64,000 nt of DNA from Nanobdellota archaeon (GTDB lineage: Archaea > Nanobdellota > Nanobdellia > Woesearchaeales > GW2011-AR4): positions 64,339 to 128,338 of the forward strand of contig JBBSWH010000005.1 of assembly GCA_038046385.1 (NCBI GenBank). The letters run 5' to 3'. The notes beneath the pieces were generated by a model, which worked only from the letters and a program-made list of their open reading frames with translations, ran no database searches and had not been told where the DNA came from. The translations under genes were made by a program, and so were the position numbers. This document shows, piece after piece, positions 1-64,000 of this stretch. Numbering within the stretch: the first letter of the stretch is position 1; the number at the start of each line of letters is the position of its first letter.

Positions 1-568
1 GGTATAAAACAGAATTTTCGTCTTTCAATTCCAATCCAAGTTTCATTGCGTATTCAGAAGGGCTCCAAATGTTTTTTTCCTTTACCAGCTTTTCTATGAA
101 CTTCATGTGAAAATCTTCAAAGTCGCAATAGTTTTTGTCAGGGACAAAAATATTTCCCAGCCTATTTATGCCGTTGTTTTTCACAACTTCATCATCAACA
201 TTGAAGCTTCCAAGGTAAAAATCGTTCATTGTCTTTATGAAATCCTCCTCTATTGCGCCTGTTGTTGTTATTATTGCAGCAATAAGCTTTTTTGCTGCAA
301 GCTGCGCTATGATTTCCCTTAATCCCGAAGAAACCATATTGGATGTGCATGCTAAGTACAGTTCTGCTTTGTCTTTTTTTATCTGCTTTAGAATATCAAC
401 AGCTTTTCCTATGTGGCTTGCCTGAAATCCGATTGAATTGTAGTTTTCAAGAAGTTCATTTACTTTTAGGTCTTTTTTTAGCTGGAAGCCTTTTATCTTT
501 TTAATTTCCTTTATGTTTATGGAATTCTCCTTTGCCTTCCTCTTGAAAGATATGTTCTTCATAGTCAT
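1..568 (-). CDS. dys: Deoxyhypusine synthase, N-terminal ~189 codons (3' end runs off the window)
   Basis: Own minus-strand translation from ATG at 568/562: MTMKNISFKRK..GFQASHIGKAVDILKQ..CTSNMVSSGLREIIAQL..TTTGAIEEDFIK..NRLGNIFVP, with no in-frame stop down to position 1. Missing from the ORF track because it is open at the window edge. Confidence 0.8.
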   Translation of the reverse strand, partial: MTMKNISFKRKAKENSINIKEIKKIKGFQLKKDLKVNELLENYNSIGFQASHIGKAVDILKQIKKDKAELYLACTSNMVSSGLREIIAQLAAKKLIAAIITTTGAIEEDFIKTMNDFYLGSFNVDDEVVKNNGINRLGNIFVPDKNYCDFEDFHMKFIEKLVKEKNIWSPSEYAMKLGLELKDENSVLY

Positions 569-606
569 CTGGTTTTCATATAATTATTTAAATGTTAGTA
601 TAGATA

Positions 607-1398
607 ATGCATAAAATGGCACTCTTCATTGACGCACACACACATTTAGACCACCATCTTCTAGTTAGCCAGCTGGATGAAGTAATAAGAAGGGCGAAGA
701 ATGCTGGAGTTCGCCATATTGTAACCAATGGGATAAATCCGGAAACAAACAGGAAATGCCTTGAAATATCTAAAAAATACGATATTGTAGAGTGCGGGAT
801 GGGGCTGTACCCAAGAAATGCTTTAAAGAAAGATATTGACAGCGGAGATTACCCGATAAAGCTGTGGGATTATAATGTTGATGAAGAGCTTGATTTCATA
901 AGGCAGAATAAAAACAGCATTGTTGCAATTAGCGAGGTTGGGTTGGATTTTGTTGACGGAGAAAGCAAGGAGCAGATGGAAGATTTTGAAAAAGTAATGA
1001 AGCTTGCTGAACAAATTGGAAAGCCGATTGTGGTGCATTCCAGAAAAGCAGAGCAGAAATGCATTGAGATGATTGAATCTTCTAAGCTAAAAAAAGTGGT
1101 GATGCACTGCTTCTGCGGCAAGAAATCGCTTGTGAAAAGAATAGCGGACAACGGATGGTATATCACGATTCCGACAAGCGTTGTCAGGGCGCAGCAATTT
1201 CAGGATATTGTAAAAAACGTGCCGATAACGCAGCTTTTCTGCGAAACTGATTCACCTTACTTAAGCCCTTACAAAGACAAAATGAACGAGCCTGCTTTCA
1301 TACTGGAAAGCTACAATAAGATAAGCGAGATAAAGAAGATGGATGCTTTGGAAGTTGCCAACAGCATCTATATGAACTGGCAGAAAGTGTTTAAATGA
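607..1398 (+). CDS. tatD: TatD-family metal-dependent hydrolase/DNase
   Basis: 263 aa; DAHTHLD, EVGLD, VVHSR, HCFCG and ETDSPYL motifs typical of TatD. Confidence 0.85.
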   Translation: MHKMALFIDAHTHLDHHLLVSQLDEVIRRAKNAGVRHIVTNGINPETNRKCLEISKKYDIVECGMGLYPRNALKKDIDSGDYPIKLWDYNVDEELDFIRQNKNSIVAISEVGLDFVDGESKEQMEDFEKVMKLAEQIGKPIVVHSRKAEQKCIEMIESSKLKKVVMHCFCGKKSLVKRIADNGWYITIPTSVVRAQQFQDIVKNVPITQLFCETDSPYLSPYKDKMNEPAFILESYNKISEIKKMDALEVANSIYMNWQKVFK

Positions 1399-1517
1399 GT
1401 TAGCAGCTTCAAAATTCTTGATTTGTTGGTTTAAGTATCGTTCATGCTCCGTAGGAGCCGTCCCTCTGAACTCAGTTTATAGTTTTCCAGAATGAATTTT
1501 GACCTTAGGCTGCTAAC
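1399..1517. other. Closed multi-hairpin element directly after the tatD stop
   Basis: 9-bp terminal inverted repeat GTTAGCAGC (1399-1407) / GCTGCTAAC (1509-1517). Inner GCTCC-GTA-GGAGC hairpin. The 20-nt block 1447-1466 is identical to the reverse complement of 14384-14403. Confidence 0.5.
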
Positions 1518-1565
1518 CATAGTAAAACCGCAAGATTTTTAAGCTACAACTATCCAGTCAGAACC

Positions 1566-1952
1566 ATGAAACTCGAGATAAACACCAAGGAAGACTCGCA
1601 CGATGAGATAAGGAAAGTCATAAAAATGCTCCAGCATATTGTTGGCGATTCTTCGGAAGTTTTTACTAACCAACCTATCGTATCTACCGCTGCTGAAACA
1701 TCTCAAAATGCGTTTGTCAACATGTTTGGAGATTCTTCAACTCCCGCTGCATCAGAATCTGTTTCTGCTGAAACACAACCTGTTCCAGAAATAACAGAAG
1801 CCAAATCATCAGACTCAACAGAGGACCTTTTTGCAGAGCTTTTCAGCCCTGAAGAAATCCAAAAGATGGATACGAAGCCTGAAGATGAGGATGATGAAGA
1901 AGAGGCTCAAGTTAAGAGCAAAGCCAAAAAACGTAATTTAGAATTCTATTGA
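1566..1952 (+). CDS. Hypothetical acidic protein with low-complexity C-terminus
   Basis: 128-aa ORF in a gene-sized gap; no recognisable motif. Confidence 0.4.
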   Translation: MKLEINTKEDSHDEIRKVIKMLQHIVGDSSEVFTNQPIVSTAAETSQNAFVNMFGDSSTPAASESVSAETQPVPEITEAKSSDSTEDLFAELFSPEEIQKMDTKPEDEDDEEEAQVKSKAKKRNLEFY

Positions 1953-2111
1953 AAATTTATAGAGAACTTTGAATAAATTATTTGGTTTATATATTAGATT
2001 TAAAGTTCTCTTAGAGAATTTTGACAAATTGATGGTTTTTCAAAATTCTCTATAGTTTAATAAATCAGTATAAATTTTCAATCCCGCAATTTGCTTAGCA
2101 AATCTGCGTTA

Positions 2112-2729
2112 TTAAATATCTATTATTTTTCCTTTCTTGCCGACATTTATGACTTTTGTATTTCCAATCATTTCCTCTATGCCTTCTGCCTCGTGCACGT
2201 GACTGCATAGCAGAATATCTGGCTTGAAAACATCAATTGCCTTTCTGACTCCATCGCTCCCAGGAAATATATTTGAGAATTTTTCCATCAATGAGCCAGA
2301 TGGATGAACATGAGTTACTAAAATTTTGGTCTTTGAGTCTTTTATTCTGTCATATCCTTTTTTTATCAATTCAAAAATTTCATCTTCACCTAGCTGGAAC
2401 AATCCGATGTTTGCGCCGCCGCAGCCGAATAAGCCAACGTCTTTGTGTTTTATGGAATATCCGTGCAGGTTTGTTGCTCCGTACAACTCTGCCAGAAAAT
2501 CGGCTGTTGCAACAGTCTCGTGATTGCCGGGAATGAGGATTACTTTCTTATTTTTATTGATGAACGGACCTATAATCCCTTCTGTAGATGATTCTTGGTA
2601 TGTCAAATCTCCGCACAATACGACAAGGTCAACATTATCTTTTTCTGCCTGGTCTGCAAGCTTCATTGCATGCCGTGTGTCGCCGTGAATGTCACCTGCA
2701 GCGAGTATCTTTAACTTTTTGATGTCCAT
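2112..2729 (-). CDS. Calcineurin-like metallophosphoesterase
   Basis: GDIHGD, CGDL, GNHE, THVHP and CSHVHE motifs. Confidence 0.8.
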   Translation of the reverse strand: MDIKKLKILAAGDIHGDTRHAMKLADQAEKDNVDLVVLCGDLTYQESSTEGIIGPFINKNKKVILIPGNHETVATADFLAELYGATNLHGYSIKHKDVGLFGCGGANIGLFQLGEDEIFELIKKGYDRIKDSKTKILVTHVHPSGSLMEKFSNIFPGSDGVRKAIDVFKPDILLCSHVHEAEGIEEMIGNTKVINVGKKGKIIDI

Positions 2730-2776
2730 AAGGTTAGAATGAGGATATTTGTTTAAAAGATTATTGGAAATTTTTA

Positions 2777-3343
2777 CTATCTATCCACTATCTTCGCCTT
2801 TCCTGTTAAATCTACTATCTTGCTTGGCTTTCCATTTTTTTCGCCTTCGTAAAGGGCAAAATCAACATTTCCTTTTATCTCATCATCAAGGTCTTCGACA
2901 GAAGTCATGTAATCTTCCCCAGTTTTGTTGACAGAAGTTGTAACGATAGGAACGTTTGCCTCTGCAACAATATCCTTTATCCAGTGCTTAGGAATTCTTA
3001 CTCCAAGCGTCTTTAATCCCGGATTGACTTGTTTTGCAACACAGTCTTTTTTTAGCTTAAAGATTAGAGTGTATGGTCCAGGAAGTTTTTTTAGCCAGGC
3101 TTCCGCTTCTTTTTCAACAACGCAGTTTTCTTTTATCCATTCAACAGATGGAGCGATTACAGAAAAAGGGTTTTGTGCGCGTGATTTTATGCTTCTTATT
3201 TCGGAAACAGCTTCTGCATCCTGCGCGTTGCACCCGATGCCATAAATTGTATCTGTCGGATAGATAAATATTTTTCCTTCTGTTATAGAATCAATGATTT
3301 CCTGCTTTTCAAGATTTACCTCATCAAAATTTATTACCCTCAT
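2777..3343 (-). CDS. tsaC: YrdC/Sua5-domain L-threonylcarbamoyladenylate synthase (short TsaC type)
   Basis: 188 aa; YPTDTIYGIGC, LIFKL, GVRIP and TSVNKTGE motifs. Confidence 0.8.
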   Translation of the reverse strand: MRVINFDEVNLEKQEIIDSITEGKIFIYPTDTIYGIGCNAQDAEAVSEIRSIKSRAQNPFSVIAPSVEWIKENCVVEKEAEAWLKKLPGPYTLIFKLKKDCVAKQVNPGLKTLGVRIPKHWIKDIVAEANVPIVTTSVNKTGEDYMTSVEDLDDEIKGNVDFALYEGEKNGKPSKIVDLTGKAKIVDR

Positions 3344-3385
3344 AAAAAAATGAAAAGAAAAAGAATATAAAAATGTTGCGTATGG

Positions 3386-3514
3386 CTATCTTAAATAGCC
3401 TCTCATGAACCCTTCTTCAATGCCGCTTATTTCGTCATCATCCATTGATTCCTCAAGGAAATTTGAAGAGTAAAAATCTTCTTGAAATTCATCATACATC
3501 ATCTCTTCTTCCAT
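3386..3514 (-). CDS. Small acidic protein, 42 aa (MEEEMMYDEFQ..EEGFMRGYLR)
   Basis: Own translation; too short for the ORF track. GAGGTGA Shine-Dalgarno about 5 nt upstream of the ATG. Confidence 0.35.
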   Translation of the reverse strand: MEEEMMYDEFQEDFYSSNFLEESMDDDEISGIEEGFMRGYLR

Positions 3515-3519
3515 CTAAA

Positions 3520-3651
3520 TCACCTCTTATGTTTTATTGGAACGCCGCTGAACTGCGCGTCAAAGCTTCTTAATTGCTTGTTTGTCTTTGCTGTTAATTC
3601 TTTCATCTGCTGAAGGAATAATCCTTCAATGAACTTATTGCTTGTTTCCAT
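3520..3651 (-). CDS. Small protein, 43 aa (METSNKFIEGLFLQQMKEL..)
   Basis: Own translation. GAGGTGA SD about 6 nt upstream. Its stop overlaps the SD of the next small ORF. Confidence 0.35.
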   Translation of the reverse strand: METSNKFIEGLFLQQMKELTAKTNKQLRSFDAQFSGVPIKHKR

Positions 3652-3727
3652 TTTTTGTCACCTCTGAGTTTTTACGAAGAGGTTTGTTGAGCTTTGCTCA
3701 ACTTCACCTTTTTTGTTTTTTATTGGG

Positions 3728-3895
3728 CGCCGCGGCTGGGATTCCACGCAAATCGAAGATTTGCTGGGGTGCTCGAAAATCTATGATTTTCGACATTCAC
3801 CCAGAAGGATTAATCCTTTCCAAGATTTGAACCCAGAAGCTCTTTCGAGCAGGAAGGTCTTAGTTTCCCGGAATACCGAGTTATCCTACCGCGGC
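3728..3895 (-). tRNA. Class-II (Ser-shaped) tRNA gene with ~84-nt T-loop insertion; anticodon reads AAG in the 7-nt loop model
   Basis: Minus strand: GCCGCGG-TA-GGA-T-AACTCGGTA-T-TCC-G-GGAAA-CTAAGAC-CTTCC-TGCTCGAAAGAGCTT-CTGGG-TTCAAA[~84 nt]T-CCCAG-CCGCGGC-G. Perfect 7-bp acceptor, long variable arm, G73. Alternative fold has a 5-bp stem GGGAA/TTCCT with a 9-nt loop. Confidence 0.55.
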
Positions 3896-3931
3896 ATAAA
3901 GTTTAAATATCAGTAAACTAATCTTCTCTAT

Positions 3932-3965
3932 GAAGGTCTTAGTTTTCTGGAATGCCGGGTTATCC
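3932..3965 (-). repeat. Partial duplicate of the D-arm to anticodon-arm part of the adjacent tRNA
   Basis: 3932-3965 matches 3853-3886 at 30 of 34 positions, including the ACTAAGACC loop. It lacks an acceptor stem. Confidence 0.6.
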
Positions 3966-4130
3966 GGTTTTCTTTTTTATCTCCAGCCACTGATAGCCAT
4001 ATCCTTCATGAAGTTCTTTGCCACGATTGGATCCGGCATTGATGAATTTCTTAGTGGATTTCCATGGCATTGATAGCACTCTTCAAACCATGGCTTGACT
4101 GATGCTCCGCATGTTACACATCTCATCATT
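3960..4130 (-). CDS. Small protein, 56 aa (MMRCVTCGASVKPWFEEV..)
   Basis: Own codon-by-codon translation. AGGTGAT SD 4-5 nt upstream. Its 3' end overlaps the tRNA-like duplicate. Confidence 0.3.
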
Positions 4131-4325
4131 TGTATCACCTTTGATATTAATTGGCAAGGAAAACCGCGTGTGGGGGCTGCGGTTTTTTCCCTGCCTAATG
4201 GATTTAAGAGTAGAATTGGTTTATATACCTCACACGCACAGATGTCCAGTGTCCAGTGGTTAGTTTCCTTATTGAAAATAATAGATAAGTGCAGATTTAT
4301 ATAGGAAAATAACTTACCATAGGAA

Positions 4326-4592
4326 ATGGGATGCGTTCATCTTATTGTCTCTGGAAAAGTGCAGGGTGTTTTCTTTCGCGAGAACACAAGAAGAAAAGCA
4401 ATAGAGATTGGATTGAAAGGATATGCCAAGAATTTAAATGATGGAAATGTTGAAGTTGTGGCAGAAGGAAGCGAGAAAAAAATAAATGAATTAATTGATT
4501 TTATTAAAAATAATCCCGGATATTCAAAAATTGAAAATGTTAAGGTTTCACACAAGGAATATAATAATTTTAAATTATTTGAGGTATATTAA
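4326..4592 (+). CDS. acyP: Acylphosphatase
   Basis: 88 aa; VSGKVQGVFFR and GYAKNLNDGNVEVVAEG motifs. Confidence 0.85.
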   Translation: MGCVHLIVSGKVQGVFFRENTRRKAIEIGLKGYAKNLNDGNVEVVAEGSEKKINELIDFIKNNPGYSKIENVKVSHKEYNNFKLFEVY

Positions 4593-5659
4593 AAATCCGT
4601 CAATTTCTTCTCTGTCTTGTATTTTATGATTGTCGTGTTGCCGTCAGATCCGCCTTCTGTCTTTTCAGTGGTTATGAACTTGCTCTTCTCCAGCTTCTCT
4701 ATTTTTCTTTGGAAGGATTTGTAAACCAGCTTGCCGTTGTTTTCCTGATACAGCTTGAACAAATCCCCTATTCTTTTTCCTGAGTTGTTTTTAATTGTAT
4801 CAAGAATAATATGCTCTTCATTTTCCAGAGATTCAGGATTTTTTATAGTAAACTCTTCTATCTTTTTCAGTGACTGCTGCGCGTGCTCAAGGATTATCTT
4901 TCTTGATGATTTTGATTCTGCAATGTGGGCTGCTTCCTTCATCAGATGGAGCCCTGTCCTTAAGTCCTGCATTTCAAATGTTTTTTTAGCAACCAATTCA
5001 AAAGAATCATCGTCCCACACTCCAGGGTGGAAAGCATACTGGACTCTCTGCTTCAGAATTCCTTTTGTTTCCTCCTGATTGTATGGCTTGTATTCTATAA
5101 TTTCCGGCATTAATCGTGATTTTATGCGTTCATCAAGGTTTATCAGCCATTCCTTGTAGTTTGTGATAAGAATAATTGTTTTCCTGTAAATCTCTTCAAG
5201 AATCATGTAAATAAAATCTGGCTCTTCCAGCTTGTCAACTTCATCAAGAATAAAAACAACGGATTTCTTGTTAAGTGACTGCTTAACAATGCTGAAAAGC
5301 TCCTCTGTTTTTTTGTTCTGTATGAACTTAAATTCCAGCTTCTCGCAGATATAATAAAGTATCTTGAAAGTCGTGTTTCTTTGCCAGCAGTTTACATAAA
5401 TCGGAACAATATCGTCTGTCTGGTCTTCCAGCTCAACAATTATCTGCTTGCATGATACTGTTTTTCCCACGCCAGGCTGGCCGTAAATGAAAACGTTCTT
5501 GCCGCTTTTTTCATTGAACAGCGGCTTGATGCATTCTGCTACGATTCTTTGCTCCCTTTCCCTGTAAGGTGTTATTTTCGGCTGATAGTCAAACTCCAAA
5601 GCTATGTCATTCTTGAAAAGAGTCTCGTTGCTTGCCAGAATGTCCTTAAACAATGCCAT
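4589..5659 (-). CDS. cdc6: Orc1/Cdc6 replication initiator
   Basis: Walker A GQPGVGKT, Walker B FILDEVD, C-terminal winged helix; typical archaeal length of 356 aa. Confidence 0.9.
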   Translation of the reverse strand: MALFKDILASNETLFKNDIALEFDYQPKITPYREREQRIVAECIKPLFNEKSGKNVFIYGQPGVGKTVSCKQIIVELEDQTDDIVPIYVNCWQRNTTFKILYYICEKLEFKFIQNKKTEELFSIVKQSLNKKSVVFILDEVDKLEEPDFIYMILEEIYRKTIILITNYKEWLINLDERIKSRLMPEIIEYKPYNQEETKGILKQRVQYAFHPGVWDDDSFELVAKKTFEMQDLRTGLHLMKEAAHIAESKSSRKIILEHAQQSLKKIEEFTIKNPESLENEEHIILDTIKNNSGKRIGDLFKLYQENNGKLVYKSFQRKIEKLEKSKFITTEKTEGGSDGNTTIIKYKTEKKLTDF

Positions 5660-5714
5660 ATAGGCTGAAACTTAAACTTGGTTTATAAATTTTTGTTAAA
5701 AGAAATAAAATAAA

Positions 5715-6026
5715 TTAATTCAGCCTTCTTCCGCACCTTGAGCAGAAATTGTCATGCGCTCTTGCAGAGTTGCTGCAGTAAGGGCACCTTTTCATGCTTT
5801 GATTATTTTGATGGGTTGGTTGCCTGTGCATGGTTTGAGGAGTTTGATGGTGCAACGGCTTTTCTTCCTTTTTTCCGGAAGAAAAAATCATTTTGATTAT
5901 CCCGATAAGAATGAACAGTATTCCGACATAAAAAAAGAATAAAAATTTATCATAGTTTATTTTCCATGACACAGAAGACAGGAGGAAGCCTGCAAGCATG
6001 TAGACAATCCAATGTATTTTTGCCAT
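5715..6026 (-). CDS. Membrane protein with C-terminal zinc ribbon
   Basis: Two predicted TM helices followed by CPYC..CSRCG. Confidence 0.5.
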   Translation of the reverse strand: MAKIHWIVYMLAGFLLSSVSWKINYDKFLFFFYVGILFILIGIIKMIFSSGKKEEKPLHHQTPQTMHRQPTHQNNQSMKRCPYCSNSARAHDNFCSRCGRRLN

Positions 6027-6034
6027 TTATTCCC

Positions 6035-7315
6035 TTATTTCTCTCTTTTTCCTATAACTTTCTTTCCAAGATATTTCTGCAGAACCTTTGGCACTTTTAT
6101 CGTGCCGTCTTTCTGCTGGTGATTTTCAATAATTGCTCGCAAAGCTCTGCTTGTTGCAATTGCGGTGCTGTTTAAAGTGTGGACATATTCTTTTTCGTTG
6201 TCTTTTCTGTATTTTACATTTAATCTTGTTGCCTGATATGCTGTGCAGTTTGAGCATGAAACAACTTCCCTGTACAAATTCTCGCGGGGGAACCATGCCT
6301 CAATGTCATATTTCTTTGCAGCAACAATTCCGATGTCACCTGTGCATACATTAACAACTCTGTAAGGGATTTCAAGTTTTTGGAATATCTCTTCTGCATT
6401 TGCAAGCAACTCTTCGTGGAATTTCCATGAATCTTCAGGCTTGCAAAAGATAAACTGCTCAATCTTGTTGAAGTGATGAACTCTGAAAATTCCTTTTGTG
6501 TCAATGCTGTGGCTTCCCAATTCTTTTCTGAAGCAAGGGCTGCAGCCGGCAAATTTCAAAGGCAGCTTTTCAGGATCGACAACTTCGTTCATCAGCATGG
6601 CTGCAATCGGATGCTCTGATGTTGCAATCAGCATCAAATCTTCCCCTTCAATCTTGTACATCATTGTCTCAAAATCTTTCAAATCTGTGACGCCTTCATA
6701 CGGCTTGCGCCGCATCATCAAAGGAGGCTGAATCATTGTGTAATCTTTTTCTGAAAGCAGGTCTATTGCAAAATTTGTCAGCGCAAGCTCAAGCCTTGCG
6801 ATGTCTCCAATAAGATAATAAAAACCATGGCCGGAAACTTCAGCAGCTTTTTCAAAATTCGCCAGTCCCAACTCCTGCAAAAGTTCTCCATGAGACTTCA
6901 GTTCAAAGTCAAACTTAGGCTTTTCTCCGTGAGTCTTGACAACTTTGTTGTCTTCTGAGTCTTTTCCAGTTGGAACGCTGTCATGCAGAATGTTTGGAAG
7001 GCGCATCATGTAATATTCTACTTTTGTTTTTAATTTTTCAAGCTGCTCATCGCTCTGCTTTACTTTTTCCGGAAGCTCTTTTGCTTCCTGCACTTTTTCC
7101 TTGAAGTCCTTGCCTTGTTTTCTAAGAACATTGATTTCTTCTGTTATCTCGTTTCTTCTCTGCCTTAGCTTCTGGTTTTCCTGCAGCAATTTTCTGTAGT
7201 CAACGTCTGATTTTAACAAATCATCCAGCCATGCAAGCTTTTCCTTGTCGTTTCTCTTTTGAAGATCTTTCCTTACAATTTCAGGATTTTCGCGTATGAA
7301 TCTTATGTCTAACAT
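6035..7315 (-). CDS. serS: Seryl-tRNA synthetase
   Basis: N-terminal coiled-coil arm and class II core (FRVHHFNKIEQF, TAIATSRAL). Confidence 0.95.
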   Translation of the reverse strand: MLDIRFIRENPEIVRKDLQKRNDKEKLAWLDDLLKSDVDYRKLLQENQKLRQRRNEITEEINVLRKQGKDFKEKVQEAKELPEKVKQSDEQLEKLKTKVEYYMMRLPNILHDSVPTGKDSEDNKVVKTHGEKPKFDFELKSHGELLQELGLANFEKAAEVSGHGFYYLIGDIARLELALTNFAIDLLSEKDYTMIQPPLMMRRKPYEGVTDLKDFETMMYKIEGEDLMLIATSEHPIAAMLMNEVVDPEKLPLKFAGCSPCFRKELGSHSIDTKGIFRVHHFNKIEQFIFCKPEDSWKFHEELLANAEEIFQKLEIPYRVVNVCTGDIGIVAAKKYDIEAWFPRENLYREVVSCSNCTAYQATRLNVKYRKDNEKEYVHTLNSTAIATSRALRAIIENHQQKDGTIKVPKVLQKYLGKKVIGKREK

Positions 7316-7356
7316 AGAACTAAATTAATTTAGAATGTATAAAAATGTTTCTTATA

Positions 7357-9132
7357 TTACTCAGCGGGATTTTCTTCCAATAAAGGACTATAAGCCTGTT
7401 CAAAGTACTGCCTAACCATTCTGTGGCTGTTAAACCATGGGGCATTATGCGCAGCAGCCGCTCTCATGACTCTCGCCCATGCTCTTTTATCATTTTTAAA
7501 AAGAGGGACTATTACGTGTTCCAGTTTTCCATATAAATCAGATGTGTCAATCTGTCTGTCTTCATCTCTTTTTTTTCTTCCGTCAGGCCCCAGTAATTCA
7601 ACAAAATCCTGTCTGCCCGGCAGCCTTCCTATAGCCCAGCCGGTTACTCCTTCTATTAACCCTTTAGGCAATGTATATCCAGATACAGGTTCCTGCGGCA
7701 CAGTCCAGCCGTCAAGTATAGAGAGTTGCGGAACAAGATTTATCGCAGCTTTCATTCCGCTGTTGCCGGACGCCTCTAAAAGCCTCTCCGGAGTGTTGAG
7801 CCAGACATCAGCACCCCTTACTAAATATTTTGCAACCTGCATATCGTAATCTTCCACAAACCAGATAGGAACTTTTCCTTTTAATTCCTTCATGTAATTG
7901 AATATTTGTTGTATAACCTCTTTTCCTGGATTGTCATTTGGATGGGCTTTGCCGGAAAATACAAACTGCACATCTGTTCCTAATTTAATTAATCTATCCA
8001 AGTCTTCAAAAATAAGGGTAGCTTGTTTGTATGTTGCAAATCTTCTTGCAAAGCCTATTGTTAATTTATTTGAATCGTAGTCTGCATTTCCCCTTATGCT
8101 CTGACTATTATTTAGAAAATGCCCTAGATTTTCTCTGGATAATCTGTGAGCATTCAAAACCTGATCTTCAGTTAACTCCAGTATTCTTTCAAGCCTTTCA
8201 GGATGCAGTCTCCATTCTCTGTTTGTCAAGCTATCATACAGTTTTTGAACCTGGGAAGAAGCCCATGTTGCAAGATGAACCCCGTTGTCTATGCTATACA
8301 ATTTGCCCATATTCGGAAAATCAGAAAACATATATCTTGATACTTCAGCATGCAATGGAGAAACTCCAAAAGCTTGTGAAGCAAGTGCCATAGCAAGTCT
8401 TGCCATGTTGAGATCGCTTGTTCCGGTCAATGAATTCATGTAATCTGAAGAAGGCATTCCTTCCCCCAATACTTGTTCAGCTAATTGCCTTGAGAATATG
8501 TCTAAACCTGCAGGTACTGGAGTGTGAGTTGTGAACACAAAATGCTTCCGTGCTTCTTCAATACTTCCATATTTTGCTATAAGCTCAAGCCCAGCTAAAG
8601 CGGCATGGCCTTCATTTGCATGATGCACTTTTATATCTTGATAGCCTAAGGCATCCAGTGCCCTTACACCGCCCCTGCCTAAAACTTGTTCTTGGGTTAA
8701 GCGCCAGTATAGGTGTTCTGATGGATACAAAACGTCGCAAATATCATTATCCCAATTACCTTCATTATTGCCGTTGGTATCAATGTCTATTAACGGAACA
8801 ACACTGCCTGTAACTCCCACGATCGGAAGTACCCATGCGCTCAATTTTACATCTCTTCCCTCAATTGGGACTGAAGTTATCTTTGGATGATAAGTCATCC
8901 TTCCGGTTGGGTCAAATCCCCCGTATTCCTCTGTCTGCCACCCGTCAGCTGATAATTTCTGATGAAAATTGCCCCTATTATAAAGAAGTCCAACACAGGC
9001 TACCGGATAACCCAAATCTGCAAATGATTTAGCACCATCACCTGCGAGAATGCCTAGCCCTCCTCCAAACGGAAGGCCTTCCTGTCCAAATTCTGCAGAA
9101 TAATATGCTACCCTAGCATCTTTTTGTAACAA
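7357..9132 (-). CDS. glgP: Alpha-glucan (glycogen/maltodextrin) phosphorylase, GT35 short type
   Basis: YYSAEFG..GGLGILAGD N-terminus and PLP-lysine context EASGNSGMKAA. Confidence 0.85.
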   Translation of the reverse strand: MLQKDARVAYYSAEFGQEGLPFGGGLGILAGDGAKSFADLGYPVACVGLLYNRGNFHQKLSADGWQTEEYGGFDPTGRMTYHPKITSVPIEGRDVKLSAWVLPIVGVTGSVVPLIDIDTNGNNEGNWDNDICDVLYPSEHLYWRLTQEQVLGRGGVRALDALGYQDIKVHHANEGHAALAGLELIAKYGSIEEARKHFVFTTHTPVPAGLDIFSRQLAEQVLGEGMPSSDYMNSLTGTSDLNMARLAMALASQAFGVSPLHAEVSRYMFSDFPNMGKLYSIDNGVHLATWASSQVQKLYDSLTNREWRLHPERLERILELTEDQVLNAHRLSRENLGHFLNNSQSIRGNADYDSNKLTIGFARRFATYKQATLIFEDLDRLIKLGTDVQFVFSGKAHPNDNPGKEVIQQIFNYMKELKGKVPIWFVEDYDMQVAKYLVRGADVWLNTPERLLEASGNSGMKAAINLVPQLSILDGWTVPQEPVSGYTLPKGLIEGVTGWAIGRLPGRQDFVELLGPDGRKKRDEDRQIDTSDLYGKLEHVIVPLFKNDKRAWARVMRAAAAHNAPWFNSHRMVRQYFEQAYSPLLEENPAE

Positions 9133-9334
9133 TTTAAATAAAAATTTTTAAAACATCTTAATAAATCTTTTGGTTACATAAGAAAAATGATTAATTTATA
9201 CTTTAAACCCTCAAACTAATTGTCTCTTGATTTTAAAATTGCTTGCTTTCTTCAACACAGCAAGGCAACTGAGACAAATGGGTGGGGTTTATGTTCCTTT
9301 AGAAGAAAGAGTAGCAGCAATAGCCGCCTAAACA

Positions 9335-9429
9335 ACCATCCTTATCTTGTTTTTATTGTTTAAAGCATCAACAAGCTTTCCGCCTATGTTATTGTTCTTC
9401 TTTATTTTTATTACACCGGTTTTTCCGGC
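9335..9429 (-). pseudogene. Orphan duplicate of the 3' end of the PIN-ATPase-KH gene
   Basis: 95 nt identical except one position (9355 t versus 10157 c) to 10137-10231. The upstream context does not continue the reading frame. Confidence 0.8.
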
Positions 9430-9532
9430 GACAGCAAATCTTCTTTGATTATCCGGTCATGCTTTCCTGTATTAATCCTGGAACCAATGAAGAGTATTCA
9501 GGATTGCTTATAGAAAGGTTTCTAGAATTGTG

Positions 9533-10105
9533 TTAGTTATATTCTGGAATTAATTTTCTATCTATATTTCTAACCTTCCCTATAATCCTTCCATTTTCAT
9601 ATAAACTCAAATTTCTAGATTGTATGGATTGGGTATCACTATCCCACCAAACTAAGCTATCATAATTAATGACGGATTCCTGTCCACTTGTATCTTTCAA
9701 AACCAAATAATTGTCTGTACCGACATTATCTATAAAACAGTCTGGCTTGATTCCTATATAACTCTTGATAACATTGAACTTCATTCCTGATGGAACTTTT
9801 TTGAGATGAATGGTGTTATCAACAAAGGCGAACTCAGAAAGGTTATAATAATATAAGGATCTATTAATTCTTTGCTCAGTTTTTGCTCCAGGAAGGGTTA
9901 TTAGTCCCTCAAAATAAAAAACAGGATCGTCAAAAGATAGTGTTCTTCCTTTCAAAAACTCTGGTAAAGAAATTGTTTTTTCTTTTATTTGGCAATGCCC
10001 GAAAAACGAAAACCATAAAAAAATCTTGCTAGAAATATAGATAATCCAAGATATTGAGATAATCACTATTAAAATAATTAATATCCATTTGATTATTTTA
10101 TTCAC
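9533..10105 (-). CDS. Hypothetical N-terminally membrane-anchored protein
   Basis: 190 aa with a hydrophobic N-terminus. Lies between the two 95-nt repeat copies. Confidence 0.5.
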   Translation of the reverse strand: MNKIIKWILIILIVIISISWIIYISSKIFLWFSFFGHCQIKEKTISLPEFLKGRTLSFDDPVFYFEGLITLPGAKTEQRINRSLYYYNLSEFAFVDNTIHLKKVPSGMKFNVIKSYIGIKPDCFIDNVGTDNYLVLKDTSGQESVINYDSLVWWDSDTQSIQSRNLSLYENGRIIGKVRNIDRKLIPEYN

Positions 10106-10129
10106 TAAATAAACACCTAATTAAATATT

Positions 10130-11971
10130 TCAGATTACCATCCTTATCTTGCTTTTATTGTTTAAAGCATCAACAAGCTTTCCGCCTATGTTATTGTTCT
10201 TCTTTATTTTTATTACACCGGTTTTTCCGGCTTTTGCGCTAAGAAGGAATTCTTCTCCAATATAAATATCCACATCGCGATTCTGCATATCCACTCCCAA
10301 TTCTATCATCAGCTGGTTCTTTTTGTATCTGATCTCAAAAGGAACTTCTGCCTGGTCTTTTGCAGCGCCCTTGACTTCATATTTTTCATCGATGCTTTTG
10401 ATGTCTATTCCAATGCCCAACTTTTCTTCAATCTTCGTGATGTTTGCGCCCTGCTTGCCTATGATTTTTGCAATATCAGATTCAGGGACATAAACCGTGC
10501 ATTTATTGTCGGATAAAACTTCCACTTCAACATTTCTTGAATAATTATGGAATTCCTGCAGGATTGTTGCTTCTGCAAGCTTATGTGTTCCGGTTTTGCT
10601 TGATCCTTTTTGAACCGGCACAACAACTGTCTGCTCGCCGTAGCTGTAAATTTCATATTCTAATTTATCTGTTTCAAAATCATTTATAACGACAACCGGC
10701 CTTGCAAGGTCTGCTTCTGTCATGCCCGACGGGACTTTTACTACCATCTTCAGTGAAAGCACCTTGAATACTGCTCCATTCTTTATGAAAACCACAGTAT
10801 CGATAATCTGCGGAATAACTCCCATCTCAATTCTTCCTAAAAATCGCTGGATTGCATCAACAGGGGATGTTCCGTGAACTACGCCGACCATCCCAACACC
10901 TGCAAGCCTCATGTCTGCAAAAAGCTGGAAGTCTTTTGTGTTTCTCATTTCATCAAATATTGTATAATCGGGCCTTGAAAGAAGAAGAACATCATGGATT
11001 TCCTGCGTGTCGCCATGGGAAATTGAGTATTGAGTTATTGTTTCCGGCAAAATCAAATCTCTTGGAGACTCGACTGTTTTCACTATCTTGTTTTGTAAAG
11101 CATAATATTCTGCAAGAGCCTGCGCAAAAGTTGTCTTGCCCATTCCTGGCGCGCCTGCAACAAGAACACCTTCTGCTTGACCTGCAACTCTAGTCATTAA
11201 CTTCTCGCTTAAATTGTAATCTTTTAGGTCGAGTTTTCTTACCGGCCTTACTGCAGTGATTTCCCATCCGTCGGAAAATGGAGGCCTTGTGATTACTATT
11301 CTAAAACTTCCGAGCTGAACAATTGTAGAACCTTGCCTTTCTATTTCTATGAAGCCGTCTTTTCTTAATTTTGATTCTTCAATTATCTCTCTTGAGATAT
11401 CTTGTATTTCTTCCTGTTTCAATGGAGCTTTTCTTAGCTGCTTGAATTCCCAATTGCCAGGAGTTCCTTTTTTTGCGTTTGGAGGCACATTCTCTCGCAA
11501 ATGCACGCTCATTGTTGTTTCATCAAAGAATTTTTCAAGCTTTAATTTTTTTAATCCTTTTTCTGATCTTTTGTAATACAATACTTTTATACCGCGTGCA
11601 AGCCCGACTTCGCTTTGGATTTTGTCAGATGTGACTAAAGTTGCATCTTCATCATATGCCAATTGCCGAATTAATGAATCAATTTCTCCGATTGAAGCGT
11701 TCCTTATTTCTGCTGCCTTTGGCCTCGTTCCCTTGAACAAAAGCTCGAAGTTTTTTTCTGATGAAAGCTGCTTGATTCTTTTTATTTCATCAAGCCCCAA
11801 AAATCCTATTGACTTACCCATATTAGCCTGATGTTCAAGCTCTGCAATTACGGCTTCATGAAGAATTATCTGGGTTGTTTTGATGCTTCCATTCTTTATC
11901 TTGTCAGACAACAAGCCCTCGATTATTACAGAAGTATCCGGAACAATCCTGTCTGCAACTGTCTCATCCAT
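10130..11971 (-). CDS. PIN domain + PilT-like ATPase + KH domain protein
   Basis: N-terminal PIN (PDTSVII), Walker A GAPGMGKT, C-terminal KH (IIGKQGANI). Confidence 0.8.
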   Translation of the reverse strand: MDETVADRIVPDTSVIIEGLLSDKIKNGSIKTTQIILHEAVIAELEHQANMGKSIGFLGLDEIKRIKQLSSEKNFELLFKGTRPKAAEIRNASIGEIDSLIRQLAYDEDATLVTSDKIQSEVGLARGIKVLYYKRSEKGLKKLKLEKFFDETTMSVHLRENVPPNAKKGTPGNWEFKQLRKAPLKQEEIQDISREIIEESKLRKDGFIEIERQGSTIVQLGSFRIVITRPPFSDGWEITAVRPVRKLDLKDYNLSEKLMTRVAGQAEGVLVAGAPGMGKTTFAQALAEYYALQNKIVKTVESPRDLILPETITQYSISHGDTQEIHDVLLLSRPDYTIFDEMRNTKDFQLFADMRLAGVGMVGVVHGTSPVDAIQRFLGRIEMGVIPQIIDTVVFIKNGAVFKVLSLKMVVKVPSGMTEADLARPVVVINDFETDKLEYEIYSYGEQTVVVPVQKGSSKTGTHKLAEATILQEFHNYSRNVEVEVLSDNKCTVYVPESDIAKIIGKQGANITKIEEKLGIGIDIKSIDEKYEVKGAAKDQAEVPFEIRYKKNQLMIELGVDMQNRDVDIYIGEEFLLSAKAGKTGVIKIKKNNNIGGKLVDALNNKSKIRMVI

Positions 11972-12129
11972 GCATTATATCCGACTATGCACATATATAA
12001 AACTTTGGATATTTAATTTATTTACTATATTGATAATAAAAGAATAATTGAATAATTTTAATTGTTTACATTATGGCAAATAAATATTTGCCAGATTAAA
12101 AATTTATCAATTTTTGATATAGAAAATAA

Positions 12130-14181
12130 CTAGTATGCTGTTCTTTTTCTAAACATAAACAACAAAAGAAGAACAAATACTGCAATCCCTATTGATATAG
12201 CCGGCAAAATCCACCTATCATCCGAATCAACATTCATGAACAAAAGGATTCTTTGAAGAATGCTCGCGTTCCACAAGCCAATTGATAATTCTTTTGTCGC
12301 TTCATATTTTTTGCCTGTGTCATCTGTGTACAGAATTTGAACATTAAAATCATTCTTTCCGTATTTCAATTCTTTTCCGATTGAATTCAAATTAAATTTG
12401 CGGTCATTCTCAAGCCTTGCAAGATCCCACTGCGTTTCTATTCCGTTTCTTGTTACTTTCAGCACAGCGCTTTTCGGCAATGAAGAGGATTTTCTTGCAG
12501 CAGTAAAAATTATTGTGAAGTTTTCATTGTATGAAACATTCTGCGGATACTGCAGGTTTTCTATTTCTATCTTAGGAATGTCTTTTATTGTAAAGTTGAC
12601 AAAGGATGACTTTGAGACGATGCTGCTTTTCAAAATGACAGGAATTTCTTTGTAGCCTGTCTTGCTTTTTTCTATGCCAAAAGAGAAATTTGCCGACTGG
12701 GAGATTCCAAGATCAAGGCTTTCGCATTTGTTTTCAAAGCAGACGCTTGCGCCGCTTAAGAAAACATTCCCGTTGTTTTTTGCACTGCACAGTATTTTTG
12801 CATTCTGATACTGGTAAAACTCATTTTTTGTGGCTGCGCATTCCAGTTCAACATTTGCAGAATATTTTTTTTCCTTTTCGTCTTCGAATAAATTTGCAAG
12901 CTGCTGCATCTCTTCAATATCAAAATAATCTTCTCTCACGCTGGCGACAAAACTTGATTCATCTGAAATGTTTTCAAGAGTCCTGACTGCAACCGGAAAA
13001 GTATAGGAATATTTTTTATCGAGAGCGCTGCTTACCTGCACTATCCAGAAAACCTTTCTTTTTTCGAACGGCAAAAGAAGGATGCTTTTTGCCCCATCTC
13101 CCATTATTTTGACTTCTTTTGGCTCATTTACGTAAACTTCGGTTGCATAGTAAAAACTGTTTGTATTTTCTATGTCTGCTTCTATGAGGTTGTAAGAGCC
13201 GAGTGCAACTGCTTTTTTGAGTATAGTTATGCTGACTTTTAATGGAATGGTATATGTGCCGGAATGGCTGACAAGGCTTGTTTTAATTTCCATGTCTTTC
13301 GCTTTTAAGTCTGCATTCTTTCCGAGCCACTGATAATATGTTGACGGATCATCAGAATCAACAGACTCTTTGAATTTCAGATGTGTTGGGTCTACCCATC
13401 CAAACTCGCCGTATGTGACATCAAAAGGAACCCACCCATAGCCAGGAAAATAAACCTCTGCCCAGCCGTGCGCCCCCCAGCTGTCTGCAAACAATTCTGA
13501 ATTTGTGTAGGCAATGCCGGATATGAATCTTGCAGGTATTCCAACAGACCTTGCCATTGCAATGAACAGAGAAGTCAACTCATCACAAACACCCTGCTTG
13601 TTTTCCAGCACCCAAGACGCTTTTTGGCTTATATCTGCTGTGAGCGTGCTTAGGTTATAGTTTATGTTGTTTTTTGTCCAGCCAGCCAGCTTGAAAACGG
13701 CGCTGTACAAATCGTCTTCGCCTTCAACAAGCTGCGATGCCAGCCTGATTATTTCAGGGTCGTCTGAGTCTATTGTCGGGCTCGGCTTTGTGTAAGGAAG
13801 GATATCATCAGGAAGCTTTTGTATTGGGAACGGTATTTTTTCTTTTATCTGGACTATGCTGTTTGTGGTCTTTACCTGCGCATTAAGATTAAAGCTTATT
13901 TTGTCTTCTGGGCTTTTCCATTGAAACTGCAAAACATCATTGTTTTGCTCTGCTTTTGGATTTGTTTCAAATTTAAGCAATTCCTGATTCTTGTATTCCT
14001 TTGGATAGAATGTCAGGTTTATGGTTGCGCTTTCAACATAACCACTAGGAGTTAATTTGACAATCTCTATCTGAGAAGCCATTTTGACATCTGCTGTCAC
14101 AGTCTGGCTGCTGTAGTACCACTGCGCATAGGCTGAAGGAATCAATAATAAAATCATCAAGAATACAAGCTCTTTTTTCAT
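12130..14181 (-). CDS. Large secreted/anchored transglutaminase-like protein
   Basis: Signal peptide, QGVCDELTSLF (Cys), HGWAEVY (His), PFDVT (Asp), C-terminal TM helix. Confidence 0.75.
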   Translation of the reverse strand: MKKELVFLMILLLIPSAYAQWYYSSQTVTADVKMASQIEIVKLTPSGYVESATINLTFYPKEYKNQELLKFETNPKAEQNNDVLQFQWKSPEDKISFNLNAQVKTTNSIVQIKEKIPFPIQKLPDDILPYTKPSPTIDSDDPEIIRLASQLVEGEDDLYSAVFKLAGWTKNNINYNLSTLTADISQKASWVLENKQGVCDELTSLFIAMARSVGIPARFISGIAYTNSELFADSWGAHGWAEVYFPGYGWVPFDVTYGEFGWVDPTHLKFKESVDSDDPSTYYQWLGKNADLKAKDMEIKTSLVSHSGTYTIPLKVSITILKKAVALGSYNLIEADIENTNSFYYATEVYVNEPKEVKIMGDGAKSILLLPFEKRKVFWIVQVSSALDKKYSYTFPVAVRTLENISDESSFVASVREDYFDIEEMQQLANLFEDEKEKKYSANVELECAATKNEFYQYQNAKILCSAKNNGNVFLSGASVCFENKCESLDLGISQSANFSFGIEKSKTGYKEIPVILKSSIVSKSSFVNFTIKDIPKIEIENLQYPQNVSYNENFTIIFTAARKSSSLPKSAVLKVTRNGIETQWDLARLENDRKFNLNSIGKELKYGKNDFNVQILYTDDTGKKYEATKELSIGLWNASILQRILLFMNVDSDDRWILPAISIGIAVFVLLLLFMFRKRTAY

Positions 14182-14242
14182 TTATTGGATTATGATATTT
14201 TTGTTTATAAGGTTTGCCATAAATTTAGATTATTTCAAACGC

Positions 14243-14458
14243 CACTATCGGCGGCTGTCGTCACTACGTGACTCGCTTGACACAACTTGAGCAAAGCTCA
14301 AGTGTGCAATTGGTAGTAACCAATTTGCACCCCGAATGGGGCGTCCCCCGTCAAGCCAGCGCCGACGTGGCGTGCGACGAGCCGAGGGACGGCTCCTACG
14401 GAGTGGCGAGTAGGATTTTTCACAGGGAAAAATCCGTAGCACCGCCACTGTCGGCGCA
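14243..14458 (-). ncRNA. GC-rich structured RNA candidate (possible SRP/7S RNA; strand uncertain)
   Basis: GC island in AT-rich DNA. Long helix GCTTGAC/GTCAAGC plus TCGTC/GACGA; stacked hairpins. Minus strand shows Alu-domain-like GTGGCGGTGC..CCTGTG..CTACTCG. No helix-8 GGAA/AGCA motif found. Confidence 0.35.
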
Positions 14459-14519
14459 AAGAGAACCTAACATTAATCCAAATAACATTTATAAATGGAC
14501 TAGATGTACTTACCAGTAT

Positions 14520-14656
14520 GCCGAGGTCGCATAGCCTGGTATTGCGGTGATTTCTGAAAAGAAACCGTATGATTGCTAGGCTTACGCTTTTTGGAGTAAG
14601 TGTTATAAAAATCCACTGTCCGAAAGGATCCGGGGGTTCAAATCCTCCCCTCGGCG
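14520..14656 (+). tRNA. tRNA-Ser(GCU) with two putative introns (29/30 and 37/38)
   Basis: GCCGAGG-TC-GCA..TGC-G-GTG[14550-14570]GATTGCTA[14579-14610]A-TCCAC-TGTCCGAAAGGATCC-GGGGG-TTCAAAT-CCTCC-CCTCGGC-G. Spliced arm is GTGGA-TTGCTAA-TCCAC. Length check: 84+21+32=137 nt. Confidence 0.7.
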
Positions 14657-14670
14657 TTTATTTTAATAAA

Positions 14671-15072
14671 ATGGGAGTAGCAACAGAGCTGGAAAAGGGC
14701 AAGTATTTTCTTCACAACAACGAGCCTATGAGGGTTACAAGAAAAGAGGTTGTTGCTGTCGGAACGCATTCACACACCAAGCTCAAGATTTTCTATCAGG
14801 GAGTTGAAGGCAGGGGAGAAAAAACAATCATACTGGGGCATACTGATAAAGTAGATATTTTGGACATAACAAGAAAACAGGGACAAGTGATATCAAAAAA
14901 CAACGACAAGGTGCAGATAATGGATCTTGTTTCGTATGAAGTGATGGAAGCAAAAGCAATTCCTGAAATAATGGATGATTTCAAAGAGGGATTGATTGTG
15001 ACTTTTATAAATTTCAACGGAGACTGCAGGATTGTGGATATAAGGGGAAGCCAGAAAGAAGAACATTCATGA
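14671..15072 (+). CDS. aIF5A-like translation factor (divergent hypusine loop)
   Basis: 133 aa from the internal ATG, because the track ORF start overlaps the tRNA. By-eye alignment to archaeal aIF5A runs along its full length; the loop reads AVGTHSHTKLK versus the usual SPGKHGSAKAR. Confidence 0.7.
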   Translation: MGVATELEKGKYFLHNNEPMRVTRKEVVAVGTHSHTKLKIFYQGVEGRGEKTIILGHTDKVDILDITRKQGQVISKNNDKVQIMDLVSYEVMEAKAIPEIMDDFKEGLIVTFINFNGDCRIVDIRGSQKEEHS

Positions 15073-15560
15073 AAAAAACTAATTCTAAATATATTGTTGT
15101 GAAAAAGTCAAAAATCCACAACAACGGGATTTTTGCAAAGAAAGATGTGCCAAAAGGAATTAAAGTACTGCAATATGTTGGAGAAAAAATAGACAAGACA
15201 GAAGGGGCAAAAAGAGAGGTACTGCAGGATAAGCTTGCAGCAAAAAACAAAAAATACGGAGTTGTTTATGTCTTTGAACTCGATAAGAAATGGGACATTG
15301 ACGGGAGCTTTGAGTACAACACTGCAAAATACATAAACCATTCGTGCAATCCAAACTGCAGGATAAGCATAAAAAACGGGGAGATATGGATAGTGTCAAA
15401 GAGAAGGATAAAAAAAGGGGAAGAGATAACTTATAATTATGGCTATGACTTCGAAGGAGGAGACCATCATGAATGCAAGTGCGGATGCGGCAATTGCGTC
15501 GGGTACATACTTGATGAGGATCACTGGCCAAAGCTGAAAAGGGCTATTAAGGGGCAATAG
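15069..15560 (+). CDS. SET-domain protein lysine methyltransferase
   Basis: NHSCNPNC, ELTYNY-like EITYNYGYD, post-SET CKCGCGNC. ATGA overlap with the upstream stop. Confidence 0.85.
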   Translation: MKKTNSKYIVVKKSKIHNNGIFAKKDVPKGIKVLQYVGEKIDKTEGAKREVLQDKLAAKNKKYGVVYVFELDKKWDIDGSFEYNTAKYINHSCNPNCRISIKNGEIWIVSKRRIKKGEEITYNYGYDFEGGDHHECKCGCGNCVGYILDEDHWPKLKRAIKGQ

Positions 15561-15561
15561 A

Positions 15562-16290
15562 ATGTCAAAAAAAATATCGCTAAAGCAGTATCTTATGAAG
15601 ACTGGGAAGTTTGCAACAGTTTCCGATGCAGTTGAGTCAATACAGAAAGGCAAAGTCACATTAAACGGCAAAGCTGTTGTAATCCCTAATTATTTCTTTA
15701 ATCCGGAAAAAACTCTCGTGAAGTGCGGCGATGAGAAAATAAAAAAGGTTTCAAAGCTTTATTTTCTGATGAACAAGCCGGCAGGGTTAATCTGCCAGAA
15801 ATCAGAGGACGAAAAAACAATTTATGATATTTTAAAATCAAAAGTTGATGAAAAGCACGTTAATTCATTGTTTGCAGTCGGAAGACTGGACAAAGACACT
15901 GAAGGATTATTGATAATAACAAACGATGGAAAGCTGGCTGATACTATAATGCATCCTGCGCACGAGATAACAAAAAAATATTTTGCCGTTCTTGAAAAGA
16001 ATATTGACAAGAAAGACGCAATTGCGCTTGAAAAGGGAATAATAATTGAATTGGAAGATGAGCCGTACAAGACAAAGCCTGCAAAAATAAGAATTGTGAA
16101 AGAAAAAGAAATTTATGTTTCCATAACAGAAGGGAAAAAAAGACAAGTTAAGAGGATGTTTGAATCAATAGGAAACAGAGTAGTGCATCTGAAAAGGGTT
16201 TCAATCGGGGGAGTGTCGCTTGGAAAGATTGAAACAGGAGAAATAATGCAGGTTTCAAGGGAAGAATTAGTGCAGATGCTTGAATTATAA
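15562..16290 (+). CDS. RsuA/RluB-family pseudouridine synthase with S4 domain
   Basis: AVGRLDKDTEGLLIITNDG catalytic-Asp motif, KKYFAV, GKKRQVKRM. Confidence 0.85.
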   Translation: MSKKISLKQYLMKTGKFATVSDAVESIQKGKVTLNGKAVVIPNYFFNPEKTLVKCGDEKIKKVSKLYFLMNKPAGLICQKSEDEKTIYDILKSKVDEKHVNSLFAVGRLDKDTEGLLIITNDGKLADTIMHPAHEITKKYFAVLEKNIDKKDAIALEKGIIIELEDEPYKTKPAKIRIVKEKEIYVSITEGKKRQVKRMFESIGNRVVHLKRVSIGGVSLGKIETGEIMQVSREELVQMLEL

Positions 16291-17265
16291 TCAAGATTTT
16301 TCTAATTCCAATGGAAACCAATTTACGCTATGCTCATATAAGATAAAAATGTCATGATCCACAATAGATTCAGAAAATTTTTCTTTGATATTATTCAATA
16401 TGGATCTTAAATCCTTCATTGTCTCAACAGCAAATTCCAGAGCCAGATCATATCTTCCCAATGTCACTGTCGCGAATGTTGCCCTATCATCCTGTGAAGC
16501 ATAGCTTATCATGCTTTCGAGCATGGAATGGTTTTTCAGGCTGAAATTAATCTGGAAATGCTGCAGCCCGAGCTTCTCAAAATCTATCTCCAGCACATGC
16601 GTTCCAATTATTTTTTCATTTCTTAATTTACGAATGCGATATTTGACCACATTTGTTTCTGTTTTAGTTATCTTTGCTAAGTCTATGAGGCTTATACGCG
16701 CATTTTTAGCCAATTCCTTTATTATTGCATAGTCGATTTCGTCAAGATTTGTTTCTTTCAGCTCCACTGGGTATTTTGTATGCAGCAATTTGCCGTTTTC
16801 ATAAAAAAACCTAAAGTTAAACCTGTGGACAGCAGGCATCGTCAGAATTTCCTGCTCTAGAATATAGTCCCCAAATTTTTCCCTGAATGGGACCAAAAAT
16901 TTATATAAATCCCTCATGTCCTTTGCGAGAATAAGGAATGTGATGTTGTATCTTCCCTCAGTGCTTGCAAAATATGCTATTGATTTGCAATTCTGGATGA
17001 AGGAAATAATTTCGCCGTCAATTTTTGGATTTGTCTTGTGGAACTTGTAAAACAGCTTATAGTAGAACCTATTAAGGTGTGATATGTTCATTGTTGTTAT
17101 GAAATTTTTTATATATCCTTCTTCCATGAGCCTGTTTACGCGAAACCTTGCTGTTTCTTTGGCTATGCGCAGTTTTTTGGCCAGTTCTTTGTAGGGCTGC
17201 CTGCTGTTTATGTCAAGCTCGTATAATATTTTCCTATCCAACAGGTCTAATGAATATTTCTTCAT
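16291..17265 (-). CDS. Tandem Lrp/AsnC-type transcriptional regulator
   Basis: Two HTH_AsnC units (LDRKILYELDINSRQPYKELAKKL; IDYAIIKELAKNARISLIDLAK), each followed by a ligand-domain-like region. Confidence 0.75.
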   Translation of the reverse strand: MKKYSLDLLDRKILYELDINSRQPYKELAKKLRIAKETARFRVNRLMEEGYIKNFITTMNISHLNRFYYKLFYKFHKTNPKIDGEIISFIQNCKSIAYFASTEGRYNITFLILAKDMRDLYKFLVPFREKFGDYILEQEILTMPAVHRFNFRFFYENGKLLHTKYPVELKETNLDEIDYAIIKELAKNARISLIDLAKITKTETNVVKYRIRKLRNEKIIGTHVLEIDFEKLGLQHFQINFSLKNHSMLESMISYASQDDRATFATVTLGRYDLALEFAVETMKDLRSILNNIKEKFSESIVDHDIFILYEHSVNWFPLELEKS

Positions 17266-17362
17266 ATTATTGGTTAAAATGAAATTTTGTTTATAAATTT
17301 TTTCATTTTAATTGTTTTTTGGATAAGAATATTGATATATCTATCAATATATTTACTACTAT

Positions 17363-18220
17363 ATGATGACAGATAGTATAGGAAAAAATGTCAACCTCAT
17401 AGGATGGATGGACAATTTTTATAGTACTGCTCCCTGTGAAGTCAGACTGGAAGGGCTTGAGAGCAGGATAATAAAAGCGTCAAATCCAAGCGGGCTGCTT
17501 GATTTGTTTAACCCTAATGCAGAAAGGATTGCGACACTGGGAGAAATAGCCACTGCAAGAGTAATTGCACTTGATTATTTATTTGAAATGGTTCCTAATT
17601 TAAGCGATATGTTTGCAATAAGTCATATCTGCAAACTCGATAGTGTGATTGACATTGACCAAGCAATGCTTGGAAGAATCCTGAAAGCATTTGTAAGATA
17701 TCCTGAAATATTCGGAATATGGCAGGAAAGATTGACTGCATCAACGCATATGGTAAGGGGGATTGATGACAATCAAGATAAAATTTTCTTTGCCGATGGA
17801 AATAAATTTGATAGAACTATTGACTACAAAAAAGCATTGGAAGGAGAATTATCAGATGGTGGAATACGCTATGGCGATGAAACTCTAAGTAATATGGCTG
17901 ATAAGTCTTACTCCTCTTTATCACTTGCGTCTTATTTGGATGCAAAAGGCGGAAAATTCAATGGCTCAGAATTATTTAATCATCCAATATTCAAGGCAGC
18001 TTTGAATGATGATGCGCTTAGAAGCCAGTATGTATTGGCACTGCAGTTGCTTGATTTTGTAAGCATTCATGATGCAGGAAGATATGCACTTTGGCGTCCT
18101 GGTGGAATGAAACCAGGATTTGGGAGGCAGATATCTCTTGGATATAAAGGCGAGACATTCTATCCGCCGAATAATGACACAGTAGGACATGCTGCACTAG
18201 TATTACCAATAAAATCCTGA
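17363..18220 (+). CDS. Hypothetical protein
   Basis: 285-aa ORF, divergent from the Lrp gene; no motif recognised. Confidence 0.5.
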   Translation: MMTDSIGKNVNLIGWMDNFYSTAPCEVRLEGLESRIIKASNPSGLLDLFNPNAERIATLGEIATARVIALDYLFEMVPNLSDMFAISHICKLDSVIDIDQAMLGRILKAFVRYPEIFGIWQERLTASTHMVRGIDDNQDKIFFADGNKFDRTIDYKKALEGELSDGGIRYGDETLSNMADKSYSSLSLASYLDAKGGKFNGSELFNHPIFKAALNDDALRSQYVLALQLLDFVSIHDAGRYALWRPGGMKPGFGRQISLGYKGETFYPPNNDTVGHAALVLPIKS

Positions 18221-18332
18221 ATTTAATTTTTATTCAGCAACCTTTATATGAAGAAAATCAAAGATTTTCTAATATAAAAGTTCGAACTGAGTTCGATACT
18301 TTTATAAAACGACTTCTTATACTAAATGCTAT

Positions 18333-18507
18333 AGCGGGGTAGGGCAGCCAGGAGTGCCCGATGAGGTTGCTTATGAATAAGAAGCAGCCGCGGAAGGCTC
18401 ATAAGCACATCGAAATGCCTTAGACACCCATACCAGCCTCTAAAGCTGGGGTTAAAGGTCGGAAGTTCAAAAACCATTAATTTGGTCTGGAAGTCTTCCC
18501 CCCGCTA
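18333..18507 (+). tRNA. Initiator tRNA-Met(CAU) interrupted by four putative introns
   Basis: AGCGGGG..CCCCGCT-A (A1:U72). Removing 18364-18395, 18404-18425, 18432-18455 and 18472-18493 gives ATGGG-CTCATAA-CCCAT, variable AGGTC and T arm GGAAG-TTCAAAT-CTTCC. Length check: 75+32+22+24+22=175 nt. Confidence 0.65.
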
Positions 18508-18552
18508 CTTTTCTTCACAAAGCTTTTATAACAATATCGTTCTACAGCTTTT

Positions 18553-19227
18553 ATGATAATCTGCGGTATTGATGAAGCTGGTCGCGGTCCATTAATCGGC
18601 CCTATGGTGATGGCCGGCGTTCTGATAGATGAAAAAGACGAGGCTAAATTCAAGGCTATCGGTGTAAAAGATTCTAAACTGCTAACCCCTTTCCAAAGAA
18701 AAGACCTATTTGACAAAATAAAATCCATTTCTAAAAAATACAAGATAATAATTGTGCAGCCTGATGAAATAGATGATGCTGTTTTTGGAAAAGGTGGATT
18801 AAACCTAAACTGGCTTGAAGCAAACACTTCTGTAAAAATACTAAATGAACTAAATCCTGAAAAGGCAATAGTTGATGCTCCGAGCCCGAACATAAAAAAA
18901 TACACAGAATACATAAGAGAAAAGCTTGACAACAAAAAGGTGAAGCTTGTTTTGGAACATAAGGCGGATGTTAATTATCCTGTTGTCGGCGCAGCTTCGA
19001 TTCTTGCAAAAGTCACAAGGGACAATGAAATCGAGAAAATAAAAAAGCAGATTGGAATTGACTTTGGAAGCGGGTACATGTCTGATCCAAAAACGTCTGA
19101 GTTCTTGAAAAAACACCACAATAAATTTCCCGAGATTTTCAGGAAGAGCTGGGCGCCCTATCAGAAGATTGCAGACAAAAAGATGCAGAAAAATTTATCT
19201 GATTTCTCCAAATTCATTAAAGAGTAA
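18553..19227 (+). CDS. rnhB: Ribonuclease HII
   Basis: GIDEAGRGPLIGPMV, DSKLL and ASILAKVTRD motifs. Confidence 0.9.
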   Translation: MIICGIDEAGRGPLIGPMVMAGVLIDEKDEAKFKAIGVKDSKLLTPFQRKDLFDKIKSISKKYKIIIVQPDEIDDAVFGKGGLNLNWLEANTSVKILNELNPEKAIVDAPSPNIKKYTEYIREKLDNKKVKLVLEHKADVNYPVVGAASILAKVTRDNEIEKIKKQIGIDFGSGYMSDPKTSEFLKKHHNKFPEIFRKSWAPYQKIADKKMQKNLSDFSKFIKE

Positions 19228-19263
19228 GAAAGATTTAAATAATATTAAAAATAGAATTTTTTA

Positions 19264-19815
19264 ATGCACGACATAGTAAAAAGGGATATCCTAAGCGTAC
19301 TCACCAGATTATCTGAGATAATAAAGATAAAAAATGATACTGATTTTCTTGAATTAAAAGAGTTGAGCAACCACGTCATACACAATGCGAGCGTTTTCCA
19401 GGATGAGGATTCTGTTTCTGTAGCAGTTTTGATATATGCGCTGTCAAAGATAATAGAGAGGCAGCAGAACTTTGACTATGCGAGGGTCTTTGGCATGGTG
19501 GAGTCCTGCATTGCTAATTTATTAAACGGCAATGACGAAGGATTCAGGAAGTCAATAAAAGAGATATTCAGCTTCATAAGAACTGTTGATAACAAGCTCA
19601 GGATGTACATCAACGAAGTCATCAACCAGGCGCAGATAAAGAAAGGCTGTAAATTGTGCGAGCACGGAATATCTGTCGCGAGAGCTGCTGAAGTGCTTGG
19701 AATATCGCAATGGGAATTGATGCATTACCTTGGAAAGACTATGATTATGGACCAGATCAGCGAGCCTGTTAATGTATCCCAAAGGTTAAAATTTGCAAGA
19801 GGGCTGTTTTCATGA
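19264..19815 (+). CDS. Helical protein with C-terminal UPF0175-like HTH
   Basis: C-terminal ISVARAAEVLGISQWELMHYLGK. ATGA overlap with the next gene. Confidence 0.5.
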   Translation: MHDIVKRDILSVLTRLSEIIKIKNDTDFLELKELSNHVIHNASVFQDEDSVSVAVLIYALSKIIERQQNFDYARVFGMVESCIANLLNGNDEGFRKSIKEIFSFIRTVDNKLRMYINEVINQAQIKKGCKLCEHGISVARAAEVLGISQWELMHYLGKTMIMDQISEPVNVSQRLKFARGLFS

Positions 19816-20501
19816 AATCAATAATTTTTGATGCCGGCCCGATAATAAGCCTTGCAACAAACAACCTGTTGTGGATACTGGACCCACTAAAGAAAAAATT
19901 CAATGGAAAATTCTACATAACAGACGCTGTAAAAAGAGAGCTTGTTGACAAGCCGTTTGAAACAAAAAAATTCAAGTTTGAAGCTATACAGGTTGAGAAG
20001 CTTATAGAAGAAGGCGTTATTGATGTCATAGACAGCGGAATGGTAAGGCAGCAAACTCCGCTTTTGCTCGACAAGGCAAATCAAACTTTCAAGGCATACA
20101 AAAATTATATGAAAATAGTGCATTATGCTGAAATGTCTGTTATTGCTGCAGCCATTGAGATAAAGGCAGACGCCATTGTGATAGACGAGAAAACAACAAG
20201 ATTTCTTATAGAAGACCCTGAAAACCTAGTAGAGATATTTAAAAAAAACCTGCACACAAGGATAGACGTAAACGAAAGTAATTTAAAAGAATTCAGAGCA
20301 TCTGCAAAAGGGGTAAAAACCATAAGATCTGTGGAGCTTGTGGCAATTGCATTTGAGCACTCGATACTTGACACTTATATGACAAAGCTGCCAAATGCCA
20401 GAGCGCAATTGCTGGAAAGTGTCTTGTGGGGTGTAAAGCTCAACGGGTGCGCTGTTTCAAAAGACGAGATTAGCCAGATAATGAAGCTGGAGTTAAAATG
20501 A
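19812..20501 (+). CDS. PIN-like (COG2405/DUF3368-like) protein, extended
   Basis: N-terminal IIFDAGPIISLA, later AEMSVIAAA and IVIDEKTTR acidic positions. ATGA overlap with the next gene. Confidence 0.55.
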   Translation: MKSIIFDAGPIISLATNNLLWILDPLKKKFNGKFYITDAVKRELVDKPFETKKFKFEAIQVEKLIEEGVIDVIDSGMVRQQTPLLLDKANQTFKAYKNYMKIVHYAEMSVIAAAIEIKADAIVIDEKTTRFLIEDPENLVEIFKKNLHTRIDVNESNLKEFRASAKGVKTIRSVELVAIAFEHSILDTYMTKLPNARAQLLESVLWGVKLNGCAVSKDEISQIMKLELK

Positions 20502-21589
20502 TAAAAAAAGAGGAAGATTTTCAGATTGATTTTGTAGTGCCGCAGGTGCCTGCATCTACTGCTATTCCTAATTTCTGCGTTGCGATGCTGAAGAACGGCA
20601 GCACTGTAAAAGTCGAAGGGACCGTTGAAGAATTGATTCCTACAATAAATGACTCTGATTTCTGCTGGGTTAACATACAAGTTAGCAATCTGAAAGAAGG
20701 CAGCAAGAAAGTATGCTCTTTGCTTGGATTCAAAACATCAACAATTGATGAGCTGATGTCCCAAAGGTTTTCCGGATATGACGACAATGTCACAGAGCTT
20801 GGATTGCTGCTGCCGGCAGTGAAGGTGACTGAGCTTGAAGTTGAGATAAACCAGCTGATTATCCTGATAAAAAATAACATGATAATCACTATCCACGGCG
20901 AGCACGTAACAAGACTTTTAAAATTCGCAAGATATGCTGTAACTTTCTTCAAAAAAGTTCCAAAAAACCTTGAAGCTACTGACAAGATATCGCTTGTCCT
21001 GATAAGAATACTTGACGAGAACAATGAAAGAAATTTTGACGGGATAAGGTCTATACAGGAGCAGGGAGAGCTGATAAGCAAATACCTTATTGAAACAACC
21101 GGCTTCAGGAAGGAGCTTGGAAGCGATATATACAAGATGAAGCATGCCTTGATTTCATATCTTGAGGCATTGTGGGCATCGCTTGATGTCATACACTATC
21201 TTAGATACGGAGATGCAGAACTTATAACTGATGATTCTGTGATATTGCAAAAAGTCGGCATGCTTAGCACAGACTTGACAAGGCAGATTTCCATCAGTGA
21301 GCAGATGTCAACGGTGCTTGCATCCGGCCTTGAAGTGATGCAAAGCATTTACAACAACCAGCTGACTATGCTCAACAACAGATTTTCCATGCTTGCAGTA
21401 TGGATGGCATTGGTCGGAACTGCATTCTTAGTTCCAAATACCATAGCAACTGTTTTTGGAACGCCGATTGCAGAGCATCTGGACTGGCACACCCAATTAT
21501 GGATTATAATTACTTCAACTCTGGCGGCAGTGCTTATTGTATACTGGCTTATGAAAAGAAAGGGAATATTCCCAAAAATGGAGCAATAA
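20498..21589 (+). CDS. CorA-like membrane protein with non-canonical pore motif
   Basis: 363 aa with a soluble N-domain and two C-terminal TM helices. FLVPNTIATVFGTPIAE occupies the place of the ..YGMNF.. signature. Confidence 0.65.
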   Translation: MIKKEEDFQIDFVVPQVPASTAIPNFCVAMLKNGSTVKVEGTVEELIPTINDSDFCWVNIQVSNLKEGSKKVCSLLGFKTSTIDELMSQRFSGYDDNVTELGLLLPAVKVTELEVEINQLIILIKNNMIITIHGEHVTRLLKFARYAVTFFKKVPKNLEATDKISLVLIRILDENNERNFDGIRSIQEQGELISKYLIETTGFRKELGSDIYKMKHALISYLEALWASLDVIHYLRYGDAELITDDSVILQKVGMLSTDLTRQISISEQMSTVLASGLEVMQSIYNNQLTMLNNRFSMLAVWMALVGTAFLVPNTIATVFGTPIAEHLDWHTQLWIIITSTLAAVLIVYWLMKRKGIFPKMEQ

Positions 21590-21782
21590 TAATATAAATC
21601 AGCAGGATAACTCAAATAAAATGGAACAAAATAATGAGAATGGAATGTCAGAATTGAAGATTGCTGTAACCTGCTTTATTGCCATTGTAATAATAATAAT
21701 TGGGCTTGCATTAATCATCAAATAGGGATTTCTTCAGCATGGTTCAGTTAATTATATAAATAACAATAATCAAAGCTAGCAC

Positions 21783-22451
21783 ATGGATGTCTTTGACTGC
21801 ATAAGAACAAGAAGATCTATAAGGAGATACAAAGAGAAGGATGTCCCTTGGGATAATATTGTGGAAGTTCTCCAAGCCGGCAAATACGCGCCTTTTGCAG
21901 GAAATATTCTTCCTTGTAAATTTGTTGTCGTGAAGAATGAGGCAAAAAGAAGGAGCATTGCTGAAGCGTGCTTGCAGCAGCACTGGATGCAGGACGCCTC
22001 TGTGCATATTGTAGTTGCTGCAGAGCCGGAAAAGATTGAAAGGTTTTACGGCACACGCGGAACACGGCTGTACATGGTGCAGGGAATTGCAGCTGCGATT
22101 GAGAATATGCTGCTTACTGCGCATTCGCTTGGCCTTGGATCCTGCTGGGTCGGCGCCTTTGATGAGGATGAAATTAGAAGATTGTGTAATTTACCCGAGC
22201 ATGTTGATGTTCATGCTATTGTCACAATAGGCTATGCGGATGAAACGCCTCAAATGCCGCCAAAGTACAGAATTGAGCATACGATGTTCTTTGAGAGATG
22301 GTGGGGCAGGCAGGAATCTCCCAAAGGCGGGCTTGGTGAATGGAGCCCGGTGTTCAAGAAGGCTGCTACAGAAACTTCTAAAATTACTAAGAAGCACTCT
22401 AAGGGAATTGTCCACAGGATAAAAGAGAAGTTCAAGAAGAAGAAAGAATAA
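21783..22451 (+). CDS. Nitroreductase-family flavoprotein
   Basis: RTRRSIRRY N-terminus, GLGSCWVG, plus a Lys-rich tail. Confidence 0.85.
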   Translation: MDVFDCIRTRRSIRRYKEKDVPWDNIVEVLQAGKYAPFAGNILPCKFVVVKNEAKRRSIAEACLQQHWMQDASVHIVVAAEPEKIERFYGTRGTRLYMVQGIAAAIENMLLTAHSLGLGSCWVGAFDEDEIRRLCNLPEHVDVHAIVTIGYADETPQMPPKYRIEHTMFFERWWGRQESPKGGLGEWSPVFKKAATETSKITKKHSKGIVHRIKEKFKKKKE

Positions 22452-22572
22452 AGTTTTTTGATTATTTTCTTTAATATTAATTTTTAATTATATTTTATTG
22501 AATTTTATTTTTTAATGTTGTTCGTTATTGATTTTTTGTTAATGTGTTTCGTTTATTGAGTCGTTTTTATTT

Positions 22573-22617
22573 TTCCGTCCCTTCGGGACAAAAGTTACGC
22601 TCGCTGCATTGCTCGCC
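22573..22617 (+). repeat. Two-hairpin intergenic repeat, copy R1 (degenerate second hairpin)
   Basis: TTCCGT + GTCCC-TTC-GGGAC + ACA..GCTCGCTGCATTGCTCGCC, then an AT-rich TATTAATTGTAAAAA flank. Confidence 0.6.
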
Positions 22618-22669
22618 TATTAATTGTAAAAATGTAGAATTATTTCTATGCTCTAAATAAAAAAATTGG

Positions 22670-22777
22670 GGCTCGTTGCCGAGCCACCGCTTGCCTTCGT
22701 CATTAAAACGTTGGGGGTGGTTTTCTTAACGAAGGCAAAGAAACAATCTCACCACAAAGACTTGTGGGTGAATGTGA
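22670..22777. other. GC-rich nested hairpins abutting the ftsZ stop
   Basis: GGCTCG-TTGC-CGAGCC (22670-22685); TTGCCTTCGT (22691-22700) pairs with ACGAAGGCAA (22729-22738); CACAA-AGAC-TTGTG within CTCACC/GGTGA..GAG. Confidence 0.4.
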
Positions 22778-22781
22778 GTTT

Positions 22782-23846
22782 TTACCTTACCAGTTCTATT
22801 CCTAATTCTTCGCTTACAGCTACAGCCGCCTTTGAAGGCCTTGCATGATCAACCTTGCCAAGAACCCAGGGGCTCTTGACTCCGGTGATTATTGTCATGA
22901 CACTGATCTTGCCTTTCATGTCTTCTGAAACTCTTGCACCCCAGATGACATTTGCTTCTTCGTCAAGAGACTCTGTGACAAGCTCTCCGACTCTGTTGAT
23001 ATCATCAAGTGTCATATCAGGCCCGCCGGTTACGTGAATCAATGCGCCGGTTGCGCCAGTGTAGTCAACTTCAAGCAGTGGATTGGCTAAAGCGCCTCTT
23101 ACAGCTTCTTCCACTCTGCTGTTAGTATCGGACATTCCGACTCCGATTACTGCAACCCCGCCGTTTTGCATTATTGCCTTTACATCAGCATAATCCAGAT
23201 TGACAAGTGAAGGAACCGATATAGTTTCCACTATTCCTTTGATCATTGTTGAAACAAGCTCGTTTGCAACAGCAAATGCCTGCTGTATTGGCAGATTTCC
23301 TGCAATCTGAACAAGCCTGTTGTTGTCAATAACTATTACTGTGTCAGTTACCTGCCTTAGTTTCTGCAATCCGTATTCTGCTTTGTCAATTCTTGCGCGC
23401 TCTATCTTGAACGGCATTGTGACAGCTCCAATTACGATTGCGCCTGATTCTTTTGCAAGCTGTGCAGCAATAGGTGCAGCTCCTGTTCCTGTTCCGCCGC
23501 CCATGCCTGCGCAAACAAAGACCATATCAGCTCCTTTTAAGCTGTCTTTCATTTCTTTCAAGGATTCCTTTGCAGCTTCAGCTCCCTTTTCAGGATAGCC
23601 ACCGCAGCCTAATCCCCTTGTAACACTTTTCCCAATGAGGAATTTTTTATCAGCGTCAATTATGTTCAAATGCTGCTTGTCTGTGTTGCAAGCAATTATT
23701 TCTGCTCCCTGTATTCCTTTTTTATAGAGCCATCCCACAATATTGTTGCCAGAGCCGCCAACACCAATAACTTTGATGTTTGCCTGTCCTACTTCAAATG
23801 TCTGTGCTGCCACAGGTTGCGTTATCTCTCCAAATCTGATGTCCAT
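22782..23846 (-). CDS. ftsZ: Cell division GTPase FtsZ
   Basis: GVGGSGNN and GMGGGTGTGAAP tubulin signature. Confidence 0.95.
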   Translation of the reverse strand: MDIRFGEITQPVAAQTFEVGQANIKVIGVGGSGNNIVGWLYKKGIQGAEIIACNTDKQHLNIIDADKKFLIGKSVTRGLGCGGYPEKGAEAAKESLKEMKDSLKGADMVFVCAGMGGGTGTGAAPIAAQLAKESGAIVIGAVTMPFKIERARIDKAEYGLQKLRQVTDTVIVIDNNRLVQIAGNLPIQQAFAVANELVSTMIKGIVETISVPSLVNLDYADVKAIMQNGGVAVIGVGMSDTNSRVEEAVRGALANPLLEVDYTGATGALIHVTGGPDMTLDDINRVGELVTESLDEEANVIWGARVSEDMKGKISVMTIITGVKSPWVLGKVDHARPSKAAVAVSEELGIELVR

Positions 23847-24038
23847 TTTAATCTCCCCCTTTGTCCCTAGCCATTGCGGTTGTATATATCACAACATAAA
23901 CATCGGATTACCGAAATGCTTATATTGCCCCTCCACTAAACTCCATTTAGAATTAGCTTATGCCAATAAGCTGGTTTAAAACCGTTTTATAGTTTTTAAC
24001 GTACAAGAAAACTAGATAGTACAAAACAAGTCCGATTT

Positions 24039-24094
24039 GAGCTGCTTTTCGCCAAAAAAGCTGCTTTAGTTGAGTTTTTCGCCAAAAAAACTCA
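24039..24094. promoter_or_regulatory. Two tandem hairpins with identical TTTTCGCCAAAAAA cores in the ftsZ divergent spacer
   Basis: GAGCTGCTTTTCGCCAAAAAAGCTGCT (24039-24065) and TGAGTTTTTCGCCAAAAAAACTCA (24071-24094). Confidence 0.35.
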
Positions 24095-24224
24095 TAATTA
24101 ATCTTTTCTTATTTTATTAACAATGTCATGATTGATTTATAAAGATTTCTTGGGTTAAATATGTATATTGGTTCATATACTTTAATAAGAAAATACTTTA
24201 ATTGAAGGTTTATTACTCCTTCTT

Positions 24225-24680
24225 ATGGGGTTGGCAGACGTGGTTCAGGCAGAAGAAGCTATAGGTAGAATGATAACATTGATTACAGGTGTAGCTCACA
24301 AACCGGTTTTTGTAGGAGTTTACGGAAGTGCCAATCATGGCAAAACTCATTTTTCAAGAAGAGTTCAAAAAGAAAGATGGGATAGTGCCAATAGTGTAGT
24401 TAGGGTGTTGAATGGACCAGAAGAATTTGGGCACTATAGCATTGTGGATACTTACCTCATTAATATTACATTGACTGATCCTGCAAACAGACACGGAAAG
24501 TCTTCTCCAGAGAGGGATCTTAGAAAGATTGTAAAGAGAGACTATGATTTGAGCATTGCTGTGGTAAATCCAAGTTTGCATAATATTGATGTTGAAGCTT
24601 GCAGAGGATTGTATGACTTGGTTGTATTAAATCCAAATTCAAAAGTTAAAATGCCAATTAAAGTTCCTGTAAATTTATAA
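24225..24680 (+). CDS. Small P-loop protein, function unknown
   Basis: Walker-A-like GSANHGKT; 151 aa. Confidence 0.4.
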   Translation: MGLADVVQAEEAIGRMITLITGVAHKPVFVGVYGSANHGKTHFSRRVQKERWDSANSVVRVLNGPEEFGHYSIVDTYLINITLTDPANRHGKSSPERDLRKIVKRDYDLSIAVVNPSLHNIDVEACRGLYDLVVLNPNSKVKMPIKVPVNL

Positions 24681-24702
24681 ATTAAGTTATAATACTACAT
24701 CT

Positions 24703-25455
24703 ATGGCGCTTTATTTCATAGGAATTGGACTTAACAACGAAAAAGACATCACTCTTAATGGCCTTGAAGCTGTTAAGAAATGCGATGTTGTTTATCTGGA
24801 GAACTATACTTCTGTTTTGAATGTTAAAAAGGAGAAGCTTGAAGAGTTGTATGGAAAGAAAATAGTGTTGGCAAGAAGGACGCTTGTTGAAGCTGACAAT
24901 AATGAGATAATTAAGAATGCTGCATCAAGGAATGTTGCTTTTTTGGTTGCAGGAGATTCTCTTTCTGCAACAACGCATATTGATTTATGGATGAGGGCGA
25001 AGAAAGAAAACGTGAAGTGTTTTATTATTCACAATGCTTCAATACTGACTGCAATCGGCGTTACCGGTTTGCAGCTGTATAAGTTTGGGAAAACAACTTC
25101 AATTCCTTTGGCTAATGAGAATGTTGAAACGCCTTATGATGTTTTGAAAGGAAACTTAAGCCTTGGATTGCATACTTTGTTTTTGCTTGATCTTAATCCG
25201 GAAGAAAATCAGTTTATGGGTGTTGGAGATGCACTTCGGTATCTGCTCAAGATTGAATTAAAACGGAATGAAAAGCTGATTTCTGAAAAAACAATCTGTG
25301 TTGGATGCGCAAGGGTAGGAAGCGAGACGCAATCGATAAAAGCCGGAATGGTGAAAGATGTGCTGAAGCATAATTTCGGAAAATCCGTGCAGTGTTTGAT
25401 AATACCGGGAAAGATGCACTTCATGGAAGAAGAAGCGCTGCAGATGTGGAAATGA
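24703..25455 (+). CDS. dph5: Diphthine synthase
   Basis: MALYFIGIGL N-terminus, VAFLVAGD, tetrapyrrole-methylase fold; typical 250 aa. Confidence 0.9.
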   Translation: MALYFIGIGLNNEKDITLNGLEAVKKCDVVYLENYTSVLNVKKEKLEELYGKKIVLARRTLVEADNNEIIKNAASRNVAFLVAGDSLSATTHIDLWMRAKKENVKCFIIHNASILTAIGVTGLQLYKFGKTTSIPLANENVETPYDVLKGNLSLGLHTLFLLDLNPEENQFMGVGDALRYLLKIELKRNEKLISEKTICVGCARVGSETQSIKAGMVKDVLKHNFGKSVQCLIIPGKMHFMEEEALQMWK

Positions 25456-25642
25456 CCACTGGACATCCCTGCCTAAGATATTTAAACTAATTCTTCGTCT
25501 TAAACTGAAAAAGAGAACACGCAAAACTGCCAAATTAAGCCTTTTGATTACATCAAAATCCTTTTACGCAGTTTCGCTTAACATTCTCTTTTTCCTGAAT
25601 TCCAAAGTTCCAAAAGGTTAGAAACTTTGGAGGTTGATTAAA

Positions 25643-26353
25643 ATGATACAGAAAACGAAAGAAGAGTATTTGAAAGAACATAAGAATTGGGGCAGTATTA
25701 AACTTATCAATTTTCCCGAAAAGAATGAAAGATTGGCAGAGCTTGTCGGCATAATTCTTGGTGATGGTAACCTACATGTTTATACAAAAGGTAGTAATGT
25801 GGGAACTTATTCTTTAAGAATAGCTGGAAATTACATAAAAGATCATGAATATCTTACAAATTATGTGGCTAGTTTGTGCAAAGACTTGTTTATGGTTAAG
25901 CCTAGGACATACAAACAGCCAAATGTAAATTGCATTTATCTTATAATTGATGGTAGGCTAATTATAGATTTTTTAATTGAGATTGGATTAAAAAGCGGCA
26001 ACAAAATAAAAAGTCAAGTTACAATACCCGATTGGATTATGGAAAATAATGAATATCTTAAATCATGCATAAGGGGATTGATAGATACCGATGGCTGCGT
26101 TTATGAAATGCTGCCTCATTGGCCAGGCTTGTTCCAGATTAATTTTGAGAACAGAAACATAACTTTGTTGAGAGATACAAGAGAGGCTTTGATAAAGCTA
26201 GGCTATCACCCTTCTAAAATTTGTGGCAATAGAACGCAATTCGGAACTAAAATTTATATCTCTCGAAAGGAAGAAATCAAAAGATTTTATAAAGAGATTG
26301 GGTCTAGCAACGATAGGAATATAAAACAATTCACTAAAGTGTTTAACTCATAG
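25643..26353 (+). CDS. Free-standing LAGLIDADG homing-endonuclease-like protein
   Basis: Two LAGLIDADG motifs (LAELVGIILGDGNL; IRGLIDTDGCV). GGAGG SD 9 nt before the ATG at 25643. The stop overlaps tRNA-Gln by 2 nt. Confidence 0.8.
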   Translation: MIQKTKEEYLKEHKNWGSIKLINFPEKNERLAELVGIILGDGNLHVYTKGSNVGTYSLRIAGNYIKDHEYLTNYVASLCKDLFMVKPRTYKQPNVNCIYLIIDGRLIIDFLIEIGLKSGNKIKSQVTIPDWIMENNEYLKSCIRGLIDTDGCVYEMLPHWPGLFQINFENRNITLLRDTREALIKLGYHPSKICGNRTQFGTKIYISRKEEIKRFYKEIGSSNDRNIKQFTKVFNS

Positions 26354-26442
26354 CCCCGTAGTCTAGCGGTCACTTGAATAAAGCTGCAGAAGGATTCGGC
26401 CCTTTGGAGGCTGAGGCGGCAGTTCGAATCTGCCCGGGGCTA
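26352..26442 (+). tRNA. tRNA-Gln(UUG) with 18-nt D-loop insertion
   Basis: AGCCCCG-TA-GTCT-AGCGGTCA[26373-26390]AGGAT-T-CGGCC-CTTTGGA-GGCTG-AGGC-GGCAG-TTCGAAT-CTGCC-CGGGGCT-A. A1:U72 as in archaeal tRNA-Gln. Confidence 0.75.
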
Positions 26443-26506
26443 TATTTTAATTTTCTCTTGATTATGGGCAATACTTAGATATACCTTACCAATATTTCTC
26501 TAAACT

Positions 26507-26878
26507 ATGTCCGTTATAATCAAGAAATCAAAAATACAGGGGAAAGGTGTATTTGCTGGTTCTAACTTTAGAAAAGGAGATGTTGTGATGAAATGGGATG
26601 CTTCCATGATGTTAAGCAAAAAGGAAGCCAAAAAAGTACCTATTCGATATAGGAAATATCTTGTGCTTTACAAAGGGAAGTTTATAGTATCGCAGTCTCC
26701 TGAAAAATATCTTAATCATTCCTGTAATCCGAATACAAAGGAAGGAAATCTCTGCGATATTGCGATTAGAAGCATAAAAAGGGGAGAAGAACTTACAACA
26801 GACTATTCGATTGATGCTAAAGATTACCTTAAAATGAAGTGCAACTGCAAAAGTGAGAAGTGCAAGAAGATAGTGTGA
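26507..26878 (+). CDS. SET-domain methyltransferase (second copy, short)
   Basis: NHSCNPNT, ELTTDY, post-SET-like CNCKSEKC. Confidence 0.8.
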   Translation: MSVIIKKSKIQGKGVFAGSNFRKGDVVMKWDASMMLSKKEAKKVPIRYRKYLVLYKGKFIVSQSPEKYLNHSCNPNTKEGNLCDIAIRSIKRGEELTTDYSIDAKDYLKMKCNCKSEKCKKIV

Positions 26879-27051
26879 AATTTACAAATAGTGTAAATAT
26901 AAAAGAAGCTAAACGGTAACATTTACAAAGACTGGTTAATTATCCATTTACATGAAAAAGAAAAAAATGTTTCAAAGAATAATGGAAAAGATTGACAAAA
27001 ACCTGAAAGACAAGGCTAAAAAGAAAAGCTGCTGCAGCTGCAAGATGAAAG

Positions 27052-27966
27052 ATGCTGGAAAGAATAAGTGAAGTGTTCAATAGCGGCTTTTTTAGCTATT
27101 TTGTATATGAATCCCTCAAGATATTAATACTGCTGTTCTTAGTAATTTTTATCATAGGTTTTTTAAGGTCGTACATATCTGCAAAAAAGCTCAATTCCTG
27201 GCTTAAGGGAAAGAGCAAGATTGTTGCGCATTTTGTTGCGTCTATGTTCGGGGCAATAACCCCTTTCTGTTCATGCTCGTCAATCCCTATCTTTATGGGA
27301 TTCCTTGAAGCAAGGATGCCGCTTGGGATTGCATTTTCCTTCTTAGTTACTTCTCCTTTGGTAAATGAGTATCTCGTTGTCCTTATGCTGGCCCTTTTTG
27401 GAGTTAAAATAACCGTAATATATGTCCTTATCGGCATTCTTCTGGGAGTTGTTGCCGGAATTATACTCGGATGGATGAAACTTGAAAAATACCTTGTTAA
27501 AGATATTGCAGACAGGGCTCAAAAAATTGTTAAATTCAGAAATTTCAGGGAAAGGGTTGGCTTTGGATTTGGCGAGGCAAAAGATATAACAAAAAAGATT
27601 TTCCTGTGGGTTATTGTTGGAGTTTTCTTTGGAGCACTCATCCATAATGCAGTTCCTGAAGATTTTATCAGAACGGCAATAAGCAAGGCAGGAATTTTTG
27701 GGGTCCCTATTGCAACATTGCTTGGAGTTCCGATTTACGGCAGCAGCGCTGCAATGCTCCCGATTACATCTGGATTATACAATAAAGGAGTTCCTTTGGG
27801 GACTGCATTTGCCTTTATGATGGCAGTTTCTGCGCTTAGCTTTCCTGAAGCAGTCATACTGAGAAGAAGCATGAAACTGAAGCTAATAGCAATATTTTTC
27901 GGGATTGTTGCACTCGGAATTATTTTTGTCGGATATGCATTAAATTTTGTTCAGTGGATGGTATAG
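27052..27966 (+). CDS. COG0701-type permease
   Basis: Multi-TM protein with the characteristic TPFCSCSSIP motif. Confidence 0.7.
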   Translation: MLERISEVFNSGFFSYFVYESLKILILLFLVIFIIGFLRSYISAKKLNSWLKGKSKIVAHFVASMFGAITPFCSCSSIPIFMGFLEARMPLGIAFSFLVTSPLVNEYLVVLMLALFGVKITVIYVLIGILLGVVAGIILGWMKLEKYLVKDIADRAQKIVKFRNFRERVGFGFGEAKDITKKIFLWVIVGVFFGALIHNAVPEDFIRTAISKAGIFGVPIATLLGVPIYGSSAAMLPITSGLYNKGVPLGTAFAFMMAVSALSFPEAVILRRSMKLKLIAIFFGIVALGIIFVGYALNFVQWMV

Positions 27967-27993
27967 AAAAGCTTTTATTCTGCCTTAAACACC

Positions 27994-28764
27994 ATGCTAT
28001 TGGGGTGCATTGAAATGGTATGGACATATATTTTATTGGGCATTGCTGCAGTTATAGTATTAAGTTCTATAAAGATAATCGACCAGTTTGAAAAGGGAGT
28101 TGTTCTTACTTTGGGAAAGTTCAGCGGAATGAGAGGGCCGGGATTTAATCTTGTTGTTCCGATAATACAAAGAATCGTTATTGTTGACTTGAGAATAAGG
28201 ACGATTGACATTGAAAAGCAGCAGGTTATGACAAAAGATAACGTGCCTGTTAATGTTAACGGAGTTGTGTTCTTTAAAGTTGCAAAGGTTGATGATGCTG
28301 TCCTGAAGATACAGGATTATGAATATTCTTTGTCGCAGTATGCGCAGACTGCACTTAGAGATGTTGTCGGCGGAATGAGCCTGGATATGGTTTTGACTGA
28401 AAGGCAAAAGATAGGTGAAGAGATAAGCAAGATTGTTGACAAAGAAACTGACCAGTGGGGTTTGGACATTCAAACCATAAAATTGCAGGATGTTGAAGTT
28501 CCTGATGACTTGAAAAGAATTATGTCAAGGCAGGCTGCTGCTGAAAGAGAAAAGAGAGCTGTAATTATCAAATCAGAAGGTGACAGGGATGCTGCAAAGA
28601 ATCTTGCTCAGGCTGCAACAACAATGGGAAGAGCAAAAGGCGCGATGCAATTACGAACGCTGCAGACGCTTGACGGGCTTGGACCGACTGCTTCCAACAC
28701 TGTTGTGATGGCACTTCCGGTTGAAGTGATGGAAATGTTTCAGAAGCTGGCGAAGAAGAAGTGA
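27994..28764 (+). CDS. SPFH/band-7 (stomatin/prohibitin) protein
   Basis: N-terminal TM helix, SPFH core, and RQAAAEREKRA coiled region. Confidence 0.9.
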   Translation: MLLGCIEMVWTYILLGIAAVIVLSSIKIIDQFEKGVVLTLGKFSGMRGPGFNLVVPIIQRIVIVDLRIRTIDIEKQQVMTKDNVPVNVNGVVFFKVAKVDDAVLKIQDYEYSLSQYAQTALRDVVGGMSLDMVLTERQKIGEEISKIVDKETDQWGLDIQTIKLQDVEVPDDLKRIMSRQAAAEREKRAVIIKSEGDRDAAKNLAQAATTMGRAKGAMQLRTLQTLDGLGPTASNTVVMALPVEVMEMFQKLAKKK

Positions 28765-28983
28765 GTGAAATATAAAATAATGGGAAAAGAAATTAAACTT
28801 AACGACAATCAGGTTTGGACAGGGGTAGTTGGAGGAGTTATCGCTGGTATGATTTTAATAATTTCAGACTCCTTTGGAGAAATGTTTTCAGGAGGAATAA
28901 AAATTATTATAAAATTAGGATTAGCAATAGTAATAACAATGGTTTTAATGGTGTTGTACCTTAAACCAAAAAATAAAAATTAG
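28765..28983 (+). CDS. Small membrane protein downstream of the SPFH gene
   Basis: Two hydrophobic helices. Start uncertain; an ATG at 28780 is possible. Confidence 0.4.
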   Translation: MKYKIMGKEIKLNDNQVWTGVVGGVIAGMILIISDSFGEMFSGGIKIIIKLGLAIVITMVLMVLYLKPKNKN

Positions 28984-29130
28984 AATATACAGAATTCACT
29001 CAACAACAACCTTTTTAAACCCTATAATTATCCCATATAGTATAACAAAGATAGCTCGGTGAAAGCTTGGCTATACTGGGTAGAAAGTGATTTCTCCCTA
29101 ATATTAACTAAAACAACACGAGGTTGAACT

Positions 29131-29586
29131 ATGGCAAGAATGTATTCAAGGAAGCACGGAAAGTCAGGGTCAAAGAAGCCTGCAAAGAAGGTAAATCCGT
29201 CATGGACAAGATACAAGGGAAAGGAAGTTGAGCTTCTTATCGGAAAGCTTTACAAGGAAGGAAAGCCAGCATCACAGATTGGACTATTATTAAGAGATAC
29301 TTACGGAATACCAAGCGTAAGAACACTGTGCGGCAAGTCAATTCACGCAATTCTTGAGGAAAAGAAAATGGTTGCTGAAATTCCTGAAGATTTACAGGCT
29401 ATGTTCAAGAAATACGCGCTTGTGAAGAAGCACATTGTCACAAACAAGAAAGACCAGACTGCTGCTAGAGGATTAAACATAACAGCCTCAAAAATAAACA
29501 AGCTTGTAAAATATTACAAGAGAAAAGGCAGAATGGCAGAGACGTGGAAGTTCGACGCTGACAGAATGGGATTCTTCGCGGAATAA
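29131..29586 (+). CDS. rps15: Ribosomal protein uS15 (S15/S13e)
   Basis: MARMYSRKHGKSGSKKP N-terminus; archaeal length. Confidence 0.9.
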   Translation: MARMYSRKHGKSGSKKPAKKVNPSWTRYKGKEVELLIGKLYKEGKPASQIGLLLRDTYGIPSVRTLCGKSIHAILEEKKMVAEIPEDLQAMFKKYALVKKHIVTNKKDQTAARGLNITASKINKLVKYYKRKGRMAETWKFDADRMGFFAE

Positions 29587-29611
29587 ATTCCGCTTTTTTT
29601 TATTTTTTACC

Positions 29612-30088
29612 ATGTCAAGATCAAAGGCAAGTGAACATGGAAAATATTTAAGATTGGCTTACTTTAGAAGCATAGACGGCGCTGTGACCCATTCAGGCAT
29701 GGTAAATGATGGCAATTTTGAAGGCTTGCCGCAAGAATTCTTTGCCCAGTTGTCTGAAAAAGGATTTGGATTCAGAAGCCTTGACGGCCAGCTTTATTCT
29801 GGGTTGGGCACACAAAGAATGTTTGATGAAGTTGCGTCTGTCCCTTCTGCTTCAATAGGCGGCCTTGAAGTCAGGACAATAAATGGGTTTAACATATTCC
29901 ATAGCCAAAAAAATGATGCGACTTTGATTGTGATAACCAAAGATGGAGTGAATTATGTGCTGCTAAATGCAGATTTCGGGCACGGGCCAGAGACTTGCGC
30001 AGTCATGGCAGACAAGCCTACTTATTCACAACCACTTTTGCTTCATCAGGTTTTGAAAAGAGTATATAACTCAAAAACTAAGAGTTAG
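29612..30088 (+). CDS. Hypothetical protein
   Basis: 158-aa ORF; no motif recognised. Confidence 0.45.
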   Translation: MSRSKASEHGKYLRLAYFRSIDGAVTHSGMVNDGNFEGLPQEFFAQLSEKGFGFRSLDGQLYSGLGTQRMFDEVASVPSASIGGLEVRTINGFNIFHSQKNDATLIVITKDGVNYVLLNADFGHGPETCAVMADKPTYSQPLLLHQVLKRVYNSKTKS

Positions 30089-30746
30089 CCATTTCCTTTA
30101 TTTTTCCGTATTCTTTCAAACTTGATAACGTCAAATCTGCTGTTTTTTGAAGCTCCTGCAAAGTGCAGCTTCCGGTTGCGACTCCAACAGCAAATGCGCC
30201 TGATTTTTTTGCAGCTTCGATGTCATATGCAGTATCTCCAATGACAATAATTTTTCCGAAATCGTATTTCATTGATTTTGCCCGTTCTATTGCTCTTTGG
30301 ACTATCTGAGCCCTTGTGCTTAATCCGTCGTCAAAGCTCGAAACGTCAAAATATTTTGACAATCCGGATTTTTCGAGTATGAGCCTTGCAATTCCTTCCA
30401 TGTTGCCGGAAACAACGCCTGCAAAATGGCCTGCTGAGCGGATTGCTTCAAGAAAATCAAGAACGCCTTCAAGCGGCTCCACAGGGTGCTGGCCAAGCAC
30501 TTTTGCAAAGTTAGAAGGATGAAGCTGCATCAGCCTCTGTGCAACTGCGTTGTCATAATTAATGCTTAATTCCCTGAAAATCTGCCTGTGCATGCTTGAG
30601 TCAGGCATGCCGAATGTCTTTGTTATCATATAGTCTGGCACGTTTATTTTCATAACGTCGTAATAATCGTACTTGTATGAAGCAAGATGCAGCTTGTTTA
30701 TGTTCACAAGCGTTCCGTCAATGTCGAATAAGTAAAGGGTTTTCAT
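30078..30746 (-). CDS. HAD-superfamily phosphatase
   Basis: LFDIDGTLV (DxDxT), SGN, GDTAYD. 1-nt gap to ispH. Confidence 0.8.
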   Translation of the reverse strand: MKTLYLFDIDGTLVNINKLHLASYKYDYYDVMKINVPDYMITKTFGMPDSSMHRQIFRELSINYDNAVAQRLMQLHPSNFAKVLGQHPVEPLEGVLDFLEAIRSAGHFAGVVSGNMEGIARLILEKSGLSKYFDVSSFDDGLSTRAQIVQRAIERAKSMKYDFGKIIVIGDTAYDIEAAKKSGAFAVGVATGSCTLQELQKTADLTLSSLKEYGKIKEMANS

Positions 30747-30747
30747 T

Positions 30748-31677
30748 TTAAGAATTTGTTATTTCTTTTATTCTTTCAACAACTTCATCAATAAGATAAT
30801 CCGGTGTTGATGCGCCTGCTGTGACTCCGATTTTTTCTTTTCTGGCAAACCATCCTTTCTGCAATTGGCCTTGAGACTGGATGAAATAAGACTGGACGCC
30901 GAACTCTTTGCATTTTGTATGGAGTTCTTTTGAATTTGAAGAATTCAAGCCGCCGATTACAATTACAACGTCGCTTTCCTTGGCAAGGTCTTCTGTATCT
31001 GATTGCCTTTGTTTTGTGGGATTGCATATTGTGTCAACCCATGCGTATTTTGCATTTGTTTCCTTCATGCTCAAAGGGATATTCTCAAACTTTCCGCTTT
31101 TCATCTTTGAGTTTGTTTCATCAATCAGCTTCTTGTAGCCGTAGACCGACATTGTTGTCTGCGATATTATAGCATACTTGCCGTATTCTGCCTTATTGAT
31201 GAAATCAACAATCCTGTCAGAGTCTTCTGCATGCTCCACAATGAATGTGTCTTTGCCTTTTAGATGATAAGATGTGCCGATTGATTCCGGATGGTCGTGC
31301 TTTCCAAAGATTATGACTTCGTAGCCTGCATTCTTCAATTTTATTGCAACATTATGCACCAAAGTGACTAGAGGGCAGGTTGCATCGTTCAGGTTATTGC
31401 TTTTAGTAATTGATTTCTGCTCAAGAATCTGGTAAGTTGTTCCTGGTTCGCCATGAGCTCTAAGAACAGTGACTGCGTTTTGGGGGATTTCGCTTATGCT
31501 GTCAACAAAAACAATTCCCTTGCCTTCAAGGTCGTTGATAACCCTTTCATTGTGCACAAGCTGGCCAAGAACATATGTTTTTTCTGTATTTTTTCCTGCA
31601 ACTTCCTCTGCAATCTCTATTGCTTTCTTCACTCCAAAACAGAAGCCTGCGTGCTTTGCTACTTTTATGGTTGGCAT
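30748..31677 (-). CDS. ispH: 4-hydroxy-3-methylbut-2-enyl diphosphate reductase
   Basis: HAGFCFGV, LVHN, TICNPT motifs. Confidence 0.9.
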   Translation of the reverse strand: MPTIKVAKHAGFCFGVKKAIEIAEEVAGKNTEKTYVLGQLVHNERVINDLEGKGIVFVDSISEIPQNAVTVLRAHGEPGTTYQILEQKSITKSNNLNDATCPLVTLVHNVAIKLKNAGYEVIIFGKHDHPESIGTSYHLKGKDTFIVEHAEDSDRIVDFINKAEYGKYAIISQTTMSVYGYKKLIDETNSKMKSGKFENIPLSMKETNAKYAWVDTICNPTKQRQSDTEDLAKESDVVIVIGGLNSSNSKELHTKCKEFGVQSYFIQSQGQLQKGWFARKEKIGVTAGASTPDYLIDEVVERIKEITNS

Positions 31678-31807
31678 TTTTTATTTAGGGTTTAATTTTA
31701 AATTATTTTATTATATTTTTATTATTTTGATATTTTTTAGTTTATTGAATTTTTTTATTTATTGATATTCGTTAATGTGTTATTAATTTGTTTTATTAAA
31801 AATTTAT

Positions 31808-31859
31808 TTCCGTCCTTCGGACAAACTCTTGTGCTCGCTGGCACCATAACCAGCTCGCC
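31808..31859 (+). repeat. Two-hairpin intergenic repeat, copy R2
   Basis: TTCCGT + GTCC-TTC-GGAC + ACA..GCTC-GCTGG-CACCATAA-CCAGC-TCGC. The 26 nt at 31833-31858 are identical to 36249-36274. Confidence 0.75.
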
Positions 31860-31895
31860 AAATATTATAATATGCACCCACCCCTGAATGCTTAA

Positions 31896-32744
31896 CTATA
31901 CTGTTTTTGTCAAGAAGACAAATGGATAATCGTACTGCATCTTGAAAAATGCTTCCCTTGCCTCGTAAATGCTGTTGAAAATTGCAAAAACTGTCGGGCC
32001 TGAGCCGGAAACGCATGCGTTTAATGCATCGTTTCTCATCAAATTTGATTTTATGTCGTTTAGCGCCTTGTATTTTTTTGTTACAATAGTGTCAAAATCA
32101 TTATGGAGGTTTTTTGCGATTGCCTTTATGTCCTTCCTTTCCATTGCCTTAATAAGCTCATTTATATCTGCGTTAGTTTTTATTTTAGGCTTCTCCTTGT
32201 CAAATGCAGCATAAGCCCATTTTGTAGAAACACGGAATCCTGGATTTATGAGAACGATGTTGATGCTGAAAGCCTTTTTTATTCTTTTTATCTTGTCGCC
32301 AATGCCCTCAACCAATGCAGCCTGGTCTTCAATAAAAAATGGAACATCTGAGCCAATATGAGATGCTATGTCTATGAGCTGTTTTTCCTTCAGTTTAAGG
32401 CTCCACATTTTATTAAGATGCATCAGGGCAGTTGCTGCGTTGCTTGACCCTCCGCCAAGGCCGGCTTCAAGCGGTATGTTTTTCTCGAGAAATATCTTGA
32501 CACCGTGTTTTACCTTGTATTTTTTCTTTAAAATTATAGCTGCCTTGTAAGCAAGGTTTTCTTCGCTTGCCAGCTCCGGGCTGGTGCTTTCTATTATAAC
32601 TCTGTCTTCGTTTATCGGCTCAAAATGGATTGTATCGCTCAATTCGATGCGCTGCATTACAGACTGTATGTTATGGTATCCAGAGCCAAGCCTTTTGCCT
32701 ATCTTGAGGAAAAGGTTGATTTTTGCATAGGAATTGATTGCCAT
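31896..32744 (-). CDS. ispE: 4-diphosphocytidyl-2-C-methyl-D-erythritol kinase
   Basis: AKINLFL, GLGGGSSNAA GHMP motif. Confidence 0.9.
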   Translation of the reverse strand: MAINSYAKINLFLKIGKRLGSGYHNIQSVMQRIELSDTIHFEPINEDRVIIESTSPELASEENLAYKAAIILKKKYKVKHGVKIFLEKNIPLEAGLGGGSSNAATALMHLNKMWSLKLKEKQLIDIASHIGSDVPFFIEDQAALVEGIGDKIKRIKKAFSINIVLINPGFRVSTKWAYAAFDKEKPKIKTNADINELIKAMERKDIKAIAKNLHNDFDTIVTKKYKALNDIKSNLMRNDALNACVSGSGPTVFAIFNSIYEAREAFFKMQYDYPFVFLTKTV

Positions 32745-32809
32745 ATAGGTCTGGATGCCTTTTTCCTATATTAATATTTGCTAATTTAAAGTGCCATAAT
32801 AAGCAATTT

Positions 32810-33955
32810 TTAGCTCAAGCTGACTGTAACAAAGCACTGCATGCCCTTGCCAAGTCCAAAAGAGCTTAATCTTTCCCCTGAAGTATAAGAAATCCCTATT
32901 TTGCCTTCATTTAAGCCTAAGATTTTTGACAATGATGATTTTATCTTTTCTGTATGCGGCTCAAGCTTTGGTTTTCCTGCCTCTATCATTATGCTTATAT
33001 TGTTTATTGACAGATTCTTCTGCTTCATTTTTTCCAGAATGGCTTCAAGATATTTTTTGCTGTCGGTTATTCCTTTTTTGAACATGCTGTCTGCATAATA
33101 ACCAAGTCCCCTTTCTCCAATTGCAGAGCTTATTGCATTAAAGAGTGCATGCAGGATGATATCTCCATCTGAATTTGCCTCGAATCCGGGTTCGTTTATT
33201 TTATATCCGCCAAGAACCAGTTTTTTGTTTTTATTACTTGTGAAATGATGGCTGTCCTGGCCAAATCCAATTCTGAAATCTGACATTATTTTTTTTGCCA
33301 TGGCAAAATCATTCGGAGTAGTAATCTTGAAATTTTCATAGGAACATTCAACGATTTTTACTTTTTTGTTGAGAGCTTCAACAAGCGATACGTCGTCTGT
33401 TGCAATTATTTTTTTGTTTCTTGCGTTCTTGTATGCTTCTGTAAATAACCCATATTGGATACACTGCGGAGTCTGCATCTGCCAGACATCTTTTCTGCTG
33501 ATTGTCTCTGATGCAAAATTGCCTTTTGTTCTTTTGATTGTGTCCTTTAATCTGAATGCTGCTGCAGACGCTCCGTGTTTTTTTGCAGCTGCAATGCAAT
33601 TTTTTATCTCTTCATCTTTTACAAGGGGATTGCTGCCGTTATGCACGAGAATTATATCTCTGCTTTTGGCTTTTTTTATCGACATTAATCCGTTATAGAC
33701 TGAATCCTGGCGCTCTTTTCCGCCTTCAACTATATTTTTTATTTTGCCGAGAGTATGCTGTTTTTTTATTTCATTTATTTTTTTGAAATTGATTTTTTGA
33801 GAAACTACGGCTATTTCATCTATTGCGCTGCAGCTCTGGAATTTTTCCAGTGTATGCGCAAGTATCGGCTTATTGTTTATCTCGAGAAAAACTTTATTTG
33901 TGTTGCTGTTCATTCGCTTTCCTTTTCCTGCTGCGACGATTATTGCGAAGTTCAT
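32810..33955 (-). CDS. ispDF: Bifunctional IspD cytidylyltransferase / IspF cyclodiphosphate synthase
   Basis: N-domain IIVAAGKGKRM. C-domain GFGQDSHHF..NSDGDIILHAL. Confidence 0.9.
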   Translation of the reverse strand: MNFAIIVAAGKGKRMNSNTNKVFLEINNKPILAHTLEKFQSCSAIDEIAVVSQKINFKKINEIKKQHTLGKIKNIVEGGKERQDSVYNGLMSIKKAKSRDIILVHNGSNPLVKDEEIKNCIAAAKKHGASAAAFRLKDTIKRTKGNFASETISRKDVWQMQTPQCIQYGLFTEAYKNARNKKIIATDDVSLVEALNKKVKIVECSYENFKITTPNDFAMAKKIMSDFRIGFGQDSHHFTSNKNKKLVLGGYKINEPGFEANSDGDIILHALFNAISSAIGERGLGYYADSMFKKGITDSKKYLEAILEKMKQKNLSINNISIMIEAGKPKLEPHTEKIKSSLSKILGLNEGKIGISYTSGERLSSFGLGKGMQCFVTVSLS

Positions 33956-33963
33956 TTTAGAGA

Positions 33964-35124
33964 TTAATTTTTTATTTGTATTTCTTCTTCAATTGTTTTT
34001 TTTGTTTCTTCCTTTGTTTTTCTGTCCGTTTCCAGTATATCCTTCAGGCTTGGATTTTTTATAGTATTGTGACTGTCCATTGCTTTTTTTATCAGCCTTG
34101 CAATGTCCAAAAACTTTATTTTGTTATCAAGAAATGCATGAACTGCTATTTCATTTGCGGCGTTCATCACGCAAGGCAAAGTTCCTCCGATGTTTCCTGC
34201 TTCGTATGCATATTTTAAGCACGGAAATCTTTCCAAATCTGGCTCCCAGAATTCCAAATTTTTTATCTCTTCCAAATTCAATGATTTCTGCATGCTTGAA
34301 AATCTTTTTGGATATGACAATGCATACTGTATCGGGGTTTTCATGTCCGGCATTCCCAATTGCGCAATTACGGACTTGTCATGAAACTCTACAAGGGAAT
34401 GTATTATGCTCTGCGGATGAATTACAACTTTTATTTTATCGTATTCTATATTGTAAAGCCAGTGCGCTTCAATAACTTCAAATCCCTTATTCATCCACGT
34501 CGCACTATCAATTGTGATTTTTGCGCCCATGCTCCAAGTAGGGTGCTTTAATGCATCTTTTGCATTCACATTTTCCAACTGCTCTTTTGTATGTTTTTTG
34601 AAAGGGCCTCCGGAACATGTGATTGTTATTTTCTCAACTTCATTTATTCTTTCTCCATTTAAGCACTGGAAGATTGCAGAATGTTCAGAATCAATCGGCA
34701 TCAAATTAATTTGATTTTTTTTTGCTTCCCCCATTATTATCGAGCCTGCTGCCACCAACGTTTCTTTGTTTGCCAGTGCAATATTCTTCTTTGCCCTTAT
34801 TGCGTTGTACGTCGGCTCAACTCCAATCGATCCTACAAGAGAGTTTATGACTGTGTCTGCTTCCTGCATTGTGGCTATCTTGTTCAATCCCTCAATCCCC
34901 GAATAAACTTGGCACGGAGAGAAGTTAAGCAAATCATCAACCTTGCTTTTGTCCATTATCGCAACTGCTTTTGGCTTAAACTCTTTTATCTGTTTCAGAA
35001 GAAGCTCATGGTTTTTGTTTGATGATAATCCAACAATTTTGAATTCATTCGGGAATTGCCTTACAATATCCAGAGTTTGAGTGCCGATGCTTCCGGTTGA
35101 TCCTAAAATAGAAATGTGTTTCAT
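33964..35124 (-). CDS. dxr: 1-deoxy-D-xylulose 5-phosphate reductoisomerase
   Basis: ILGSTGSIGTQTLD, LANKE, DSEHSAIFQC. Confidence 0.9.
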   Translation of the reverse strand: MKHISILGSTGSIGTQTLDIVRQFPNEFKIVGLSSNKNHELLLKQIKEFKPKAVAIMDKSKVDDLLNFSPCQVYSGIEGLNKIATMQEADTVINSLVGSIGVEPTYNAIRAKKNIALANKETLVAAGSIIMGEAKKNQINLMPIDSEHSAIFQCLNGERINEVEKITITCSGGPFKKHTKEQLENVNAKDALKHPTWSMGAKITIDSATWMNKGFEVIEAHWLYNIEYDKIKVVIHPQSIIHSLVEFHDKSVIAQLGMPDMKTPIQYALSYPKRFSSMQKSLNLEEIKNLEFWEPDLERFPCLKYAYEAGNIGGTLPCVMNAANEIAVHAFLDNKIKFLDIARLIKKAMDSHNTIKNPSLKDILETDRKTKEETKKTIEEEIQIKN

Positions 35125-36191
35125 CTTTCCTGTGCAATCTCTTTAATCTCCTTCAGAAGAACTTCCATGATTTCGCTGTCGTTTATCCTTCTGACTATTT
35201 TTCCATGCTTGTACAGCAGGTGATTTCCCGGTGCGCCAACAATTCCAAGGTCTGCTTTTTTGCTTTCTCCCGGGCCGTTTACAGCGCAGCCCATTATCGC
35301 AATATGAACCGGCTTTTTCATCTTTTCTGTTGCGCCTTCAAGCTGTTCAACAAGCTTTATGACATCAACTTCTGTTCTTGCGCACGTCGGGCAGGATGTG
35401 ATTTGAACGCCGTCGTTTCTTAATCCCAATGATCTTAAAATGTATTTTGCTGTTTTTATTTCTTCTTTTGGATCTTCAGACAATGAAACACGTATTGTGT
35501 CGCCGATGCCTTCTGAAAGCAGCATTCCCATTCCCATTGCAGATTTTATTGCGCCAGGCAATTTTGATCCTGCTTCTGTAACACCAAGATGCAAAGGATA
35601 ATCTGTTTTTGCTGCAAACATCCTGTATGCCTGCACCATCCTTGGAACATCTGAAGCTTTCAATGAAACAATTGTATTGTAAAAATCCAAATCCTCAAGA
35701 ATTTTTATGTGGCGCATTGCGCTTTCTACCATCGCTTCTGCCTTGTAACCATATTTTTCAAACAAATCGCGCTCAAGAGATCCAAGGTTAACTCCGATTC
35801 TTATCGGAACTCCATAATCTTTGCATGCCTTAACAACCTGCTGCACCTTGTCAGTGTTTCCGATGTTTCCTGGATTTATGCGTACTTTGTCAACGTACTT
35901 TACTGCTTCCAATGCAATCCTGTAGTCAAAATGAATATCGACAACAAGAGGGATGCTGATGTTTTCCCTTATTTCCTTCAGAGCTTTTGCAGCTTCCATT
36001 GTCGGAGCAGAAACTCTTACTATGTCGCAGCCGATCTCTTCCAATCCGTGAATCTGTTCAATTGTTGCCTTTGCATCAACAGTATCTGTTGTGGTCATTG
36101 ACTGGATTGGTATCGGTGCATCTCCACCGATGAACAGTTTTCCGACTTTTACTTTGCGGGATTTCCTTCTGATGATGGTGTCTTGAATCAT
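35121..36191 (-). CDS. ispG: HMBPP synthase (GcpE)
   Basis: PIQSMTTTDT, RINPGN, CPTCART, MGCAVNGPGE. Confidence 0.9.
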   Translation of the reverse strand: MIQDTIIRRKSRKVKVGKLFIGGDAPIPIQSMTTTDTVDAKATIEQIHGLEEIGCDIVRVSAPTMEAAKALKEIRENISIPLVVDIHFDYRIALEAVKYVDKVRINPGNIGNTDKVQQVVKACKDYGVPIRIGVNLGSLERDLFEKYGYKAEAMVESAMRHIKILEDLDFYNTIVSLKASDVPRMVQAYRMFAAKTDYPLHLGVTEAGSKLPGAIKSAMGMGMLLSEGIGDTIRVSLSEDPKEEIKTAKYILRSLGLRNDGVQITSCPTCARTEVDVIKLVEQLEGATEKMKKPVHIAIMGCAVNGPGESKKADLGIVGAPGNHLLYKHGKIVRRINDSEIMEVLLKEIKEIAQER

Positions 36192-36223
36192 TTTATTTGT
36201 AGTTTATTTATTTTAAAATTTAA

Positions 36224-36274
36224 TTCCGTGCTTCGCACAGACTTTACAGCTCGCTGGCACCATAACCAGCTCGC
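36224..36274 (+). repeat. Two-hairpin intergenic repeat, copy R3
   Basis: TTCCGT + GTGC-TTC-GCAC + ACA..GCTC-GCTGG-CACCATAA-CCAGC-TCGC, followed by AAATTAATTATAAA. Confidence 0.75.
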
Positions 36275-36298
36275 AAATTAATTATAAAGATTATAAAA

Positions 36299-38281
36299 CT
36301 ATTTTGCTAAAAACTCCGAGATTGATTTTTTTATTCCGTCTTTATCTATTCCTATAAGTTTTTTCTGAATATCCGGTCTTCCGTGCTCGATGAATTCATC
36401 AGGGATTCCAACCATCTTCAGCTCTGATTTTATTCCGTTTTTCTCCAATAGTTCAAGAACTGCGCTTCCAAATCCTCCTGTTACGGTTGATTCCTCAAGT
36501 GTTATTATTTTCTTGAATTTTTTAGCGTATGCTATAATTGTTTTTTCATCGAGAGGCTTTACAAATCTTGCATTTATTATTGAAGCATTGCAGCCAAGCT
36601 CTTCTGATGCCCTCATCGCGTCATAAAGTATCTGGCCTACTCCAATTATCAGTATGTCTTTTCCCTTTTTCATTATTTCAGCTTTTCCAATCTCAAACTT
36701 TTTCATTTCCTGGTCGATTGCAACTCCGACTCCGTTTCCCCTAGGATATCTTATTGCACTCGGTCCATTTATGAGTGTGGCTGTGTAGAGCATGTGCTGC
36801 AGCTCATTCTCGTCTTTTGGAACCATTATTGTCATGTTAGGTATTATTCTCAAGAATGCTGTGTCAAATGGTCCGTTGTGCGTCGGGCCATCATCTCCAA
36901 CCAATCCTGCGCGATCCATTGCAAAAATAACAGGCAATTTTTGAAGTGCAACATCGTGGATTATCATGTCATATGCTCTCTGCAAAAATGTAGAATAGAT
37001 TGCGCACACCGGCTTCATTCCGCTTATTGCGAGGCCTGCTGCAAATGTGACTGCGTGCTGCTCCGCGATTCCAACATCAATTGTCCTTTCCGGGAAAAAT
37101 TTCTCAAATTTATTTAATCCTGTGCCTGATTTCATCGCGGCCGTTATTGCAACGATTTTTTCGTCGTTTGCGGCAACTTTTATCATTGCATTTGCAAAAG
37201 CGTCTGTGTAAGTTATGATATTGCTTTTTGCCGGATGTTTTTTTCCTGATTCGATGTCGAACGGGCTCATGCCGTGGCACTTATCGATGTCCTCGTTTGC
37301 AAATTTGAATCCTTTTCCTTTTTCTGTTTTTACGTGCAGTAGCACCGGCCCTTCCAGATTTTTTATGTTTTGCAAAGCAGGTATAAGTTCGTTAAGGTTG
37401 TGGCCGTCAATAGGCCCGTAGTACTGAAACCCTAAACTTTCAAAGAATGATCCTTCGCTTGTGATTGTTCTTAATCGCTCCTGCACCTTGAAAACCCTTC
37501 CAAGCTCCTCTTCACCCATGCCCGGAATTCTTTCAAGAAGATTTCTTGTTCCCTTCCTTAGCTTGAAGTAGCTTTTATTGAGCACAATCCTGTTAAGATA
37601 GTTTGAAATTGCCCCTACGTTCGGAGAAATACTCATGCGATTGTCATTCAATATTACAAGCATACTTGTTTTCAGGTATCCTGTATTGTTTAAGCCTTCA
37701 AAAGCAAGCCCTGCTGTAAGAGCGCCGTCGCCAATGATTGCAACAACCTTGTGATTTTCTTTTTTGTAATCGCGCGCTTTTGCCATTCCCAAAGCTGCAG
37801 AAATTGAAGTTGAAGCGTGGCCTGCGCCAAAGGAGTCATATTCTGATTCAAAAATATTGCAAAACCCGCATACCCCCTTATACTGCCTTAACGTATGGAA
37901 CTTGTCTTTTCTTCCTGTCACAAGCTTGTGAGTATAGCTCTGATGGCCCGTATCAATCACTATCTTATCCTTTGGGGTATTGAAAACATAATGAACAGCA
38001 AGTGTTAATTCTACTGTTCCTAATGGACCGCCCAAGTGACCGCCGGTTTGAGAGACTGTGTCTATGATTTTGTCCCTGATGTTTTGTGCAAGAATTGGAA
38101 GTTCTTCTACCTTTAATTTCTTAAGGTCTTTTGGAGAGTTTACCTTGTTGAGGAGGTTTATTTTAATCTTTGAGGATTGATTAGGGATTACCTGCAATTG
38201 CTCAGCAATAAGATTACTCTGAGACTTCTTAGATGAAAGCAATTTGTTTAAAGGCTTTTTTTTACTCATCACACACCCCAA
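36299..38281 (-). CDS. dxs: 1-deoxy-D-xylulose-5-phosphate synthase
   Basis: GGHLGGPLG, DTGHQSYTHK, IGDGALT and transketolase-like C-domains. Start may be the ATG at 38269. Confidence 0.9.
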   Translation of the reverse strand: MGCVMSKKKPLNKLLSSKKSQSNLIAEQLQVIPNQSSKIKINLLNKVNSPKDLKKLKVEELPILAQNIRDKIIDTVSQTGGHLGGPLGTVELTLAVHYVFNTPKDKIVIDTGHQSYTHKLVTGRKDKFHTLRQYKGVCGFCNIFESEYDSFGAGHASTSISAALGMAKARDYKKENHKVVAIIGDGALTAGLAFEGLNNTGYLKTSMLVILNDNRMSISPNVGAISNYLNRIVLNKSYFKLRKGTRNLLERIPGMGEEELGRVFKVQERLRTITSEGSFFESLGFQYYGPIDGHNLNELIPALQNIKNLEGPVLLHVKTEKGKGFKFANEDIDKCHGMSPFDIESGKKHPAKSNIITYTDAFANAMIKVAANDEKIVAITAAMKSGTGLNKFEKFFPERTIDVGIAEQHAVTFAAGLAISGMKPVCAIYSTFLQRAYDMIIHDVALQKLPVIFAMDRAGLVGDDGPTHNGPFDTAFLRIIPNMTIMVPKDENELQHMLYTATLINGPSAIRYPRGNGVGVAIDQEMKKFEIGKAEIMKKGKDILIIGVGQILYDAMRASEELGCNASIINARFVKPLDEKTIIAYAKKFKKIITLEESTVTGGFGSAVLELLEKNGIKSELKMVGIPDEFIEHGRPDIQKKLIGIDKDGIKKSISEFLAK

Positions 38282-38351
38282 GACATGAAGTTTAATTATG
38301 ATTTATAAAGGTTATGGAAGATGAAAATTTGCTGGGATTTGGCTTCGTTTC

Positions 38352-38466
38352 GGTTAGCATCGGCTCAGGCTATCTGTATTCTTAAATTAGTTGGCATCCC
38401 CGTAAGGGACTTCCCCCTGCCAACTTATCTACATTAGTAAAATGCCTTCGCATATTGATGCTAACC
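38352..38466. other. Closed multi-hairpin element in the dxs / L1 divergent spacer
   Basis: 10-bp closing stem GGTTAGCATC (38352-38361) / GATGCTAACC (38457-38466). Inner GTTGGCA..TGCCAAC stem enclosing TCCC-CGTAA-GGGA. Confidence 0.5.
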
Positions 38467-38563
38467 TTCAAATTAATGCATAAAATGAACCATAACCTTT
38501 TTAAATGGCCCAAATATCCTAAAGCTTACCCGTTAACTTAACTGTTTCGACAGGAGGGAAAAG

Positions 38564-39244
38564 ATGGAAAAAGAACAAATTCAATCAGCATTAACAAAAG
38601 CCAAAGACATTTCTGGCAAGAGGAATTTCAAGCAGACATACGACTTAATCATAAATCTAAAGGGCTTGGACTTAAAGAAGCCAGAGCACCAAGTTGATTT
38701 ATTCATAGCATTGCCCCATCAAAGAGGCAAGAAAGTAAGCATATGCGCGCTTGTTGGCCCTGAAATGGAGCAGTCTGCAAAGGCAGCATTTGACATGGCA
38801 ATTTCTTCAGATAATTTCGTCAAATACAGCGACAAGAAAGAAATCAAAAAACTTGCAAACTCCTATGACTTTTTCGTTGCTCAGGCAAATATAATGGGAA
38901 AGATAGCAACAGCTTTCGGACGTGTTTTTGGTCCAAGAGGAAAAATGCCGAATCCAAAATCAGGGGGAGTATTTCCGCCAAATGCTAATTTGAAGCCATT
39001 GCAAGAAAAATTGCAAATGACAATAAGAGTTTCTGCAAAGACATCTCCATTGATCCAGTGCCCAATAGGGATGGAAGATATGAAGATGGAACATTTAACA
39101 GATAATGCAATGACAATCTATAATGCAATACTTCACGCACTTCCAAACGAGAAGCACAACATAAAAGACGCTTACATCAAGCTTACAATGGGCAAGCCGG
39201 TAAAGCTTGGAGAAAAACTAGAGGCTGTAAAGGAGCACAAGTAA
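38564..39244 (+). CDS. rpl1: Ribosomal protein uL1
   Basis: AGGAGG SD; typical L1 sequence (NFKQTYDLIINLKG, MPNPKSG). Confidence 0.95.
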   Translation: MEKEQIQSALTKAKDISGKRNFKQTYDLIINLKGLDLKKPEHQVDLFIALPHQRGKKVSICALVGPEMEQSAKAAFDMAISSDNFVKYSDKKEIKKLANSYDFFVAQANIMGKIATAFGRVFGPRGKMPNPKSGGVFPPNANLKPLQEKLQMTIRVSAKTSPLIQCPIGMEDMKMEHLTDNAMTIYNAILHALPNEKHNIKDAYIKLTMGKPVKLGEKLEAVKEHK

Positions 39245-39245
39245 A

Positions 39246-40103
39246 ATGGAACAGGCTCACGTTGCGGAATACAAGAAAGAGATTGTAACCAGCCTAGTCA
39301 AACTCATAAACCAGTACCCTATAGTCGGAATTGTAAATATGGAAAACTTGCCAGCGCCACAGCTGCAGGCAATGAGGGCCCAATTAAGAGGCAACTTCCA
39401 CCTTACAATGACCAAGAGAAGGCTGATAAAACTTGCATTTGAACAGGCAAAATCGACAAAAAAGGGAATCGAGCAGCTTGAAAACCATCTTGGCGGAATG
39501 CCGGCTTTGATATTTACAAAAGAAAATCCATTCAAATTAAGCAGAACCTTGCAAAGAAGCAAGTCACCTGCGCCTGCAAAAGCAGGGCAGACTGCTCCAA
39601 GGGATATCGTAGTCCAGAAGGGATCAACTTCATTCGCACCTGGCCCAATCATAGGAGAGCTTGCAATGGCAGGCATTAAATCAGGAGTTGAAGGCGGAAA
39701 AGTTGCAATCAAAGAAGATTCCATAGTGGCAAGAGCTGGCGAGAAAATCAAGCCAAAGGTTGCAGAAATATTAACGAGACTTGGTGTACAGCCAATGGAA
39801 GTCGGCCTTGATCTTGTTGCTGTTTACGAAAACGGCATAATTTACGGAAGAGATATACTGTCGGTTGATGAGAAAGAGTACAAGCTGAGATTAAACAACG
39901 CAGCAAGATGGTCATTCAACCTTGCAGTATTCGCAGCATATCCTACAAAGTTAACAATCCCAGTTTTAATAGGAAAGGCAAGCAACGAAGCCAAAGCGGT
40001 TGGAGTTGAGGCCAAGATATTGGAAAAGGGAATAATAGAAACGCTTGTTGGAAAAGCTGACGCGCAAATGAAGAGCGTCAAGTCAACGGCAAACTTAGAG
40101 TAA
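39246..40103 (+). CDS. rplP0: Ribosomal stalk protein uL10 (P0)
   Basis: Position after L1, 285 aa, P0-like N-domain. Confidence 0.9.
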   Translation: MEQAHVAEYKKEIVTSLVKLINQYPIVGIVNMENLPAPQLQAMRAQLRGNFHLTMTKRRLIKLAFEQAKSTKKGIEQLENHLGGMPALIFTKENPFKLSRTLQRSKSPAPAKAGQTAPRDIVVQKGSTSFAPGPIIGELAMAGIKSGVEGGKVAIKEDSIVARAGEKIKPKVAEILTRLGVQPMEVGLDLVAVYENGIIYGRDILSVDEKEYKLRLNNAARWSFNLAVFAAYPTKLTIPVLIGKASNEAKAVGVEAKILEKGIIETLVGKADAQMKSVKSTANLE

Positions 40104-40126
40104 TCATAACTATTAAAATAATTTAA

Positions 40127-40222
40127 TTCCGTCGCCCACGAAAATCATTGATTTTCGGGGCCCAGAAAATTTATAATTTTCTTGGGCTTCGCGACAAAAA
40201 TTAGGCGGCCCACATTGGCCGC
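40127..40222 (+). repeat. Two-hairpin intergenic repeat, copy R4, with two extra hairpins nested in hairpin 1
   Basis: TTCCGT + GTCGC[CCACGAAAATCATTGATTTTCGGGG + CCCAGAAAATTTATAATTTTCTTGGG]CTTC-GCGAC + ACA..GCGGCC-CACATT-GGCCGC + AAATATATAAA. Confidence 0.7.
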
Positions 40223-40258
40223 AAATATATAAATTAAGTTAACTAGGAGGTAAACAAA

Positions 40259-40570
40259 ATGGAATACGTGTATGCAGCAATGTTGCTTCACAAAGCAGGG
40301 CAGAAAGTTGAAGAAGCTTCTGTAAAGAAAGTGCTAGAGGCAGCCCACGTCAAAGTTGACGAGGCAAGAGCTAAGGCATTAGTAGCAGCTTTGGAAGGAG
40401 TCAACATAGAAGAAGCTATAGAAAAAGCAGCAGTTGCACAGGTTGCAGCAGCACCAGCAGCATCCGGAGAGCACAAGCACGAAGGAAAGGCTGACCACAA
40501 CAAAAAAGCAGCAGAAGAGAAGAAATCAGAAGAATCTGCAGCAGCTGGTCTTGGCGCTTTGTTCGGATAA
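40259..40570 (+). CDS. rpl12: Ribosomal stalk protein P1 (L12)
   Basis: [12 protein letters not shown]-terminus, Ala-rich hinge, acidic GLGALFG tail; AGGAGGT SD. Confidence 0.9.
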
Positions 40571-40599
40571 GCTTATGCTGACAAAGGGAAAGCAAGTTC

Positions 40600-41490
40600 A
40601 TGACATCACAGCAAAAAGAGCTAGTTGCAGAACTGCAAAAGTTTAGGGAAGAAGTATCCTCGCTTAGAGGTACTCTCGATTCCTTAAATAATGAAAAAGA
40701 ATCTTTCTTTCATAAAAAAGATGAAGCTTCAAAAAGAATAAAGGAGCTTATCGGCAAGATAAAAGACGTCAAGGACAAAAGAGACTCTTTCACAAAGGAA
40801 GTAAAAGACCTTAAAGTGAAAAGAGACGAATTAAACAAGCTAATTTCTGAAAAATCAACTGTTTTAAATAAGATAAAGAAAGAAAAGGATTCAATTCTTG
40901 GTTCGCTTGACATGAAGGAGTCTCCTTCAAGGATAAAACAGCAGATGGAAAAACTGGAATTCACGATTGAAACAGAGGCTATTTCTTTTACTAAGGAAAG
41001 AGAGATAATGAAAAAGATAAAGGGGCTTAGAAAAGAATATGATAACTGCAGCGTTCTTGATTCTTTCAGCAAAAAAATAAGGGAAGTCGCATCTGAATTA
41101 AGCGAACTGAAAAAAGAATCAAACATCATTCACAGGAATGTGCAGGAAAAGGCAAAGATGAGCCAGACAATGCACGAGGAAATTCTGAAACTTTCTCCAG
41201 AAATTGACAAGCTGAGATCAGAAGAAAAAGAAGCTTTTGAGAAATTCTCTGAGCTTAAGAAGCAGTTTCACGATGCCAATGACGGCCTGAAAGGAAAACT
41301 CAAGCCGATGAATGAGATAAGGGGCGAGCTTGACAAGATAAAAGGCGAAAGAATCGATAAAAGAAGGCATGATGAAGAATCTCTTTTGAAAAGCATGGAA
41401 GACAAAATCAATGAGAAAATCAAAAAAAGGCAGAAATTAACAACAGAAGATTTGATTGCTTTCCAGGGAATTAAAAGAAAAGAAGATTAA
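40600..41490 (+). CDS. Archaeal coiled-coil protein (COG1340-like)
   Basis: 296 aa, Lys/Glu-rich heptad sequence throughout. Confidence 0.5.
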   Translation: MTSQQKELVAELQKFREEVSSLRGTLDSLNNEKESFFHKKDEASKRIKELIGKIKDVKDKRDSFTKEVKDLKVKRDELNKLISEKSTVLNKIKKEKDSILGSLDMKESPSRIKQQMEKLEFTIETEAISFTKEREIMKKIKGLRKEYDNCSVLDSFSKKIREVASELSELKKESNIIHRNVQEKAKMSQTMHEEILKLSPEIDKLRSEEKEAFEKFSELKKQFHDANDGLKGKLKPMNEIRGELDKIKGERIDKRRHDEESLLKSMEDKINEKIKKRQKLTTEDLIAFQGIKRKED

Positions 41491-41514
41491 TCCCGAAAAG
41501 CGGAGATTTCCGAT

Positions 41515-42468
41515 ATGAAAAAAATTCTTGTGACAGGCGCAGCAGGCCAAATCGGGTCAGAATTGGTGCCGAAGTTAAGAGAGCTGTATGGGAATGAAAA
41601 TGTTATTGCATCAGACCTTGGCACGAAGTCCAATGAAGAGCTGAAAAACGGCATTTTCATCAATGTTGATGTCACAAATTTTAATGAGATTGACGGCGCA
41701 ATAAAAAAACATAATATTGGAAAAATATTCCATCTTTCTTCTATATTATCTTCGCTGGGAGAGCAAAAGCCCCAGTTGGCTTACAGTGTTAATTTTGACG
41801 GCTTATACAATATACTTGAAGCATCAAGATTAAATAATATTGAGAAATTGATTGTTCCAAGCTCTATAGCCGCTTTCGGGCCTGAAACCCCTCGAATAGA
41901 TACACCTGATGATACTATCCAGAAGCCAACAACCATATACGGAATTTCAAAAGTTTTTGGAGAATTGATGGGCAATTATTATTTTAGAAAGTTTGGGCTT
42001 GATGTAAGAGGAGTTCGTTTTCCCGGAATAATAAGCTGGAAAACAGAGCCGACAGCAGGAACAACTGATTACGCTGTTGCCATTTTCTATGAAGCAATAA
42101 GTAAAAATCCATACCCTTGCTATCTTGGACCAAATACGAGGCTTCCGATGATGTACATGCCAGACGCAATAAAAGCATTGGTTGATTTGGAAAAGGCTAA
42201 TGTAAAAATGCTGAAAAATCAAGCGGTATTCAATGTTGCTGCAATGAGCTTTACTCCGGAAGATATTGCAAAAGAGATAAGAAAAAGGATTCCTAACTTT
42301 AAGCTTACTTATGAAATTGACCCAAGAAGGCAGGCAATTGCAGACTCGTGGCCGGAATCGCTGGATGATTCTGAAGCAAGAAAGCAATGGAATTGGAAAC
42401 CGGACTGGAATATCGGCGCAATGACAGATGACATGCTTTCCAATTTAAAGAGGAAACTTAAACAATAA
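41515..42468 (+). CDS. tdh: L-threonine 3-dehydrogenase, GalE/epimerase-like SDR type
   Basis: VTGAAGQIGSEL Rossmann motif, YGISK catalytic motif, adjacent to kbl. Confidence 0.75.
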   Translation: MKKILVTGAAGQIGSELVPKLRELYGNENVIASDLGTKSNEELKNGIFINVDVTNFNEIDGAIKKHNIGKIFHLSSILSSLGEQKPQLAYSVNFDGLYNILEASRLNNIEKLIVPSSIAAFGPETPRIDTPDDTIQKPTTIYGISKVFGELMGNYYFRKFGLDVRGVRFPGIISWKTEPTAGTTDYAVAIFYEAISKNPYPCYLGPNTRLPMMYMPDAIKALVDLEKANVKMLKNQAVFNVAAMSFTPEDIAKEIRKRIPNFKLTYEIDPRRQAIADSWPESLDDSEARKQWNWKPDWNIGAMTDDMLSNLKRKLKQ

Positions 42469-42572
42469 AATTTAAATTATCCATTGTTTATGTGATAAAA
42501 ATATAAATAAGTTAAATTTTAAGTGTCAAAAATCACAGAATTATAATTAAAAAATATTAGGTAATTTTTGAA

Positions 42573-43754
42573 ATGAAACCGGATGAAATATTCAGGGAAG
42601 AAGTTGAAAGGCTGAAAAGCGAGAGCATAAACTGGGCGCCGAAAACGCTGCAGAGCGCCTCTTCCAACAGGAGCGTTTACGACAATAAAGAGGTCATCCT
42701 TCTTTGTTCTAATAATTATCTTGGATTAGCAAATCATCCTAAATTGATACAGGCTTCAATTGACGCGACGAAGAAGTATGGCGCAGGCTCAGGGGCTGTG
42801 CGCCCGATATCAGGCACAATGGAACTGCACCTTGAGCTTGAAAGAAAAATTGCAAAATTCAAAAAAACAGAAGCCGCGCTTTTTTACCAGTCAGGCTTTG
42901 CCGTAAATGCCGGCCTGATACCGGCAATACTGCAGGACGGGTGGCTTGTTGTCAGCGATGAACTTAATCACGGAAGCATAATTGACGGAATAAGGCTGTC
43001 GAAAGCAGAGAAAGCAGTTTATGCTCATTGCAACATGGAAGACTTGAGAAAAGTCATGAAAGATTATTCAAAGAAAAGTTATAAAGCGATTATGATAATA
43101 ACAGACGGTGTTTTTTCGATGGACGGGGATATTGCGCCGCTTGATGAAATTTATGAGATTGCGCAGGAATATAATGCAATGACTTATGTTGACGATGCCC
43201 ATGGAGACGGAGTTCTTGGAGAAAATGGAAGGGGAGCAGCATTCTATTTTGGGCTGCACGGAAAAATTGATGTTGAAATCGGCACATTTTCAAAAGCATT
43301 TGGAACAGTCGGAGGGTACATAAGCGGGAGCAAGAATTTAAGGGAGTATGCCCTGAACAAGTCAAGGACTTGGCTGCTTTCGGGTTCGCATCCTCCGGGA
43401 GTTGTTGCGTCGTGCATTGCTGCAATTGATGTTCTTGAAGAGAATCCTGATTTAGTGAAGACTTTGTGGAAGAACAGGGAATTTTTTATAAAAGGCCTTA
43501 AAGACCTTGGATTTGACACCGGGTTATCGCAGACTCCGATTGTCCCTGTGATGCTTAAGGATTCCGGGCTTGCTAGAAAATTTTCGCAAAGGCTGTTTGA
43601 CGAGAATGTTTATGCATTGCCGATTGTTTTTCCTATGGTTGCAAAAGACAAAGCAAGAATAAGAAATCAGGTTTCTGCTGCACATACTCTTGAGGATTTG
43701 AAAGAAGCATTGAATGCTTATGAGAAGATTGGAAAGGAATTAAAGGTTATTTAG
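42573..43754 (+). CDS. kbl: 2-amino-3-ketobutyrate CoA ligase (glycine C-acetyltransferase)
   Basis: SNNYLGL, DDAHG, TFSKAFG PLP-lysine context. Confidence 0.85.
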   Translation: MKPDEIFREEVERLKSESINWAPKTLQSASSNRSVYDNKEVILLCSNNYLGLANHPKLIQASIDATKKYGAGSGAVRPISGTMELHLELERKIAKFKKTEAALFYQSGFAVNAGLIPAILQDGWLVVSDELNHGSIIDGIRLSKAEKAVYAHCNMEDLRKVMKDYSKKSYKAIMIITDGVFSMDGDIAPLDEIYEIAQEYNAMTYVDDAHGDGVLGENGRGAAFYFGLHGKIDVEIGTFSKAFGTVGGYISGSKNLREYALNKSRTWLLSGSHPPGVVASCIAAIDVLEENPDLVKTLWKNREFFIKGLKDLGFDTGLSQTPIVPVMLKDSGLARKFSQRLFDENVYALPIVFPMVAKDKARIRNQVSAAHTLEDLKEALNAYEKIGKELKVI

Positions 43755-43773
43755 AAAAAAATAAATTCTTAAT

Positions 43774-44013
43774 TTACTGCTTGGTAAATTCACAATATTT
43801 GCAGTGGCCGCAATACAGCCTGTTTGCGTGCTTTGCCATGAACACTCCAGGTCCGCATTTTGGGCATGACTTGTTTTTTCTCTCGAGCTTGTCGCCTGCC
43901 TTGGTGTAAAGGTTCCAGACTCCTTTTTTTGATCCTGCTTTGCCGCCGGATTTGCCTGCCGCCTTTGCTGCCGGTTTTGGTGGTGCTGCCATTTTATTTA
44001 GCCTCTGCTGCAA
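43774..44013 (-). CDS. rps27ae: Ribosomal protein eS31 (S27ae)
   Basis: CPKCG..CGHC zinc ribbon with a Lys-rich N-terminus. Confidence 0.9.
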   Translation of the reverse strand: MQQRLNKMAAPPKPAAKAAGKSGGKAGSKKGVWNLYTKAGDKLERKNKSCPKCGPGVFMAKHANRLYCGHCKYCEFTKQ

Positions 44014-44287
44014 CTTTCTTGACCTTTATTTTAGGCTCGATAAGCTGCCTTTTTGCCTCGTCAGCATAAACATAAGCAACAACATCCGCTGTCTTGCTTC
44101 CGAAATGATTGTTAACTGTCCTTATTGCAACAAGCTTCTCATCTGATTTTAAATGGGATGCAAGCGCTTTTATTATGTCTGCGTATGGTGGTGTTGAATT
44201 ATCAAATTCCAATGATGCTGTGACCATTGTCCTTGAAAGCAATGGCTCGTGGTTTTTGTTTGTTACTTTAAGATCCATCATATTCAC
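43994..44287 (-). CDS. rps24e: Ribosomal protein eS24
   Basis: NEPLLSR-like NHEPLLSRT motif; 97 aa. Confidence 0.9.
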   Translation of the reverse strand: MNMMDLKVTNKNHEPLLSRTMVTASLEFDNSTPPYADIIKALASHLKSDEKLVAIRTVNNHFGSKTADVVAYVYADEAKRQLIEPKIKVKKVAAEAK

Positions 44288-44469
44288 CTTACCTTTATGG
44301 CATACTCGCCTTTTGATTTCATGCCTATTTTTTCAGCAACGAGAGATTTGACTGGGTCAATTATGTAAAGCCTCCCCTGCCAGTTTGTAGAGAACTGGTT
44401 GGACTTGCATATAGGGCATTCGTTTCCATCAACGAACATCTTGCACTTCTTGCATACTTTTTTTTTCAT
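44284..44469 (-). CDS. spt4: Transcription elongation factor Spt4 (RpoE'')
   Basis: CKKC..CPIC zinc ribbon, 61 aa, downstream of rpoE'. Confidence 0.85.
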   Translation of the reverse strand: MKKKVCKKCKMFVDGNECPICKSNQFSTNWQGRLYIIDPVKSLVAEKIGMKSKGEYAIKVR

Positions 44470-44490
44470 TTTATTTTCTCTTGATTGTGA

Positions 44491-45078
44491 TTACTTTTTT
44501 TCTTTCTTTTCTTTTGTCTCTTTTTCAGCCTGTGCTGCTGGCTTGTCGCCGTCTTCCTTTACCCAGTCGACTCTTCCAAGACCCTGCTGCCTCATCGTCA
44601 ATCCTAATTTTGGATTTAATACGTCTTTGAACGAAATTGCTATGATTCGCGCTCTGCAAACATCGCCAACTTTCAAGCTTCTTTTTGACTCTTTTCCGCC
44701 AAGGCTCTTGTCCTTGCTGAACGAAACGAAATCATCCATTGTCTGGCTGATGTGAATCATGCCGTCAATTGGGCCTATGTTGATGAATGCGCCGAACTCT
44801 GCTATGTCTTTTATCTTTCCGGACACTATTTCCTGCATTTCCGGCTTAAATGTCAAAAGCTCGAATGAAACTTCGTAATATGATGCTCCGTCTCCTGCAA
44901 TTATGATTCCTTCTCCTATCTCCTTTGCACCGACAACGTCAACAACAATTCCCAAATCTTTTGAGATAAATCCCGTGTACTTTGTCTTTATTCTGGTAAT
45001 CACAGCCTCTTCCAATGGGAGGTTGAATAGTGCAGGAGGTACTCTTATGTGGTCCTTGATTTCTGTCTTGTAGAACAT
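44491..45078 (-). CDS. rpoE: RNA polymerase subunit E' (Rpo7)
   Basis: MFYKTEIKDHIRVPP N-terminus followed by an S1 domain. Confidence 0.9.
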   Translation of the reverse strand: MFYKTEIKDHIRVPPALFNLPLEEAVITRIKTKYTGFISKDLGIVVDVVGAKEIGEGIIIAGDGASYYEVSFELLTFKPEMQEIVSGKIKDIAEFGAFINIGPIDGMIHISQTMDDFVSFSKDKSLGGKESKRSLKVGDVCRARIIAISFKDVLNPKLGLTMRQQGLGRVDWVKEDGDKPAAQAEKETKEKKEKK

Positions 45079-45134
45079 TTTAACACCGAAAACGGCGATT
45101 TCAACTAATCGCTATGGTACTTAGGAAATATGCG

Positions 45135-45533
45135 TCATTTATAAAGCTTTCTTTCAAATATCTGGAGGTATTTTTTCTGCCTTAGGACTATTACGGCAAT
45201 GTATCTTTCAAGCAGCTTTTTCTTAAGATCGAGGTCAGTTGTTGCAACAATATCGTCATCTTTACGGTTTTGGATTATTATATTGTCAACGTAATCCCCT
45301 TCTGCCTTTAAAATTTCGATGTCTTTTGACTTAACTATCTTTAATGCAAACTGAGCTGCTTTCTTGTCTTTTCCTTTTTGCTCTTTTATTATTGCATTAA
45401 GTTCATCTATTGACTGCTCAAAGATGAAAATCTTGTATTGAAAATTGCATATTCTGTGTATTTCGGAGAATATGTCTACCTTAAACTGCAGGGGCACCAT
45501 AAGAAAGTTTGTATCAAGGATTATTCTTCGCAT
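45135..45533 (-). CDS. PIN-domain protein of the rpoE neighbourhood (COG1412/Fcf1-like)
   Basis: ILDTNFLM N-terminus, later TTDLDL; conserved position upstream of rpoE'. Confidence 0.7.
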   Translation of the reverse strand: MRRIILDTNFLMVPLQFKVDIFSEIHRICNFQYKIFIFEQSIDELNAIIKEQKGKDKKAAQFALKIVKSKDIEILKAEGDYVDNIIIQNRKDDDIVATTDLDLKKKLLERYIAVIVLRQKKYLQIFERKLYK

Positions 45534-45740
45534 AGGGATTAGTTAAGCGCAGTGTTATAAAAATTTATGCGATTTTTGCATTGGTTTTGCCATCGTTCGC
45601 ATGCAATGTTTTAGTTAATGCAAAAATTCCCATTGCAATTTCCTTTTTGCTTGCACACTTTATAGAAAATGCTCACATTTTGATGGCAAAACTCCAATTT
45701 CCACCATACTTTTTTAAACAAAAATGCTTGCTTATGCTAT

Positions 45741-46856
45741 ATGAAAGGAATTGCAATAGTTTCAAAAGGGCTTGAAAGCACGGCTTCAAAAGAGATAAAA
45801 GAGATTATTAATGCAAAATACTCTGAAAAGGAAGGAGCTGTGCTGTTTGACATAAAAAAAACATCAGATTTGTGCTTGTTGTGCTATAGGTCGCAGTCTG
45901 TTGACAGAATTTTATATCATCTTGGAGATTTTGAATTCAAGAATTTTAAAGCTGAGTTTGAAAAATTTCTGCTTGATATTAAGCTTGAAAAATGGATGTC
46001 GTCGTGCAAAAACTTCAGGGTGGAGTGCATCCGGATAGGAGCGCATGATTTTGCAAGCCCTGATGTTGAGATGATTGCATCCAAGCATATTGCAAAAAAA
46101 TACAAGATGCAGGCTGATTTTAAGGACAATGAAATAATATTTTTTGCTTACATAATCAACAGCCATTGCTATTTTGGGGTTGATTTTGCTGGTTTTGAGA
46201 TGAACAAAAGAGCGTATAAAATCTATATGCATCCTGGCTCTTTGAGGGGACCGATAGCTTATGCATTATTGCAGGAAGCCGGATTTGACAAAAAAAAAGA
46301 TATGCTGGATCCTTTTTCAAGAGATGGTGTTGTGTGCATTGAAGCTGCGTTGAATGCAAGCAATTTTCCGGTAAACTACTACAAAAAAGAGAAGTTTGCT
46401 TTTCTAAAGCTCAAATTGGATGTTGATTTTGAAAAATTATTCAAAATAGAAGATAAGAAAATAAAAGAACAGAAAGGAAAAATTTACAGTTTTGATTTCA
46501 TGTTTAAATTTATTGACTTTTCAAGGAAGAATGCCAATATAGCCGGAGTTGACAAGTACATGAACTTCAGCAGAACCGAGCTTGAGTGGCTGGACATTAA
46601 ATTCAAAAAAGGAAAGGTTGATTGCATAGCGACATGCTTGCCATCGTCAAAAAGCGCAAACCTTGAGAAAATGTATAAGGAATTCTTTTACCAAAGCGAA
46701 TATATTCTTGCAAAAGAAGGGAAGATTGCAGCTATTACAAAAAATGTTGAATTGGCTAAGAAATATGCTTCTGCGAATAAATTTACTGTTTTGAAGGAGA
46801 TGGTTGTTTATAGCGGGGAGCAGCCTTTGCCGTTGATTGTTTTTGGGAAAGAGTGA
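45741..46856 (+). CDS. THUMP-like RNA methyltransferase homologue with degenerate SAM motifs
   Basis: N-terminal THUMP-like layout. MLDPFSRDG replaces the usual LDPxCGSG; no NPPY-type motif seen. Confidence 0.45.
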   Translation: MKGIAIVSKGLESTASKEIKEIINAKYSEKEGAVLFDIKKTSDLCLLCYRSQSVDRILYHLGDFEFKNFKAEFEKFLLDIKLEKWMSSCKNFRVECIRIGAHDFASPDVEMIASKHIAKKYKMQADFKDNEIIFFAYIINSHCYFGVDFAGFEMNKRAYKIYMHPGSLRGPIAYALLQEAGFDKKKDMLDPFSRDGVVCIEAALNASNFPVNYYKKEKFAFLKLKLDVDFEKLFKIEDKKIKEQKGKIYSFDFMFKFIDFSRKNANIAGVDKYMNFSRTELEWLDIKFKKGKVDCIATCLPSSKSANLEKMYKEFFYQSEYILAKEGKIAAITKNVELAKKYASANKFTVLKEMVVYSGEQPLPLIVFGKE

Positions 46857-46928
46857 TTTTCTGTTATAAATCTCTTAAAAAGAGAGATATTTTCAATAAA
46901 TTTATATAGGCTCTTTCCCTACTTTACC

Positions 46929-47279
46929 TTGCAGGGTTAGTACTTAGCTTCGGCGCATGAAAAGGCTCGAAAGGGCTTATTCTGCTGAGGAAAGTCCGCC
47001 CACCATAAAAGGCCACTCGCACAAGCGAGTTTTGGAGACAGAAGGCAACCACTCAGAAACGAGACCGCTGCATCTAAGGGTGAAGCTCGCGAAGGCTCCT
47101 GTGAAGGAGCTGAGAACAGCTGACGTTTATGCAGAATGGATGAAACGGTGAGTCCTGGCCGGTGCAAGTCCGCGAACAAGCAATTGTTCCAGTACGCTTA
47201 GTTTAATGCTAAGACAGGCTATCGCATTATCAATAATGCACAAGGGCCTGACAAAAGGCGGCTTATTCTGGCCCTGCAA
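46929..47279 (+). ncRNA. rnpB: RNase P RNA
   Basis: CR-I GAGGAAAGTCCGCCC (46987-47001), CR-V ACAAAAGGCGGCTTA (47251-47265), P1 pairing TTGCAGGG/CCCTGCAA at the ends. Confidence 0.85.
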
Positions 47280-47292
47280 ATTTTAATTAACA

Positions 47293-47469
47293 ATGGCGCA
47301 AGACAAAATTTCAATGCCTTCCGGAATGGGGGGATTAGTAAGGTATTTTGACGAATACAAAAGCAAGATAAAATTCAAGCCCGGGCATATTGTAGTGTTT
47401 TGCGTGGTTGTCATAATAATAATGATGTTTCTTTACACTTTCGGCAACAAGCTGCTAGGGATAAGGTGA
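47293..47469 (+). CDS. Preprotein translocase Sec61-beta subunit
   Basis: Own translation, 58 aa: MAQDKISMPSGMGGLVRYFDEY.. plus a C-terminal TM helix. Confidence 0.8.
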   Translation: MAQDKISMPSGMGGLVRYFDEYKSKIKFKPGHIVVFCVVVIIIMMFLYTFGNKLLGIR

Positions 47470-47473
47470 AATT

Positions 47474-47815
47474 ATGTTTCCCGGCATGAATCCAAGGGAC
47501 GTGCAGAAAGCCATGAAGCGCATGGGCATAAAGCAGGAAGAGATAGAAGCGCAGATGGTGATAATAAAGACTGCAAACGGAGACTTGGTGATAAGGGATC
47601 CTCATGTGACAAAGATGAACATGATGGGACAGGAATCATTGCAGATAACAGGCAACATTGAAGAAGTTGAGAATGATTCAACTCCTGAAATAAGCGACGA
47701 TGATGTTGCAACTGTGATGGAGCAGGCGAACTGCACAAGAGAAGAGGCAGAAGAATCCTTGCAGGAAAACAAAGGTAATATTGCAGAGGCAATTTTAAAA
47801 TTACAATCAAAATAA
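47474..47815 (+). CDS. nac: Nascent polypeptide-associated complex protein (NAC + UBA)
   Basis: NPRDVQKAMKRMGI N-terminus and C-terminal UBA (EEAEESLQENKGNIAEAI). Confidence 0.9.
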   Translation: MFPGMNPRDVQKAMKRMGIKQEEIEAQMVIIKTANGDLVIRDPHVTKMNMMGQESLQITGNIEEVENDSTPEISDDDVATVMEQANCTREEAEESLQENKGNIAEAILKLQSK

Positions 47816-47821
47816 ATTCTG

Positions 47822-48364
47822 GTGGGGTATGAAAGCATCCTCACTATCGTTCGGGGCCTTCATTTTGAAGGCGAAGTATGGAGAAAATTCAAAATGAAGG
47901 AATCATTCGATTTGGCAGTGCAGGAGTTAAAGAGAGTAGACCATCTGTTCTGGGTAAGCCTGAAGTACACAAGAACTGTTGACGTCATAAAGCACGTGAT
48001 TGACCGCATAATAAACTGCATGAGCTACGGGTTTGAATCTATATTAAAATATGCACAGGAAAAAAAACTTGTGAGCAGCATTCCTGAAAATGCAGGATTA
48101 AGATGCGATTTGCTGAAGAGCACGTTTCCTGAAAATGCGCAGCTTATGAATTATATCAATATCTACACAAAACTAAGAAAGTTAAGCAAAGCAGAATACA
48201 CGAGAAGGGAAGAATTCAGAAGGCACGTTACAATGATTGCAACAATTGACAAGGGAGAAGTTGTCGAGGTATGCATAGACACGCTTAGGGAAGATTATGA
48301 AATGCTTAAAATATTCTTGACGTTTGTCAAGCGCATGATAAATGAGGAGAAAGAAGAGCAGTAA
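47822..48364 (+). CDS. Hypothetical protein (likely start at 47894)
   Basis: ORF only; helical composition. Confidence 0.4.
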   Translation: MGYESILTIVRGLHFEGEVWRKFKMKESFDLAVQELKRVDHLFWVSLKYTRTVDVIKHVIDRIINCMSYGFESILKYAQEKKLVSSIPENAGLRCDLLKSTFPENAQLMNYINIYTKLRKLSKAEYTRREEFRRHVTMIATIDKGEVVEVCIDTLREDYEMLKIFLTFVKRMINEEKEEQ

Positions 48365-48893
48365 ATTTCTATTCAAAATGCAAAATCTTGCAAAAAGGCT
48401 TGAAAACAAGGGATGGAATAAAAAAGAGATAAATAAAGCGCTCGGCATAATAAAAAACGCAAAAGAGAATAAATCAGACCATACAATATTTCTTGAAAAA
48501 AGAGTTTACTGGATACTTCTTGTCATAATTGTAACGGCAAATTTTGCGATTTCAATTGCTTTACTTCCACTTCTTATTGTTCTTCGTGATTATTTACTTT
48601 ATTCTATCATAATTATAATGGGATTGATATTCGGACTTGTGTTTGAATTGGTGATAAGAAGCATCGAGCATCTGCAGCGCCGCCATCATGTGTTTCTCGC
48701 TTTCCTAATACCTTCTGCTGCTTTGATAAGCGGGTTTATAATTTCAAAAATATCAAACGATGTTGTTGCTAAATTAGGATTATCGAATTATCACATTCCT
48801 TTTTTGATTGCTTTTATTTACGCAGCTGCCTTTGTAGCGCCTTATATTTTGTATAGGTTTGTGCTGAAGATAGAGTATTATTCTAAAGAATGA
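48342..48893 (+). CDS. Hypothetical membrane protein
   Basis: Four hydrophobic segments. Confidence 0.45.
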   Translation: MRRKKSSKFLFKMQNLAKRLENKGWNKKEINKALGIIKNAKENKSDHTIFLEKRVYWILLVIIVTANFAISIALLPLLIVLRDYLLYSIIIIMGLIFGLVFELVIRSIEHLQRRHHVFLAFLIPSAALISGFIISKISNDVVAKLGLSNYHIPFLIAFIYAAAFVAPYILYRFVLKIEYYSKE

Positions 48894-48933
48894 TGCAAAC
48901 CTTTAAAACCCATATTTTATTCTATGTTATTAT

Positions 48934-49005
48934 GGCTGCGGTAGTTTAGTGGCAGAATACGAGACTGTGGATCTTGTGGCGCGAGTTCGATTCTCGCCCG
49001 CGGCC
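48934..49005 (+). tRNA. tRNA-His(GUG), intron-less, genomically encoded G-1
   Basis: G-GCTGCGG..CGAGA-CTGTGGA-TCTTG..GCGAG-TTCGATT-CTCGC-CCGCGGC-C (C73). Confidence 0.9.
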
Positions 49006-49022
49006 CTCTTTTTAAAATAACA

Positions 49023-49149
49023 CAGACTTGCCACTCGGCACAATCCCCGACTTAAATATAGCTGAGCAAAGCTCAGCGTATGCTCGTAAATCTTTGATTT
49101 ACGACAAGTCGGGGTTTTGATTGTGCCTCGTAATTAATAGGCAAGTCTG
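49023..49149. other. 127-nt closed multi-stem element downstream of tRNA-His
   Basis: Stems CAGACTTGCC/GGCAAGTCTG (10 bp), GGCACAAT/ATTGTGCC, CCCCGACTT/AAGTCGGGG. Terminal hairpins GCTGAGC-AAA-GCTCAGC and TCGTAAATC-TTT-GATTTACGA. Confidence 0.5.
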
Positions 49150-49153
49150 CGAG

Positions 49154-49203
49154 ATTGTAAATTCATGCTAAAGCATGGAGTTTTAAACCCATGAATTTAC
49201 AAT
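49154..49203. other. Hairpin with a 14-bp perfect stem
   Basis: ATTGTAAATTCATG (49154-49167) pairs with CATGAATTTACAAT (49190-49203). Confidence 0.5.
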
Positions 49204-49240
49204 AATAATTATTAAATAGGGATTATTATTACCAAACAAT

Positions 49241-49609
49241 ATGGCTATTCCTACAGCAGAAGAACAACCGCAGCGATGGAGAACTGGAGGACTTACACGC
49301 ATAATGCACATATACGCTGGACCATCATCAGGCCTTCCTTCAGATTCTTACAAACCTTCTTGAGGGCATATCAGCCAAGCAGTTGATACACCTTCTGGAG
49401 CCTTGGAACTTACTATTGAAGGAGAGGGTATAACCGAAAGACAGACAATTCTTGTTCCTTCAGATAGCCGCGACGCCTTTCTTAGGGGATTTAGAACAGG
49501 AGATGTCAAGGCGTTAAAAGGCAAGGATATTTCAGCAAGCACCCTAGATGGAACACTTTATGAGGTTGTAGTTCGAGTACCAGAGCCAATGACTGGTCAC
49601 ATGAGTTAA
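49241..49609 (+). pseudogene. 122-codon frame interrupted by one in-frame TGA (49361-49363)
   Basis: ATG at 49241. Codon-by-codon check puts TGA at codon 41, and the same frame continues into track ORF 49403-49609. Confidence 0.3.
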
Positions 49610-49679
49610 GCTTAATTCTTCCCTTCTTTTTAGTACATTTTGAATAAAGTATAAAAGCAACCTTACCAGAGCAATTTCT

Positions 49680-50072
49680 ATGAAACAACTACAGGTATCA
49701 GACGACGAATGGAAAAAGAAGCTCACAAAGGAGCAATACGAAGTTCTAAGGAATAAGTCAACAGAAACCCCATTCACAGGCAAATTATTGCATAATAAAG
49801 ACGGCGGTGTCTATACATGCGCAGGATGCGGAAATGAGCTATTTGCATCAAATGCAAAATTCGATTCTGGCACCGGTTGGCCAAGCTTTGACGAGCCGAA
49901 AAACAAGGAAAACATCGAACTAAAAACAGATGTTTCGCACGGAATGTCAAGGACTGAAGTTTTGTGCAAGAAATGCAAAGGCCATTTAGGGCATGTTTTC
50001 AACGATGGGCCGACAAAAACAGGCCAGAGATTCTGCATGAACTCATGCGCGCTTGAATTCAAGAAAAAGTAA
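49680..50072 (+). CDS. msrB: Peptide-methionine (R)-S-oxide reductase
   Basis: CAGCG, GTGWPSF, CKKCKGHLGHVF, RFCMNS (Cys form). Confidence 0.9.
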   Translation: MKQLQVSDDEWKKKLTKEQYEVLRNKSTETPFTGKLLHNKDGGVYTCAGCGNELFASNAKFDSGTGWPSFDEPKNKENIELKTDVSHGMSRTEVLCKKCKGHLGHVFNDGPTKTGQRFCMNSCALEFKKK

Positions 50073-50107
50073 AAGTGTTTATAATCTAGAAGTTATTTCT
50101 GCTGTAT

Positions 50108-51184
50108 ATGAGAGACCCTATATGCCAGTACTTTGGAACTTGCGCAGGATGCGATACGCAGCACATTGAATACTCTGTTCAATTGCAGAATAAAGTAAAG
50201 AACATAGCTGCAATGCTGAAGATTTCTCCTGAAAGCGTAAAAGTGTTTCAGGACAAGGAGTTTGAATACAGAAACAGAATGGATTTTCTTTTCAGCCAAT
50301 ACTGCATTGGATTAAGGAGCAAAACCAACAAGGTCATTGGAATTGAAATGTGCCCTATTTCCAGCAGCACTGTGAATAAACTGCTTGATGAAATTCGAAT
50401 ATTTTTTTTGGACATAAACATATCAAGAGCAATAAAATATGCTGTTGTTCGCGCTTCCAAGACTTCAAGCATTGGATTTATCATTAATGAGGATTCAAAG
50501 CAAAGGGATGAGGCTTTTGAGCTCATAACACAATTTTGCCTGAGAACTTCTGCTGACAATGTTGTTGTCGGATATGTTCCTCATCTTTCAGAAGACAGCA
50601 CTTCTTTAAAGTTTAAAATTGTGAAGGGAAAAGAGATACTTGAAGAGGAGTTTTTAGGCAAAAAGTTCTTTTACCATTCACAGGCTTTTTTCCAGAACAA
50701 TTCCAAAATGGCGGAGAAGATGATTGGCTATGTTAAAGAAATTTTACATGGTAAAAAGGGACATTTGGTTGATTTGTATGGTGGCGTTGGAAACTTCGGG
50801 CTTTGCATGGATTTTGAAAAAATCACGATAATTGAATCCCATCCGCTTTCTGTTGAATGCGCCAAGAAGAACATTCTTGTTAATAATATTAAAAATGCAG
50901 AGGCTATTGCTCTTGATGCCAAGAAAATTGACAGAATTAAAATTTCTCGTCCTTTACATGTGATTAATGATCCTCCTCGTACAGGGATGGATTTGCTTGC
51001 AATCAAAAAATTAACGAATTTGAAGCCGGACACAATAATTTATGTTTCCTGCAATCCACTTAAATTCAAGAAAGAGTTTCCTAAGTTTGCGAAAGAAGGG
51101 TATTCAATCAAATCAGTTGCTATGTTTGACCTGTTCCCGCAGACTAACCATATAGAGATGGTTGTTGAGATGGAAAGAAGTTAA
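50108..51184 (+). CDS. TrmA/RumA-family RNA (uracil-5)-methyltransferase
   Basis: N-terminal Fe-S Cys cluster CQYFGTCAGC, DLYGGVGNF, DPPRTG, YVSCNP. Confidence 0.85.
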   Translation: MRDPICQYFGTCAGCDTQHIEYSVQLQNKVKNIAAMLKISPESVKVFQDKEFEYRNRMDFLFSQYCIGLRSKTNKVIGIEMCPISSSTVNKLLDEIRIFFLDINISRAIKYAVVRASKTSSIGFIINEDSKQRDEAFELITQFCLRTSADNVVVGYVPHLSEDSTSLKFKIVKGKEILEEEFLGKKFFYHSQAFFQNNSKMAEKMIGYVKEILHGKKGHLVDLYGGVGNFGLCMDFEKITIIESHPLSVECAKKNILVNNIKNAEAIALDAKKIDRIKISRPLHVINDPPRTGMDLLAIKKLTNLKPDTIIYVSCNPLKFKKEFPKFAKEGYSIKSVAMFDLFPQTNHIEMVVEMERS

Positions 51185-51432
51185 CGATGAGGGCAACCTG
51201 GCCAACAGCAAGGCCGGCGTTTACCTTTGATAAGCTCTTCAGATGCTCGCTTGATATGTTGTTTTCTTGTTTCAGGTTTTTTGACTGAAGTAATCCAGCA
51301 TATCCACTCATTGCGGGCTAATGGAGTAATATCCTCCCACGCTGCTTTCATCTTTGGAGAAGATTTAAGGGTTTTTTGTAAATCAGCTGGCACTTTGTGC
51401 AGTGCGCCTGTGGATATTGTTTTTTTCACCAT
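51181..51432 (-). CDS. YdeI/OmpD-associated family small protein
   Basis: ITPLARNEWICW..KKPETR..GKRRPCCWPGCPHR C-terminus. Confidence 0.6.
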   Translation of the reverse strand: MVKKTISTGALHKVPADLQKTLKSSPKMKAAWEDITPLARNEWICWITSVKKPETRKQHIKRASEELIKGKRRPCCWPGCPHR

Positions 51433-51464
51433 AAATTCAGTTTAGCATTTTTTCTATTTAAATT

Positions 51465-51737
51465 TTATTGGTTTTGCTTGCAGTATTTTTCATAGAAATC
51501 CAGTATCTCGTCTGTTTTTCTCGGGTTTAGTGAATAATGGATTTCTCCGGTTTTCTTTGCAGGCAATATCCACTCGTCTTTTTCCAACTCTTTTATTGCC
51601 TGTTTTGTCAGCTTATCTCCCCTTAAATGATTTGGAAGGCCGTTCAATATGTTTTCAGTATGAGAGCCGCCCCATTTTCTCCATTGAACTAGCTTTCTTA
51701 TTATTCGCGCCTTGATTTCAATAACAGTTAAGCCCAT
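51465..51737 (-). CDS. Hypothetical small protein (shorter start chosen)
   Basis: The MGLTVIEIK.. start avoids the AT-rich promoter-like extension of the 122-aa track ORF. Confidence 0.4.
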   Translation of the reverse strand: MGLTVIEIKARIIRKLVQWRKWGGSHTENILNGLPNHLRGDKLTKQAIKELEKDEWILPAKKTGEIHYSLNPRKTDEILDFYEKYCKQNQ

Positions 51738-51870
51738 TTTGTAATGGATATGCTGATTTGATATATAAATATTACCATTTATGAGACAATATTGTCTCAA
51801 AACAGAAACATTTAAATATTTGTGCCTATACACATACGTATGAACATGTGTTTATACGTAGTTAATTAAA

Positions 51871-52200
51871 ATGGAAACAAAATCATTATTCGTGGAATTT
51901 ATGGGAGAATCTCCTACAATCAAAGTATTAGATTACTTGCTAACAGAAAGAGAACTGGATTTTTCTATAACTGACATGGCTAATAACTCAAAAATAGGTA
52001 GAGCTACATTATACAGAATTTGGAATAGTTTAATTGAAAATGAAATAATAAAACCTACAAGAACCATAGGAAAAGCCAAACTTTTCAAATTAAACGTGAA
52101 CAATCCTAAAATAAAAAAATTGATTGAGATAGATGACATGCTGATATTAGAAGAACTAAGAAAGAAAGCAAGGAAAGTTAAGGTTAAAGTTAGTGTTTGA
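51871..52200 (+). CDS. Winged-helix transcriptional regulator
   Basis: FSITDMANNSKIGRATLYRIW HTH. Confidence 0.6.
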   Translation: METKSLFVEFMGESPTIKVLDYLLTERELDFSITDMANNSKIGRATLYRIWNSLIENEIIKPTRTIGKAKLFKLNVNNPKIKKLIEIDDMLILEELRKKARKVKVKVSV

Positions 52201-52272
52201 GTTATTCTAGCAGACTAATCATATAGGGATTGTTGTTGAGGTGGGAAGAGGTCAATTAAGAAAAGTTAGATA

Positions 52273-52644
52273 TTATTTTTTGATTTTCTTATCTATTAAC
52301 TCCGAAACTTCTCCCTTTAAAAATTTGTTTAAAGAATCGTGTTGCTCTTTTGTTATAATTTTTACTCTTTGATTTACAAGTTTATTGATAATCTCTTTTT
52401 TTTGTTTAATAGATTGTAATGTCAATAATTCCATATCAAGCTTGTAATTGTTATACATTTGACCCATGCCGTACACGATTAATGGAAAACCTACTGCATA
52501 TGCTAAATCTAAATTTAATGGTTTATCAGGAGGATTAATATTTGTATAATAAAATGCAAACACAAATAATCCTATCCCAATAAGAGTGATAAAAAAGTCA
52601 TACCTAACAAGCTTCGGTAATCCTAAATCCATTTTATAACCCAA
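52273..52644 (-). CDS. Hypothetical membrane protein
   Basis: Two TM helices followed by a charged tail. Confidence 0.4.
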   Translation of the reverse strand: MGYKMDLGLPKLVRYDFFITLIGIGLFVFAFYYTNINPPDKPLNLDLAYAVGFPLIVYGMGQMYNNYKLDMELLTLQSIKQKKEIINKLVNQRVKIITKEQHDSLNKFLKGEVSELIDKKIKK

Positions 52645-52819
52645 TCTTTTTCAAAATTGTATAGCCTAAACTTCGCCAAAAACTAAAAACTATTGCGATT
52701 ACTATCAATAGAATACCAAAATTAGTATTGTTTTTAAGAACTAAGTATATTCCTATACCTGCTGATAAAACAATAACTAAATCAATAATAGATCTTTTGA
52801 GTCCCATGTTATGTACCAT
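52634..52819 (-). CDS. Hypothetical small membrane protein
   Basis: Two TM helices; overlaps the downstream ORF by 11 nt. Confidence 0.35.
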   Translation of the reverse strand: MVHNMGLKRSIIDLVIVLSAGIGIYLVLKNNTNFGILLIVIAIVFSFWRSLGYTILKKIGL

Positions 52820-52893
52820 TTTTATTAATTATATTTAAACTTATTCCGTAACCTTTATAAACCGTCCTCGTATCCCTGTATCTTAAGAATAGC

Positions 52894-52965
52894 CCGAGTA
52901 AGGCGTTATGCCTAGCGTTTTAGGGTTAGCGAATGAAAATTCGTTAATTTACGCTAAATTCTCGG
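52894..52965 (+). promoter_or_regulatory. Nested three-stem leader 12 nt upstream of the S13-S4-S11-rpoD operon
   Basis: CCGAG/CTCGG (52894-98 / 52961-65), TAGCGT/ACGCTA (52913-18 / 52951-56), TTAGCGAAT-GAAA-ATTCGTTAA (52926-52947). Confidence 0.4.
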
Positions 52966-52976
52966 TTTTACACAAA

Positions 52977-53462
52977 ATGACAGAAGCACCAAAACAGGAA
53001 TTGAGGTATTTCGTAAGAATTTCGAACACAGACCTAAATGGAAATAAGTCTGTTTACCATGGCCTTACGGGAATAAAAGGCATAAGCTGCATGTTCTCAA
53101 ACGCAATCTGCGCTGCATCAGGCATACCTAAAACACAGAAGATAGGATACTTGACAGACGATGATGCTGCAAAGATTGATGAAGTTCTAAAAGACCCTTC
53201 AAAATTCAAGATTCCTTCATGGCTTTACAACAGGAAGAAAGACCCTGAAGGCAACACGGACAAGCATTTGACAGGCTCCAATTTAACGTTCATACAGGAC
53301 AATGACATAAAGATGATGAAGAAAATAAAATCTTACAAGGGAGTAAGGCACATACTTGGCCAGCCTGTAAGAGGACAAAGAACAAAATCAAACTTCAGAA
53401 AGAACAAAGGAAAAGTAATGGGCGTAAAGAGAAAAACAGATGTCAAGGCAGGCAAGAAGTAA
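52977..53462 (+). CDS. rps13: Ribosomal protein uS13
   Basis: The internal ATG gives MTEAPKQELRYFVRISNTDLNG.. The track ORF start lies inside the structured leader. Confidence 0.9.
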   Translation: MTEAPKQELRYFVRISNTDLNGNKSVYHGLTGIKGISCMFSNAICAASGIPKTQKIGYLTDDDAAKIDEVLKDPSKFKIPSWLYNRKKDPEGNTDKHLTGSNLTFIQDNDIKMMKKIKSYKGVRHILGQPVRGQRTKSNFRKNKGKVMGVKRKTDVKAGKK

Positions 53463-53987
53463 ATGGGCGACCCAAAAAGACAGAGAAAGAAATTCTCAAA
53501 GCCAAGCCATCCGTGGCAGAAAGACAGGATTGATGCAGAAAAGATTCTATTAAAGCACTACGGATTAAGAAGAAAGTACGAGATATGGAAAGCAAACTCA
53601 ATGCTTCAGAATTTCTTGAACAGGGCAAAGACAATCATCGGAAAAAGAACAGCACAGTCACAGGTTGAAAAAAAACAATTGCTTGACAGGCTTCACGTGC
53701 TTGGATTATTGCAGAAAGATTCCAAGATAGAAGATGTTTTGAATTTGACATTGAAGAACTTCATGGAAAGGAGATTACAAACCCTTGTATTCAGAAAACA
53801 ATTAGCAAACAGCGTAATGCAGGCACGCCAGTTCATAACTCACGAGCACATAATTGTAGGAAAAAGAAAAGTAACATCACCATCATATCTTGTATCGACA
53901 AGTGAAGAAACTCAGATAAAGATTGTAAAGCCAATAAATGTAGCTCCGGTAAAGGAAGCAAAGCCGAGCACAGAGGCTAAAGAATAA
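53463..53987 (+). CDS. rps4: Ribosomal protein uS4
   Basis: [19 protein letters not shown]-terminus and an S4 domain. Confidence 0.9.
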
Positions 53988-53989
53988 AA

Positions 53990-54388
53990 ATGGACCAAAG
54001 ACCGCAGAGATGGGGAATAGCGCACATTTACGCATCATACAACAACACAATTATCCACATAACCGACATAACAGGAACAGAAACGCTTGCAGTCGGCTCG
54101 GGTGGAATGGTTGTAAAGAGCGACAGAATGGAAGGTTCACCGACAGCAGCAATGATTGCAGCAAAAAAGGCTGCTGAGACTGCAATGGACAAAGGAATAA
54201 CAGGAATTCACGTTAAGATTAAAGCGCCAGGAGGGCATAATGGACCAACATCACCGGGACCAGGAGCACAGGCGGCTATAAGATCATTATCAAGAATGGG
54301 ATTAAGAATCGGAATCATAGAAGAAGTAACACCTTTGCCGCACGACGGATGCAGAAAGAAGGGCGGAAGAAGGGGAAGGAGAGTTTAA
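53990..54388 (+). CDS. rps11: Ribosomal protein uS11
   Basis: [18 protein letters not shown], with a basic C-terminus. Confidence 0.95.
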
Positions 54389-54391
54389 ACC

Positions 54392-55186
54392 ATGGAAATA
54401 CGCGTACTTGAAAACAACAAGGATCAGGGAAAATTGTCTTTTTTGCTTAAAGACTCTAATCCAATTTATGTAAACACATTAAGAAGACTGGTAATTGATG
54501 AAGTTCCTACGATGGCAGTTGAAGAAGTTGATTTTTCAAAGAACAGCTCAATATTGTATGATGAGATGATTGCGCACAGGCTTGGACTAACTCCATTGAA
54601 GACTGACTTAAAATCATATAATCTTCCTGATAAATGCAAATGTGAAGGCAAGGGCTGCAACAGATGCCAATTAAAATTGGTTTTAAAATCCGCAAAAATC
54701 GGAACAGTTTACGCATCAGAATTAAAAAGCAAGGATCCTGCTGTAAAGCCGGTTTTTGCAGAAATGCCGATAGTAAAACTAATCAAAGGTCAGAGCTTGG
54801 AGCTTGAGGCAACAGCTGTGCTTGGAAGGGGAAAACAGCACGCAAAATGGAGCCCGGGGCATGTTTATTACAAATACAAGCCGATTGTTGAAATAACGGG
54901 AGATGTAAAAAACCCAGAAGCAATAATTGAAGTTGATCACAATAACATTTTTGAGATAAAAGACAGGAAACTTGTAATCAACAAAGACCGCGTTTTGGAA
55001 TGCGACTTGTCATTGGATTTTTCAGAGATTGACAAGAACGTAAAAGTGTCAGCAAGCGAGACAGAATTCATTTTCACTGTTGAATCATTCGGGCAGCTAA
55101 GCTGCAAAGAAATGATGAACAAGGCAGTAGATATACTTGACGAAATGCTTGATGAGTTTGTCGAGGAGCTAAATAAGGCAAAGTGA
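54392..55186 (+). CDS. rpoD: RNA polymerase subunit D (Rpo3)
   Basis: VNTLRRL, MAHRLGL-like IAHRLGLTP, Cys cluster CKCEGKGCNRC. Confidence 0.9.
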   Translation: MEIRVLENNKDQGKLSFLLKDSNPIYVNTLRRLVIDEVPTMAVEEVDFSKNSSILYDEMIAHRLGLTPLKTDLKSYNLPDKCKCEGKGCNRCQLKLVLKSAKIGTVYASELKSKDPAVKPVFAEMPIVKLIKGQSLELEATAVLGRGKQHAKWSPGHVYYKYKPIVEITGDVKNPEAIIEVDHNNIFEIKDRKLVINKDRVLECDLSLDFSEIDKNVKVSASETEFIFTVESFGQLSCKEMMNKAVDILDEMLDEFVEELNKAK

Positions 55187-55208
55187 TAGACAGGTTCAAC
55201 TCCGTTTC

Positions 55209-55244
55209 GCGGGTAGCGCAAAAACATGGTTTTTGCTGACCCGC
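55209..55244 (+). other. Strong two-tier hairpin between rpoD and tRNA-Leu
   Basis: GCGGGT/ACCCGC outer stem with a GCAAAAAC-ATG-GTTTTTGC inner stem. Confidence 0.4.
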
Positions 55245-55260
55245 ATTCGCTTACGCTCAT

Positions 55261-55346
55261 GCGGGGGTGGCAGAGCCTGGTCTAATGCGCTAGCTTGAGG
55301 GGCTAGTCCCTAAGTGGGTGCGCGTGTTCGAATCACGTCCCCCGCA
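55261..55346 (+). tRNA. tRNA-Leu(GAG), intron-less
   Basis: GCGGGGG..CTAGC-TTGAGGG-GCTAG, long variable arm, GCGTG-TTCGAAT-CACGT-CCCCCGC-A (A73). Confidence 0.9.
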
Positions 55347-55376
55347 TTTAAAATCAAAATATAAAAAACAAAAAAA

Positions 55377-55742
55377 ATGGCAAGAGTAACAGGACCAACA
55401 AACAGCGTTTTGGTTGGGATCATTGAGGAGCTGAAGAAGAGAAGCAGCGATCAGAAAGTCAATCTTTGGAGAAGGATTGCTCTTGATTTGGAAAAGCCTA
55501 CAAGACAAAGAAGGGTTGTTAACTTATCAAGCCTGAGCAGATTCACCAAAGAGAACGAGATAATTGTAGTTCCAGGAAAAGTTCTTGGAGCAGGAAGCCT
55601 AAACCACAAAATCACAATTTCAGCATTTTCTTTTTCAGACGGCGCAAAAGAGAAAATAGAAAAAACAGGCGCAAAGGTTGTTTCACTGCTTGATTTGAGC
55701 AAGGACAATCCATCCGGAAAAGGAATCAGGATAATAGGATAA
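55377..55742 (+). CDS. rpl18e: Ribosomal protein eL18 (L18e)
   Basis: MARVTGPTN.. plus VVPGKVLG; conserved operon position. Confidence 0.9.
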   Translation: MARVTGPTNSVLVGIIEELKKRSSDQKVNLWRRIALDLEKPTRQRRVVNLSSLSRFTKENEIIVVPGKVLGAGSLNHKITISAFSFSDGAKEKIEKTGAKVVSLLDLSKDNPSGKGIRIIG

Positions 55743-55793
55743 AAAATATGAAAATAAATAATTTTCAATTGTCAAATTTCGGAGAAATTTAAC

Positions 55794-56210
55794 ATGATAA
55801 TCGACGCAAAAGATGCAATACTTGGAAGATTGAGCACATACGTGGCAAAGCAGGCTTTATTGGGAAATAAAATTGACTTAATAAACTGCGAAGAAGCCCT
55901 TGTAACAGGAAAAAGACTGAGCATCCTTGCCCATTACGTAGTAAGGATTGACAGAAAAGCCCCTTTGAAAGGACCATTCCTTTACAGAAGGCCAGACATG
56001 TTTGTCAGAAGAACAATAAGAGGCATGCTTCCATGGAAAAGATCAAGGGGAAGGGAAGTTTACAAAAATATAAAATGCCACGTCGGAACTCCAGAAAGCT
56101 TAAAGAGCGAGAAGGCAATTGTTGTGGAATCTGCAAATATCGCAAAAGTTCATTCAACTGATTATATCAAAGTAAAAGAAATATGCAGGGCAATCGGCGG
56201 TAAACAATAA
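55794..56210 (+). CDS. rpl13: Ribosomal protein uL13
   Basis: IIDAKDAILGRL N-terminus. Confidence 0.9.
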   Translation: MIIDAKDAILGRLSTYVAKQALLGNKIDLINCEEALVTGKRLSILAHYVVRIDRKAPLKGPFLYRRPDMFVRRTIRGMLPWKRSRGREVYKNIKCHVGTPESLKSEKAIVVESANIAKVHSTDYIKVKEICRAIGGKQ

Positions 56211-56611
56211 TGAAATCAATAAACGTATCAGGAAAAAGAAAGATGTCAGTTGCAAGGGCAAATGCACGCCAAGGCACCGGAATTGTCAGAATCAACAAAG
56301 TTCCGATTGAAATTATTGAGCCAAGCATATTAAGATTAAAGTTCATGGAGCCAATCATAATCGCCGGGGATGCTGCAAAGAAGATAGACATCGACGTTCT
56401 GGTAAGGGGCGGCGGAGTAAACAGCCAGGCAGAGGCTTCAAGAATCACTATTGCAAAAGCTCTTGTAGATTTTACAAAAAGCGACAAGCTGAGGGAAACA
56501 TTCCTCGCATACGACAGGAACATGCTGGTTGCAGATGTAAGAAGGAAGGAGTCATCAAAGCCAAACAGGCACGGCCACGCAAGGGCAAAAGTCCAAAAAT
56601 CGTACCGTTAA
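56210..56611 (+). CDS. rps9: Ribosomal protein uS9
   Basis: GGGVNSQAEA and a C-terminal ..KVQKSYR. Confidence 0.9.
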   Translation: MKSINVSGKRKMSVARANARQGTGIVRINKVPIEIIEPSILRLKFMEPIIIAGDAAKKIDIDVLVRGGGVNSQAEASRITIAKALVDFTKSDKLRETFLAYDRNMLVADVRRKESSKPNRHGHARAKVQKSYR

Positions 56612-56791
56612 AGTAATAACATAATTCTTTTTAGTTTTCTTTTAGCTTTGTAAAGTAAAATTCTTACAGATTTTTTGATTAACTCATTCTTTTAATCACA
56701 TTAAGCAATGTTTCAACTTCCAAATTATGATTTTTCACTTCATAAAAAATCATTTACGCAGTCTCAACCTAGAATAGCCCAGTGATTAAAA

Positions 56792-57742
56792 ATGAACTCG
56801 CTTAGAAATCAAAAAATTTGTTTGAAAGAATTATCAAAAAAATCGCTGATTTCAATGTATTCCGAAAGAGGGTTATCAACATCAGCAATTGCAAGAGTTT
56901 ACAATTGCAATCCAGAAACTGTGCGTAGAATTATGATTAAACATAAAATTGCTAGGAGAAGGCTACATGAAAGAAAATATAAAATTAAAAAAGAGGAGTT
57001 AGAAATATTATATCTTAAAGAAAAAAAGTCAACAATTGAAATTGCTAAAAAATATAATTGCTCCCAATGGGTTATTTGGTCTTTACTCAAGAAGTATAGG
57101 ATTAATGCACGAGGTGCTAATGAATATCATTCGTGGAAATCTCCTTCAAATCAAATTAAGCCAGTTTTAGATGAGTCTCCTACATTAGCCTATGCTGTTG
57201 GAGTGATTTTAGGAGATGGTTGGACTTACAAAAGAGGGCATTTTTATACTATAGGCTTAGAAGTGTCAGATAAAAAATTTTGTGAGAGCTTCCATGTGGC
57301 TTTAAAGAAGCTAAACCTAAACCCCTCTATGTTTCATAGCAGAGGCTACTGGAGAACTGTATGCTCTTCAAAATTGTTTTATCTATGGCTTGAATCTTTA
57401 GATATAAATCATATAAATAAAATATCCAAAAAATATCCTGAGGATTTCCTAAGGGGATTTTATGAGAGTGAAGGTCATCTTTCTGTTTACAAAAGCAAGG
57501 AGTATTATTTCACAAGAACAAGCATAATTATCTGCAACACTAAAAAAGAATGGATGTACTTAATCAAAAGCCTATTAGAAAGTCTGGATTTTCATCCTAA
57601 AATCTATAATATAGCTAGCCAAAAACCCAAATGGAAACCTTTATGGAGGCTGGTTTTAGCAAGAAACTTAGAAGCTAAAAGATTTATTAGCTTGGTAAAA
57701 CCTTGTATTAAAATTGGAGAAAAAAGACGTCGAAACCTTTAA
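56792..57742 (+). CDS. LAGLIDADG homing-endonuclease-like protein with N-terminal HTH repeats
   Basis: Two HTH units (LSTSAIARVYNC.., KSTIEIAKKYNC..) followed by LAYAVGVILGDGW and FLRGFYESEGHL. Confidence 0.75.
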   Translation: MNSLRNQKICLKELSKKSLISMYSERGLSTSAIARVYNCNPETVRRIMIKHKIARRRLHERKYKIKKEELEILYLKEKKSTIEIAKKYNCSQWVIWSLLKKYRINARGANEYHSWKSPSNQIKPVLDESPTLAYAVGVILGDGWTYKRGHFYTIGLEVSDKKFCESFHVALKKLNLNPSMFHSRGYWRTVCSSKLFYLWLESLDINHINKISKKYPEDFLRGFYESEGHLSVYKSKEYYFTRTSIIICNTKKEWMYLIKSLLESLDFHPKIYNIASQKPKWKPLWRLVLARNLEAKRFISLVKPCIKIGEKRRRNL

Positions 57743-57768
57743 AAAGGGTCTGAACTTTCTTTGAACCT

Positions 57769-57966
57769 ATGATTATACCTATTCGCTGTTGGTCTTGTGG
57801 CCGTCCTATCGCGCATCTTTGGGAATCATATGTAGATAGGGTTTCAAAAGGCGAAGAGCGCAAGAAAGTGATGGACGAGCTTGGATTGCAGAGATACTGC
57901 TGCAGAGCCGTGTTCTTGGGACATGTTGATTTAATCGATATTGCAACCCAGTTCAAGAAATTTTGA
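57769..57966 (+). CDS. rpoN: RNA polymerase subunit N (Rpo10)
   Basis: MIIPIRCWSCGRPI..YCCR zinc motif; 65 aa. Confidence 0.9.
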   Translation: MIIPIRCWSCGRPIAHLWESYVDRVSKGEERKKVMDELGLQRYCCRAVFLGHVDLIDIATQFKKF

Positions 57967-57995
57967 GTTGTTTTAATTTTTCTAAAAATTTAATT

Positions 57996-58038
57996 TCCGT
58001 GGCTTCGCCACAACAGATACGCGCCCCGCATTGGGCGC
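57996..58038 (+). repeat. Two-hairpin intergenic repeat, copy R5
   Basis: TTCCGT + GTGGC-TTC-GCCAC + ACA..GCGCCC-CGCATT-GGGCGC + AAATTTATTATAAAA. Confidence 0.7.
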
Positions 58039-58057
58039 AAATTTATTATAAAATTTA

Positions 58058-58651
58058 ATGACGGAAAAGCTAATGAAATTTATCATTGAGCATCTGGAGC
58101 CTGAACTTTATGACTGGTGTTTGATTGAGTACGAGCACATTTCTGAGATTGTAGGAAAGGAAAATCTTTTTTTTACCAATATTTCTGATAAAAAAGATGC
58201 CGATAGACTTAAAAAATTCGGGGCTGTTTATGAAAAAAATATTTCCCAGTTAAATTTTGAAAAGATATGCGTGCTTTCGCAGTATGCTGAAAAGACTGTT
58301 TCTGCTTCTGACAAAAAAGACTTTGAATATTTTGTTTTTGGTGGAATCCTTGGAGACAATCCTGCAAAGAAAAGGACAGACACAATAATCAAAGATTTAA
58401 AAAATTCTGGGAAAATGTTTGAAGAAAGAAACCTTGGAAAATCACAGATGCCTACTGATGTTGCGGTTTATGCAACGAAGCAGATGCTTAACGGGAAAAA
58501 ACTTTCTGATTTCAAGTTTGTGGACAAGCTGGAAATAGAGATAGATGAAGACGAAAGCGTGGAGCTTGATTTCAGGTATATTGTAGACGGCAATAAGCCG
58601 ATTATTTCAGAAAAGCTTGTTGAGTATATAAGAAACAATAAGGGATTCTGA
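58058..58651 (+). CDS. Conserved hypothetical protein (possibly DUF431-like SPOUT RNA methyltransferase)
   Basis: The FIIEHLEPELYDWCLIEYEHI N-terminus recalls that family. Weak, from memory only. Confidence 0.35.
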   Translation: MTEKLMKFIIEHLEPELYDWCLIEYEHISEIVGKENLFFTNISDKKDADRLKKFGAVYEKNISQLNFEKICVLSQYAEKTVSASDKKDFEYFVFGGILGDNPAKKRTDTIIKDLKNSGKMFEERNLGKSQMPTDVAVYATKQMLNGKKLSDFKFVDKLEIEIDEDESVELDFRYIVDGNKPIISEKLVEYIRNNKGF

Positions 58652-58692
58652 GCGATAAATTTAAATACTTGTTGTACTTGTTTTACCTTATG

Positions 58693-58923
58693 GCAAAAAT
58701 ACAAGTAACGATAAAAAACATAGATGAAGACGCATTCAGTGAATTAAAAGCTGAAGCTGCAAGGAAAAAGCTTCCAGTAGGCATTGCATTATCATTAGCC
58801 ATAGAAGGATGGCTGGCGCATGCAAGGAAGCCATTGCTGCCGCTGACAGAATGGAAATCCGTAAAAGGCGGATCCAAAACAAGGCTTTTGAGCAGTGAAT
58901 TAGATAAAGCGCTTTATGGGTGA
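58693..58923 (+). CDS. VapB-like antitoxin
   Basis: 76 aa from MAKIQVTIKNIDEDAF.. Overlaps the PIN gene by 4 nt. Confidence 0.5.
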   Translation, partial: AKIQVTIKNIDEDAFSELKAEAARKKLPVGIALSLAIEGWLAHARKPLLPLTEWKSVKGGSKTRLLSSELDKALYG

Positions 58924-59327
58924 TTTTGATGGCTATTTTTCTTGATGCCAGCTACATTCTGGCCCTTTACAATGAGGATGATGTGCACCACAAAAGAGCA
59001 GTGGCTTTGTCAGAAGTGATAAATTCAAATGAATATGGACAGGCCATTATTTCAGATTATATTTTTGATGAAGCTGTTTCTGTTGCGCTTAGAAAAATAG
59101 GAAAACAGGAAGCGCAGTTGCTGGGAAAACAGATTATTGACAGCCTGTTTATAGTTCATGCAGACAAGCACCTTTTTGACACGGCTTTGAAAATTTTTAA
59201 TTCTTCGAAAGATCCCTTCAGCTTCACAGACTGCATGAGCCAGGCAATAATGGACCTTGCGCAGATTAGGTTTATAGCCACATTTGACAAGCTGTTTGAA
59301 AAATTGAATGTTGAAGTTATAAATTAA
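58920..59327 (+). CDS. vapC: VapC PIN-domain toxin
   Basis: FLDASYILAL, ..DYIFDEAV.., FTDC acidic quartet pattern. Confidence 0.8.
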   Translation: MILMAIFLDASYILALYNEDDVHHKRAVALSEVINSNEYGQAIISDYIFDEAVSVALRKIGKQEAQLLGKQIIDSLFIVHADKHLFDTALKIFNSSKDPFSFTDCMSQAIMDLAQIRFIATFDKLFEKLNVEVIN

Positions 59328-59331
59328 CTTT

Positions 59332-60198
59332 TTAAGCTTCTTTTCTTGAAAGAAAGTAAACTCCGACAAACATCAAAAGCATGCCTGCAAACTGAATTAT
59401 AGTTATTGTTTCTCTGAAAAATATGTAGCCAAGAATTGCAGCAAAAAACGGTGCAGATAATTCAAGAGCGCCTGCCTGAGCTGCCTTTATTCTTTTGATG
59501 CTTTCGTAGTACATTATGATGCCTATTCCGACAACAATGCCTGCAATGACCTGATATATGTTTGCAATGAATAATTTTGAAGTGGCAATTACATAAGCGC
59601 AAAGCACCAAAGAAGCAATTGTATACCTGTAAAACACTACAACGCCCGCATCAAGCTCATGCAAATATTTTCTTGCGAGTATTGCTGTGGCAGCCCATGC
59701 AACTGTTGAGGCAATAACAAGCAAGTCTGTTGATGTCCCTATATTAAATGAAATAAGGTTCTGGAAGGTTTTTGTCGTGACCATCATTCCTGCAATTATC
59801 ATTAATGCCATGCCTGCATAGTCTATTTTATTGAGCTTGTCTATTTTGAGCACAAAATAGCCGAATAATACTATGAAAACCGGCTGCATGTGGGCAAGCA
59901 CTACAACATTCACAATCGATGTTTTTGTGAGCGCGTACAAGAATATCAATTCTCCAAAAACAGTCGCAACAAGAGCAAGTATCGCAAGGACTGAAAATTG
60001 CTTTTTGTTTAATTTAAAATTGCCTGTTCCGGTCAAGAATATATAAACCAGCGCGGTCAAGGCGATGAAAATTGCCCGTATTGCAGTTGTGTGCAGGTAA
60101 TCTGAATTTGTGTATGAGAATTTTATGAGGCTTGGTTCTAAAGACCACATTACTGCTGCTATAAGGATTGCAATGACTCCTATCGCTTTCTGGTTCAT
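59332..60198 (-). CDS. EamA/DMT-family transporter
   Basis: Ten hydrophobic helices arranged as two EamA halves. Confidence 0.8.
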   Translation of the reverse strand: MNQKAIGVIAILIAAVMWSLEPSLIKFSYTNSDYLHTTAIRAIFIALTALVYIFLTGTGNFKLNKKQFSVLAILALVATVFGELIFLYALTKTSIVNVVVLAHMQPVFIVLFGYFVLKIDKLNKIDYAGMALMIIAGMMVTTKTFQNLISFNIGTSTDLLVIASTVAWAATAILARKYLHELDAGVVVFYRYTIASLVLCAYVIATSKLFIANIYQVIAGIVVGIGIIMYYESIKRIKAAQAGALELSAPFFAAILGYIFFRETITIIQFAGMLLMFVGVYFLSRKEA

Positions 60199-60277
60199 TT
60201 TTTGAAATTGGATTGAAGTTGCTTAAATATCTTTAGAATGCACAATATTTAAAAATCAAGATTGAAAACTATAAGAT

Positions 60278-62977
60278 ATGGCTGATTTAAGGGATATTGC
60301 CAAAAAATGGCAGCAGAAATGGGAAGAAAAACGGGTTTTTAGGGCAAATGAAAATCAAAATAAGAAGAAGTCCTACATTTTAGAAATGCTGCCCTATCCT
60401 TCCAACCGCCTCCACATGGGGCATTTGCGAAATTATTCTATTGGGGATGTAATTGCCAGGTATAAAAGAATGCAGGGCTTCAATGTCATTTATGTCATGG
60501 GCTACGATGCTTTTGGTATGCCTGCAGAAAACGCAGCTATCCAACATAATATACTGCCTGATAAATGGACTTTAACAAATATTGACACAATAAGAAATCA
60601 GCAGAAGGAGATGGGATTTTCTTATGACTGGGAACGCGAAGTGGTGACGTGCAAAGAAGAATATTACAAATGGAATCAGTGGATATTTTTGAAATTCTAT
60701 GAAAAGGGATTGGCGTACAAGAAAAAGGCGGCTGTCAACTGGTGCTCATCCTGCAATACAGTATTGGCTAATGAACAGGTTGAAGACGGCAAGTGCTGGA
60801 GATGCAAGAGCGAGGTAACTGAAAAATTCCTTGAGCAGTGGTTCTTCAGAATAACTGATTATGCAGAAGAATTATTGCAGGATATTGAAAAATTATCGCA
60901 TTGGCCGGAAAGAGTAAAAACAATGCAAAAAAACTGGATTGGAAAGAGCTATGGGGTGCTTGTTAATTTCAAGATTAAGGAAAACGATGATTTATTGCAG
61001 ACATTCACCACAAGGCCGGATACAATTTTCGGAGTTACTGCTGTTGTGCTTTCTGTCGAGCATCCAATGGTTATTGATCTTATAAAGGGAACAAAATATG
61101 AAAAATCTGTGAATGATTTTGTCATAGAGACAAAAAAGAAAAGCAGGATTGAAAGAACATCTGCAACTTCAGAAAAAAATGGATTGTTTATCGGAAAGCA
61201 TGCAGTAAACCCTGTTGACGACTCTGAAATTCCAATTTACATTGCAGACTATGTCCTGATGGAATACGGAAGCGGGGCTGTGATGGTTGTTCCTGCTCAT
61301 GACCAACGCGATTTTATTTTTGCTAAAAAATACGGTCTTGAAGTAAAAGCAGTTATAACACCAAAAGGAAACAATATTGATGCAGGAAAAATGGACATGG
61401 CGTATATTGAAGACGGAATCCTTGTTAATTCTTCTCAATTTGATGGTCTTGGCAACAATGACGCTGTTGAAAAAATATCAGAGTGGATGGAATCAAAATC
61501 ATTCGGGAAAAGAACAACGCAGTACAAATTAAGGGACTGGCTCGTTTCCCGTCAGAGGTACTGGGGAACTCCAATTCCGTTTGTTTATTGCGCAAAGTGC
61601 GGAACTATTCCGGTTGCGTATGAAGATCTTCCGGTAAAACTCCCTTCTGCAGACAGTTGCAGCTTCACAGGAAAAGGAAATCCGCTTGAAACATGCGATG
61701 AATTTGTCAATGTAAAATGCCCAAAATGCCATGGCAATGCAAAGCGCGATACAGACACAATGGATACTTTTGTTGATAGCTCGTGGTATTTCTTAAGATA
61801 CTGCTCGCCGAAAAATAACAATGCGCCTTTTGACAAAAAAAGCGCAGAGTACTGGATGCCAGTCGACCAGTACATTGGAGGAATTGAGCATGCAATACTT
61901 CATCTGCTTTACGCAAGGTTCTTTACAAAAGCTTTGCGTGATTTGGGGCTTGTTGCAATAGATGAGCCTTTCTCCAGGTTATTAACTCAGGGAATGGTAA
62001 TAAAAGACGGGGCAAAGATGTCAAAATCAATCGGTAATGTTGTTGACCCTGGAGAGATTTACAACAAGTACGGGCCCGATACTGCAAGGCTTTTCATATT
62101 GTTTGCAGCGCTTCCTGAAAAAGAACTGGATTGGAGCGATAAAGGCGTTAATGGGGCGTTCAGATTTTTAAACAGGGTGGACAAGTTTGTCGATGATAAT
62201 CTTTATTCTATTTCGCTGAAGAATTATGATATTGATAAATTAAATGATAAAGATAAATATGTAATTAGCAAAATGCACCTTACGATAAAAAACGTGACAA
62301 ATCATATTGAGAAGTTTGAATTTTCGCTTGCAATCGGAAAAATAATGGAATATTTTGATATTTTGCAAAAATATAAAGAAAAAAATTCCGGTGTTCTTGG
62401 TGAAGCTGTAAAAAATCTCTCTTTCATGATGCTGCCTTTTACGCCTCATTTAAGCGAAGAGATATGGCACAGGATAAAGGGAAATGGTTTTGCATCGGTT
62501 CATGAATGGCCTTCCTTTAATGAAGAGATGATTGACAAAAAGGCGGAGGCGATTGCAGAATTTATTTCTGCTACCAGAAAAGACATTGTTGAAGTGCTTA
62601 GGCTGACAAAGACAGAGAATCCTAATGGGATAAAGCTGTTTGTTGCCGAGAAATGGAAATATGATTTTATTCAGATTCTTAAGCAGGAAATGATAAAAAC
62701 AAGAAATGTTGGAGAAATACTAAAAAAAATAATGTCAACTGACCTGAAAATTTACGGGCAGGAGATAACAAAGATTGTTCCGCGTCTTGTTAATGACGAG
62801 ACTAGAATTCCGCATACCGTGATAGGGCAGGAAGCGGAGTTTCATGCATTGAATGATGCTTCAAATGGGCTTTTAGAAGAATTTGGATGTAATATTGAAG
62901 TTATTGTAGCTGAAATGTCGAAAGATGCAAAGGCGAAGCAGTCTTTGCCGGGAAAAGCCGCAATATTAATTATGTAA
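60278..62977 (+). CDS. leuS: Leucyl-tRNA synthetase, bacterial-type sequence
   Basis: [56 protein letters not shown]. Near-colinear with my recall of the E. coli LeuRS N-terminal 200 aa. Confidence 0.95.
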
Positions 62978-62985
62978 ATATAATC

Positions 62986-63462
62986 TTATTTTCTTTTTTC
63001 GAGGTCTTCGTATTCTTTAACGAGTTTTTCAGAATCAAAAGAAAGGCTTCTGAAGAAATTCTTGAATCTTTCAATTCCTTTTGGCTTGGTTATTTTTATC
63101 CTGTTGATTCTTTCAAGCCATGCTTCTTCCCTTACTTCCACAAAATGAGATGCCATCAGCGACAGCCCGTACAATACAATTGACACTCCAGTAAAAATGT
63201 AGAATATTGTGAATATTTTTCCTATGTCTGTTTTTGGAACAAATTCTCCGTAGCCGACGGTTGTTATTGTGTATGTTGAAAAGTAAACTGCATCAAGATA
63301 TCTCCATCCCTCGATATTATGGTAGAAAATTCCTCCGATTGCCAGCAGAATAATTATAAGGGTAAACACATAAAAAATTCTTCTGTGATACCTTATGTGC
63401 TCATGCTCTTCCATCTGGATGAGCTTTTCTTTGGACAGGCTTATTTGGCTTTTTTGCGGCAT
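62986..63462 (-). CDS. Small 2-TM potassium channel
   Basis: TTVGYGE selectivity filter between two TM helices. Confidence 0.8.
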   Translation of the reverse strand: MPQKSQISLSKEKLIQMEEHEHIRYHRRIFYVFTLIIILLAIGGIFYHNIEGWRYLDAVYFSTYTITTVGYGEFVPKTDIGKIFTIFYIFTGVSIVLYGLSLMASHFVEVREEAWLERINRIKITKPKGIERFKNFFRSLSFDSEKLVKEYEDLEKRK

Positions 63463-63568
63463 ATTATTAGAGATGTTTTAATTTCTATATAAAGATTACC
63501 AGACAACCTTTTTACATAGTAAAAAGCTTGACCAAAAAATGAGGTTTCACCCGATTCTTATGATTGAG

Positions 63569-63928
63569 TTATATTTTCCTGATTCTTATCTTATCCTCAG
63601 ATATAACAATAAAATTGCCTAATAGCTTATCGCTATAATTTTTGATTATAATTTCCAAAGCGTTTATTTTAGCGCTTGATGACTGGTTTCCCAGCCTAAG
63701 CAATATCAAGCCAGATGACTTTAATTTTTCTTTAAAAACCAAATTGCCAAAATCCTTGTCATTAGTCAGCAATACTCTTTTTTCGTCGGCTGCAATTTTT
63801 AGAATTTTAATATCCTCCAATGAAGGATAATCTTCAGCAATAGAAGATGTGCTGTAGCCTTTTCTTCTGAGATAATTGACTACAGGAAAATCTACATTTT
63901 CATCTACAATAAATCTTATTTTAGCCAT
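63569..63928 (-). CDS. DUF5615/Mut7-C-like PIN-related protein (toxin-like)
   Basis: FIVDENVDFPVVNYLRRKGY..LLTNDKDF. The frame stays open upstream to the window end, so the start is uncertain. Confidence 0.5.
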   Translation of the reverse strand: MAKIRFIVDENVDFPVVNYLRRKGYSTSSIAEDYPSLEDIKILKIAADEKRVLLTNDKDFGNLVFKEKLKSSGLILLRLGNQSSSAKINALEIIIKNYSDKLLGNFIVISEDKIRIRKI

Positions 63929-64000
63929 ATTAAGCGGTTTTTCTACTGAGTAAGCGGAAAAATCTCTGTATTCTCCATAAGCGCTTCTGCATACAATATA

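Follow-up and report, generated by a model that had tools for sequence, protein, structure and literature searches.

A complete bacterial-type MEP gene cluster between ribosomal-protein genes of an archaeon assigned to the Woesearchaeota

Described MEP pathways in archaea and bacteria

In model bacteria, the genes of the MEP/DOXP pathway are dispersed. In Woesearchaeota, a co-located MEP pathway was described by Castelle & Banfield (2018), as this work is cited in PMC8421398 and PMC8204110, and Hoshino & Gaucher (2018) is also among the descriptions of the woesearchaeotal pathway. Later, 52 Woesearchaeota genomes that form a monophyletic clade were reported to carry co-located MEP genes (Castelle et al. 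2021, PMC8204110), and a fused ispD/F together with a gain of the pathway at one ancestral node was reported for 'subgroup J' (Huang et al. 2021, PMC8421398). Further literature behind the explanation by an ancestral MEP pathway comprises PMC10936187, PMC12892359 and PMC6107057. A horizontally acquired bacterial MEP pathway is also reported for Micrarchaeota, which likewise belong to the DPANN archaea; orders of this group additionally retain the mevalonate pathway and lipid synthases (PMC12892359), whereas the Woesearchaeota clade is reported to possess the MEP pathway only, with the mevalonate pathway absent and GGGP and DGGGP synthases missing from this subgroup (PMC8421398).

The locus described here lies in a stretch of 64,000 nucleotides, referred to as the window, and nothing essential distinguishes it from the MEP-bearing Woesearchaeota clade (Castelle 2021; Huang 2021, subgroups J and F). 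Both share the host type, the complete pathway, the co-location of the genes, the ispD/F fusion and a gain from bacteria inferred for an ancestor. A sequence-only reading of the window had implied that the arrangement was new, with the reservation that novelty would be lost if clustering had already been described in relatives. Since this is the case (PMC8204110, PMC8421398), the arrangement is a known oddity, published clade-wide since 2018, and not a discovery.

Differences concern details. The cluster in the window is the most compact of those compared, whereas clusters of relatives are interrupted by unrelated genes (an Acyl_transf_1 protein, methyltransferases, RadC, an MNT-HEPN pair), and, unlike in the relatives, ispH and uS15 are separated in the window by a HAD hydrolase gene and an ORF of 158 aa. 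The main texts of the papers on the clade do not mention a fixed site of insertion between uL1-P0-P1 and uS15; their supplementary tables may hold it. In comparison to the bacterial pathway (E. coli, Bacillus, Aquifex), the same seven activities, domain architectures and catalytic or cofactor residues are predicted, and the ispDF fusion is known in bacteria, too (PDB 1w55, 8xhu); in contrast, the host is archaeal, the six genes form a single colinear cluster, and the identity to bacterial Dxr proteins is at most 54%.

Gene content and predicted role of the cluster

The following genes were identified in and next to the cluster; bit scores are given with the NCBIfam equivalog cut-off in brackets where one was reached.

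36299..38269, minus strand: dxs; TIGR00204, 844 bits (466)
35121..36191, minus strand: ispG (gcpE), HMBPP synthase, step 6, a [4Fe-4S] enzyme; NF001540, 497 bits (345)
33964..35124, minus strand: dxr, DXP reductoisomerase, step 2; NF009114, 555 bits (461)
32810..33955, minus strand: fused ispD-ispF, MEP cytidylyltransferase (step 3) and MEcPP synthase (step 5); Pfam IspD and YgbB
31896..32744, minus strand: ispE, CDP-ME kinase, step 4; TIGR00154, 246 bits (139)
30748..31677, minus strand: ispH (lytB), HMBPP reductase, step 7, which makes IPP and DMAPP; TIGR00216, 255 bits (188)
30078..30746, minus strand: HAD-family hydrolase, 1 nt downstream of ispH; Pfam HAD_2, 79 bits

In the fusion protein, the IspD domain covers residues 4-225 (TIGR00453, 225 bits, cut-off 181) and the IspF domain residues 227-380 (Pfam YgbB; TIGR00151, 143 bits, cut-off 116). 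Thus, six adjoining genes on the minus strand (30748-38281) encode all seven activities of the pathway (Dxs, Dxr, IspD, IspE, IspF, IspG and IspH), each gene or domain scoring above its curated TIGR or NF equivalog cut-off. The NCBIfam matches span the full length of the genes, and the Pfam domains agree with them.

Catalytic residues and Fe-S ligands are intact throughout, as seen in residue-level alignments to PDB structures (3dnf, 3noy, 6mh4, 5ddt, 7bzx and 8ckh) and, for the motifs of IspF, in the translation. The sites checked comprise the Fe-S cysteines of IspG and IspH, the ThDP motif of Dxs, the metal site of Dxr, the Zn site of IspF and the GHMP motifs of IspE. Dxs keeps GGHLG, GDGA..NDN and AEQHA; IspG aligns with the Aquifex protein (3noy) across 348 residues and keeps the ligand positions CPTC, GC and GE; Dxr keeps GSTGSIG, DSEH and NKGFEVIEA in comparison to 6mh4. 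The fusion protein carries AAGKGKRM, DSHHF and SDGD..H, IspE keeps AKINLFL, GLGGGSSNAA and GSDVPFF, and IspH shares three cysteine ligands and HPE with the Aquifex protein (3dnf).

The equivalog scores and conserved residues bear out what the sequence-only reading had claimed, namely a complete seven-step pathway of bacterial character in one colinear cluster, and NCBIfam and Pfam confirmed its assignments of all six genes. Degenerate genes, which it had named as a refuting outcome, were not found, and the coordinates agree with its 4-nt overlap of ispG and dxr and, together with Pfam HAD_2, with a HAD gene after a gap of 1 nt behind ispH. For dxs, the identity stood but the start did not: TTG at 38281 opens the ORF, and the ATG at 38269 is the likely start. 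From there the protein comprises 656 aa, as it also does in an independent gene call, and GGGGTGTG and a TTTATAAAT box lie upstream of this codon.

The HAD hydrolase reached no NCBIfam equivalog cut-off, and at the position behind ispH a HAD gene is absent in all relatives examined (L003-L010). It is a passenger specific to this lineage and does not belong to the conserved cluster.

The pathway starts with the condensation of pyruvate and glyceraldehyde-3-phosphate by Dxs; Dxr converts the resulting DXP to MEP through reduction and isomerisation. CMP is added by the IspD domain, the product is phosphorylated by IspE, and cyclisation by the IspF domain yields MEcPP. The last two steps, from MEcPP to HMBPP and on to IPP and DMAPP, are reductions by the Fe-S enzymes IspG and IspH. 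It is likely that the cluster supplies the C5 isoprenoid precursors of the host instead of a mevalonate pathway. Among the ORFs of the 64-kb window with 100 aa or more, Pfam scans detected no mevalonate enzymes, no polyprenyl synthase and no GGGPS/UbiA prenyltransferase; neither a prenyltransferase nor a GGGP or DGGGP synthase was found within the window, and about 4 kb beyond its right end are likewise devoid of mevalonate and prenyl enzymes. Flavodoxin or ferredoxin, the reductant partners of IspG and IspH, were not seen in the window.

Position, age and origin of the cluster

The cluster is embedded in archaeal genes on both sides.

29131..29586, plus strand: archaeal uS15, left neighbour; Pfam Ribosomal_S13_N and Ribosomal_S15
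38270..38563, no strand: intergenic region of the divergent dxs and uL1, the right-hand junction, with a TATA-like box upstream of dxs
38564..40570, plus strand: archaeal uL1-P0-P1 operon, right neighbour; Pfam Ribosomal_L1, Ribosomal_L10 with RL10P_insert, and Ribosomal_60s

Cdc6/Orc1, Rpo7, Rpo3, NAC and L18e are encoded elsewhere in the window, and an archaeal RNase P RNA was found at 46963-47275 (121 bits). The archaeal flanks named by the sequence-only reading (uS15 at 29131, L1-P0-P1 from 38564) are thus confirmed by Pfam and by the RNase P RNA. An NCBI protein labelled 'MAG ... [Nanoarchaeota archaeon]' matches the Dxr of the window at 100% identity; it is encoded on a contig of 302,696 bp and was already deposited under the name Dxr. 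Among the best 120 listed 90%-identity clusters, the other 119 are 76-86% identical to the Dxr of the window, and all organism-named entries among these belong to Woesearchaeota or Nanoarchaeota. The closest loci bear these two names as well. Judged by protein identity and synteny, the host is placed among groundwater Woesearchaeota (Woesearchaeales; 'Nanoarchaeota' in NCBI naming) of the DPANN archaea.

Gene order and flanks were compared in eight related species-level loci (L003-L010), including species representatives of the Genome Taxonomy Database (GTDB). The order P1-P0-uL1, dxs-ispG-dxr-ispDF-ispE-ispH, uS15 is complete in L003, L005, L006, L009 and L010 and partial in L004, L007 and L008; uS15 is the left neighbour in L003, L005, L006, L007, L009 and L010, and uL1-P0-P1 the right neighbour in L003, L005, L006, L008, L009 and L010. 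The Dxr proteins of relatives holding the cluster at the same site are 58-81% identical to that of the window, and across the relatives the identity of the MEP proteins drops in step with that of the ribosomal proteins, with the same two-tier divergence. In L006, an internal deletion in ispG takes out the CxxC ligands, so the pathway is not uniformly constrained in every lineage.

MEP genes of bacterial type next to archaeal ribosomal-protein genes might be explained by a chimera formed during assembly or binning, in which a bacterial operon was misjoined to archaeal contigs, as can happen in contigs of MAGs. The left junction, however, is also present on an ENA contig from the independent assembly ERZ1292620, and the right junction on per-run Logan contigs (L013, L014) from ERR3858128 and ERR3858129; at least five further species-level genomes, which stem from unrelated studies, have identical junctions. 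No break at the junctions was seen in GC content or in codon usage, the latter being a comparison of cluster and flanks that the sequence-only reading had proposed: GC3 is 0.37-0.44 in the cluster and 0.394 +/- 0.05 in the backbone, and the synonymous codon fractions of cluster and backbone correlate with r = 0.958 (random backbone subsets 0.965 +/- 0.015). In addition, a structured repeat found throughout the host genome occurs both inside and outside the cluster. Because the junctions recur in independent assemblies and in relatives and the codon usage fits the backbone, the cluster is physically real, and a chimera is effectively refuted. The earlier reading had come to the same result from the repeat, to which synteny, independent assemblies and codon usage add far stronger proof.

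If a bacterial operon had only recently entered this one genome as a finished unit, this would fit the compact, colinear layout, which is operon-like with its 4-nt overlap. It would also fit the order dxr-ispDF-ispE, fusion included, that is shared by the Peribacteria (L012), which are CPR bacteria. Such an event is nevertheless very improbable. In a Dxr search against 1.84 billion representatives, the nearest non-archaeal ones were just 51-54% identical (named best matches: Paludibacteraceae and Fibrobacterota), and a bacterial match above 80% identity was not seen; the best 50%-cluster representative, with 58% identity, is labelled Ca. Micrarchaeia. Furthermore, the codon usage is fully ameliorated. 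Since the cluster occupies the same site in relatives down to 58% Dxr identity and its divergence follows that of the ribosomal proteins, these comparisons point to an old acquisition that predates the Woesearchaeota clade, with vertical inheritance since then, and not to an event in this genome. The acquisition by a reduced archaeon, as suggested by the sequence-only reading, was consequently not borne out.

A more serious competitor, though less likely than not, is a piecemeal origin, in which several bacterial donors contributed the six genes to the ancestor of the clade and consolidation at one locus came later, without transfer en bloc. The best-matching structures, 6mh4 for Dxr and 5ddt for IspD, are both presumably from Firmicutes, and the named best Dxr matches belong to other groups. 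In published analyses, ispD/F is nearest to Ca. Nealsonbacteria and dxr and ispG are nearest to Firmicutes (PMC8421398), FCB-group bacteria are favoured by another study (PMC6107057), and for Micrarchaeota a history of dxs distinct from that of the other MEP genes was deduced (PMC12892359). However, single-gene trees and best matches are weak at identities of 50% or less, so noise may account for the conflicting donors. The full ordered set is already found at one site in every relative examined, and hence no intermediate stage was seen; moreover, bacteria such as the Peribacteria (L012) possess partial colinear blocks including the ispDF fusion.

With a probability of about 0.9, the cluster represents an intact bacterial-type MEP/DOXP pathway in a Woesearchaeota genome that was acquired ancestrally from bacteria and replaces the mevalonate pathway. 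The ancestor of the clade would have taken up the genes once or in few steps, and they would have settled between the uL1-P0-P1 operon and uS15, followed by vertical inheritance and full adaptation to the codon usage of the host.

A two-hairpin intergenic element

The repeat mentioned above is an intergenic element of two hairpins, 55-110 nt in size, with five copies in the window and nine more in L003, L004 and L005.

31801..31863, minus strand: copy W1, ispE-ispH spacer; covariance model 61 bits, fold z-score -3.4
36217..36279, minus strand: copy W2, dxs-ispG spacer; covariance model 53 bits
40120..40227, minus strand: copy W3, P0-P1 spacer; 25.9 bits, E 5e-7, fold z-score -4.8
57988..58043, minus strand: copy W4, after rpoN; covariance model 46.8 bits (copy of the training set)
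22566..22621, minus strand: copy W5, spacer of the convergent nitroreductase and ftsZ genes; descriptor scan, covariance model 47.6 bits

The repeat family that the sequence-only reading had noticed inside the cluster and between archaeal genes (31808, 36224, 40127, 57996) is real according to both identity and the covariance model. The regions around W1 (31784-31864) and W2 (36200-36280) share 81% identity across 81 nt. W3, whose hairpin B is extended by an insertion of about 55 nt, was outside the training set and was recovered by a model built from other copies. W4, first found by an independent descriptor scan, shares the architecture of the element, and hairpin A is shortened in W5. The stems covary strongly, and at the base of hairpin B a U.G wobble is more frequent than any other pair.

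For the element, Rfam 15 gave no match at the gathering threshold over the whole window and none at E values up to 10 on the W1 spacer. Terminal inverted repeats of the element were not recognised, and the Pfam scans of the window revealed no transposase. The element could be a strand-specific structured RNA that has so far not been described, or else a mobile hairpin of the REP type, in either case specific to a Woesearchaeales subclade, a tentative assignment with the odds slightly against it, and it is possibly the sole new item in the window. It punctuates the acquired bacterial cluster as well as native ribosomal-protein and RNA-polymerase operons; should one of the two assignments hold, the foreign operon has had host-type intergenic signals installed inside it. 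The copies sit just after stop codons. Orthologous spacers hold the element in either orientation relative to the genes, and one inverted pair of copies was found in L003 (570-647 and 662-734).

Integrity of the six MEP genes

Six minus-strand ORFs between 30748 and 38281 were found exactly where the sequence-only reading had placed them. Their full-length products all matched the expected enzyme families (NCBIfam/Pfam) above the curated cut-offs:

Dxs: TIGR00204, 844 bits
IspG: NF001540, 497 bits
Dxr: NF009114, 555 bits
IspD-IspF fusion: IspD, residues 4-225; IspF, residues 227-380
IspE: TIGR00154, 246 bits
IspH: TIGR00216, 255 bits

The genes are not degenerate, since the characteristic motifs are kept in alignments to solved structures. 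These comprise the HPE motif and the three Cys ligands of IspH, the CPTC...GC...GE ligands of IspG, GSTGSIG, DSEH and NKGFEVIEA in Dxr, AAGKGKRM in IspD, GGHLG, GDGA..NDN and AEQHA in Dxs, and the lysine, glycine-rich and aspartate motifs of IspE. Additionally, the zinc-site motifs DSHHF and SDGD..H are kept in IspF. Between ispG and dxr there is a 4-nt overlap. The dxs ORF opens at TTG 38281; ATG 38269 is the likely start, is preceded by GGGGTGTG and a TTTATAAAT box, and agrees with an independent gene call that also gave a 656-aa Dxs. Judged from the sequence, the annotation as an MEP cluster is correct.

Position, synteny and age of the cluster

The flanks had been described as archaeal, and domain analysis agreed. 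uS15 possesses the archaeal/eukaryotic S13/S15 N-terminal domain, and uL1, P0 (with the L10P insert) and P1 (60S acidic family) were found on the opposite side. An archaeal RNase P RNA was detected at 46963-47275 (Rfam, 121 bits). Elsewhere, the window encodes Cdc6/Orc1, FtsZ, Rpo7, NAC, seryl- and leucyl-tRNA synthetases and the block uS13-uS4-uS11-Rpo3-tRNA-Leu-L18e-uL13-uS9. At 100% identity, Dxr matched an NCBI protein that is encoded on a contig of 302,696 bp and labelled 'MAG ... [Nanoarchaeota archaeon]'; the window's own sequence is already deposited and named. The remaining 119 of the best 120 Dxr clusters listed (90% identity clustering) were 76-86% identical to the Dxr of the window, and wherever organisms were named among these 120 clusters they were Woesearchaeota or Nanoarchaeota. 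In the 64-kb window, we detected no enzyme of the mevalonate pathway, no polyprenyl or GGGP synthase and no UbiA-type enzyme, and the approximately 4 kb past its right end carried toxin-antitoxin-like genes only, with no prenyltransferase or mevalonate gene.

Several observations show that the contig is not chimeric, as the sequence-only reading had argued from an intergenic repeat. The left junction (ispH-HAD-ORF158-uS15-Band7-ArsP) is present on an independently assembled ENA contig, whose name (Hain_H52_02um) suggests that it was sampled from groundwater, and the right junction, from dxs into uL1-P0-P1-DUF7121-epimerase, occurs on per-run Logan contigs of two other runs. The GC content is flat over the whole window. 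GC3 of the cluster genes (0.37-0.44) matches that of 51 backbone genes (0.394 +/- 0.05), and the synonymous-codon fractions of cluster and backbone correlate with r = 0.958 (control range 0.965 +/- 0.015). The repeat is a valid argument, yet it adds nothing to what synteny already shows.

A scan of the GTDB species representatives returned eight archaeal loci (L003-L010), onto each of which the window proteins were mapped. In all eight a common order was observed, in which uL1-P0-P1 diverge from dxs-ispG-dxr-ispDF-ispE-ispH, and the latter converge on uS15. This order was complete in L003, L005, L006, L009 and L010 and only partial in L004, L007 and L008, because these contigs end. Dxr identities to the window ranged from 58% to 81%. 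MEP and ribosomal proteins showed the same two identity tiers, with L003-L008 close and L009 and L010 distant, which is what co-inheritance predicts. Taken together, the shared junctions, synteny, parallel divergence and matched codon usage indicate that the cluster was in place at this site before a sizeable clade of Woesearchaeota diverged from its ancestor. That the clade shares one fixed chromosomal position, flanked by uL1-P0-P1 and uS15, is consistent with an ancient insertion that happened once.

Three of these loci, L004 (CAZLGX010000049.1), L008 (CAZGTJ010000024.1) and L009 (CAYTKI010000003.1), are titled 'uncultured Methanosarcinales archaeon' and carry the Woesearchaeota-type MEP cluster. 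L008 and L009 also possess Woesearchaeota-like ribosomal-protein neighbours, and L004 ends short of the flanks. These labels look wrong.

The cluster of the window is the most compact one, whereas those of the relatives are interrupted by unrelated genes. L007 has a gene for a FabD-like protein (Acyl_transf_1), L006 has genes for RadC and a CMAS/UbiE-like methyltransferase, and L009 has an MNT-HEPN pair. Furthermore, genes for other methyltransferases and for HTH proteins occur. In L006, an internal deletion takes out the CxxC Fe-S ligands of ispG, which may be a pseudogene or the result of an assembly error.

Interrupting genes and ispG of L006 in the loci of relatives
L006: 6086-6994 and 11170-12027
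L007: 9433-10368
L009: 8995-10004

Beside the pathway genes, a HAD-family hydrolase gene starts 1 nt beyond ispH. This gene and a 158-aa ORF, both located between ispH and uS15, were seen only in the organism of the window in comparison to the loci of the relatives. A functional tie of the HAD protein to the MEP pathway, for example as a pyrophosphatase, was rejected. Because its top NCBIfam match, PpaX, scored 59 bits, far under the cut-off of 218, and because the gene is missing in the relatives, it was treated as a passenger outside the pathway, as was the 158-aa ORF.

Donor of the pathway and earlier reports

An exhaustive Dxr search against 1.84 billion cluster representatives gave a top match of 58%, labelled Ca. 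Micrarchaeia. The next matches reached 51-54% and were mostly without names; those named were only Paludibacteraceae and Fibrobacterota, both of the FCB group. Naming a donor from the best Dxr matches was rejected, since the word-indexed search was filled by the best 120 archaeal clusters listed and matches outside the clade reached only 51-54%. Among solved structures, 6mh4 was clearly closest for Dxr and 5ddt for IspD; we take both to be Firmicutes structures.

The sequence-only reading had proposed that the pathway was acquired or consolidated en bloc. In a bacterial locus of Ca. Peribacteria (CPR; L012, CAZRWH010000063.1, 87-2951), dxr-ispDF-ispE occur in the same order and with the same fusion as in the archaeal cluster (identity to the window: dxr 47%, ispDF 33%, ispE 32%), and this colinear block bears on a joint transfer of sub-blocks. 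Transfer en bloc and a piecemeal gathering of the genes followed by consolidation are both conceivable, and we regard the latter with some doubt. In the work of Huang et al. 2021 (PMC8421398), Ca. Nealsonbacteria are the group with which ispD/F falls, and Firmicutes that of dxr and ispG; the authors placed the gain of the MEP genes at a single ancestral node. Hoshino & Gaucher 2018 (PMC6107057), who noted enzymes of the MEP pathway in a small number of DPANN archaea, proposed a donor from the FCB group.

A clustered MEP pathway in an archaeon had been regarded as novel, unless the same arrangement was already common in described relatives. It has in fact been published for this clade, and the claim of novelty falls away. 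Castelle et al. (PMC8204110) credit the first report to Castelle & Banfield 2018. Huang et al. 2021 (PMC8421398) described MEP as the sole isoprenoid-precursor route in Woesearchaeota, restricted to subgroups F and J, with a fused ispD/F in most members of subgroup J and with GGGPS and DGGGPS missing. Later, the observation was repeated or extended (PMC10936187), also to Micrarchaeota (PMC12892359). The fixed insertion site was not found in the supplementary text of PMC8204110; its Supplementary Table 4, on the neighbours of MEP genes, may tabulate it. That an archaeon possesses a bacterial route to isoprenoid precursors is relevant to the 'lipid divide' and to the patching of metabolism by DPANN symbionts via gene transfer, and for these reasons the first report was highlighted. 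The cluster is real and striking biology, but established knowledge for the clade. What the window contributes is one more verified example, clean and compact; it raises no new question.

The two-hairpin element and other features of the window

The intergenic repeat noticed in the sequence is real, as the copies between ispE and ispH (W1) and between dxs and ispG (W2) agree at 81% identity along 81 nt (BLAST E 7e-10).

Copies of the element in the window and in relatives
Window, 22566-22621: nitroreductase/ftsZ spacer (W5)
Window, 31801-31863: ispE-ispH spacer (W1)
Window, 36217-36279: dxs-ispG spacer (W2)
Window, 40120-40227: after P0
Window, 57988-58043: after rpoN
L003: 570-647, 662-734, 3446-3497, 15616-15692, 19591-19665
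L004: 2032-2106, 6768-6845
L005: 13235-13315, 14778-14864

The element is 55-110 nt long and sits just 3' of stop codons. On the minus strand of the window, its 5' half consists of GGCGAG, a variable stem A, a loop that is often UGGMAGAA, stem A' and CGAGCAC. After a spacer of about 7 nt, the 3' half follows with UGU, stem B, GAA, stem B', ACRG and an A/U-rich tail.

BLASTN with the copies joined only W1 and W2, and MAFFT alone misaligned hairpin A in five copies. A loose structural descriptor that allowed long loops gave 20 matches versus about 21 in shuffles and was discarded as non-specific; a tight descriptor and a covariance model were used for the search. The model was built from ten copies without the P0-P1 copy, which it recovered with 25.9 bits (E 5e-7), and it revealed new copies in L003 and L005. 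In L006-L012, including the bacterial loci L011 and L012, no copy was found below E 0.01, and the sole weaker match was in L008 (14.7 bits, E 0.016). With the 14 copies aligned to the model's own structure, to which the following values are thus fitted, 91.7% of paired cells were complementary versus 71.6 +/- 2.5 in shuffles (0 of 500 reached the observed value), sliding the partners lowered pairing to 28-43%, and both sides had changed at 8 of 12 pairs. The covariation of the stems is strong.

At the base of hairpin B, U.G is the most frequent pair and marks a preferred strand. All five copies in the window share a single orientation, and L003 has one inverted pair. In L004 and L005, copies that occupy orthologous spacers run the opposite way with respect to the MEP genes. 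The element had no match in Rfam. Readings as H/ACA, C/D-box, K-turn or BHB RNA were rejected, as the defining boxes, pocket or bulges appeared by eye to be absent. It may be a REP/BIME-type or MITE-type element or an independent small RNA, and represents a modest residual lead. Beside W5, downstream of ftsZ, a GC-rich region with evident hairpin capacity (22669-22780) gave no Rfam match at the gathering threshold.

A second repeat, family D2, is a 95-nt direct repeat (9335-9429 and 10137-10231; 99% identical, 802 nt apart). It duplicates the 3' end of the gene at 10130-11971, which encodes a PIN-KH ATPase, and an ORF without Pfam match (9533-10105) lies between its two copies; the arrangement looks like an insertion with target duplication. 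Two free-standing LAGLIDADG_3 ORFs (25634-26353 and 56792-57742) are likely insertions of the homing-endonuclease type. The latter also possesses HTH domains and lies between uS9 and rpoN, within the ribosomal-protein/RNA-polymerase operon. The leucyl-tRNA synthetase (60278-62977) contains the editing domain PF13603 (227 bits), which goes with bacterial-type LeuRS, and its gene may be another one of bacterial origin in this archaeon. Furthermore, two SET-domain proteins (PF00856) are encoded in this DPANN archaeon at 15069-15560 and 26507-26878.

Follow-up and report, generated by a model that had tools for sequence, protein, structure and literature searches.

A clade-specific family of two-hairpin intergenic repeats in MEP-pathway-bearing Woesearchaeota, with regional orientation and a probable folding strand

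The spacer between two MEP pathway genes of an uncultivated archaeon holds a short sequence, R3, that can form two hairpins and that recurs elsewhere in the surrounding DNA. This raises the question of what kind of element it is, which strand it folds on, and whether it acts as RNA or as DNA. The stretch analysed here (64,000 nt, referred to as the window) encodes archaeal RNase P RNA, ribosomal proteins L1/L10/L12, FtsZ and the bacterial-type MEP pathway. Its L10 has its best matches in Woesearchaeota/Nanoarchaeia MAGs, with up to 85% identity. Woesearchaeota subgroup J is known to have the MEP pathway (PMC8421398).

An earlier note on this DNA had described five copies of the repeat, all in the + orientation of the window. 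Inspection of the sequence confirmed all five (R1–R5, Table 1). A covariance model built from R1, R4 (with its insertion removed) and R5 likewise matched exactly R1–R5 in the window (E 4e-22 to 8e-4). No further copy was found in the 64-kb window when both strands were searched with filters off, the next match having E=0.7, and a further 4 kb of the source contig beyond the window contain no additional copy. In shuffled sequence the expected number of matches to the strict pattern TTCCGT-N-CTTCG-N-ACA is 0.00, while the shared strand of the five copies has a probability of 1/16 when taken alone. The stems described for both hairpins were correct, including the TTC loop of hairpin 1 and the identity of R2 and R3 over the 26 nt of hairpin 2.

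Table 1. Coordinates of the five window copies and their parts. Sequences are in + notation; the strand given is the one on which folding is inferred.
Copy	Feature	Coordinates	Strand	Sequence or remark	Spacer
R1	whole copy	22565..22626	(-)	short subtype	convergent nitroreductase-like gene (+) / FtsZ (-)
R1	TTCCGT	22573-22578
R1	hairpin 1	22577-22589		GTCCC TTC GGGAC
R1	hairpin 2	22599-22616		GCTCGC TGCATT GCTCGC
R2	whole copy	31800..31867	(-)		IspE (-) / IspH (-)
R2	TTCCGT	31808-31813
R2	hairpin 1	31812-31822		GTCC TTC GGAC
R2	hairpin 2	31833-31858		GCTCGC-TGG-CACCATAA-CCA-GCTCGC
R3	whole copy	36213..36288	(-)	copy under study	DXS (-) / IspG (-)
R3	5' A/T box	36213-36223
R3	TTCCGT	36224-36229
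R3	hairpin 1	36228-36238		GTGC TTC GCAC
R3	spacer between hairpins	36239-36248
R3	hairpin 2	36249-36274		identical to R2 hairpin 2
R3	3' A/T box	36275-36288
R4	whole copy	40119..40232	(-)		ribosomal protein genes L10 (+) / L12 (+)
R4	TTCCGT	40127-40132
R4	hairpin-1 arms	40131-40135 + 40191-40195		GTCGC / GCGAC, TTC loop
R4	insertion	40136..40187		~52 nt inside hairpin-1 loop
R4	hairpin 2	40205-40222		GCGGCC CACATT GGCCGC, perfect stem
R5	whole copy	57987..58048	(-)		LAGLIDADG/HTH gene (+) / SFM1-like methyltransferase gene (+)
R5	TTCCGT	57995-58000
R5	hairpin 1	57999-58011		GTGGC TTC GCCAC
R5	hairpin 2	58021-58038		GCGCCC CGCATT GGGCGC

Two points of the earlier description had to be changed. 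R1 had been called degenerate, but it belongs fully to a short subtype (GCTCGC-YGCATT-GCTCGC) found again in seven other loci (L026, L107, L122, L152, L166, L185, and L193). The unit had also been drawn too short, as conservation ends only ~12 nt before TCCGT and ~13 nt past hairpin 2, taking in an A/T-rich box on both sides. In each window copy both hairpins fold on either strand. The insertion in R4 consists of two A/T-rich hairpins with G/C clamps; the hairpin-1 stem is kept, and the predicted fold of the whole copy is a three-way structure. A mini-hairpin of this insertion, CGAAAATCATTGATTTTCG, recurs at window position 3774 and in the loops of related elements elsewhere.

R1–R5 are members of a family of structured intergenic repeats that is present in high copy number and confined to one clade, the MEP-pathway-bearing Woesearchaeota (DPANN). 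A metagenome scan with a pattern that fixed only TCCGT, CTTYG, ACA, and GCTCG matched at least 120 loci. Among the 121 matches listed, 91 are in an A/T-rich context and represent true copies, while the other 30, in a G/C-rich context, served as an internal negative control. A second model, run over all loci, gave at least 146 matches in at least 102 loci, corresponding to at least 144 distinct family copies. The Hainich and 'NC_groundwater' groundwater sites are the source of many of these. Models also identified ~20 further copies among 80 L10 neighborhoods of species-representative genomes, all confined to relatives with at least 71% L10 identity; 50 more distant L10 loci had no copy. The covariance-model scan of related genomes suggested in the earlier note thus recovered further copies with covarying stems. 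All 144 distinct copies, among the matches listed, are intergenic, and the copy density is five in the 64-kb window and roughly one per 5–15 kb in the family. It was also seen that many metagenome contigs terminate at a copy, and that the repeats break assemblies.

A chance origin of the copies is excluded by the shuffles, the covariance-model E-values and the stem complementarity described below. The elements had no match in Rfam 15 at either gathering or permissive thresholds, the only Rfam matches elsewhere being RNase P RNA, tRNA and SSU rRNA. An adjoining tRNA or tRNA fragment was considered and rejected, as ARAGORN found almost nothing near the copies. No copy was matched in the viral contigs scanned, and such repeats are not described in the searchable DPANN/Woesearchaeota literature. 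The family is previously undescribed and, as the earlier note had proposed, belongs to no named family.

The unit is ~85 bases long (~70–90 bp). In the + sense of the window it consists of an A/T box, (T)TCCG, a hairpin of 3–7 bp with a 3-nt loop, ACA followed by 8–9 nt, hairpin 2, and a second A/T box. Hairpin 2 has a base of the form GC / TC.TC / G.. and a top that may be as small as a 6-nt loop or carry inserts exceeding 100 nt. The distance between the two hairpins is always 8–10 nt among the matches listed. The pentanucleotide TTCAA is conserved beside hairpin 1, and a similar but weaker one follows hairpin 2. Extra hairpins are found inserted in all three loops with the stems intact. The copies also combine in mosaics with other small modules, and in many loci an A-run/hairpin/T-run module resembling a bidirectional terminator is adjacent.

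Selection for both hairpins is solid. The two free positions of the hairpin-1 stem are complementary in 91/91 listed true copies compared to 12/30 chance matches, and the pairs seen are CG/CG, TG/CA, GC/GC, CC/GG, GG/CC, TC/GA, and two G.T. In a MAFFT alignment of 55 copies, 91.1% of the cells are paired (69.5% in shuffles), double-sided changes are found in 193 cells (54 in shuffles) and the covariation score is 0.50 (0.115 in shuffles), values that were reached by 0/500 shuffles. Sliding the partners by 1–3 columns reduced pairing to 33–47%. A second alignment of 25 copies from the species-representative genome loci and the window, which were not chosen by the pattern but were aligned to the model, gave 90.9% paired cells vs 65.3% for shuffles, with double-sided changes in 14/17 pairs. 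The stem differences between the orthologous DXS-IspG copies of L006, L009, and L026 are fully compensated. Since pairing and compensatory changes are far above shuffles in both alignments and the orthologous stems are compensated, the two hairpins are under selection, as had been claimed from the window copies.

The compensatory stem changes would alter amino acids according to inspection of the alignment, which also argues against coding. A peptide starting from an AUG/GUG/UUG in the minus-strand loop was rejected; two copies gave similar peptides, but indels of 1–2 nt shift the frame. Readings as a C/D RNA, an H/ACA RNA or a riboswitch were likewise rejected, with no C/D boxes and no pseudouridylation pocket seen.

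Orthologous spacers differ in whether, and in which sense, they hold a copy. In the DXS-IspG spacer, L039 and L003 lack a copy; L006, L009, L017, and L026 have one in one sense, and the window has one in the opposite sense. Either end of the element can face the IspG start, depending on the genome. The L10-L12 spacer, which holds R4 in the window, contains in L020 an element in the other sense together with a third hairpin module. In the same place, other relatives have just this third module, some other module or an anti-SD-like hairpin. The closest relatives sampled (L001, L002, and L039) have no copy. Copies within a contig are as diverged as copies from different contigs and there is no sign of recent copying, so the family is old and its turnover slow rather than recent.

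Signatures of known mobile elements were searched for. A MITE with target duplication was rejected, as the two flanks of a copy are no more alike than flanks from different copies (6.44 vs 6.32, p 0.18). Terminal inverted repeats are absent from the 55-copy alignment, where the ends TCCGT.. and ..CTATTTA are not inverted repeats of each other, and the TTCAA flanks do not represent a duplicated target, with no covariation between the two flanks. With tblastn no cognate transposase or RAYT-like gene was found in ~1.8 Mb of loci; the sole Y1 transposase in these is an IS200-type TnpA in L060, which is associated with unrelated hairpins. Autonomous copies carrying cargo between their hairpins were not found, and a lone orphan hairpin 1 is a local duplication. 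IS200/IS605-like guide complementarity was not seen either on inspection of the 55-copy alignment, in which the spacer end TTGT/TAGT/TACT does not covary with the 3' flank. A match to a known MITE or terminator family, which the earlier note had named as grounds for giving up its reading, was not obtained: there are no terminal inverted repeats, target duplications or U-tracts.

The copies are polar regionally, independent of the flanking genes. Among the matches listed, 15 loci contain two or more unpaired copies, and in 12/15 loci these share a strand where ~6 would be expected, for example the window (5/5), L017 (3/3), L026 (3/3), and L030 (3/3). The P value for regional co-orientation is ~0.001 under a random model and ~0.002 when orientation is tied to the adjacent gene. 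A regional gene-strand bias behind the co-orientation was rejected, as the CDS are split 56% vs 44% and 18/36 long loci point each way. The uniform, gene-independent orientation that was noted for the window thus holds regionally. It is not a rule of the family, since 16 tail-to-tail pairs with 18–74 nt between the hairpin-2 ends and one head-to-head pair are found among the matches listed. Relative to L10, the copies of the window, L003, L029, and L030 point one way and those of nine other genomes the opposite way. All five window copies are to the right of a candidate origin beside orc1/cdc6. GC skew was rejected as a read-out of replication, as it merely tracks gene strand in the window, and the idea that noncoding sequence near orc1/cdc6 is a tRNA with an intron was unsupported.

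The hairpins had been read on the + strand, but the selected strand is probably the minus strand of the window, as oddities of the + strand become stable motifs there and folding is better for nearly all copies. At its base, hairpin 2 has an internal TC/TC loop in 53/55 copies, which becomes a tandem G.A in 5'-CGAG-3'/5'-CGAG-3' on the minus strand. Some copies repeat the same block within hairpin 1 and once more higher up in hairpin 2, while R4 and R5 have Watson-Crick pairs in its place. The hairpin-1 loops TTC/TAC/TGC become GAA/GTA/GCA, i.e., a C(GNA)G triloop; in the minus-strand reading of the matches listed, the GAA loop is present in 105/140 and the closing C-G in 123/140. The commonest variant of hairpin 1 contains exactly GCGAAGC on the minus strand. 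DNA mini-hairpins of the type GCGNAGC are extraordinarily stable, and d(GNA) loops depend on their closing pair (PMC13037366, PMC3201870). In addition, an invariant C.A beside hairpin 1 becomes U.G and extends the stem to 7–8 bp.

With RNA parameters the minus strand is the stabler one in 52/55 copies (mean -22.0 vs -17.95 kcal/mol, p 1.6e-10), and it is also the stabler one in 5/5 window copies. DNA parameters favor the same strand in 53/55 copies with a difference of just ~1 kcal/mol. This asymmetry arises from motifs common to the copies, which are therefore non-independent evidence. The balance of G.T vs A.C pairs on the + strand (9 vs 4) weakly favors the + strand. One practical consequence is that the repeats could be mis-annotated as sRNA genes, and on the wrong strand.

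Taken together, we tentatively favor a strand-polar hairpin repeat of a REP/BIME-like kind, probably acting as single-stranded DNA and with many copies by housekeeping promoters, an explanation that we regard as quite possible. Nucleic acid (most likely DNA) that becomes single-stranded during replication or transposition-like processing would fold into the strand-specific hairpin module, and a structure-specific protein would recognise the folded module. Such action could explain both the chromosomal polarity and the gain, loss, and inversion of copies at the same spacers. The commonest subfamily abuts a BRE/TATA-like box of leaderless housekeeping genes and may have been co-opted as a promoter boundary. 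DNA-level action, coupling to replication, a protein partner and the promoter-boundary role are all inferred from the sequence patterns. Against the REP-like reading, no cognate transposase was seen in the ~1.8 Mb of loci, no cargo copy was found, there is no sign of recent copying, and strict polarity is broken by the tail-to-tail pairs. Neutral repeats are unlikely, given that DPANN genomes are tiny and compact, yet one spacer per 5–15 kb is occupied and the structure is kept across species.

It seems unlikely that the repeat is instead a cis-acting RNA element at transcription-unit boundaries, with the hairpins placed in the 3' UTR or 5' leader of mRNAs. Such an element could be an exonuclease barrier, a processing site or a read-through insulator, with a conserved RNA-binding protein reading the loop and flank motifs. 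RNA typically shows covarying stems together with conserved single-stranded motifs, and the extension of hairpin 1 by U.G-type pairs on the minus strand, the undisturbed stems below loop-inserted hairpins and the adjacent bidirectional-terminator-like module in many loci would also fit. The minus-strand sense is the gene sense in 28/37 unidirectional spacers among the matches listed. Some copies are necessarily within a 5' leader in the + (TTCCGT-first) sense, because a start codon lies just beyond hairpin 2; in L017 the IspG ATG is 17 nt past it, and L101, L117, and L171 are similar.

However, the copies take either sense relative to neighboring genes, and no one strand is co-directional with host transcription throughout: R2 and R3 are co-directional with their flanking genes on the minus strand, while R4 and R5 are in the other sense. 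Stable RNA hairpins usually have tetraloops, whereas hairpin 1 has a 3-nt GNA loop closed by C-G. There is no U-tract after either hairpin on the favored strand (after hairpin 1 the minus strand reads ACGGATTGAAAA). An intrinsic or oligo-U terminator was also rejected for the + strand, which continues with ACAAWAT.. after hairpin 1 and C-TATTYATT after hairpin 2, again with no U-tract, and T5 runs near the copies are not enriched at any fixed offset. The typical gene 3' end is 100–150 nt from the element, often past a separate terminator-like module, and an RNA role tied to neighboring genes leaves the regional co-orientation unexplained.

The location of the copies relative to genes bears on a third possibility, which we consider improbable: a DNA-level promoter architecture with G/C-rich inverted repeats between two outward TATA-like boxes. 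A cruciform or hairpin, or a bound structure-specific factor, would then fix direction, insulate promoters, or absorb supercoiling. Conserved A/T boxes are indeed flush with both ends of the element. Among the matches listed, the hairpin-1 side faces a gene start in 61/82 canonical copies (those matching the scan pattern), usually at 29–57 nt, a distance that fits a leaderless mRNA from the adjacent box, and the hairpin-2 side faces a gene end in 46/73 canonical copies. The genes on the hairpin-1 side head housekeeping operons and include S15 (three times), L11 (twice), S13, S19e, PyrD (three times), CTP synthase (twice), DnaK, proteasome alpha, aldolase, and a class I tRNA synthetase. Divergent spacers outnumber convergent ones (18 vs 7, with 37 unidirectional, among the matches listed), the tail-to-tail pairs sit between divergent genes, and the IspG start is faced by either end in different genomes.

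Non-canonical copies, which do not match the pattern, have no gene-start preference, and three of the five window copies break the rule; R3 fits, with 33 nt from its hairpin-1 side to the IspG start codon, R2 fits loosely, and R1 even lies between convergent genes. TTGAA with an A/T run was rejected as a general promoter motif in these genomes, where it gave no clear peak. A G/C clamp or factor site would need neither covarying stems nor strand-specific mismatches and loops, and we know of no precedent in archaeal transcription for such a promoter architecture.

Least probable is a family of self-contained sRNA genes, each with its own promoter and giving a two-hairpin RNA of ~50–150 nt that in some loci runs through a third hairpin to T5-7; although a TATA-like box lies just upstream of TTCCGT (preceded by an A-run in the window copies), a third hairpin and T5-7 follow ~25 nt downstream in 20/91 listed copies in a promoter-RNA-terminator layout, and orientation is independent of the flanking genes, such a gene is very doubtful, since no conserved promoter is suitably placed, the copies lie in both senses relative to genes and tail-to-tail pairs occur. 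The archaeal TATA-to-start distance is ~26 nt, which would put the start past hairpin 1 for the box before TTCCGT and inside hairpin 2 for the other box, and there is no conserved signal farther out than the flush boxes. The discrete RNA of 45–55 nt with its own promoter that had been proposed is thus unlikely, with conservation stopping at -12/+13 and the TATA-like boxes too close. The strand transcribed in the promoter-RNA-terminator layout is also the less stable one, convergent tail-to-tail pairs only ~20–50 nt apart would be odd for genes, Rfam gave no match, and a trans-acting RNA gene would not be expected at one copy per 5–15 kb with presence differing between orthologous sites.

For the REP/BIME-like reading a bolder form can be put forward, although it is rather unlikely to hold in full: the family could be the first REP-like system described in Archaea, a strand-polar two-hairpin ssDNA element whose orientation tracks replication and which is moved or read by a dedicated structure-specific protein (HUH-type or other). 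If so, replichores and origins of uncultivated DPANN genomes could be inferred from copy orientation, and the copies near promoters would illustrate co-option by the host. Replication polarity would provide a sequence-only handle on replication direction in unculturable organisms, whereas an action on transcription would make the family a novel type of boundary element at leaderless promoters of archaea. Either way, a well-supported structural alignment of more than 140 copies is available for experiments.

Several known systems share features with the family. Integron attC sites are recognised by their folded single-strand structure and not by sequence. Like these, the repeats have paired boxes around a small unpaired bubble and a terminal structure of very variable size, but they have no R''/R' cores, cassette organisation or nearby integrase, and lie among housekeeping genes. 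The Correia elements of Neisseria are promoter-bearing MITEs with terminal inverted repeats and TA duplication. They are, as here, abundant intergenic repeats by gene starts that are able to supply promoter-like boxes, but both the terminal inverted repeats and the TA duplication are absent from the family described here.

Single-strand transposition on the lagging-strand template is known from IS608. The PATEs, non-autonomous elements derived from IS200/IS605 (PMC6006769), resemble the family in having two sub-terminal imperfect hairpins without terminal inverted repeats or target duplication, a pentanucleotide (here TTCAA) by one end and a similar one close to the other, strand-specific hairpin features, and a regionally uniform orientation. 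Unlike in PATEs, the two hairpins here are dissimilar, variable material is inside the loops and not between the hairpins, the copies are old, and neither guide/cleavage-site complementarity nor a cognate TnpA or autonomous copy was found. Hairpin 1 on the minus strand, with its C-G-closed GAA/GTA/GCA loops, resembles the GCGNAGC mini-hairpin and the d(GNA) triloop (PMC13037366, PMC3201870). These are physico-chemical motifs, whereas here the motif is on a longer covarying stem coupled to hairpin 2.

The REP survey found families in bacterial phyla only, with the invariant tags GTAG/CGTC (PMC3733652). The family described here is archaeal, and its unit has two different hairpins, fixed 9–10 nt apart, instead of one. 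Its tag is TCCG(T); CGTC is present only in the CCGTCGC variant, where the last base covaries (C/G/T) within the stem. Dimers are tail-to-tail here, unlike in REP/BIME. REP elements typically flank a RAYT (Y1 HUH transposase) gene of the same genome, and RAYT was not found in the ~1.8 Mb of loci. REPs favor sites downstream of genes, between convergent or unidirectional ORFs, while the copies here favor divergent and promoter-proximal spacers. Yet the family shares with REP/BIME/REPIN (PMC3733652, PMC2817692) the short G/C-rich imperfect palindromes, the high copy number, the strictly extragenic location and the restriction to a clade. Short tags by the stem, stem mismatches, frequent inverted dimers, mosaics, and a hairpin kept despite sequence divergence are likewise features that it has in common with REP/BIME.

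At some of the loci from related Woesearchaeota genomes and metagenomes (L-numbers), other structured modules occur with the two-hairpin element. One is a third module, found in 22 copies, which either follows the element at a distance of ∼25 nt or is solitary. It consists of an A-run, the hairpin GCG-GWTT-ACTTT...AAAGT-CGC, TCTCG and then T5-7. The changes in its stem are compensatory (ACTTT/AAAGT, ACCTC/GAGGT), and the module resembles a bidirectional terminator. Two further modules, b and c, are also recurrent and structured and come after the element in some loci; neither had a match in Rfam. Half-elements are represented by a single orphan, a solo hairpin-1 module (TTCAATCCGTGCCTTCGGCACA) at L190 476-510, separated by 30 nt from the complete element downstream of it.

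Features of the window and of related loci.
Feature	Location	Strand	Remarks
Orc1/Cdc6-type gene	window 4589-5659	-	Pfam AAA_22 and Cdc6_lid on identical product in L202
Noncoding DNA, ∼600 nt	window 3720-4325		adjoins Orc1/Cdc6-type gene
Putative tRNA-Gln, 43-nt intron	window 14519-14657		ARAGORN, introns allowed
Putative tRNA-Cys, 11-nt intron	window 26351-26443		ARAGORN, introns allowed
Third module	L081, L095, L100, L105, L110, L119, L126, L132, L017 9740-9830, L023, L001 and others
Module b	L104, L130, L186, L191, L003, L004		after two-hairpin element; GTGCCATCGAAGATGGTAC..CAAACTTTTTCGCAAAAAGTTTG
Module c	L084, L113, L195		after two-hairpin element; CCTGAGCTGGGTTCCCAT..GCTGGGAAGCGAC
L10-L12 spacer with hairpin GGAGGT..ACCTCC	L039 10852-10979, L003 11074-11236, L009 10353-10509
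IS200-type Y1 transposase	L060 3629-4072	-	related Woesearchaeota contig

In several relatives the GGAGGT..ACCTCC hairpin of the L10-L12 spacer is found directly upstream of the L12 Shine-Dalgarno sequence, possibly as a structure that controls L12 translation. The DXS-IspG spacers of L003, L006, L009, L017, and L026 share another small hairpin, the conserved GCGCC-WATTGTCA-AGCGC, upstream of the element; it is kept even where the element is missing (L003).

A mini-hairpin, CGAAAATC-NNN-GATTTTCG, is present at window positions 3774-3792 and 40139-40157 and in L156, L112, L157, L133, L094, L020, L039, L003, and L009. Insertions of this mini-hairpin are found within hairpin 1 of R4 (the window copy in the L10-L12 spacer), in its loop, and, in other genomes, within hairpin-2 loops and loops of the third module. 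It is also inserted in the hairpin of the L12 leader and in the noncoding DNA close to orc1/cdc6. The mini-hairpin may be either intron-like or a mobile mini-element.

The noncoding stretch that adjoins the Orc1/Cdc6-type gene may be a replication origin. Two direct repeats of 34 nt with 88% identity (3853-3886 and 3932-3965) carry TTCCNGGAA-like cores there, and around position 4250 there is a TCCAGTGG motif. All five window copies of the element (R1-R5) lie to the right of this candidate origin.

Positions 30748-38281 encode a bacterial-type MEP pathway cluster (IspH, IspE, IspG, DXS) in an archaeal genome, a pathway already known from Woesearchaeota subgroup J (PMC8421398). A free-standing HTH- and LAGLIDADG-domain gene (56792-57742) is located upstream of R5. 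The putative intron-bearing tRNA-Gln and tRNA-Cys of the window were matched neither by ARAGORN with default settings nor by Rfam.

Many metagenome contigs begin or end inside or right beside a copy (L107, L120, L136, L150, and L154, and likewise L167, L171, L129, L152, and L184), which suggests that the two-hairpin repeats break metagenome assemblies. The hairpins on either side of the IS200-type Y1 transposase of L060 are of a CACAGCTTGCTGTG type that belongs to this transposase and is unrelated to the two-hairpin repeat family.
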